Positions 1 through 48,827 of a stretch of 48,827 bases of DNA are shown here, piece by piece. Source of the stretch: Pseudovirgaria hyperparasitica (lineage: Eukaryota); NCBI GenBank assembly GCA_010093815.1, contig ML996590.1; one strand, given 5' to 3'. The notes under the pieces were generated by a model that saw nothing but the letters and a program-made list of their open reading frames with translations, was not told the origin of the DNA and searched no databases. The position numbers were made by a program, and so were the translations under genes. Position 1 is the stretch's first letter. Every line of letters starts with the position of its first letter.

Positions 1-194
1 AGTCTATTACGGCTAGATCCTATTATATAACTCTATTTAGATATATATTCCTTATATAAGGAATATTATATATCTATTTATACCTACCCTTTTTACACTA
101 TTAAAAAGGGGCTCGCTTAGCTTTATTAAGTAAGGAGAGAGTAGTAGCGCGGGCGTAGTATACTAGCGTTAAGTATACCTAGGGTCTACTCTTA

Positions 195-1498
195 ATATAT
201 ACTATATCTAGAGCCCTTAAGATAGAAGCTACTATATACTAGATTATAGCCTCTATATAGAGAACTACCTAGAATAAGATATACTAGCTATATATCTCTA
301 TAGTAAGACCCGCCTTTATATATAGATATAAGTACTAGTATATAGCCCTTATATAAGCTAGATAAATAAAACTTAAGTCTATATAGAATTATATACTCTA
401 TCTTATATCTAGTATATATAAAGCTACTAATATAGTACTATTATAAAGAGAGATAAACGTAATAAGTATATAGAACTTCTACTAGATATAGAGAGTAATA
501 TACTTTATTAAATAATAAGTATAGAAATATATAGAATATATAGAATATACTTTTACTATACTATATATTTAAGTTAGTATCTACTATTAGATACTTTTAT
601 ATATAGACTAGACTTAAATATAGTATAAGTATCTAATAGAGATAGACTTAAATTAGATTATATAAGAGATTAGAGATAATCTAGATATCTCTCTAGACTA
701 GTAGAACTCTTAGAAACTTATATAAACTATATAATTATAGATCTAGAATAAATAGAGAGAAACTCTCTAAATCTATTAGATATTCTAATAGAATAGATAT
801 CTAGAGTAGATTTAAGAACTATAGAAGGAACTAAGTAAATAGATATATAAAGGACTTATAAAAGTCTAGATATCTATTCTCCTCTAAGTCTAAATAAAAG
901 CTATAGAACTTCTATACTATCTATATTAGAGGGGTATTCTAGATATATCTCTATAGTATAAAATATATAGCTAGATAGATATAATATAATATTATCTTAT
1001 AATATACCTAGACCTCTATATATAAAGATAATTACTTATTTATATAATAAGAATCTCTAATATTATATATTAGCTTAATAAGTACTCTAAGAAGATTACT
1101 AGATAGATACTTATATATCTTCTACTTTCTTAGTATTAATAGACCTAGATATATATACTAGAAGAAACTAGGTATATAATAGATAGACCCTAGTATATAC
1201 TAGATAGACTCTAGTATATACTAGAAGAACTCTAGAAGAACTCTAATTATTAGTTAAGGATAACCCTTAACTAATAACTTCTATACTCTATATATACTAT
1301 CTAAGAGTAAAATAATAGTACTATAGATTATAGGCCTATAGATATTTCTAATAGCTATATACTTAAGATAATATAAAGACTTAATAAGATATAGTTATAG
1401 AGAGAAGAGAGTTTTTCTTTTATAGAGGTTTCTTCTTATATAATAGCTTAGACTAGAGAAGGTATATATCTATAGAGTAGACTACTCTATCTAGTTAT

Positions 1499-1529
<31 letters not shown>

Positions 1530-1530
1530 A
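195..1530 (+). mobile_element. 3' fragment of Tad1-like LINE, heavily RIP-mutated, ending in (TAT)n tail
   Basis: Reverse-complement match to 8089-9390 (e.g. tagaagctactatata..agattatagcctc). Carries the same 3' UTR hairpin near 1247-1277 and a (TAT)n tail at ~1505-1530. Left boundary approximate. Confidence 0.85.
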
Positions 1531-1537
1531 TATTATA

Positions 1538-1630
1538 GGTTATTATACTTAGTATACTCTATTAATTAATATATATAGATTACTATATTACCCTAAATTC
1601 ACTAGTTTTAGTCTCTTAGAGTATAAGAAG
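1538..1630 (-). mobile_element. Isolated 5' terminal fragment (~95 bp) of the same LINE family
   Basis: Direct similarity to 20664-20755 (ttatacttagtatactctat...gagaagt), the 5' end of the full-length LINE. Confidence 0.75.
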
Positions 1631-2658
1631 TTTTTTCTAATTAGATATATATAGTATCTCTATATAGTTAGATATTAAATTAGATTACTCTAAAGTAGCT
1701 ATAGAGTATATTTATACTAGAGATAAAGGTTCTAGAAGAAAAATAGAGACTTCTATTAATTAATAGCTATAGAAGCTATATAGAGATTAACTTTATATAT
1801 ATATACTAGATAAATAGAATCTATATAGTCTATTTATCTACTTATACTAGCTATATACTATAGCTACTTAATTTAGATTATTTTTCTAGTCTAAAGAAAA
1901 AATATTATAATCTTCTTAATAAATTAATATATCTTAATAATATAACTCTACTAAAGAAGCTTTAATTTATTAAGTACTACTATAAGACTTAGAAATAATA
2001 GTTATAACTATCTTAGATAATAGAAGAATAGAGAGCTATAGAGATATATCTATTTATTACTTAAAAGAGATAAATAGTTCTTTTATATTCTCTAATTTAG
2101 ATAAGTATCTAAGAACTCTATCTCTATTTATATAATAATAGAATCTAGCTAATATATCTTATAGCTCTTAAGATATATATTATAGAATAGATATACTCTA
2201 ATCTAATAGTAAGCTATTAAATAAAACTTAAGATCTATTATTCTTATTAGTATAGTCTATAGAATAACTAATAGCTAATATTAGATAATTAGAGATATAT
2301 ATAGCTAAGCTTAAGACTTAAAATAATAGTCTAATCTAAAAAAGAAAATAGAAGAAGATTAAAATAGACCTTAATAAATAATTTATAAATATTATATATA
2401 TAAAAAAGACTATAGATAAGAAGAAGAAGAAGAAGAAGAAGAAGATAGTAGTAGAAGTGGTTTAAGCTATTAAATATATAGAAAAGCTTAAGAAATTAGA
2501 GACTTAATTACTATTAACTAGATAGATAGTCTCTAAGAAGATATATAAGGCTTATTTATATAAATTTACTCTATTTTAAGTATATAGTTATTAATATAGG
2601 CATTTAGAGTTACACTTAAATCACGTGGTTTATTAGTAGGTTGGCTTATTAGTAGGTA
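1631..2658 (+). mobile_element. Fot1/pogo-type (Tc1-mariner superfamily, DDE_1) DNA transposon relic: 3' half of transposase plus 3' terminal inverted repeat
   Basis: At ~1745-1910 the frame reads LLINSYRSYIEINF..YLSTYTSYIL*LLNL, which de-RIPs to LLIDGHGSH..YLPAHTSHILQPLDL. Upstream is a GW.SN.IAL.WL..VFIPE-like segment; downstream is a basic C-terminal K.DPN..F segment. The end at 2606-2658 has tandem ttattagtagg subrepeats followed by TA. Confidence 0.8.
2606..2652 (+). repeat. 47-bp inverted repeat, left copy (transposon TIR)
   Basis: Ungapped 39/47 identity to the reverse complement of 5023-5069; 6 of 8 mismatches are transitions. Confidence 0.85.
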
Positions 2659-2707
2659 TATTAACTTAACTCGAAACATAATATCTATACATGCAATCAC
2701 CGACATA

Positions 2708-3814
2708 ATGTCAGAACCATTTACCTACCCCTTCGCTACCTCCCCTGATATAGTACGCTCTCACCAAAAGGACGCCTACTTCCAAGGCGTTCTCCTTGAA
2801 CAGCTGTCTAGCATTCTTCGCAATGTCTATGGCGCCCGATTCGCACACACATATACGTCCGAAACACGTACTTTTACAGATATGCTCTACCTGGGGCTGA
2901 CCACATTCATCGGAAATCGTACGCTTGGCGAAGAATACTGCGATATCGTGCAAGTCGAAAATGATACGCTCGCCCTTCCAAGTGTCGTCTACCGCAGCGG
3001 ATATATCATTAGCACAATCCTCGTCCCATATGCGCTGAATCGCGGTCTACCCACCTTTCGCCGACGGGTGCGCTGGAAGCTAGAGGCCAGTTTGCGCCGC
3101 TCAGAGAGACAGCAGAAGGCTGGCGGTAGACCGACGAGTATACCGTACCATATTCGCACATATCTCCTCGCAAACCTCGATACCATCACCTCGCCTTCGC
3201 CTCTATATGCGCTTTCTCTGGTGACCTTTTACTTCTCCGGCTCATATTATCACCTGAGCAAGCGCCTGCTTGGACTGCGGTATATTTTCACGCGGCGCAT
3301 TGAGGAGTCGGATCAGCGCGTTGGCTATGAAGTCTTAGGAATGCTACTCGTCATGCAGATGGCCGTACAAGCCTGGTTCCACATACATCACACTGCGTCA
3401 ACGCTAAAAGCGTTGGAATCTTCAACACTGGTCGGGACGTCAGCGGTTCTTGGCGATTGCGTCGAAGTCAGTCTGAACCCGAAAGACTATAGTAGTAACA
3501 ACGCGCTGTTGTTCGAAGGGGACTCTAGAGGATATGCAGAGGATAACTTATCTGATATACAGAAGATTACACGCATATCGGTTTTGCAGGGACCGAGGTA
3601 TAGATTGGAGGATGGAGAGCGATTAGCGTGGATACATGAGGAAAGACAGCGGAGATGTACACTCTGTCTGGAAGGAATGAAAGAACCTAGCGTGACAACA
3701 TGTGGTCATGTGTTCTGCTGGACATGCATTGGAGATTGGTGTAGGGAAAAGCCGGAATGTCCGCTATGTCGGCAGACGAGCATGGTACAGCATATACTGC
3801 CGCTAAGGGGATGA
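2708..3814 (+). CDS. PEX10: Peroxisome biogenesis factor 10 (RING-finger peroxin), 368 aa, single exon
   Basis: N-terminal YPFATSPDIVRSHQKD, TLGEEY motif of Pex2/10/12 proteins, YYHLSKR, and C-terminal C3HC4 RING CTLC..CGHVFCWTC..ECPLCRQ. Normal base composition with no RIP bias. Confidence 0.96.
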   Translation: MSEPFTYPFATSPDIVRSHQKDAYFQGVLLEQLSSILRNVYGARFAHTYTSETRTFTDMLYLGLTTFIGNRTLGEEYCDIVQVENDTLALPSVVYRSGYIISTILVPYALNRGLPTFRRRVRWKLEASLRRSERQQKAGGRPTSIPYHIRTYLLANLDTITSPSPLYALSLVTFYFSGSYYHLSKRLLGLRYIFTRRIEESDQRVGYEVLGMLLVMQMAVQAWFHIHHTASTLKALESSTLVGTSAVLGDCVEVSLNPKDYSSNNALLFEGDSRGYAEDNLSDIQKITRISVLQGPRYRLEDGERLAWIHEERQRRCTLCLEGMKEPSVTTCGHVFCWTCIGDWCREKPECPLCRQTSMVQHILPLRG

Positions 3815-3984
3815 CGAAATTAAATGCTGTGTTATACCCAACATGACACACCAGTATATCATTATTCATCGCCAGTGCGTCAAGTCTCGAAGTATATAGA
3901 GCTTTCGTTGACGCATATAGTACAGGTCGACTGTGCTAGAGTCCTAAGCTGAAGCTTATGTTGATCCTCCGCCCACCGGACTAC

Positions 3985-4870
3985 CTAATTAACCTGGGTT
4001 CCATATCCTCTGATTTGGTCAGCAAACGCCCAGCTCTGGTTTTCCAATTTCTCATTCTCCTTGAGCTCTACACCTGATTCTTTCGTTATGACAGCGATGC
4101 TGTAGTTGTCTAAACTCCTGGCATCCCGGTAGAACAGCACCTTCATGCTCTCTTTCACCAACTCCACGGCTTGGTCCTTGGTAGTCTGCTGAACCGCTTC
4201 CTCATCGGGCACCGTTCTTCTAAGAATAGGCACCGCAAGATGCGCACCAAAACCTGTCGCAAGTGTTGGACTAGAGAATTTCGTGCCCAGAAGATCGACT
4301 GACGCAAGAAATGGCATATCTTCACCGTCGAGTCCCGCAACAAGGATGGCGTTCCAAAGAGGATCAAATTTTGAGCGGCGAGCATACATAACCTTTGAAA
4401 GGTAAGTGTGCAGGTTTCTGGCGTGCAGAGGCTGGTCACTGTTACTGTAATTTTCGTTCGTGTCGAGCGAGCCAAGAGTACGATCGAGGTATTGCATGTC
4501 CGAGACGTCGCCCCCGAAGCCGATTACGGACTGGGAATTGAATTTGCGGAGTCGCTTGACGTCGGTGAAGCGCGCAAGGGATCCATATGATGCTGTAGCG
4601 AGAACATGTTAGCTTCTTCGGATGGACCAAAGGAGACGCTGACCTAGATTGTCTGCTGCAATGACCACACCATCTTTGAACTTCACTGCGATCACTGACG
4701 TCCCAGTCACGATCGGTTGTTGTGTATGCTGCATCGGTCCAGAGGTGTGAAGATGGGAATGGTCGTAGTCGCCGTAGATTTCATACCTGGGCTACAACAC
4801 AGTAAGCTTGCTGTCCTGTGGTTGCGCTGGCGTGGCTTACGCGACCCCAAACTTCTGGATGGCAGTCCAT
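3985..4870 (-). CDS. PRE4: 20S proteasome subunit beta-7, 261 aa; exons 4870-4841, 4791-4644, 4592-3985
   Basis: Spliced translation [86 protein letters not shown]. Introns 4840-4792 (GTAAGC..TAG, 49 nt) and 4643-4593 (GTCAGC..GCTAAC..CAG, 51 nt). Total 786 nt, in frame. Confidence 0.96.
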
Positions 4871-5022
4871 GATGACAGGAGTTCTGGTAGATTTGGTTAG
4901 AAGGTGACGGATTCTTATGGTTAACACGGAGGTATCTAGAGTAGATGAGGATGGATAGCCGGGGATGTAAAGGCGGAGCCAGGTTGGAATCAGAACGAAA
5001 GTAGCTCTATGTTAGAGAGCTT

Positions 5023-5069
5023 CTAATAGGCTACCCTACTAATGAATCACTTAATTTAAGTATAACTCT
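5023..5069 (-). repeat. 47-bp inverted repeat, right copy (end of a related transposon relic probably extending to ~5360)
   Basis: Reverse complement of 2606-2652 (39/47). It sits where the GC-normal island switches to RIP-type sequence. Confidence 0.8.
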
Positions 5070-5359
5070 TATATAGAAAGAATATTTAGTACTAGACTTA
5101 TATATATTTATAGTAGATAGCTAGGCTAGATTAATATATTAATTAACTTTACTATATAAAATCTAGTAAAGTTTCTATACTTTATATCTATACTAAGTAC
5201 TATATTCTTAAGATATATAAACTTATATTAAGAAACTTATATATATTTAAAGAAGATTATTCTATATCTCTAAAGTAACTAAATTAGTTTATATAAAGTC
5301 TAAGAAAAGTATAAAAATTTCTATTTTAAAAGAGAAAGTATATTAGATATACTTCTATA

Positions 5360-5362
<3 letters not shown>

Positions 5363-5456
<94 letters not shown>

Positions 5457-5466
5457 NNNNNNNNNN

Positions 5467-5560
<94 letters not shown>
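5363..5560. repeat. (AAT)n microsatellite spanning an assembly gap; expanded LINE tail
   Basis: Pure AAT array with Ns at 5457-5466, directly followed by the LINE 3' terminus atataactagatagagta. Confidence 0.9.
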
Positions 5561-5561
<1 letters not shown>

Positions 5562-6130
5562 TAATATATAACTAGATAGAGTATTTCTCTATAGATATAT
5601 ATTATCTATAGATTTTTATCTAATACTTCTTATACTCTAGTAGACTAAACTAGTTAATTTAAAGTAATATAATAATTTATATATATTAAATAATAGAGTA
5701 TACTAAGTATAATAATAATATTATTATTATTATATAACTAGATAGAGTAGTACTCTATAGATCTATATCTTCTTTAGTCTAAGCTATTATATAAGAAGAA
5801 ACCCTAGAGAAAAACTTTCTTATATTAATAATTATATTCTATTAAACCTCTATTATATCTTAAGTATATAGTTATAGTATATGTCTATTAGTCTATAGTC
5901 TATATTATTATTATCTTTACCCTTAGATAGTATATATAGATATAGAGATTATTAGTTAAGGACTATTCTTAACTAATAATTAGAGTTCTTCTAAGGTTCT
6001 TCTAGTATATATTATAGTATATAGTAAGATAGTAGTATATTATATCTCTCTAGCTATATACTTTATACTATAAAGAAATATTAGAGATATCTCTCTTATA
6101 GAGATGGTATAGAAGTTCTATAATATCTAT
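5561..6130. mobile_element. Cluster of LINE fragments: short 3' end (-, ~5561-5600), 5' end (+, ~5625-5712), 3' fragment (-, ~5713-6130)
   Basis: Similarity to 8107-8690 (with an internal deletion) and to the reverse complement of 20664-20755. Confidence 0.75.
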
Positions 6131-9100
6131 TTAAACTATAATAAACCTTCTAGATAAGAGTATAGCTTATCTCTAAAGTAGTCTATTATATAGAGTATTC
6201 TAGCTTTTTAAAAGATAAGAATACTTAGAAGACTTAGAAGAGTATAAGTAGACTTATTATAAGAATTATAGACGTAGAATAGTAGTCTAATAGATTATAG
6301 AAGAATTTAGAAATATATTTAAAAGAGTAGTCTACTCTTATAATAAGATTAATTTCTAAAGAGTAGTAATTAAGTATATATAGTCTACTTATATAGTACC
6401 CTTACTTAATCTAGCTAACTTAACCTAGATCTATTTATTATAGAACTATACTAGAATATAGTAGTCTAGTTAAGTCTATTCTAGTACTAGTTTTAATAAT
6501 ATTCTTCTTCTTTTTATACTTCGCTCTAAAGTACTTAACTATATATAAATCTATAATTCTATAAGTATTATATTTATATATATATCTAATTAAATCTATA
6601 TAATATTATTAATAGTCTTTATATTAGTAAACTTAAAACTCTAGTTTACTTTTATTAACTTATATATATACTTATCTCTTACTTTCTAGCTACTACCTTA
6701 GAGATAGCTCTATAGATTATATAACTACTATATTATCTAAGCTTATATTTAGTTCTCTTATTCTAAATTTTCTTCTTTAGTATATCTATCTTACTCTTAA
6801 GATAAGTTATTAATTTATATACTATTTTTCTTAGTTTAGATCTATTTAGATCTAGAGTAGTCTATTCTTATTAGAGCTAGTTCTATATAATCTATTTATA
6901 TTATTATAGTTACTAATTTAGCTTTCTTAATCGCCCTTAAGACTAAATAAGTATTCTATTCTTAGATCTCTAGCTAATATATATATATATAGATACCTAA
7001 TACTAGTTCTATTTCTAAGTCTATCTTCTTCTCTTATAAGACTTACTCTAAAGAGATTATCTCTACTCTAGCTATACTAGCTAAAAAGTCTACTTATTAT
7101 AGTAGTATAAAGATATACTCTAAGTTAGAGAAGAAGATAGCTAAGACTACTACTACTATTACTACTAAGGTAGCTATTAGTTACTCTAATCTAGATAATT
7201 CTAGTACTAGTATTATAGAAGAAGTAGCTATAAAGTCTACTTCTACTTTCTTATACTATCTATCTACTCTATCTTCTTTAGAGAATAAAGAAGATCTTAT
7301 TATAGATAATAATTAAGAGTTTATACTATTACTACTTTACTCTAAATACTATTTCTCTTTTTAGTCTAATATAGACTAACTTAGTTACTCTAGATTCTTT
7401 TAGAACCTTATTATTTATTCTAAGTCTAGCTCTACTAATAATAAGGTCTAGATTACTAAAGATACTAAATATAGTTATAGCTTATACTATAGAAAAATAG
7501 TAAACTATAGTTTAATATACTATAAGTATATTAAGACTTATATAACTAGCTCTAAATATATCTTTTACTTTAATTCTAGTATTAGTTATTACTCTACTAA
7601 CTCTAATAGTTCTATATATTCTATCTTTACTCTATCTATCTATTACTACTACTATACTATTTTTAGTAAAGTTTATCTTTAAATAAGTCTATTAGACTAT
7701 TTTAGTCTAGAGTAATTCTAAGTTATCTATACTAATATATTTTTAGATTTCTATTTATATATAAGATATATATAATAATCTTTATATCTATAAGACTTTT
7801 AGTAGTTCTAGTAATTATCTAGCTTCTATATATAGAGAGTTTCGAGAATACTATAAGCTCTTTCTAGAGGTTATTTAAGTATAAGTTTAGAAACTATTAA
7901 TTATTTTTAACTCTAGCTTATATTTCTAGTTACTATAAAGTCTCTAGTATCTAGACTATCTATTCTAGAGAGTTAGTTTTAGCTACTAAGGCTATAGAAG
8001 AGATTTAGAGTATTCTCTCTTATCTAACTTATACTATTAATAGATCTTATAAGAGGTCTACTAGTTCTTTCTCTAAGTTATCTTATAATAATAATAATAA
8101 TAATAATATTATATAACTAGGTAGAGTAGTACTCTATAGGCCTATACCTCCTCTAGTCTAAGCCACTATATAAGAAGAAACCCTATAGGGAAAAACTTCC
8201 TTATATCTATAACTATATCTCGTTAAACCTCTATTTTATCTTAAGTATATAGCTATAGGGTACGCCTATTAGCCTATAGCCTATATTACTATTATTTTAC
8301 CCTTAGGTAGTACGTATAGATACGGAGGTTATTAGTTAAGGGCTGCCCTCGACTAATAATCGGGGTTCTCCCGGGGTTCTTCCGGTATATATCGGGTTAC
8401 TACCGGCGTATACCGGGTCTCTTCTAGTATATATTTCTAGATCTACTAGTACTAGAGGAGTAGTAGATATATAAGTATCTATTAGGAGACGTCCTTAGAG
8501 TACTTATTAAGCTATTATACGATATCTAAAGTCTTTATAATATAGATAAGCTATTACTATTATATATAGAGGTTAGGGTATATAGCTAGATAGTAGCGTA
8601 TTATACCTCTACGGCTATACGCCTTATACTATAGAGAGGTATTAGGAACGCCTCTCTTATAGATATAGTATAGAAGTTCTATAGCGTCTATTCGGGCTTA
8701 GATAAGTATAGATACTTAGGCTTTCGTTAGCCCTTTATATATCTATTTACTTAGTTCCTTCTATAGCCCTTAAATCTACTCTAGATATCTATTCTACTAG
8801 GAGGTCTAGTAGGTATAGAGTGTCTCTTTCTACTTATCTTAAGTCTACGACTATATATTTTTTATAAGTTCTTAAAGGCTCTACTAGTCTAGAAGAGCGT
8901 CCGGGTTATCTTAGACTTCTTATACTACTTAGCTAGAGTTAGCTTCTATTAAGCATCTATACCGTATTTAATTCCGGCCTATATATAGAAGTATATAGTA
9001 ATATATACTAATTCGCGCGCGTAGCGCGGCGAAAGTATATTCTATATTTTCTATACGTTCCTATACTTATTATTTAGTAAAGTATACTACCCTCTATATC

Positions 9101-12100
9101 TAGTAGAAGTTATATATACTTATAACGTCTATCTCGCGTTATAGTAGTACCGTATTAGTAGCTTTATATACGTCTAATATAAGACGGAGTATATAGTTCT
9201 ATATAGATTTAAGCTTTATTCGCCTAGTCTATATAAGGGCTGTATACTAGTACTTATATCCGTACGTGAAGGCGGGTCGTGCTATAGATATATATAGCTA
9301 GCGTGTCTTATTCTAGGCGGTTCCCTACGTGGAGGCTATAATCTATTATATAGTAGCTTCTACCTAGAGGGCCCTAGAGATAGTATATACTACTTATAGT
9401 CCCTATTTAAGCTTACTATCTAGTATAACTCCGAGCGCGTGTATGCTTTATACTAGTAGTTTATTAAATACGTTAATTTAGGGGCGTTATTCGCCTTCCC
9501 TAGTTATCTATTTCTCTTAACGATTAATAAAGTATATAAGCTAGTATTTCTCCGGGGCGAACTTTACTCTATAGCGTTTTACCTACTAGAGGCACCTCTC
9601 GTGGTCCTATTCTAGTTATCTATATATTTAGTTAGTATTATTATTAATAGCTAGGAGGTATATATTATTAGCGTATCCGACTATCTCTATATACTTTATT
9701 TCTTAAAGAAGGTCTACCGTAAAGAAGAGGAATAGGATTAGAGAGATAGTACTCCCTTATAGGATGCCGTATACCATCTCTTTATATTTACTCTAGTACC
9801 TAGAGATATATATCTAAGTTATTCTTCCTATAAGGAATAACTATATAAAGTATATAATCTATTCTAGTATTCGTCTTATCTAGAGATTATAAATAAGTCT
9901 TATATAGTTTACCTTATTAAACGCTCCGGCTATATCGAGGGAGAGAAGCAATACTACCCGTCCCTATTTCTATACAGCCTAGACAACTTTAATAATATAT
10001 TAGATAGCTATTATTAGGGAGCTATCTACCTTTACCTTCTAGTTCGGAGGGAGGAGATTATATTCCTATACCGCGGTACTTATCTTCTTCGCTATTATAG
10101 TCTCTAGTATCTTACCTAGGTAGAAGAGAAGGGCGATTAGTCTCTATCCCTTTAGGGAGTTAGGGCTCTTTCCTAGTTTCGGGAGTATAATAGTATAGAC
10201 GACTTAGAAGCTCTAGGGGTAGTACCCCTACGTGACGCATGCTTAGAATATATAAGTAATAAGTAGTAGGGTTGCTTTTATAGTACTTTTTAGGTATTAA
10301 TTTAGAATTCTATCTAGTCTAGGTACTTTATTATTTAGGAGTATCTTAATAATATTAAGTATATTCTCCTCCGTAACTTCTTCGGGGATATCTACCACGT
10401 ATAGATATTTAGCGCCGTGAACGTCTAATAGGTCTACTAGTTCTAGGAGAGGGAATATAGCCTTCTATAGAGCCTTAGTTTTCTTAAGGCCCGTGGAGTA
10501 TATTCTCCCCTAATATATTAGGGGAGGTATAAGTAGTAGGGGTGTCGGAGTATCTACGCCCTTAGTCTATTTCGCTATACGCTATAGCCCTATTACGTAT
10601 CATATCTATTAACTAGTAATTATACGCTACTATTTACGCCTTTTGTTATAGAGAACTTTATCGCGTTATTATATTACTTCCTTCTATTCTTTCTACGACT
10701 CGGGTATTCTTATATAGTATACGTGTCTATATAGCCTTTAGGCGTCTTATCTACTTTCCTATACTCGAGGAATCCCCTTTACTTCTAGGGGCCGGTATAT
10801 TTAGTATAGTACGTGTTTATTTCTCGTATTCTAGTATATTTATAGGAGTATCTATACGGCCTAGTCTATGGCTAGGTTATTAGATATATCGACTATAGAG
10901 GGATCTAGGATCGCCGATTCTAGGTCCTTTAGATACTTTTTCTAGTCGGTGTCCTTCTATATCTATCGTCCCTATTATTTATTCGGGGTATATATATTTA
11001 TTATAGTTTCTATATATTTATAGTCGGAATCCGTCTATACCTAGCCTAGGCGGTAGTATTAGATCTAGTAACTAATATACTCCGTAGTAAAGATAAGGTT
11101 AAGCGTAGACCCGTCTTTATTCTATTTATGTTTTTTCTATATAACTTATTCTATAGGTGTAAGTAGATATAGGAAGTCATGGTAGCGGGTACGTAGTTCC
11201 CTTACTCTAAGTTCTTCCCTAACTACGGCTAGACCTCTCTACTATCGGTGGTAGAGGTTAAAGTCTCCTAGAAGGATATATTACCCTAGTTCTATAGTAC
11301 CCTCGAGCATCTTCTCTAGTATATGTATATATTATTAGTTATATATGTTATATATATATAGGGGGCCTATATCTATTTATAGGTGTAGTGTTATCCTAAG
11401 GTTATCGCGCTTAGTATATAACTATAATAAGAGTAGTATTAACCTATGAATGTGGAAGAGGACTCGTCTTTCTAGTCCTAGAGGGTATATAGTATAGTAT
11501 CTAGGGTGTGTGGTTAGTTTACTCGTCTAGTAGTATTTATAGGGTTTCTAGATAGCGAGTATTATAGCCCTAGTCTCTTTAAGGAGCGTTACCTAGTTCT
11601 CTCTTTTATATTATATATTTACCTATATAATTTAGAGTATATTCTAGTCCCTTATTAGGTACTAGGGAGTATATATACCTATATACTTATTCCTTAGAGG
11701 CGCGACTATCCTCGCGCGGTAGCGGCTTTAACTATACCTTTTAGTTATTCTATTATCTTTAGAATAGTCTACTATCCCGCCTAACTACCTTCCGGAGGGG
11801 AGGTTAGGGGTGTTATAAAGGAAGGGCTCGTGGTAGGTGTTATATTCTATAACTATCTCGCGCCTCTCGCTTTTATCGTATGAATATATTCTATGACCTA
11901 TTTATATTTTATATACGTTAATAACCATAATAGGTGTTTCCTATTATAGTTTAAATACTATACTATATCCCTGTTTCTTAGTCCGTCTCCTCGCGGTTTA
12001 TAAGGGTACTTCTAGATAGCGTGGTCTCTACGGTACTATCCGTACTTAGTCTTCTATAAGTATCTTTATATAGTGTATCTATACCCTTAATAGTTAAAGT

Positions 12101-12978
12101 ACTATATTATTACCTATGCCCTATTCTATAGCTCGGCCATAAGGAGCTCTCCTTCTATTAGGAATCCCTTCTATATAATATATTATACGAGGGCGGGGTC
12201 TCGGAGCTCTATAATTATAGTAGAGTGTTTTTTTACCGTTATCTTAATCGCCTATAGGTTCTTCTACCACGCTTTTATAATCTTAATCCCTAGGTATTTT
12301 CGCGTGTTAGATTATTCTATACGCGTAATATCCTCTACTCCGATAGCCTATCCCTATATAAATACTATATATACTATAATTAGGTATATAGCTACCCTAA
12401 TAGACGCGCCGGGGAAGATACTATCTATTATATTTAGATCTCGCGAGATGTTTTACTATATAGTATTCGTTATAGTAGTAAGTACTACCCTATCTAGTGT
12501 AACTTTAGTAGCCACGACGCTTAACTATATTCCTTTCTATTTATTAATCTTATTTATAATTTCCTTTAGGGATGTCTATTAGACCTACGCTAGCGTGTCC
12601 TTATCCTAGATTACGACACGTATACTATATACTCTATCTATGGTCCTAGTAGTCCTTAGTATAGTAGCTCCGGGTATTACTATAATCTAAGCCTACGTGT
12701 TAGGGCGCTTATCTTAGAATAGCTCTTCCTAGATTCTCCGTAGGCTGGCTTCTATTTAGTTAAGTCTACTACTAGGTTCCTCTCGTAGTAACTTCCTTTC
12801 TTTCTCTATAATTTCTCTTAGGTTCCGGATAAGGTCCTAGAATATATAAAGGAGAGTCTTCTTTCCCTCCTCGGCGTCCCTCTCTATATGTATTACCTAG
12901 TATTTAATTTTATCTAGGAGGGTCTCCCCTCTTAGGGTCCCCTCGGTCTAGGTTATCTATAGTACTTTATACCCTTAG

Positions 12979-13206
12979 TGTTAGGACTTAGCCTTAGGTA
13001 GGACTCGACCTGCACGTACCTTAGCTAACAGGGTTAGGAGGTGACGTGAAGGGCGGTAAACAGTCACGTGCTAGATAGATCGGCGTCCCTTTGTGTATAT
13101 ACTCTCGGATTCCTACCGAAAGGGTTCGGTAGTAATTCGTTCTGTAATAGAATACACCCCATTATTCCATCTGGCTACACTACTATCTAATAACCCTATT
13201 CTTACA
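12979..13206 (+). repeat. 5' LTR of Gypsy A
   Basis: Near-identical to 20134-20361, differing by transitions. Confidence 0.97.
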
Positions 13207-13240
13207 TTCGAATTACTACCCATATAGTACTATAGTCAAG

Positions 13241-14554
13241 ATGGTCTAACCAGAACTAAGAAGGTCGACACGATCCACTATAGGGACAAGTAACACTGCA
13301 TTAAACAACAGGGATCCTCCACAATCGGCATCAAATCCGGCCGTTCTTGATAGAGAAGTGGAGATATCCGACCGAATCACGGAACTTTCTAATGAGGAAA
13401 TAGTGGATACACTAAGCGACTTCCCACGATAGGAAGCTAGACAACGAGTCGTGGCAGAGCTACACGAGGAATCGCAACCATCAATCGCCGAACTATAGGA
13501 GCATATCGCCAATCAAGCCCGAGAGATATAAATCCTTAAAGAATAGACCGAACGTGCGAAACTCCTTATAAAACGACGAGAACTTAACGAGTCTCTTAAA
13601 AGACTACGCGGAACGACAGTAGGTAGACGACTTCCTACACCAATTCAGGCGGAATCAGTTCACCTACCATTAGAGTTACGACAATCCACCGTACACCCGG
13701 CCGCTTCGTTGCCGATTTACCCTGCTCCTTCCTTAGGTGTGCCGAAACCTAAAGATCCGACCATATTTATAGGGAAGAACCAAAAGGAGTGGAAAGATTG
13801 GAAGAGAGACTGCGAGAAGTACTTCCTCGACAACCCTATGCTCTTTTCTATCGAAGTATAACGTATTTCATTCGGAGAACGTTACTTAGGTTTATAATCC
13901 CACGATCAATAGGATAGACAGAAGGAAGTCAAGCCACTATCGGCGACAACCTAGGAACATTTAGCTATATTTATGCTAAATACCCTCGGAACTAACGGAG
14001 AACGCGAAAGAAAGGCACTATCTAAGTTAAGAAGCGTGGCACAACGACCGAACTAGACACCTACTTAACTACTATAATACCTATAAAACCTCTAGGATAA
14101 TATCCCTACACTATAGGAAAATATTCGCATATTCTAGTTTCGCGAAGCACTACTCCCGTTAATCCGCGAAAGATTAGGAATAGTATTATTAAGTTTTAAC
14201 CATCTACACGAATTAGAGGAGAAAGCTAATAAATACTACCGCATCCTTAAGGAACGCGGCTCTCTAGGTAAAACCGACGAACCCCACACGGGTTAGAAAC
14301 GAGGTCGATCGAATACGTTCGATCAAGAGCAACCTTACCGCGATTAACGCTAGAAGAGCGTAAATCGGGGTAGAAACGCGTCAAGAGGACACCAAAACAA
14401 TCGAGGCGGTGGTTCCCAACGCGGAAAAGGACAAGGCATAGGCTTAAATGTAACGCCTGTCGCAAAACAGCAGGACCATAGCGCACTTTATTACTATAAG
14501 TATAGAGAAAAGGGACATATTTCGCCTAACTACAAGAATCCGAAAAAAGAATAG
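13241..14554 (+). pseudogene. gag: gag of Gypsy A (RIP stop codons)
   Basis: ATG at 13241 is in frame with YYKYREKGHISPNY (de-RIPed CYKCGEKGHISPNC zinc knuckle) and the TAG at 14552-14554. Confidence 0.85.
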
Positions 14555-17500
14555 GCTAGTACGCGAGACCTAACCGCGTTCTTAGCTAAATCACATATAC
14601 TTAGGAGGAGCCGCAGCGCCTTCCGGCGAGTAAAGACCTAATATTACTAAAAGTATCGTTACCCATAGCAAATGGCAATAAAACTATACAGGCCCTCGTG
14701 GACACTAGTGTAGAAGATAACTATATTTCGTCGATTCTCGCTAAGGAGTGTAGATTATCGTACGATCTCGGTAAAGTTAGCCGAACCATCGCAGTTAATG
14801 GATATAAAGTTAGAACTTTGGGTAAAACTACAACGAATTACGAAGTTCATGACTTAAAGACAATAAAACAGTAGATGTCTAATAAATTCATCGTGGCTAA
14901 TATTAGCTAATAGAATATGATTCTAGGGATGCCTTAGCTTAAACGCCTAAACCCAATCCTCGATTTTTAGAAGGAGACATTAACGTTCCGTCGACATCGC
15001 GGTAAATTATACTAGTAAGTCGCAACCATTAGTAAGGAGGCATGGAACCTCGCCGTGCGGACCCGATCGTCGCTAGTCTACCTTATATCCCTATCGATCG
15101 TCGACGAAGACGAAGAGGATAGTAACAATCGGGGCAAAGACACGCTACCCGACGTATATTCGTAGTACACGGATGTGTTTTCGGCAGGGGACGCGTCACT
15201 TCTCCCCGACTATGGGCCGTATAAGCTAAAGATCGAGCTCGAAGAGGGAGTAGACATCTCTTATAGTCCACTTTACCCACTTTTGAGACTAGAACTCGAA
15301 GTTCTTCGTAAATATATCGAAGAATATCTCGGAAGAGGCTAGATACGTCGTAGTACGTTATTAGCCGGCGCACCTATTCTCTTCGTGAAGAAGAAAGACG
15401 GAAGTTTACGTCTATGCGTCGACTATCGAGTACTAAATACGGTGACTAAGAAGAATCGTCACCCATTGCCGTTAGTTAGTGAATCTTTAGACTAATTAAC
15501 GAAGGCAAAGTACTTTACGAAGCTAGATTTGCGAGATGTATATTACCGGCTTCGAATCCGTCGCGGAGATGAGTAGAAAACTACATTTCGGACCAGATAT
15601 GGTCATTTTAAGTACACTATTATACCGTTTAGGCTAACAAATGCGCCAGGAGCGTTCTAAGGATACATTAATACTATACTTATAGGATTACTTAATGTGA
15701 TCTACGTAGTTTACCTCGATAATATACTAATTTACTCCGATAGTATGTAGGATCACGAAGAACACGTGAAATCGGTGCTAAATCGTTTAAGATAGTATAA
15801 ACTCTACGCAAAGTTGTCTAAATGTAAGTTTTACTAATAAGAAGTTAGGTTTCTCGGCTTTATTATAACACACGGCGGCCTCAAAATGGAGCTAGAGCGT
15901 GTTAAGACCATTATGGAATGGCCAGAATCTACTACTATACGTTAAATTAGGACGTTCATAGGTTTCGTGAACTATTATCGTAAATTCATTATAGGTTTCT
16001 TACGAATTACGGCGCCGCTTAATAAACTCATAGAGAATGGCGGTAAAATCCCTATAGGTGGGCGAGCATAGCGTAAAGCTAAGTCGGTCGAGATATAGTT
16101 AACGCCGGAAGCGCGAGATACGTTCCGATCGTTAAAGAATTGCTTTATAACTACGCCGATTCTTAGGCATTTCGATCCCGAGAAGCATATTCAGGTCAAA
16201 ACAGACGCATCTAGATTCGCAATTACTGGAATTATTAGTTAACCGTATAAAGATGCGAAAGACAAGGTATAATAGCACCCGGTCGCCTTCTTTTCCCGTA
16301 AAATGGCGGATATAGAGACGCGTTATGATACGCACGACCAGGAACTACTCGCAATTATTGAGAGTTTCAAGCAATGGCGACATTATTTAGAAGGCTCCGC
16401 ATATTAGATTGAATTATTATCGGATCACGTAAATCTACGTTACTTCATGTCGACCAAGGTCCTTAATCGCCAATAAGTACGTTGGGCTAAGTAGATATTA
16501 ATATTTGACTTTAAAATCTCACACAAAGCTAGAAGAGAGAATAAAGTAGATCCTCTATCACGGCGTGAAGATTACGAGAAATCGTCGTAGAATGACGCAG
16601 ATAGTCGGTGTAATTTAGACTATGCTATACTATAGACACTAAAAGACTAGTTATCTAATAGAGTGCCGGAAGCCAGGACACTTTCGGCGACTCTCTGCGG
16701 GAATTAGAGCGGGCATCAAGTAATCCAAACTAACGTTCAAGAAACAGAGCAAATCCTCGAAGACTTAATTAAATCTACCTAGAATTCCGATGTATTGGCA
16801 AAGAAAGTCATAAGCATGAAGGGAATGGCTATAGAACCGCCGTGGTTATTAAGGTAGGAACGACGATCGGACGCGATCTACTTCCAAGGCCGACTCTACG
16901 TGCCGGAAGGCGGCTTACGAATCGATATTTTAAGGGAATAGCACGATTACGCGTTAGTAGGGCACTTCGGCGTTATAAGGACGGTCGATTTAATCCGAAG
17001 GACGTACGACTGGCCAGGTCTTCATAAATATATGAAAGACTACGTAAAAACGTGTGACGTTTACCAGTATACGAAAGTGTATAGATACTTACCATATGGC
17101 GAATTAAGGCCATTACCTATGCTAAAGGAAGCATGGAAGGAATTGTCGATGGATTTCATCATAGATCTGCCCCTAAGTGAGTATCTTAGGCATGTTTATA
17201 ATAGTTTACTTGTAGTTTTGGATAGATTTACGAAGATGTCACACTACATCCCTATGAGGAAGACGATCCAAGCACCGGATCTTATAGATATACTACTTCG
17301 TAACGTAGTTCGGCTCTATAATATACCAAATGGCATAGTTTCGGATAGAGGTCCGTAGATAACGTCTAAGTTTTAGAAGGATTTCTACTATACACTAGGA
17401 ATTAAGCGGAAACTTAGCACCGCGTTCCACCCATAAACAGATAGGTAGATAGAGCAGTAGAATTAGATAGTTAAGGCGTATTTACGCGCATATTACAACT

Positions 17501-18312
17501 ATAAGCAAGATAACTAGGCAAGGTTAGTCTATGTCGCGGAATTCGCGTATAATAACAGCCGACATGCGTTAACCCACGTAAGTCCGTTCGAAGCAAACTT
17601 CGGTCGAAACCATAAAGCGCAGTTCATGGGAACTTAGTATAAATCAGAGTAGCCTAACGTCAAGGCGACGGAGATTATAATAGAACTGTTCCAAACGCAA
17701 AGAAGCGTTGCAAAGTTATTACAAGATGCTATAGATTATAGCAAATCGCACCATGATAAGGGCAGAAAGCCCATAATCTTTAATATTAGAGATAAAGTTT
17801 TACTAAATAGCAAAAATATTCGTAGTATCAGGCCGAAGAAGAAGCTTAACTACACGATGATAGGTCCATTTAAGGTTACTCGTGTAATCAATGACCAGGC
17901 GTATAAGTTAAAACTCCCTCCTACGTTAAAGATATATAATATATTCCACATTACGCTTCTCGAGCCATTCCATGCCTTATCGTTACTAGATCGTTCCGAA
18001 TAGACATTATATAAAGTAGTTACGTAAGGAGGTGCGGATATCTACGAAGTTAAGTAGATACTAGGCTAATAACGTGCCGAAGATGGCACGTGGCTATATA
18101 AAATTCGTTAGAAAGGGTATAATCCTAACGAAGATACTTGGGAACCCGTAATATACATTAGTAAAGCAGCGATATTAGCGTATAAGTAGCGATTAGCAAA
18201 GGAAGCCGCGGAATCATAGAGAATTATACTAAAGTACGGCGATTCGACGTTTTTTAGTATAGTTCGGCGCCGAGGACGGCCGCCTAAAAGGAAGAAGGTG
18301 AAAGAGATATAG
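14548..18312 (+). pseudogene. pol: pol of Gypsy A in the -1 frame: protease, RT, RNase H, integrase, chromodomain
   Basis: ALVDTS (protease, ~14692), [11 protein letters not shown] (~15398), VYLDN (YLDD, ~15709), TDAS (16201), integrase ORF remnant 17032-17358, chromodomain YEV..IL..YKIR*KGY...DTWEP at 18043-18147. Start, integrase, chromodomain and stop share one frame. Confidence 0.93.
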
Positions 18313-18667
18313 ATCTTTAAAACATTCCAAGGAATTAAGGAACTTCCTTAGAAAGTTTAAACTTAGAACTTTAAAAAATTAACTGAAAAAGAGACTTAGA
18401 AAAATGATTCACTAAGAGAAATGGACATCGAAAATCGGTGCCGATCGGTATAGATCGGTATAGATCACGAAAGAGATTAAAGAAGTTATTATTAAAGAAA
18501 GATGAAATTAAGGAAGCTGAAAGAAAATCCGAAGATCTATACAGATCTATATAAACTCGCACTAATCTATCTAGAAGAAGCAAGATCGCTTTAAAATTAA
18601 AACCAAAAAAACTAAAACGCCAGATAAAAGAGACATGTTAGCACCGATCGGTATAGATCCAAACCGA

Positions 18668-19649
18668 TTAAGTCGGAGCAGGAGTAGAAGTACTAATCAC
18701 CGCGATGGTTACATCTAATTCCTTCCGCTAGTTCTTGTTTAGTATAGTATAGAGCTTCATGACATAAGTCTCTAGCCTTTCGTTCCGACGCTATAAACTC
18801 TATATAGCGCGCCTTATAGCTATAAACTCCTCTATAGAAACCTACGGAGCGGCGGAACCCGGGACGGAGAGGGACGGACCGGCGCGGGCACGCTAAGAAT
18901 TATATAAATCAGCGAAAAGATTTAACGATCGGTATAGAACCATATACCGTTAGTGTAGAAACTTCCAGATCAGAGCTATCTTCCCTAAATTTACAGCTCT
19001 TTAGCACGCGCGAGGAAGGAACCTTGGCCTTTTTACTAGAACCTTTTCTAGGAATTTTAACATCGCCGGTATGTAGAAAGAAGTCCGAAGTGGTAGAGAT
19101 TTTAGCACTGTTATAGAGATTAATACATATTAGTAAGAATCTATGACGATTTAAGAAAAACGATGTTACCTAGTAATCGCGGTAATAACAGCTATAGTAG
19201 ATTCCGATAAACCCTTACGGATCTTATTAGAATCGTACTCCTAGGCGTAACCCTTACCTTAGGTATATAGCTCGTAGAAAGCCTTCTCTAAGGCGTTGCG
19301 ATCGGTGGTACCACGCTCCTTATCGGTAGGGGTCACTAGAGGCCTAGTAGTAATCTATACTAATATAAGTAAATCTACGTAAAGTTCTTTAAACTTGCTT
19401 AAATACCTATAAGCAATAACGCTTCTTAGTTATACAAGTGCCGTATATCATAGATTTAGCACCGCCGTGAGTAATGTATGATAGAAAGCGATAACCACAA
19501 TAATATATAGCTAGATTATTAGAGCCCGGCCTAGGTCGGGGCAGATCGATGGCTTTCGACATATCGGTAACGTATATAAGACAGGGATTATTCGAAGGCG
19601 CCTGTTTCCGCGCCGATTACTTTAGAGTATCGAGATTTCGGGAAACCAT
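18668..19649 (-). pseudogene. Putative antisense accessory ORF in the 3' region of Gypsy A
   Basis: ATG at 19649 (MVSRNLDTLKVIGAETGAF..), a Cys-containing segment (CGYR..GTCITKKRYC) and a helical C-terminal stretch (EEFIAIRRAI*SL*RRNERLETYVMKL) ending TAA at 18668. Internal stops seen are RIP-type. The span is not a multiple of 3, so an intron or indel is needed. Confidence 0.5.
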
Positions 19650-20133
19650 ATTACGATTATTATTAATTTATGCAGATTATTACGAATTATGTTATTACTA
19701 GCTAAGGACGGCACGAAAATTAGTAAATTACGTAAATCGCACTAAATAGTAGTAAATCTATATAAATCTATGTCTATAAGGATCGGGTAATATACCTAAT
19801 AATCTAAAAAACTCTATAAAGAGTTAAGAAGTTTTTTGAAGAAAGGAATATTTCTAAGAAAAGATTTTAATATAGGCAGTACCCGGGCTTACCTAATCAC
19901 ATTACGTGATACGCTAGGCCTAATTAGGTAATCTCACCTATATAAGAAGTTAAGATGGACAAAATCTAGTTTATTAGGAAAACGCTTGTGTGAATCTTAG
20001 ATCGGCGAATATCGGCAAGTATCTAAGACGAAGCGTGGAGAACGACTAAGGTCTTACGAGACTTAGGATAGGGATATAGGGATAGGTGATAATCTAGGTC
20101 GCTAAGGGCAGCTTCCTAGAGGGAAGGGATAAT

Positions 20134-20361
20134 TATTAGGACTTAGCCTTAGGCAGGACTCGACCTATACGTACCTTAGCTAATAGGGTCAGGAGGTGAC
20201 GTGAAGGGCGGTAAACAGTCACGTGCTAGACAGATCGGCGTCCCTTTATGTATATACTCTCGGATTCCTACCGAAAGGGTTCGGTAGTAATTCGTTCTAT
20301 GATAGAATACACCCCATTGTTCCATCTGGCTACACTACTATCCAATAACCCTATTCTTACA
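20134..20361 (+). repeat. 3' LTR of Gypsy A
   Basis: Matches 12979-13206 and is followed by TSD CTTAG. Confidence 0.97.
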
Positions 20362-23300
20362 CTTAGTTAGTTTCTATATTTTAGATAGGTATCTAGCTAT
20401 CTATATTAATATTACTATATAGCCGTTTCTACTGTACTAGTAGGGGTATATCCGGCGTCTACCGGGGTATTACGATACCTAAGGCCGCCATGGTTATTAA
20501 TTAAGGGTAGCCCTTAACTAATAAAAGGGGGTCGGCGTGTTAGCGTTTATTAGATATAGTCTATACTTATATTATCGGAGAGTCTTCGAGCGTATATATA
20601 TAGTATCTCTATACGTCGGTATCGTCGTGTATTATACGCTATACGTACGTATATATGTCGGAGGTTGTTATACTTAGTATACTCTATCGTTTGATGTATG
20701 TAAATCGCTGTTTTACCCCGAATTAACTAGTTTAGTCCGTTAGGGTGTGAGAAGTAAGTTTCTTCTAAGTTATCTTATAAGAGAGTATATATTCTATTCT
20801 AGATTATTCTAGATTATTCTAGATCTTATTAGCTAACTTTAGATCTAGTTACTCTACTCTAGTATATAGTTCTTCTTCTACTAGGCTCTAGTTAATTAGA
20901 TAGCTACTCTAGAGAATAAGGTATCTAACCTCTACTACTATATTATCTATCTAGATTAGTTAGTTTACTCTAAAGAGAAGAATAAGATAAAGAAGTAGCT
21001 CTATAGTTCTATTTACTAGGGTTTCTATATAGTATATATTAGCTCTATCTATCTAGTTTCTATCTATTTTAGTCCTTTTTAGACTATTTAGATATCTATC
21101 TATTAGTTTTCTAGTAATTTAATTCTTAACTTAATAATATTATATATACTCTTATTTATTCTATAACTATTAAATTCTAGGTTCTAATTTCCTTTAAGTT
21201 ACTTAAGTATAGGTATTATATATAAATTAGTTTATCTCTCTAAATTATATTAGAGCACCCGAACTAGTAGCCTAGTGGTTATTAGTTCGGGTACTCTAAC
21301 CTTTTATATTATATATCACGAGTTTAATTCCGTAGTAGGGTACCTTTTTAGTTTCTTAGTTCTATATTCTTCTTATATATAATAGTCTATATAAGTCTAT
21401 TCTAGACTTTTCTATATTATTCTATTATAATATATTATATTATATATCTATAATAGTTATTTATGTTTTCTTTATATTTAGTAACTATATATTACTTAAA
21501 TTATAGAGCTATGTTATAGAGTTTTCCTAGTATATATTTAAGATTTATAATTTAATACTTTATTCTCTATAGTATCTTTCTTCTTTTTATAATAGCTCTA
21601 ATAGTACTAGGTTTATAGTAGTAATGTATTATTCTATAACCTCTATTTATATATAGATATTACGGTACTTAAGATATATACTATAGGTTCCTAGGTATTC
21701 TTATTCTTAGTATAGTTCTTCTAGTAGATTTAATACTTCTAGATACTATTCTTATTAAGTCTATATTTAATAATATAGTCTACTTTATATATATCTAGTC
21801 TATCTTAGAGTATAATAGAGTATAATTATATATTTATATAATTATATATATTAGATTAAAACCTTTTAAGTAATAAGATATAGAATATATTATAGACTTT
21901 TATATCGTTTTCTAGGTTAAGCTTATAGACTCTTATACTAATATAATATTTAATTTAGAAGGAACTAGCTATTTTATAATTAAGCTTTTTATTTACTTAT
22001 AATATTTATATATTATAGATATTAAGAAGGACTTTATCTTTCTTCTTATATATTTAATCTTTAACTAATCTATTATAGTACTTTATATATAACTTATTTA
22101 CTTACTAGATTATTATATAATAGTTATATATAGTTTTAAAGATTTCAATTACTAGTTTCTATATATAGACGTTAATATCTATTATTTGGTTAAACTAGAC
22201 TATATAAGATTTAAAACCTATCCTTAGACTATATTCTAGGTTCGCCTAGAAGAGTATAATATCTATTATACTATAATAACTATTATTATATATAAATTCT
22301 ACTATACTTAGTAGAGAGGCCTAGTTATCTTATTTAAAATTATAGAATATATAAAGATAGGCCTTAAGTATTTAGTTCTATTATTCTATCTAACTATCTA
22401 TTTATAGATAGAATACTATTAATATATTTCTATTTATACTAGCTATTTTATAGAATAATATCTAGAATTTAGATATAAATATACTTCCTTAGTCTATAAT
22501 AATTCTTTTTAGTATACTATAGACCTTAATAATCTTATTCTAGAATACTTATACTAGTTCTTTTAATATAATTATCTTCTATATAGAGATATATCTAGAT
22601 ATCTTTATAAGTCTACCTATAATAATAAGAATTAAATTATAACTTATTCTAAGTATCTTACTTAGAGATAAGTTAACTATAAAATCTATAATAATATCTT
22701 TCTATATAAAGAAAGGGACTAGTAGAGGCTATAAATTCCTATATAGCTTATATCTAGGTATCTTTATTCTTTAATAAATTAGATAAGTAGCTATCTATTC
22801 TTTAATATACTTAGATATATCTTTCTAAAAGTAGTACTAATAAATTAAGCTTAGGGTATATATATATCTAAAATATTCTACTAGGTTAGTATTATAGTAT
22901 TAGCTTACTATATTAAATTATATATTATCTATTAGTATATTATACTTTCTATTATAGTAAAGTAAGCTATCTATAAAGGTCTACTTATAGTCTACTTTAG
23001 TCTATAATAATCTATCTTACTATATTTTATATAACTTTAAAACTATTAGATCTATCTTTTATAAATCTATAATTAATTAGATGAGGTCTACTTAATATAT
23101 ATACTAGATACTATCGCCCTCTCTAATAGCGCTAATAAATAGCTTACTAGAGACTTTAGTACTATATCTTTAGTTACTAGCTTTAGTCTTATAAATTTAA
23201 TTACTAGTATTAGTATTAGTATCTTACTAATTATTAGATAACTTATTATCTAATCTTATTCTTAAGAGTTAGGTCTATAGCTACTCTAGAATTCTATAGC

Positions 23301-26300
23301 TACTATAATTCTAGGCGCCTTCTTTATAGTTAGATCTTCTTAATATTCTATTAGCTAGATTTATACTTCTATATTAATAGTAGATTATATAGTAGAAATT
23401 TATAAGCTACTTAGTCTATTAAACCTATTAATAATTTAAAACTATTATACTTATAAACTCCTTTAAGTTATAGTAATTAGTTAGTAACTTAATATTATAT
23501 ATAGTATCTTTAAGATAATATTACTACTACTTAAATAACTCTACTATTACTAGTAGCTCTTAGTTATAAATAGTATATCTAGTCTTAAAATTATCTATCT
23601 TATATAAGAAGAATATAACTAGATACTATTAGATCTTTTTAGACTCTATTAGTCTAGACTAGAAGAGTATATCTAAGATTATAAATTCTAATATATTAGT
23701 TTTAATATAAATAGATTTAGTTAGATTAAAGTATACTAGTAATAGAGCGGTTATAAATATCTCTTTAATCTTCTTAAAGGATATTCTTTTAACCTCTATT
23801 AATTTAATAGATTATAACTTAATATTATACTATTTCTATCTACTATAGACTATAATAGATAAATTAGTAGTAGTAGTATATATATTAAGTAGTATAGCTA
23901 AATAGAAGAAGTATTTAATAAATTTTTAATAGTAGTTAGTAAAGCTAATAAAGATATATATATCTTAAATAGATTTTAGTTTAGGCTAGTCTATAATAGT
24001 AGTAACTCTATCTCTCTCTATAGTTATACCTTAGTTAATAATAATAAAGCTAAGGAAGTTAATATAGTTCTAATAGAACTTATATTTAGATAGCTTAATA
24101 TATATCTTATACTTTTCTAGTCTATCTAGAACTATATATATATACTAGATATACTTCTTCTTATTATCTAAGAAGATAAGAATATTATCTAGATATATAA
24201 TATATATTATATTAAGTAGATCTACTAGTAAATTATTAATATATACTTAAAAGGTATCTAGCGTGTTAGTTAATCTAAAAGAGACTATAGTATACTTTAA
24301 GTATCTATAATAGATTCTAAAGGCCGTTTTCTATTTATTACCCTTCTTAATATAAAGGCAATAGTAGATATTATATAGATTAAGCTTAGTAAAGATCTTT
24401 ATATATTCTAGTCTATTAATAGACTTAGAGATAAGAGGTAGTAGATAATAATTCTTCTATATAATATTATTTAGACTATAATAGTTAATATATAGATAGA
24501 GGCTTCTATTCTTCTTATTTATAATGAGAATTAGAGCTCTAGCTAGAGATATACTAGGTCTAATCTATTCTTATATAAGGTTCTTTTTAATATATTCTTA
24601 AAGGACTTATAATTTAGATTCTAAAAGAGGGTAGATAGATCTATATAGAGGTTACTAGCTATCTTTAAGATTAATAGTAAGATTAATAGATTAGTATTAA
24701 GGTAATTTAGAGGAATTAATTACTAATATAATATATTAGTATATTTAATACTAATATAGTAGATCTTTATCTACTTTAATACTAAGCTTACTATTTTAGA
24801 TAAGTAAGAGTATATAGATAGTAGAGATTATCTTCTTATAATCTTTCTAGAATTATTTATTAATAATAAGCTATACTAGTTTCTATTAAGATAGGTTTAT
24901 ATACTAGCTAGCTATCTTTTTAAGAAAGTCTAGTTTTAGATTATATTTCTTAAGCTATAGTATATCTAGAATTATATTAAAGGGACTATCTACTATAATA
25001 AAGGTTAAGTAGTAGAGTTTCTATTTTCCTCCGCTATCCTAGATACTATATTTAATAGTATAGGTACTATATAACTTAATAGAACTATTAATACTATAGA
25101 ATTTAGTATCTATTAGAGCTTAGATATTAATATTAAGTTCTTATACTTATTAGATTAATATAATATTAGTAGCTAAACTACTATTAAGTATTATAGTCTA
25201 ATATTATCTATAAGGGACCTTAATAGATCTAGTCTATAGTTTAATATACTATTTAGCGGATTATCTCTCTATTATAGTTACTTCTATAAGTTATAAGGGT
25301 TTCTTATAGACTATTAGTTTTTTATATTCTATACTAGATAGTTAGATATAATATATTCTAGCTACTAGTACTTATAATATATAACTAATTAGTTAGTTAT
25401 ATTAGTACTTAGTAGTTTTACTAAATAGTACTTAGATACTATATAGTCTATTCTACTATAGGTATAGTAAGTAACTTTAGGTTATTTATATAAGTTAGTC
25501 CTTATATCTTAATATATTAATTAGTAGAGAGATCTATAATATAATTCTTATAGTTTTAAATTTAAGGTATAGTAGTAACCTTATAACGTTCTATAAGATC
25601 TATTACTAAATTAGTTTTAGTTAGATAATTTTATATTAGATTAGATTATTAGAGATAGTTATATACTAGCACGGTATTAGTTATTTATTATATACTAGTA
25701 TTACTCTATAAGATTTATAAGAGCTTAGAGATCTATAGAGATTATTATTATAAGATTAAGATAGTTCTTTATATTTAGAGCGAGAGATTATTTAAAGTTA
25801 TTATATTATTAAATTATATAATCTTCTTTAGCTTCTCTCTAAAGAGGCTAAAGATATTTAAGAAGTTATAAGAGTAACTAATTATCTTATTATTAAGTCT
25901 TAAAGATATAGCCCTAGGCCTAGTTATATTATTTAGCTCTATTACTAAAATATTAGAGAAGAAATTTAGTAAATATATTCTAGTTATAGATATTCTTAGA
26001 ATATTTAATTTAGTATACTATCTAACGTTCTAAAGGAATTAGATTAAGATAGTTCTAGATAAATCTAATTTTATGACTATTATTTATAAATAGATAGAAG
26101 AATTAACTATATTAATAAGTATATATATAGAAACTCTTTCTACTTTTACTATTAAAGTAAGGTAGTTTCTTAGATTAGGGTAATTAATATAATAGTAGAC
26201 TAGAATAGACTATTTTAGTTAGTATAGATCTATATATATATAGATTAGTTATTACTAGAACTAAAGTATATAATATAGCTTTAAGTCTTATAGTATATCC

Positions 26301-26939
26301 TTAAGCTTTATTAAGTTTATATAATTATTACTTAAGTTAAGTCTAATATTATCTCTCTTTATATAGTCTAGTATATATATTATTATAAGATATAGTTAAT
26401 TACTAAATTCCTTCTCTAATACTTTAGTAATAGAGCTAAATAACGTAACTAGGTCTAGAGCTATATCCTTAAGACTTAATAATAAGATAATTAGTTACTC
26501 TTATAACTTCTTAAATACCTTTAGCCCCTTTAGAGAGAAGCTAAAGAAGATTATATAATTTAATAATATAATAACTTTAAATAATCTCTCGCTCTAAATA
26601 TAAAGAACTATCTTAATCTTATAATAATAATCTCTATAGATCTCTAAGCTCTTATAAATCTTATAGAGTAATACTAGTATATAATAAATAACTAATACCA
26701 TGCTAGTATATAACTATCTCTAATAATCTAATCTAATATAAAATTATCTAACTAAAACTAATTTAGTAATAGATCTTATAGAACGTTATAAGGTTACTAC
26801 TATACCTTAAATTTAAAACTATAAGAATTATATTATAGATCTCTCTACTAATTAATATATTAAGATATAAGAACTAACTTATATAAATAACCTAAAGTTA
26901 CTTACTATATCTATAGTAAGATAGACTATATAGTATCTA

Positions 26940-29900
26940 TATTAAGATTATTAACACGTTAAGTTAAATTAGTTATAAAGTATACTATTTTCTATCTATG
27001 TATTTAGTTAGTTATATTTATATATCTAACTAGTTTACTACTACCTATAGTAATTATATATAATATATACTACTACTATAGCTATAATAAGATACTTAAA
27101 TTTAGAAAAACCTACTACTACTCTTAGTAGCCTTATATATAATACTTAGATAGATATAGATTTATATCTTTATAGATACTATATTATAGTTAACCTACTA
27201 CTAAACTAATATTAGGGGGTTCCTTAGTAGATATAATATACTTTATAGTCTCTTTAGAGTAACCTTATTACTTAGCTAGTAGTTTAGTAATATTAATATC
27301 TTAATTATTATTCTAGTTAACCTATAGTATCTTACTAGTAGATAGTATCCTAGTTAGTTTATATAAAGCTATTATAGTCTTACCTTATATACTATTTAAG
27401 CTATTATCTAGAAAAACTAGCTTTATAATCTTTTAGTATATCTTATAATATAATAGTCTATTTAGAAGTAGTTTAGTAAGATAAGGTTTATACTATTTAT
27501 AACTATAAGTAGCTATAGTAGCGTTCTTAAGTCTAAAGCTATAATAATAATAGATATTCTAGTAGTACTTAACCATTGACTTTAGTACTAACTCCTTAGT
27601 ATAGAGCTTATATTTAGTATTATAGGCCCGATTTAGGTATTTCTATATATACTTACTAATTTTATTATTAAATAATCTTATAGCGTATTTCCCGTACTTA
27701 TAAATTAACTTTATAGACTTAAGAAGGTTAACTACCTCCTCTAGAGGCCCTAGTTACTTAATTAGTATATCTATCTAGTATAATAATAATAATAATAATA
27801 ATAATATTATATAACTAGGTAGAGTAGTACTCTATAGGCCTATGCCTCCTCTAGTCTAAGCTACTATATAAGAAGAAACCCTATAGGGAAAAACTTCCTT
27901 ATATCTATAACTACATCTCATTAAACCTCTATTTCGTCTTAAGTATATAGCTATAGGGTACGCCTATTAGTCTATAGCCTATATTACCGTTATTTTACCC
28001 TTAGGTAGTACGTATAGGTGCGGAGGTTATTAGTTAAGGGCTGCCCTTAACTAATAATCGGGGTTCTCCTAGGGTTCTTCCGGTATATATCGGGTTACTA
28101 CCAGCGTATACCGGGTCTCTTCTAGTATATATTTCTAGGTCTACTAGTACTAGAGGAGTAGTAGATATATAAGTATCTATTAGGAGACGTCCTTAGGGTA
28201 CTTATTAAGCCATTATACGATATCTAAAGTCTTCGTAACATGAATAAGCTATTACCGTTATATATAGAGGTTAGGGTATATAGCTAGATAGTAGCGTATT
28301 ATACCTCTCCGGCTATATACCTTATACTATAGGGAGGTATCGGGAACGCCTCTCTTATAGATATAGTATAGGAGTCCTATAGCGCCCGTTCGGGCTTAGA
28401 TAAGTATAGANNNNNNNNNNNNNNNNNNNNNNNNNNNNNNNNNNNNNNNNNNNNNNNNNNNNNNNNNNNNNNNNNNNNNNNNNNNNNNNNNAGGTCTAGT
28501 AGGTATAGAGTGTCTCTTTCTACTTATCTTAAGTCCACGACCGTATATTTTTTATAAGTTCTTAAAGGCTCTACTAGTCTAGGAGAGCGTCTAGGTTATC
28601 TTAGACTTCTTATACTACTTAGCTAGAGTCGGCTTCTATTAAGCACCTATACTATATTTAATTCCGGCCTATATATAGAAGTGCGTGGTAATATATACTA
28701 ATTTATATACGTAGCGCGGCGAAAGTATATTCTACGTTTTCTATACGTTTCTATACTTTTTATTTAGTAAAGTATACTACCCTCTATATCTAGTAGAAGT
28801 TATATATACTTATAACATCTATCTCGCGTCGTAGTATTACCGTGTTAGTAGCTTTATATACGCCTAATATAAGACGGAGTATGCGGTTCTATATGGATTC
28901 GAGCTTTATTTACCTAGTCTATATAAGGGCCGTATACTAGTACTCGTGTCCGTATATAAAGGCGGGTCGTGCTATAGATATATATAGCTAGCGTGCCTTA
29001 TCCCGGGCGGTTCCCTATATAGAGGCTATAATCTATTATATAGCGGCTTCTACCTAGAGGGCCCTAGAGACGGCGTATACCACTTATAGTCCCTATTTAA
29101 GCTTGCTATCTAGTATAACTCCGAGCGTGCGCATGCTTTATACTAGTAGTTCGTTAAATACGTCGATTCGGGGGCGTCGTTCGCCTTCCCTAGTTACCTA
29201 TTTCCCTTAACGATTAATAAAGTATATAAGCTAGTATTTCTCCGGGGCGAACTTTATTCTATAGCGTTTTACCTACTAGAGGCACCTCTTATAGTCCTAT
29301 TCTAGTCGTCTATACGTTCGGTTAGTATTATTATTAATAGCTAGGAGGTATATATTATCGGCGTATCTAACTACCTCTATATACTTTATTCCTTAAAGAA
29401 GGTCTACTATAAAGAAGAGGAATAGAATCGGAGAGATAGTACTCCCTTATGGGATGCCGTATACCGTCTCTTTATATTTACTCTAGTATCTAGAGATATA
29501 TATCTAAGTTATTCTTCCTATAAGGAATGACTATATAAAGCGTATAATCCATTCTAGTATTTATCTTATCTGGAGGTTATAAATAAGTCTTATATGGTTT
29601 ACCTTATTAAACGCTCCGGCTATATCGAGGGAGAGGAGCGATACTATCCGTCCCTATTTCTATACGGCCTAGACGACTTTAATAATATATTAGATAGCTA
29701 TTATTAGGGAGCTATCTATCTTTACCTTCTAGTTCGGAGGGAGGAGATTATATTTCTATACTACGGTACTTATCTTCTTCGCTATCATAGCCTCTAGTAT
29801 CTTACCTAGGTAGAAGAGAAGGGTAATTAGTCTCTATCCCTTTAGGGAGTTAGCGCTCTTTTCTAGTTTCGGGAGTATAATAGTATAGGCGACTTAGAAG

Positions 29901-32900
29901 CTCTAGGGGTGGTACCCCTACGTAACGCATGCTTAGAATATATAAGTAATAAGCGGTAGGGTCGCTTTTATAGTACTTTTTAGGTATTAATTTAGAATTC
30001 TATCTAGTCCGGGTGCTTTATCATTTAGAAGTATCTTAATAATATTAAGTATATCCTTCTCTATAACTTCTTCGGGGATATCTACCGCGTATAGATATTC
30101 GGCGCCGTGAATATCTAATAGGTCTACTAGTTCCGGGAGAGGGAATATAGCCTCCCGTAGGGCCTTAGTTTTCTTAAGGCCTGTGGAGTATATTCTCCCC
30201 TAATATATTAGGGGAGGTATAAGTGGCGGGGGTATCGGAGTATCTACGCCCTTAGCCCATTTCGCTATACGCTATAGCCCTATTACGTGTTATATCTATT
30301 AACTAGTAATTATACGCTACTATTTACGCCTTTCGTTACGGAGGACTTTATCGCGTTATTATATCGCTTCCTTCTATTCTTTCTACGACTCGGGTGTCCT
30401 TATATAGTATACGCGTCTATATAGTCTTTAGGCGTCTTATCTACTTTCCTATACTTAAGGAATCCCCTTTACTTCCGGGGCCCGGTATATTTAGTATAGT
30501 ATATATTTATTTCTTATATTCTAGTATATTCATAGGAGTGTCTATACGGCCTAGTCTATGGCTAGGTCGTTAGATATATCGACTATAGAGGGATCTAGAA
30601 TCGCCGATTCTAGGTCCTTCAGGTACTTTTCCTAGTTAGTATCCTTCTATATCTATCGTCCCCGTTATTTATTCGGGGTATATATATTTATTATAGTTTC
30701 TATGCATTCGTGGTCGGAATCCGTCTATACCTGGCCTAGGCGGTAGTATTAGATCCGGTAACTAATGTGCTCCGTGGTAAAGGTAAGGTTAAGCGTGGAC
30801 CCGTCTTCGTCCTATTTATGTTTTTTCTATATAACTTATCCTATAGGTGTGAGTAGGTATAGGAAGTCGTGGTAGCGGGTGCTATCTATCTAGTATAAGT
30901 AATATTCTAGTTCCCTATAGTTAGCTAGAGAATAAGCTAACTTACTTAGAGTAGATAGAAGACCTAGATAGCTAACTAAATTAGACTACTTAGGCTTTTA
31001 TTAAAATAATTAAGATAATATTTTTAAGATAGTTAAGGATATCTTTAGAACTAGATAGAACTATACTATAGTAAAATTACTATTAATTTCTTTCTTATCT
31101 AATAAGATAATAAGTTATTTCTTTATAAGCTTAGATTAGATAATATAAGAGTCCTTCTTAATAGATAGTTTTTTAAAGATTAGACTTTCTATAACTACTC
31201 TATTAAGGCTCTATATCTTTTTAGTAATATTTACCTTCTACTAAAAATCCTAGAATAATATAATATATATATCTAGGTTACTCTTAACTTTAAAGGAGTC
31301 TTTAGTTATTAAAATAGTATACTTAAATATAGATTATTTATATCTATTTTTAACTATATTAATACCTTTATTACTAATAAGTTTATAAAGAGTTTTAGCT
31401 TACTTAAGAAGTATTATATATAGATTATTTCTAGTAGCTATTAGAACGGACGTTAAAAATTATACCTAGATAGCTACTATAGTTCTCTAGTTAATTATAT
31501 TTACCTTAATTAATAAGGTTATATTATATAGCTATTAGTAGATATTAGTAAGATAGATATTAGTCTAGATTAATTAGTTAATAATTCTTTTAACTATATT
31601 AAGATTATATATATATAGATATCTAATATAGTTACTTTTTTATTATCTAGCTAATCTTTCTATAGAATTATAATTAGATTAAATCTTTATATACTAGTTT
31701 TAAAATGAATTATATAACTTAATTTAGATATAAAAAGTAATAGATTACTAATATTTAGTACTAAGCTACCCGTGTTCGTTTACTATCTACTTAACTAACT
31801 ATATAGTAAGCTAAAGTCTAAATTATTAGTAGTAGTTATTAATATAAGTAATATAGTATATATATAACCTAATTATTAAGATTAGACTAAGATTAGATCG
31901 CCTACTATACTCTTTATAGTTAGTTATATAGTACTTATAATCTTTAATAGTTACTTAGCTAAGATACTACTATTATTATCTTTATATCTATATACTAGAT
32001 TAATATCTAAGGGTACTATCTAATTATAACGGTCGGTTTCGTTTACTATAAGTAGCTTATCTTTAATTATCTAGGGCTTAGAATAAGTCTTCTTTAGAAT
32101 CTACTAATAATATAGTAGTAATATTACTACTCTACTAAGTATAAATTAATTAAATATAATCACGACTTTATTATTTAAAATACTAGGAACTCTATATAGT
32201 AGATATTCTTTCTAAAACTATTCTTCTTTTAAGACGATAGCTAGCTAGTAGATACTAATCTTACTCTTTCTTATAATCTATTATTCTATTACTATAATAA
32301 TTAGTAACTTTACTTAGTTAGATAGCTAGATATTTATAGATAGCTAAGTTATATAGTTCTCTATAATATTAATAGAATAATCTATAAAAATAGCTATAAA
32401 TTATATTTTAATAGGTACTATTATTTAGTTATAGAGAAATTACCTAATACTAGTCTATTACTAGAGATCTATATAGATAGAGCTAATAATAAAGAGTATT
32501 CTACTACTATATATTCTAGAAGAATTAGTAGAAAAGCTTTTAATAGACCTAGAAAATTATTAGAATCTATCTAGTTAGCTATTATCTTATATAGAGCCGT
32601 ATATAATAGTTATATAGCTAGATTAATATTTATCTAAGTCTAAATTTTTGCCGTAGGCTAATAGTAGTACTTTTTATCTACCTTTAGTTATAGATATAGA
32701 AGGATATTAGTTAGTTTAGATTAAGTATAACTATTATATATCTACTAAATAAATATACTAGGTCTTATAAGGATAAAGCTAGTTATATATAATAATTAGT
32801 TAATATTATAGAATATTTATAGATTAGTAGCTATAAATAGTAGACTATATAGTTAGCTTAACTATAGTAATTATTTTTAGTTAATAGATTTAGATCTAGT

Positions 32901-35900
32901 ACTAACCTTAAAGTAAATAATATAAGAAAGTACTTAATAGTTATATATTCTTAAAATACTTAGTAAATATATATATTATAACGCTATCTATTATAATAGA
33001 TATTAACGGCTTTCTATCTATAACGGCTAGGGGCGGATAGATATAATAACTTTAAGTAGTCGCTAATCTAGCTAGACTTCTAGTAGACTATTTCTATATA
33101 CTTATTTAAGCTTATATTCTTTAACTAAGTTAAATAGAAGTATACTTTACTAAATCTATTAACCGAATTCTAGACTCTTACTATATATTATTATCTAGTA
33201 TCTAATAGTTAGTTAATAATTATACTTAATTTAAACATAGTATTAATTATAGATAGCTATTACTATTTATTTATTTATAATTATAAGTAGGTATATATCT
33301 TCTCTATAGTTAAAGTAGTTAAGTTTCTTTAGAAATAGTTCTAATTACTTAATAGATATTACTAGGTATATTTTCTATATCTCCGGTAGCTCTAGTTTAT
33401 ATATCTAACGGGCTACTATATATTTAATAGATACTAGTCTAACTTACTATTAGCTAAGCTTATAATAAGTGCCTAGAATCTTATACCCTTTATATAGTTA
33501 AATATAGACCTAGTTACCGGAAGCAAGGTCTAGTAGAGATATATAGCGCCTATTAAAACGCTCCTTTATATATATCTAGGCGAATACTAGCGCGTCTAAC
33601 GTCTTCTTCTAGTTTATATTATACTTTTAGATATAATTATTTACTTTAGTTAAACTAGTTTCCTTAAATAGAGTACCCTTAGATAGTTATTAGAAGCTAT
33701 ATACTATCTTATTTAGAGATTTTTATATTAAGGCGTTTATTAAATTATTTATAAGCTACTAGACTAATAGAATATAGGTTATTTAGTCTATAGCCGGTAA
33801 TATTAAAATAAGAAAACATAGGGTAATCTCTACCATTTAATTCGTACATTTACTTTAACTATTACTCTACTTATAATAAGTAGTTAATACTAGGATTTTA
33901 GTACTAATACCCTTAAAAATTCCTTTTTAAAATAATAATAGGAATTTTCGGTCCCTATTATAAATAATTATAGCTAGAACTCTCTATTCTAGTAGTATAC
34001 TTCTTCTAAATATAGTTATCTATTATATAGTAGTATAGTCGTTCTAGTCTAGAACGAGATAGATTTATTTAGTAAACTAATCTATTATAGTAAGTAGTAT
34101 ATTAAATCTATTCTATATTAGTAGTCTAATAATAAAGTCTATTATAACTATGTAAAATAGTATTAGTAGTAACTAGACTAGCTTTAATTTACTATATAGA
34201 GCGTGTCTTTATATCTAGTAAGTTTTATAGATAGAATAGTACTAAATATAGTACTTTAGAAACTTTATAAGCTAATAAATAAAGTAGTCTATACAAATCT
34301 AATTATATACTTAGAAAAAACCTATATAAGCACTTTTATTATAGAATTAAGTAAAAATATCTCTATTAAGTAATTTTAGTATATAGATCTAATATTATCT
34401 ATTAAGCTAATTAATATAATAAATTATACTATTAGTAATCTAAAAAGGAATTAGTTAGATAATATTATTATTCTAGTCTAGTACTATAGCTTTAATACTT
34501 ATCTAGTACTTATTATTATTATATATATTAGCTAGCTACCTTATAAATTTTAGATTAATCTTAACTATTATAATATTAAATATCGAGAGCTCCTTAAGAA
34601 TATCTAAGTCTCTTAGCTAGACTCTATTATAGATCTAATAGAGCTAAGAAAGAGTATTAGATACTATATACTCTTTATCTAGTCTATATTTAAGCTTTAG
34701 ATTAAACTATAATAGATACTATAAGGTCTATACTAGTTAGAGATTTAGCTTATTAACTAATAAGCTTATAAGTACTATCTACTAAATAATACTTAGTATA
34801 GCTATATAGTTAGTAATAATAATTATAAGTTAGTCTAAACTATTAACTATATAGTATATTTAATATATAGTCTATATAACCGCTACTACTTCTAGCTCTA
34901 TTAGCTAGTAATATAACTTAGCTAAAGAGAGTTCTTTACTAAGGTATAGAATAGACTTAATATCTAATTATCTAATCTTTATAATATTATCTACTTCTTC
35001 TTTAATATAATAAGTAAAGACTCTAAAGCTATACTTTAATACGTTAATATCTATATAAAGCTATTATTTAGAATTATAGTAGATAAGCTTAGTCTTATCT
35101 ATAAAGACGGTCTAAATACCCTTCTATAACGCTAGTAGCTAGTCTATTTAAGCGATCTTTATTTATTTATAGTATACTATATATATATAGCCCGCTAAAG
35201 GTACTTCCTTAAGAAGATACGTTTTCTCTATCTATAGATTCTAGGCGAGTTAAGTATAATATAGTATATATTACTATAACTAACCGGTTAGTCTAAGGTA
35301 GTACTTAAGCTTATTAAGCGTTTTAAAATACTAGAGATTATATATAGCTACTAATTTCTTAGCTATAGTAGAGAGTCTATAAGTATTAACCTTTTAGCTA
35401 AGTAGAGTAATAGATAGATATTCTAAGTAATATCTTTTATCTTTAAGTATTAGGTTTCTTACCTATAGAGTAGAGAATATCTACTAAAGGTAGTTAAGAT
35501 ACTTATTAAGTTCCTTACTAAATACAGAAATATTATTAATATATACTATAGTAAACGCCTTATATCTAGCTTCACGTAAGATCTTATTAATCTATCTTTA
35601 TATATATAGTAGAGAGTTATAGAAATCTATTAGAATAATATTTAACTACTTCTAGCCTTAGTATAATATAAATATTAGTTTATAATAGTCTTTCTTAGTA
35701 ACCGGCTACTAGTAGAAGAAGCTAGCTATATTAATTATAGATATAAACTTCTTTCTAGCTATATATTAGATAATATTACCCTAGAGTAGTAACGGGTAGA
35801 AGTCCTTAATACTAATTTTATTTAGATCTCTTATATCTCTAACTACCTAACTAGTATTCTTATATAATATTTAGATAAGTAACTTTACTATAGAGTATAT

Positions 35901-38900
35901 AATAAATATTAGGAAACTAAATAGTATTAACTATATTAGATATTCTATATAACCTTATATATAGAGCTTATTATATATCTTATTAATAATAGTCTTACCG
36001 CTTACCTCTAACGGGTAGATATAGTAGCTTAGCTTTATACTAGCCGTTTTCTAGTTACTTACTAGGGGAATATATATCTAGTCTTTCTCTAGAATATTTA
36101 TAAGTCTAGTATTATAAAATAAGCTAGTATAACTTTAGATAATATTATTAAACTTATAGATAGTTACTTTATCTTTAGTATAAACTTTTATACTAAATAT
36201 ATCTATCTATTTAACTTTATTAAGCTAAGTAAGCTTTATAGATAATCCCTCTATATTATTAGAAGAAACTACTTTAGTCTAAAATATATAGAGAGTATCT
36301 ATTTTATCTATTAATATACTAAGTCTTATATTTTTATTTTTATATACTAATCTAAATCCACGGTTTATAATAAATATATATACTATATTTTAGTTAGTAA
36401 GGTATATATAGATACCTTTACCTTAACTAAGTCTTATGCTTATATATATTAGAGTAAATATATAATCTTCTATAGCTAACTCGTACTAGTAATAGATTAT
36501 AATTAAGACTAGTATAAGTATTTATAGCTAGAGAATAGTATATTATAAAATAGTTACTCCCTAGTATACTACTAGTTAAATAGTAGTAGTAAAGGTTAGT
36601 ATAGTAACTCCGCTATATATACTAATAGTTATTATATATATACTTATATAGATATCTATCTTCTAAGATACTATAATATCTATTCTAAGAAGAAGACTTA
36701 CTTATAGATAGTTAAGAATATATATCTTATATATTACTTTTATAGTTATAGTAGTTAAATTATTAGACGTTCGGCCTAGAAGGAATAGTATAATAACTAT
36801 GAATTTAGTTAACTTTATAGGCTTAACTCTCTCTATACCCTAAATAGAAATACCTAGTAAGATAAGTATCTAGGTATTAGAGTTCTACTATTTAAGAAAA
36901 GCTTAGTTAATTAGTATTACTACGCTTTCTATATCTATATAGATATATTTAATAGAGCCGTTAAGACTAAGTAATACCTTAACTTAGATATAGTATAGCC
37001 CTTTATATACTCGGCTAGTATCTAGTAGACTATTAACTAATAATAGTACTATATTACCCTAGATATTATAATATACGATATCTAACCTTAGAACTATATA
37101 ATTATATAGAGGAACTTTAGTCTTTACTACTATCTTAAGATACTTTCTATTCTTAAGGTACTTAAATAGCTTATTTTATAATAGAAATACCTTATTATAA
37201 AGGTTATATTAGATCTAGCGTACTAGATATATATTAGTTACTTAGTATACTATAAATTATAAAGATAGACTCTCGTTAATATAACTAGATAATAGATTAT
37301 AGCTAGTAAGACTAGTTTTATTACTAAACTATACTAGTTTAATAGTATCTATATTAGTTAGTCTAAGATAGAAGAAAGCTTCTTTAATCTCTATATAGTA
37401 AGTGTCTTTAATATCTAGATTATATAATTCTTTCTAAATATTATATGCCTAGTAGAATAGTTATACTAGTTAGATAAACCATCTATTATTACTAAGAGAC
37501 TAAGACTAGCTAGTATAGAGCTTATTAGTTATTCTAAAACTAGTAGAATAATCTATAGAACTATCTATTATAGCTAGTAGCTAATATATATTAGCTAATA
37601 TCTTTTAACTATCTTTATCTAAATCTTCTAATTCTTATTAGAACTACTATAGAGGGTAGAGCTAGTATAAGTTAGGATATTAATTAGATTAATTAGCTAT
37701 AAGATAATAGCTATTAGATTAGCTCTAGTCTTAAGAGTTACTAAATAGTTAAGATAAGTTATAGTAATAAGAGCTATTATATTAACTATCTTCTTTTTCT
37801 TATTAAGTAAATTAACTTAAAGTACTATACTATATACTACTAAGATAATAGTAGATAAGTTAGTACTATTCTTTATATTTTACTTATAGAGTTTATATAA
37901 ATTAGACTAGAGATATAGATTCTAGTAGTAGAGGTAGACTCTAGTAAAGAAGAATATTAATACTATTCTATATAAACGTCTAAGCGTTTTAGCTAGAAGG
38001 GCCTAATAGTTATATAGTACTATAGTCGTAAGCTATAGTATATATATATATAAAGTAATATTAGTTTAGGAGCGGGTCTATTAAAGAGTATATCTTTATA
38101 TTATAAGAGATAATAGAGTATTAGATAATAGCTACTTAAACTACTTAATTAAGACTATAGTCTAGGTATCTAAACTAGATAAATAATAGAGTACTTTCTT
38201 CTTAAGATTAGATAATTCTAATATAAACTACTTAAGGGTATATTCTTATAGATACTAGAAGATTTTTAACTTAATAGTTTTAGTTTCTCTAGGTAGTATC
38301 TTTAATTTAGTTAAAGAAGATATATATATTATATATATATATATTCTAACTAGTAAAAATAATATCTCTATCTCTAAAGCTATAATCTAAGTTAGACTAG
38401 AAGAATCTAATTTCTTATATTCTAAACCCTTAACTATCTTCGTTATTATTAAATAGTAGGTTTTTACTACTATCTATTAGGTTTTAGTTATTATCTTATA
38501 AAATACCCGCTCTCTAAGTAAGAGCCTACTAGATTATAGCTATAATTATAGCTTACTATCTTACCGTAAAGTCCCTATTATTAGTTATTAGAGCCCTAGC
38601 TAGTATACTACTATTACTAGTATCTATATCTATCTAAAATAGTATAGCATATTCTACTAAAATACTAGTATATTTAGAATAGTTAGATATAGTAGCTTCT
38701 ATACTAGAGCTTACTATATAATTAACTAAGTCTAATAAGCTTAAGAATACCCTAGAGAGTCTACTAGTTAATAGATACTAAGCTTAAATTAATAGATTAT
38801 TTAGAAACGAGTTATATATCTCTTATAATATAGAGTAATTTATTAACTACTATAGTAGAAAAGGCTTAATAGCTAGCCTTCTACTTTATAAAGAACGTTC

Positions 38901-39604
38901 TAGAGTAGAGAGTAGTAGATAGTTAGTAATAAGATAATTAAGTACTATCTTAAGTAGTAGTGGATTTCTAAATATCTATTAGTTAACTTATCTATAACTA
39001 AATAGTTAATACTCTAGGAGAACTAAGTCCTCTAGTAGTAATATAAGCTATTATTATAAGTAGCTAGTAAGAGTAGAGAAAATATAAAATTACCTATATC
39101 TAGTATATAATAGAAAAACCTTTTAAGCTAAATAGTAATATATAGAAGTAATAGAGTTATAGATATCTAGTTTAATCTATATATAGTCTTATAACTAGTA
39201 AATAGAGCGTTCTTAAGCTTTAGAGAGTTAAGTTTTTAGTAATAAAATAAGTCTATTCTACTCGTGCCGTATACTAGAAGAAGAATATCTTACTAGTCTA
39301 TTATAAGATAGTTAGTATAGATAGTATAGTAAGAAGAAGATCGCTTAAATTAGTAATTATTCTAGTATTACTATATTAACTAAGATAGTCTAGTAAAGAG
39401 GACTTAGTATTTAAAGTATATAAACTAGTAGATACTAATTTTTAGCTACTACTTTATTAAGATTATTAATATATTAAGTTAAATTAGTTATAAAGTATAC
39501 TATTTTCTATCTATATATCTAGTTAGTTATATTTATATACCTAACTAGTTCACTACTATCTATAGTAATTATATATAATATATACTACTACTATAGCTAT
39601 AACA
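26940..39604. mobile_element. LTR retrotransposon C (150-bp LTRs), heavily RIP-mutated, probably Gypsy-like on +
   Basis: Direct repeats 26940-27089 and 39455-39604 (T[A/G]..CA) with 5-bp TSD ATCTA at 26935-26939 and 39605-39609. The empty site is visible in the inverted homolog at ~25430-25445. Only weak internal motifs (LILGVP* ~27207, IRTDVKNY ~31440). Confidence 0.8.
27784..30882 (-). mobile_element. 5'-truncated copy (~3.1 kb) of the Tad1-like LINE
   Basis: Near-identical to 8089-11192 apart from transitions; (TAT)n tail; 16-bp TSD tatctatctagtataa at 27768-27783 and 30883-30898; intact DSDH codons near 30710. Confidence 0.93.
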
Positions 39605-40942
39605 ATCTAAGTACTAATAAGAGAAACTACTAAGTACTAATATAACTTACTAATTAGTTATATACTATAAGTACTAGTAGCTAGAATATATTATATCTAA
39701 CTATCTAGTATAGAATATAAAAAACTAATAGTCTATAAGAAACCCTTATAACTTATAGATATAACTATAATAGAGAGATAACTAACTAAATAGTATATAA
39801 AACTATAGGCTAGACCTATTAAGGTCTCTTATAGATAATATTAGACTATAATACTTAATAGTAGTTTAGCTACTAATATTATATTAATCTAATAAGTATA
39901 AGAACTTAATATTAATATCTAAGCTCTAATAGATACTAAATTCTATAGTATTAATAGTTCTATTAAGTTATATAGTACCTATACTATTAAATATAGTATC
40001 TAGGATAGCGGAGGAAAATAGAAACTCTACTACTTAACCTTTATTATAGTAGATAGTCCCTTTAATATAATTCTAGATATACTATAGCTTAAGAAATATA
40101 ATCTAAAACTAGACTTTCTTAAAAAGATAGCTAGCTAGTATATAAATCTACCTTAATAGAAACTAGTATAGCTTATTAATAATAAATAATTCTAGAAAGC
40201 TTATAAGAAGATAATCTTTACTATCTATATACTTTTACTTATCTAAAATAGTAAGCTTAGTATTAAAGTAGATAAAAACCCACTATATTAGTATAAAATA
40301 TACTAATATATTATATTAGTATAAAATATACTAATATATTATATTAGTAATTAATTTCTCTAAATTACCTTAATACTAATCTACTAATCTTACTATTAAT
40401 CTTAAAGATAGCTAGTAACCTCTATATAGATCTATCTACCCTCTTTTAGAATCTAAACTATAAGTTCTTTAAGAATATATTAAAAAGAACCTTATATAAG
40501 AATAGATTAGGTCTAGTATATCTCTAGCTAGTACTCTAATCCTCTTTATAAAGAAAAAAGATAGAAGTCTCTATCTATATATTAACTACTATAGTCTAAA
40601 TAAAATTATATAAGAGAATTACTATCTACTACCTCTTATCTTAGAGTCTATTAATAGACTAGAATATATAAAGATCTTTACTAAGCTTAATCTATATAAT
40701 ACTTACTACTATCTTTATATTAAGAAGGGTAATAAATAGAAAACGGCCTTTAGAATCTATTATAGATACTTTAAGTATATAGTAGTTTCTTTTAGACTAA
40801 CTAATGTACTAGAAACCTTCTAAGTATATATTAATAATATACTAGCTAGTCTACTTAATACGATATATATCGTAAACTTAGATAATAAGAAGAAGTATAT
40901 CTAGTACATATATATAGTTCTAGATAGACTAGAAAAGTATAA

Positions 40943-41883
40943 TAATAATAATAATATTAGTGTTTAACTAGGAAGAACTATATATATAGCCATATATATG
41001 CTCCACAGGCTCAGGCCTCCTCTAGTATTGGCTGCTATGTATATAAGAAAACCTCCTATGATTGGCTCCCTAACTAGACCCTATTACTAACCTAACCTGG
41101 CCTAGTCTAAGTCCTCGAATCCCATTGGGTGACAAACTTACTTCTTATCCTTATATTAGGCTTTTATTACTATATTAGTACCGGCTCTTAATAACGCCCT
41201 AACCAACTATAGTAGGTATTACCTTTCTTATGATTAGGTAGGTCGCTAGGCTAGGCCTAGTCTTTTATTCCTATGTTACCGTGTTTTTTTCTATCCATGG
41301 GAATATAGCTTTGCGCCGGGTAGTAGTCATTAATTAAGATAACTAATGCCGGAGGGGGTGTATATCTAATAGGTCCATGCCTTAGTACTAACCCCAGCTA
41401 GGCCGAATTCGGAAATTATTCTTCGGGGCTATATAATCGTCTATGGGTAGGCGGGATACTTAATTAGGTATTACCGTCTATTTCGTGGTTACCGAGCCGG
41501 AGTAAGCGCGAGCTAAGCCGGATTAGAGTGGATAAGGCCCCGGTATATAGTGAAAATTCTATGATTCGAGCTAAGCTAGTTATGGGTCTAGCCGCTCTAG
41601 GCGTCGCTCTACCACTTAAGGTGGCTTAGTAGGTGGCTATATTAGGTAATTCTTATTATGTAATGACGGTATAGTCATTTTTATATTACCTAATAGTCGC
41701 TTAGAACTAAGTAGTTATATAACGGTAACCTTCACGTCACGTGCTCGCTTAGCCCCGCATACTTTTTAATAGAGCGTGCGAAAACTAGTGTATGAAAAGG
41801 TAGCCGTTATAGGATTCGAACCCACGACGTTAGATAACAAACGCTTCTAGTAACGTAGTACACTACTACTACGCCACCTGGCC
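40943..41883 (-). mobile_element. tRNA-derived SINE-like element (~940 bp) with LINE-related 3' end
   Basis: 16-bp TSD gactagaaaagtataa at 40927-40942 and 41884-41899. 5' head at 41883-41801 has A box TGGCGTAGTAG and B box GGTTCGAATCC. (TAT)n tail. The 3' ~100 bp resemble the LINE 3' end. Confidence 0.85.
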
Positions 41884-44800
41884 GACTAGAAAAGTATAAA
41901 TTATATATTAAGCTATCTAAATATAAGTTCTATTAGAATTATATTAATTTCCTTAGCTTTATTATTACTAACTAAGGTATAATTATAGAGAAAGATAGAG
42001 TTACTACTATTATAGACTAGCCTAAACTAAAATCTATTTAAGATATATATATCTTTATTAGCTTTACTAACTACTATTAAAAATTTATTAAATACTTCTT
42101 CTATTAAGCCGTACTACTTAATATATATACTACTACTACTAATTTATCTATTATAGTCTATAGTAGATAGAAATAGTATAATATTAAGTTATAATCTATT
42201 AAATTAATAGAGGTTAAAAGAATATCCTTTAAGAAGATTAAAGAGGTATTTATAACTACTCTATTACTAGTATACTTTAATCTAACTAAATCTATTCACA
42301 TTAAAACTAATATATTAGAATTTATAATCTTAGATATACTCTTCTAGTCTAGACTAATAGAGTCTAAAAAGATCTAATAGTATCTAGTTATATTCTTCTT
42401 ATATAAGATAGCTAATTTTAAGACTAGATATACTATTTATAACTAAGAGCTACTAGTAATAGTAGAGTTATTTAAGTAGTAGTAATATTATCGTAAAGAT
42501 ACTATATATAATATTAAGTTACTAACTAATTACTATAACTTAAAGAGGTTTATAAGTATAATAGTTTTAAATTATTAATAGATTTAATAGACTAAGTAGC
42601 TTATAAATTTCTACTTTATAATCTACTATTAATCTAGAAGTATAAATCTAGCTAATAGTATATTAAGAAGATCTAACTATAAGGAAGGCGCCTAGAATTA
42701 TAGTAGCTATAGAGTTCTAGAGTAGCTATAGATCTAACTCTTAAGAATAAGATTAGATAATAAGTTATCTAATAATTAGTAAGATACTAATACTAATACT
42801 AGTAATTAAATTTATAAGACTAAAGCTAGTAACTAAAGATATAGTACTAAAGTCTCTAGTAAGCTATTTATTAGCGCTATTAGAGAGGATAATAGTATCT
42901 AGTATATATATTAAGTAGATCCTATCTAGTTATTTATAGATCTATAAAAGATAGATCTAATAGTTTTAAAGTTATATAAAATATAGTAAGATAGATTATT
43001 ATAGACTAAAGTAGACTATAAGTAGATCTTTATAGATAGCTTACTTTACTATAATAGAAAGTACTATATACTAATAGATAATATATAATTTACTATAGTT
43101 AGCTAATACTATAATACTAACCTAGTAGAATATTTTAGGTATATATATACCCTAAGCTTAATTTATTAGTACTATTTTTAGAAAGATATACCTAAGTATA
43201 TTAAAGAATATATAGCTACTTATCTCATTTATTAAAGAATAAAGATACCTAGATATAAGCTATATAGGAATTTATAGCCTCTACTAGTCCCTTTCTTTAT
43301 ATAGAAAGATATTATTATAGATTTTATAGTTAACTTATCTCTAAGTAAGATACTTAGAATAAGTTATAATTTAATTCTTATTATTATAGGTAGACTTATA
43401 AAGATATCTAGATATATCTCTATATAGAAGATAATTATATTAAAAGAACTAGTATAAGTATTCTAGAATAAGATTATTAAGGTCTATAGTATACTAAAAA
43501 GAATTATTATAGACTAAGGAAGTATATTTATATCTAAATTCTAGATATTATTCTATAAAATAGCTAGTATAAATAGAAATATATTAATAGTATTCTATCT
43601 ATAAATAGATAGTTAGATAGAATAATAGAACTAAATACTTAAGGCCTATCTTTATATATTCTATAATTTTAAATAAGATAACTAGGCCTCTCTACTAAGT
43701 ATAGTAGAATTTATATATAATAATAGTTATTATAGTATAATAGATATTATACTCTTCTAGGCGAACCTAGAATATAGTCTAAGGATAGGTTTTAAATCTT
43801 ATATAGTCTAGTTTAACCAAATAATAGATATTAACGTCTATATATAGAAACTAGTAATTGAAATCTTTAAAACTATATATAACTATTATATAATAATCTA
43901 GTAAGTAAATAAGTTATATATAAAGTACTATAATAGATTAGTTAAAGATTAAATATATAAGAAGAAAGATAAAGTCCTTCTTAATATCTATAATATATAA
44001 ATATTATAAGTAAATAAAAAGCTTAATTATAAAATAGCTAGTTCCTTCTAAATTAAATATTATATTAGTATAAGAGTCTATAAGCTTAACCTAGAAAACG
44101 ATATAAAAGTCTATAATATATTCTATATCTTATTACTTAAAAGGTTTTAATCTAATATATATAATTATATAAATATATAATTATACTCTATTATACTCTA
44201 AGATAGACTAGATATATATAAAGTAGACTATATTATTGAATATAGACTTAATAAGAATAGTATCTAGAAGTATTAAATCTACTAGAAGAACTATACTAAG
44301 AATAAGAATACCTAGAAATCTATAGTATATATCTGAAGTACTATAATATCTATATATAAATAGAGGTTATAGAATAATACGTTACTATTATAAACCTAGT
44401 ACTATTAGAGCTATTATAAAAAAAAGAAGAATACTATAGAGAATAAAGTATTAAATTATAAATCTTAAATATATACTAGGAAAACTCTATAAGATAGACC
44501 TATAATTTAAGTAATATATAGTTACTAAATATAAAGAAAATATAAATAACTATTATAGATATATAATATAATATATTATAATAGAATAATATAGAAAAGT
44601 CTAGAATAGACTAATATAGACTATTATATATAAGAAGAATATAGAACTAAGAATCTAAAAAGATACTCTACTATAGTCTTAAACTTATAATATATAATAT
44701 AAAAAGTTAGAGTATCTAAACTAATAACTACTAGACTACTAGTTCGGGTACTCTAATATAATTTAGAGAGATAAACTAATTTATATATAATACCTATACT

Positions 44801-47050
44801 TAAGTAACTTAAAGAAAATTAGAATCTAGAATTTAATAGTTATAAGATAAATAAGAGCGTATATAATGTTATTAAGTTAAGAATTAAATTACTAGAAAAC
44901 TAGTAAATAGATATAAATAGTCTAATAAGAACTATAATAGATAGAAACTAGATAAATAGAGCTAGTATATACTATATAGAAACCCTAATATATAGAGCTA
45001 TAGAGCTACTTCTCTATCTTATTACTACTCTTAGAATATAATAAATAAACTAACTAAGTAATAGAGTAGTAGAGGTCTAAGACCTTATTCTCTAGAGTAA
45101 CTATATACTTAGTTTAAGTCTAGTAAGATAATAACTAAGTACTAGAGTAGAGTAACTATGCCTAAAGTTAGCTAATATAGTCTAGAATAATCTAGAATAA
45201 AATATATACCTTCTTATAAGGTAACTTAGAAGAAGAAATAGTATATCTCTTATAAGATCTATTAATAGTATAAGATAGATAGAAGAGAATACTATAAATC
45301 TCTTCTATAGTCTTAGTAGCTAAAACTAACTCTCTTAAATAGATAATCTAAGTACTAGAAATCTTATAGTAACTAAATATTATAAGCTAAGATTAAGAGT
45401 AATTAATAGTTTCTAAACTTATACTTTAATAATCTCTAGAAAGAGCTTATAGCCCTCTCTAAACTCTCTATATATAGAGACTAGATAACTACTAGAACTA
45501 GTAAGAGTCTTATAGATATAAAGATTATTATATATATCTTATATATAAATAGAAATCTAAAAATATATTAGTATAGATAACTTTAGATTATTCTAGACTA
45601 AAATAGTCTAATAGACTTATCTAAAGATAAACTTTACTAAGAATAGTATAGTAGTAGTAGTAGTAGATAGATAGAGTAAGAATAGAGTATATAGAACTAT
45701 TAGAATTAGTAGAGTAATAACTAGTACTAGAATTAGAGTAAAAGAGATATTTAGAGTTAGTTATATAAGCCTTAATATACTTATAGTATATTAAACTATA
45801 GTTTACTATTTTTCTATAGTATAAACTATAACTATATTTAGTATCTTTAGTAATCTAGGTCTTATTATTAGTAGAGCTAGACTTAAAGTAAATAGTAAGA
45901 TTCTAAAAGAATCTAGAGTAACTAAGTTAGTCTATATTAGACTAAAAAGAGAAATAGTATTTAGAGTAGGGTAGTAATAGTATAAACTCTTAATTATTAT
46001 CTATAATAAGATCTTCTTTATTCTCTAAAGAAGATAGAGTAGATAGATAGTATAAGAAAGTAGAAGTAGACTTTATAGCTACTTCTTCTATAATACTAGT
46101 ACTAGAATTATCTAGATTAGAGTAACTAATAGCTACCTTAGTAGTAATAGTAGTAGTAGTCTTAGCTATCTTCTTCTCTAACTTAGAGTATATCTTTATA
46201 CTACTATAATAAGTAGACTTTTTAGCTAGTATAGCTAGAGTAGAGATAATCTCTTTAGAGTAAGTTTTATAAGAAAAGAAGATAGACTTAGAAATAGAAC
46301 TAGTATTAGATATCTATATATATATATATATTAGCTAAAGATCTAAGAATAGAATACTTATTTAGTCTTAAGAGTAATTAGAAGAGCTAAATTAATAACT
46401 ATAATAATATAAATAGATTATATAGAACTAGCTCTAATAAGAATAGACTACTCTAGATCTAAATAGATCTAAACTAAGAAAAATAGTATATAAATTAATA
46501 ACTTATCTTAAGAGTAAGATAGATATACTAAAGAAGAAAATTTAGAATAAGAGAACTAAATATAAGCTTAGATAATATAGTAGTTATATAATCTATAGAG
46601 CTATCTCTAAGGTAGTAGCTAGAAAGTAAGAGATAAGTATATATATAAGTTAATAAAAGTAAACTAGAGTTTTAAGTTTACTAATATAAAGACTATTAAT
46701 AATATTATATAGATTTAATTAGATATATATATAAATATAATACTTATAGAATTATAGATTTATATATAGTTAAGTACTTTAGAGCGAAGTATAAAAAGAA
46801 GAAGGATATTATTAGAACTAATACTAGAATAGACTTAACTAGACTACTATAGTCTAGTATAGTCCTATAATAGATAGATCTAGGTTAAGTTAGCTAGATT
46901 AAGTAAGGGTACTATATAAGTAGACTATATATACTTAATTCCTACTCTTTAGAAATTAACCTTATTATAAGAGTAGACTACCCTTTTAAATATATTCTTA
47001 AATCATTCTATAATCTATTAGACTACTATTCTACGTCTATAACTCTTATA

Positions 47051-48827
47051 GTTATATCTAATTATTATTTCTACCTTAATAGCTATAGTAGATCTATAGT
47101 ACTTTCTTTTATACTTATAACTTTCTTTACTAATATATTAGAATTCTAGATAGATTTAATTAAGTCTTTAAGGGTTTTCTTAGTTTCTTAGATATTTATT
47201 TAGATTACTTAATACCTACTCTAATTCCCACGGAGAATTACTAAAAGTATTCTAGCTTCTAGTATTCTATTAGATAACTAGTCTTATAGTATCTATAGTA
47301 TAGTATAGTCTAAATTATACTAACTATCTATATTATTCTATAATAATTTCTTATAATCTTTATACTATAATAGAGGATTAGCTTTATTCTCTCTTCTAGC
47401 TCTATATAAGATTTTAAAGTTAAATATTAATATCTACTTAGTCTAATATACTTATTAGTAATCAAGGACCTTAGTTAATATAAAGTAATATAGATTTATA
47501 TAATTTAATAATAATTTAATCTAATATATAGAACCTTCTAAATAATATTACTATTACTTAAAACTCTTAATAATTATAAGTAGTTTCTACTTATACATAT
47601 TATAATATATCTCTATATCTACTATTTTATAGAAAAAGAAGATAACTAGGTACTATTATACCTTATCTTTTATATTCTTATATAGTTAACTAATAATTCT
47701 AGTAATTATAAATCCTAATATATTAGTTTTAATCTAAATATACTTCTTAGAATTAAAATACCTAAGAATTAGTATAGTTATAAAGTAATTCTTTAATAAT
47801 TAGAATATATCTTATACTTCTAGTATTAACTATATCTTAACTAACTTAGCTTTATACTATACTTACCTATCTATAGAGATTTTACTACTATTCTTAGTAA
47901 GTTTATCAAGAGGTACTATAATTTATAAGAAGTCTATAATAAATTTATAATAATAGTTTATAAAATCTATAAACGTTCTAATTTAATATATAGTAGTAGA
48001 TTCTAGCTATTTTATAATAGTCTTTATATACTCTAGCTCTATTTTTAAACCGCTATATATTATAATAAAGCTAAGAAATCTAACTTCTTATTAATAGAAC
48101 TTATATTTAGATAACTTTATATAGAGTTTATACTATCTTAGATAATTTAGTACTAATTTTATATATTCTTTATAATTCTATATACTATTAGAGTAAATTA
48201 GTATATTATTAAGATAAACTATATAAATTATATTAAGTAATTCTATAAGTATAGTATTAATATATTCTTAAAACACTACTAGTATATTTATTAGCCTAAA
48301 TAGTATAATAGTATACTTAAAATAACTATATCTAGTCTAAAATATAGTTTTCTACTTATCTCTATAATAAATTTAAAGCTAGTAATATATATCTTATAAA
48401 TTTAGCTTTATAAAGTACTTTATCTTTATTAATTAGTCTAAAGATTTACTAACTAGTAGTAATAGATAATAATTCTTCTTAGTTACTATATTTAGTATCT
48501 AATAGTTAATATATAGATATAAACTTCTATCTTTCTTCTTTATAAAGAGAATAGATATACTAGCTAATAATATACTATAATATATCTAGTCTCTTCTAAG
48601 GTATTCTTTAATATATTTAGAAAGAACTTTAAGTTCTAGTCTTAAAAGTAGATAAAGTAGACTATAAGAAATATCTACTCCCTCTTTAAGCTTAATCTTT
48701 AGCTTATATAGTCTATAATTAGAGAGAAGTAATATATCTTCTACTAAAAATATATCTATATACTATAAATATATATTAGATAGCGTGTCTTTACTCTAAT
48801 TATTACTATTATTCTTATCTTTATTAA
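47051..48827 (-). mobile_element. Older, heavily RIP-mutated fragment of Gypsy family A (RT-RNase H region), running off the window
   Basis: Reverse complement aligns to ~15100-16878 (e.g. aaagacacgcta.c; ttaaagaatt.ctttataacta; cttaattaaatcta.ctagaattc). Confidence 0.9.

Follow-up and report, generated by a model that had tools for sequence, protein, structure and literature searches.

Known SINEs and SINE/LINE pairs in fungi

The closest precedent for the element analysed here is the pair formed by AfuSINE2-1a and I-1_AF, and elements of this kind are thus already known (PMC5063351). The same source names the Tad-clade LINEs I-1_AF and I-4_AO as partners of AfuSINE2-1a in Aspergillus fumigatus. 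Both elements start with a tRNA-related head that contains A and B boxes, and at the 3' terminus both resemble the 3' UTR of a LINE resident in the same fungus. Both also end in a trinucleotide microsatellite, (ACT)n in AfuSINE2-1a and (TTA)n in the present element, and both are flanked by TSDs, of 14 and 16 bp, respectively. The likeness concerns anatomy, and the AfuSINE2 families are described as 140-493 bp long, low in copy number and headed by a tRNA-Arg. The present element differs in being 941 bp long and apparently many-copy, in having a head to which no tRNA species can be assigned, and in having RIP-mutated copies (PMC5063351).

Other fungal families resemble the element in single respects and are compared here by description. 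Mg-SINE of Magnaporthe (472 bp, about 100 copies) and Foxy of Fusarium oxysporum (about 160 copies) are likewise tRNA-derived, come from filamentous ascomycetes and have moderate copy numbers, and both are shorter than the present element (PMC5063351). Its length class of 0.7-0.9 kb is shared with non-coding, dispersed sequences that have been called SINEs, namely the powdery mildew elements EGH24-1 (900 bp) and Egr1 (700 bp) and the Magnaporthe element mgsr1 (800 bp) (PMC5063351). Unlike the present host, the powdery mildews that carry EGH24-1 and Egr1 are described as lacking RIP (PMC10648671). In stringent-type SINE/LINE pairs, the LINE reverse transcriptase recognises its own 3' tail, and the partners have a common 3' region and an identical terminal repeat (PMC4176376, PMC3747384), as does the present pair; no significant conserved 3' stem-loop is predicted here. 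Keyword searching of the open-access literature returned no SINE from a Dothideomycete, a result that is no proof of absence.

A discrete insertion and its empty counterpart

The window, that is the whole 48.8-kb stretch of DNA that was analysed, contains one copy of the element (Table 1). It interrupts a host repeat with an inverted paralogue in the same window: 20760-24122 aligns to 45234-41884 with 95.6% identity and 24107-25437 to 40942-39605 with 90.9% identity. In the paralogue, the 16-mer that borders the element on both sides occurs a single time, with both flanks contiguous, and it therefore represents an empty site by which the insertion is demonstrated directly. The element is thus a discrete insertion with a 16-bp TSD. 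The first-pass annotation of this DNA had described a 941-bp insertion with an exact 16-bp TSD, and its coordinates stand, now accompanied by the empty site.

Table 1. Features of the SINE-like element and of the LINE copies in the window (p, position on the sense strand of the element)
Feature	Position	Strand	Description
SINE-like element, whole	40943..41883	-	941 bp, GC 41%; ends set by TSD and empty-site paralogue
TSD TTATACTTTTCTAGTC (sense strand), 5' copy	41884..41899	-	16 bp, exact direct repeat
TSD TTATACTTTTCTAGTC, 3' copy	40927..40942	-	16 bp, exact direct repeat
Unoccupied paralogous target site	24107..24122	+	Within inverted duplicate of host repeat
tRNA-related head	41799..41883	-	p1-85; exact B box, weak Rfam match, cloverleaf-like fold
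Head A box TGGCGTAGTAG	p8-18	-	10/11 match, starts at tRNA position-8 equivalent
Head B box GGTTCGAATCC	p62-72	-	Exact match to GGTTCGANNCC
Unique non-coding body	41039..41798	-	p86-845; nothing similar elsewhere in window, no Pfam match
LINE-like 3' region	40964..41065	-	About 102 nt; alignment and shuffle tests
(TTA)n microsatellite tail	40943..40963	-	In phase with TTATA start of TSD
LINE copy 1, 3' part	8092..12980	-	RIP-degraded; GDFN endonuclease motif; (TTA)n tail at 8092
LINE copy 1, RVT_1	about 9495-10155	-	Pfam E=1.3e-8
LINE copy 1, 5' part	20362..20759	-	Inferred from duplicate alignment and TSD
LINE copy 2	27783..30882	-	5'-truncated; 91-94% identical to copy 1
Older LINE 3'-end fragment	1204..1532	+	(TTA)n tail; alignment in window
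Older LINE 3'-end fragment	5697..6012	-	(TTA)n tail; alignment in window

The element had also been noted as lacking a long ORF, and indeed none of its frames runs from stop to stop over 150 aa or more, while a Pfam search of all six frames gives nothing credible (a single ORF29-like row, E=0.018, falls below its cut-off). Four pieces of the body, aligned locally and with tolerance of transitions to the rest of the window, score no higher than shuffled sequences; an alignment of the body to a LINE ORF, which the same annotation had named as an argument against a SINE, is therefore not seen in the window. A RIP-aware search of the window for older, degraded copies of the SINE found none. The best match of the head elsewhere in the window scores 50.5 against a shuffle maximum of 49 and lies inside an LTR, which is unconvincing.

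Copies at other loci and RIP

Contigs from public sequencing runs, of which X1 and X2 belong to one sample and X3 and X4 to a second sample from a second study, point to further copies. In X1 and X2, 2461 and 1118 pieces, respectively, fall on a 2-kb stretch, a contig depth at the element that is not to be equated with copy number. Single sites inside the element have up to 17 different contigs with an alternative letter. Two contigs of the second sample, of 5354 bp (X3) and 3131 bp (X4), span 40968-41885 with 35 and 33 differences, and they switch to an unlike, GC-richer flank exactly at the first bases of the head; in one X1 contig of 3878 bp and one X2 contig of 1303 bp, the leading 105 nt of the head adjoin a different flank. 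The same 5' end thus recurs at no fewer than two other loci, one in X3/X4 and one in X1 record 5 with X2 record 15. Across at least three loci this end agrees within 2 nt, and it falls on tRNA position +1, with the A box beginning 7 nt further on. Neither a single copy nor copies lacking the common head, two of the outcomes that the first-pass annotation had held against a SINE family, is what these contigs contain: X1 and X2 hold many variants, and the other loci start at the same boundary. Among the run contigs, no joint across the element, and hence no empty site, was reported. Searches of metagenome contigs with an exact 27-mer and with a RIP-tolerant 50-nt IUPAC pattern gave 0 matches each.

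The differences among the copies, as listed, are nearly all transitions, with 30 of 34 variant sites in a CpA/TpA context. This context is the signature of RIP, which hits repeated DNA only. The (CpA+TpG)/(ApC+GpT) index of the element is 0.50. It is higher in the genes, at 1.09, and lower in the LINE copies (0.15-0.20) and in the flanks (0.03). The element is therefore not free of RIP.

The tRNA-related head

The head was scored with A-box and B-box consensus strings, among them GGTTCGANNCC, which we take to be representative of such promoters. The two boxes start 54 nt apart, and a T-arm and a 4-bp closing stem, GGCC/GGCT, which corresponds to a partial acceptor stem, are also present. In the 48.8-kb window, GGTTCGAATCC is the sole exact match to GGTTCGANNCC; when up to one mismatch is allowed, there are 7 matches where 1.26 are expected. 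The minimum free energy fold is cloverleaf-like, with three hairpins and -28.1 kcal/mol (z=-2.1; 9 of 200 shuffles fold equally well), and it has its oddities: the first hairpin is 12 bp long and the loop of the second has 8 nt. In an all-family Rfam search, the tRNA-Sec model gave 18.8 bits (E=1), far below the gathering score of 47. ARAGORN reported no acceptable tRNA in the head of the window copy, whether with default settings, with introns allowed or with a relaxed threshold, and none in versions of the head with 5-7 G/C variants from other contigs. With -ps90 it proposed an 89-nt 'Ser(act)' tRNA on the window head, a call that was rejected as poor. No parent tRNA species or anticodon can be assigned to the head.

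Because ARAGORN is blank and the Rfam match reaches only 18.8 bits, the head is to be read from its letters as tRNA-related, and not as a recognisable tRNA. The strings quoted in the first-pass annotation, with their A and B boxes, T-arm and acceptor-like ends, were all recovered, the B box being exact. Its description of a tRNA head held in part: the cloverleaf-like fold and the weak tRNA-clan covariance match agree with it, and the ARAGORN result and the score below the gathering threshold do not.

These features also bear on the best-surviving alternative, in itself improbable, that the LINE mobilises a non-autonomous retroposon without any part for Pol III. The head would then be a fossil, for example a captured tRNA or a tRNA pseudogene, and the RNA would come from Pol II or from read-through, in an SVA-like or processed-pseudogene-like manner. 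That the head fails tRNA detectors fits such an origin. The sense strand of the element furthermore has four T4 runs, two of which, at p86 and p100, lie immediately behind the head, and such runs could terminate Pol III; runs of T5 or longer are absent, which is not significant since they are also absent from 704 of 2000 shuffles. SINEs are usually about 100-600 bp long, a range that 941 bp exceeds; this length is also unusual for a Pol III transcript. However, the 5' end is fixed at tRNA position +1, and this counts against Pol II or read-through because such starts are expected to vary. Moreover, the A and B boxes keep their sequence and spacing despite RIP.

The probable partner LINE and the common 3' end

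Two TSD-bounded copies of a LINE and two older fragments of its 3' end are found in the window. Copy 1 is split by a nested LTR element, after which it resumes; it has TSDs of about 17 bp (TTATAAGATAACTTAGA) at both ends and an empty site at 45211-45234, and it might be 5'-truncated. Copy 2 has a 16-bp TSD (TTATACTAGATAGATA), the second copy of which lies at 30883-30898. The GDFN motif and RVT_1 occur within one read-through frame, and homologues of the LINE carry Exo_endo_phos_2, Exo_endo_phos and RVT_1. Tad1-clade LINEs, to which the first-pass annotation likened this one, have an APE-type endonuclease ahead of the reverse transcriptase in ORF2 and an RNase H domain behind it. An RNase H domain was not detected in the RIP-degraded LINE copy; it is seen in the distant homologues P0007 and P0010 and not in the best homologue P0004, which is partial. 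By its predicted domains, the partner is a non-LTR element with an APE endonuclease and a reverse transcriptase.

The 3' region of the element is similar to all four LINE ends. With the microsatellite excluded and RIP-aware scoring, the similarity has z values of 4.7-6.0, and none of 300 shuffles attains the score of any of the four ends. Against the best LINE copy, 59 of 83 aligned nucleotides are identical. When transitions are counted along with identities, the figure is 72-74 of 83. Compared with the LINE ends, the element has an extra 19-nt AT-rich insertion; its region includes a terminal CCTAGTTA box. The (TTA)n microsatellite is common to the tail of the element and to all four LINE 3' ends. 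Folding of the 3' ends is no better than that of shuffles (z -0.14 to +1.36), which gives no sign of a conserved stem-loop. The resemblance to the LINE 3' end that had been proposed earlier is thus above chance even without the microsatellite, and the tail then reported as (TAT)n is the one written here as (TTA)n.

The insertion sites are also alike. The TSDs of the LINE copies begin with TTATAC or TTATAA and that of the element with TTATAC, and the TSD lengths agree (16 bp for the element and for LINE copy 2, about 17 bp for copy 1). The motif is weaker evidence than the length, since TTATA is common in RIP-mutated DNA.

A LINE-like 3' end of 100 nt with its tail could also belong to a LINE derivative that arose by internal deletion or 5' recombination, which would share the LINE ends and would not be an independent SINE. 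This is very unlikely, as head and body match neither the TSD-bounded LINE copy 1 nor the rest of the window in transition-tolerant comparisons. Least probable of all is another class of element: a DNA transposon such as a MITE, a solo LTR, or a non-autonomous LTR element that bears a tRNA, as in the Helenus/Ajax type. Certain non-autonomous LTR elements do have tRNA-like sequences within their LTRs (PMC10886601), but the present element has no LTRs or TIRs, nor any other terminal inverted or long direct repeats, its TSD is 16 bp and not 2-10 bp long, and it ends in a microsatellite tail behind a LINE-like 3' region.

Proposed mechanism and significance

The element is most probably a multicopy, tRNA-related SINE that is mobilised by an APE- and reverse transcriptase-encoding LINE family in a Dothideomycete; from the sequence features, we put the probability of this reading at roughly 0.8. 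A SINE family is well supported because a clean insertion, a tRNA-like start and a tail and insertion-site signature common with the LINE are combined in one element. The first-pass annotation had arrived at a long fungal SINE family mobilised by a LINE of the same window; this reading is supported, and none of the refuting outcomes that the annotation had named was observed.

In the proposed mechanism, Pol III would start transcription from the head and the LINE reverse transcriptase would recognise the common 3' region and the (UUA)n tail, as the 3' similarity suggests. The LINE endonuclease would nick a TTATA-type target able to anneal with the tail, and target-primed reverse transcription would follow. 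A second nick about 16 nt away would then give rise to the TSD. Of these steps, the outcome is directly observed, in the form of the insertion with its TSD and the empty site. As to the order of events, the host repeat was probably duplicated and heavily mutated by RIP before the element inserted, and the element would since have received a lighter dose.

To our knowledge, well-documented fungal SINE/LINE pairs are few. The window unites the SINE with two TSD-bounded copies of its putative partner, and the SINE and one of these LINE copies each have an empty site there as well. Their occurrence in one window makes the evidence that both insert by a shared mechanism unusually direct. How SINE mobilisation is understood in general does not change. 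The family can readily serve as a marker, both to type strains and to date activity against RIP, and with its help one may examine whether RIP is partly evaded by short retroposons.

A more specific proposal, which we put forward tentatively and consider doubtful, is that of an undescribed, unusually long (0.94 kb) tRNA-related SINE family, recently active in a RIP-proficient Dothideomycete and forming a stringent pair with the (TTA)n LINE, with a TTATA-type target and TSDs of 16-17 bp. If this were true, RIP may act less on an element slightly shorter than about 1 kb than on the 5-kb LINE. The SINE, a parasite that lives off another parasite, could in this way survive and enter GC-rich DNA that bears genes; the copy in the second sample points in this direction.

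An insertion on one arm of a duplicated repeat

An exact 16-mer, TTATACTTTTCTAGTC, brackets the 941-bp element (41884-41899 and 40927-40942), which has a GC content of about 40% against about 21% for its flanks. Comparison of the window with itself reveals that the surrounding sequence is a duplicated repeat altered by repeat-induced mutation (RIP): 20760-24122 is 95.6% identical to 45234-41884, and 24107-25437 is 90.9% identical to 40942-39605. In the paralogue the 16-mer is present only once (24107-24122), with contiguous flanks on both sides. This is an empty site, so the 941 bp were inserted as a discrete unit, with duplication of 16 bp of the target, as the first-pass annotation had proposed from the target-site duplication (TSD). 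Given the TSD and the empty site, a chance origin of this pattern is unreasonable.

In all, the RIP-mutated repeat DNA is duplicated in inverted orientation over a large segment (6244-25437 and 47065-39605, 91-96% identical). One arm carries a LINE with an element nested in it (8092-20759) and the other the 941-bp element, so that each arm is the empty site for the insertion of the other. A 0.58-kb inverted repeat pair (25433-26008 and 26939-26359, 95% identical) lies near its centre.

Features located in the window
Feature	Position	Strand	Remarks
SINE-like element	41883 down to 40943	minus	941 bp; 5' start GGCCAGGTGGCGTAGTAG, 3' end (TTA)n
LINE copy 1	8092-12980 and 20362-20759	minus	split by the nested element listed below (12981-20361)
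LINE copy 2	27783-30882	minus	5'-truncated; exact 16-bp TSD TTATACTAGATAGATA
Nested element	12981-20361		7.4 kb, inside LINE copy 1; direct terminal repeats 12981-13206 and 20136-20361, 226 bp, 95% identical
GC-rich gene island	2600-4608		about 50% GC, between RIP-mutated blocks; gene content: PEX10 and a partial proteasome beta subunit
PEX10	2708-3811	plus	nearest named relative Glonium stellatum, 69% identity
Proteasome beta-type subunit exon	3985-4608	minus	named by eye from the translation

The candidate partner LINE

Read through 171 stops, 8085-12978 on the minus strand forms one frame, with an endonuclease-type GDFN motif, the reverse transcriptase (RT) motifs LDIAGAFN and YANN (YADD being expected before RIP) and a Pfam RVT_1 match (E=1.3e-8). 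Seven proteins were found in a protein database with residues 540-1260; the top match is a hypothetical protein, partial in length, recorded under the name Podosphaera aphanis (E=1e-55, 27% identity, 97% query coverage). All seven combine RVT_1 with Exo_endo_phos and/or Exo_endo_phos_2, the latter in six; RNase H is found in two and was not detected in the degraded LINE copy 1. On these endonuclease and RT motifs and the domains of the homologues, the LINE is classed as a non-LTR retrotransposon of the APE and RT type. For LINE copy 1, a paralogous repeat lacking it provides the empty site (45211-45234), and the TSD is about 17 bp (TTATAAGATAACTTAGA, sense strand).

The nested 7.4-kb element is probably an LTR retrotransposon. 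It is less RIP-mutated (index 0.57), and an internal piece of it has a 75.7%-identical match at 47068-48809.

A 3' end common to the element and the LINE

Four LINE 3' ends, located at 8092(-), 27783(-), 1532(+) and 5697(-) in the window, can be aligned with the last ~100 nt of the element. In tests run without the microsatellite and against 300 shuffles, the plain local score for these ends gave z = 3.6, 7.3, 3.0 and 1.9, respectively, and was reached by 2, 0, 3 and 14 shuffles; with a score tolerant of transitions, z was 5.4, 6.0, 4.8 and 4.7, and none of the 300 shuffles reached it for any end. The resemblance remarked on at first pass is thus confirmed. Of 83 positions aligned to the best LINE copy, 59 are identical, a further 10 are transitions with A/T in the LINE, 3 are transitions in the reverse direction and 11 are transversions. 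An AT-rich insertion of 19 nt distinguishes the element from the LINE ends; both close with CCTAGTTA, a few bases and (TTA)n. Folding predicted no significant 3' structure.

In all five elements, the (TTA)n tail passes into TTATA at the 3' junction without a shift of phase, and the 16-bp TSD of the SINE-like element begins TTATAC. Because TTATA is common in DNA mutated by RIP, this shared motif carries less weight than the equal TSD length. A microsatellite of about 200 bp (5361-5558), with the TTA/TAA unit of both tails, adjoins the old LINE 3' fragment at 5697-6012.

The 3' region, the tail and the TSD length are common to the element and the LINE, and they support the earlier proposal of a SINE mobilised by the resident LINE. 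We consider it about 80% probable that the element belongs to a family of tRNA-related SINEs that the LINE family of the window mobilises in trans. The proposed mechanism is the established one: Pol III would transcribe the element from its head, the LINE RT would recognise its 3' region, and a TTATA-type target could anneal to the (UUA)n RNA tail for priming, which fits the in-phase junctions. The window is a neat natural demonstration, in which the SINE occurs beside its partner LINE, together with the empty sites of the SINE and of one of the LINE copies.

The tRNA-related head

In the head (p1-85, in sense positions from the 5' end), TGGCGTAGTAG at p8-18 matches the A-box consensus TRGCNNAGTGG in 10 of 11 positions, the mismatch being a G-to-A difference, and GGTTCGANNCC has no exact match in the window other than the candidate B box, GGTTCGAATCC at p62-72. 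After a T-arm, GTGGG/CCTAT, come 7 nt, an A and CC. The predicted minimum free energy fold (-28.1 kcal/mol, z=-2.1; equalled in 9 of 200 shuffles) is a three-hairpin cloverleaf closed by a 4-bp stem between the initial GGCC and GGCT. Its first hairpin has 12 bp and its second a loop of 8 nt, so that no anticodon can be named. ARAGORN finds no tRNA in the window copy, and the best Rfam match among 4227 families, tRNA-Sec, reaches 18.8 bits against a gathering threshold of 47 (E=1). When G/C variants were put in by script, first the five of another copy and afterwards two that occur in other contigs, the closing stem and the T-stem became stronger (-31.7 kcal/mol), and ARAGORN still found no tRNA. 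The boxes and T-arm noted at first pass are present in the sequence. Judged from its sequence, the head is tRNA-related and has promoter-like boxes, without being a recognisable tRNA.

The failed tRNA detection, together with T4 runs at p86 and p100, would suit a retroposon mobilised by the LINE in which the tRNA-like head has ceased to act as promoter, but the 5' end is fixed at the tRNA +1 position, and this reading seems unlikely.

A 15-nt inverted repeat (41718-41732 and 41797-41811, 87% complementary) allows the acceptor-like 3' end of the head (p73-87) to pair with p152-166 of the body. The best match of the head elsewhere in the window, in the LTR at 13107-13176, is unconvincing (score 50.5, shuffle maximum 49).

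A non-coding body

As had been noted at first pass, long open reading frames are absent: the element has no stop-to-stop frame of at least 150 aa and no credible Pfam match in six-frame translation. The body (p86-845) was compared as four 190-nt pieces with both strands of the remaining window sequence, under scoring tolerant of RIP transitions, and no piece scored above dinucleotide shuffles. An alignment to the LINE ORF, named earlier as a sign of a truncated LINE, is therefore not found, and with neither head nor body resembling the LINE, a deleted LINE derivative is very improbable. Least probable of all is another class of transposable element, as there are no terminal inverted or long direct repeats apart from the TSD, and the TSD length of 16 bp also speaks against it.

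Further copies and RIP

The element is single in the window. Four public sequencing runs of one organism also contain it, in each case in Logan contigs: X1 and X2 derive from sample S1 (study P1), X3 and X4 from sample S2 (study P2). Contigs with at least 80% likeness over 40400-42400 were compared. X1 gave 2461 pieces on this stretch and X2 1118, although summed depth is no copy number. At 34 listed variable sites within the element, the other letter occurs in 0-17 X1 contigs (none or one at three sites, ten or more at about a third, with 17 contigs at position 41682 and 14 at 41705), and several distinct sequence variants must therefore exist. Contigs of X3 (5354 bp) and X4 (3131 bp) span 40968-41885, show 35 and 33 differences, respectively, besides a 1-nt insertion, and run on for at least 255 nt into unlike sequence beginning ATGCGGGTGTATAG. 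By alignment, they correspond to a full-length copy at another locus, its 5' boundary at most 2 nt from that of the window copy. X1 record 5 (3878 bp) and X2 record 15 (1303 bp), of which the terminal 105 nt match p1-105 with 12 differences after unlike sequence, represent a further locus with the same 5' boundary as the window copy. This comparison covers the 5' boundary alone, as the microsatellite was skipped. No empty-site joint was reported among the contigs of the four runs. The element is multicopy with a fixed 5' end; the first-pass annotation had seen grounds for doubt in a lone copy or in copies without the tRNA-like head, and many variant contigs and at least two further loci with this 5' boundary are found instead.

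The listed differences in X1 are nearly all transitions (A>G 31, T>C 34, C>T 14, G>A 19, A>T 4, T>A 1). Thirty of the 34 sites are CpA/TpA, with the window copy in the A/T state at 19 and other copies at 11, a pattern that reads as a RIP signature and fits the RIP index of 0.50 for the window copy (LINE copies 0.15-0.20, flanks 0.03, genes 1.09). RIP, which targets repeated DNA, acted on the element after its insertion, and this is an independent argument that the element was repeated.

In S2, the sole contig matching the 2-kb stretch is the full-length copy, in GC-richer sequence, and the abundant RIP-mutated flank repeats are all absent from the matching contigs; this library may be RNA or enriched. 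In the gene island, the remaining named matches of PEX10 are mostly from Dothideomycetes, with a few from lichen-forming fungi. The host is thus probably a Dothideomycete, and this search gave no named species closely related to it.

Relation to known fungal SINEs

A keyword search of the literature found no Dothideomycete SINE, and a paper on the genome of a Dothideomycete that is affected by RIP and has abundant Tad1 LINEs refers to SINEs only generally in the part available (PMC12910237). The closest precedent found is AfuSINE2-1a of Aspergillus fumigatus, which has a tRNA-Arg head, an (ACT)n tail, 14-bp TSDs and a 3' terminus resembling the 3' UTR of the Tad-clade LINE I-1_AF (PMC5063351). 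In its introduction, the same paper lists Mg-SINE (472 bp, ~100 copies), Foxy (~160 copies), mgsr1 (800 bp), Egr1 (700 bp) and EGH24 (900 bp) (PMC5063351). With the last three at 700-900 bp, a SINE of 0.94 kb is long yet precedented in fungi.
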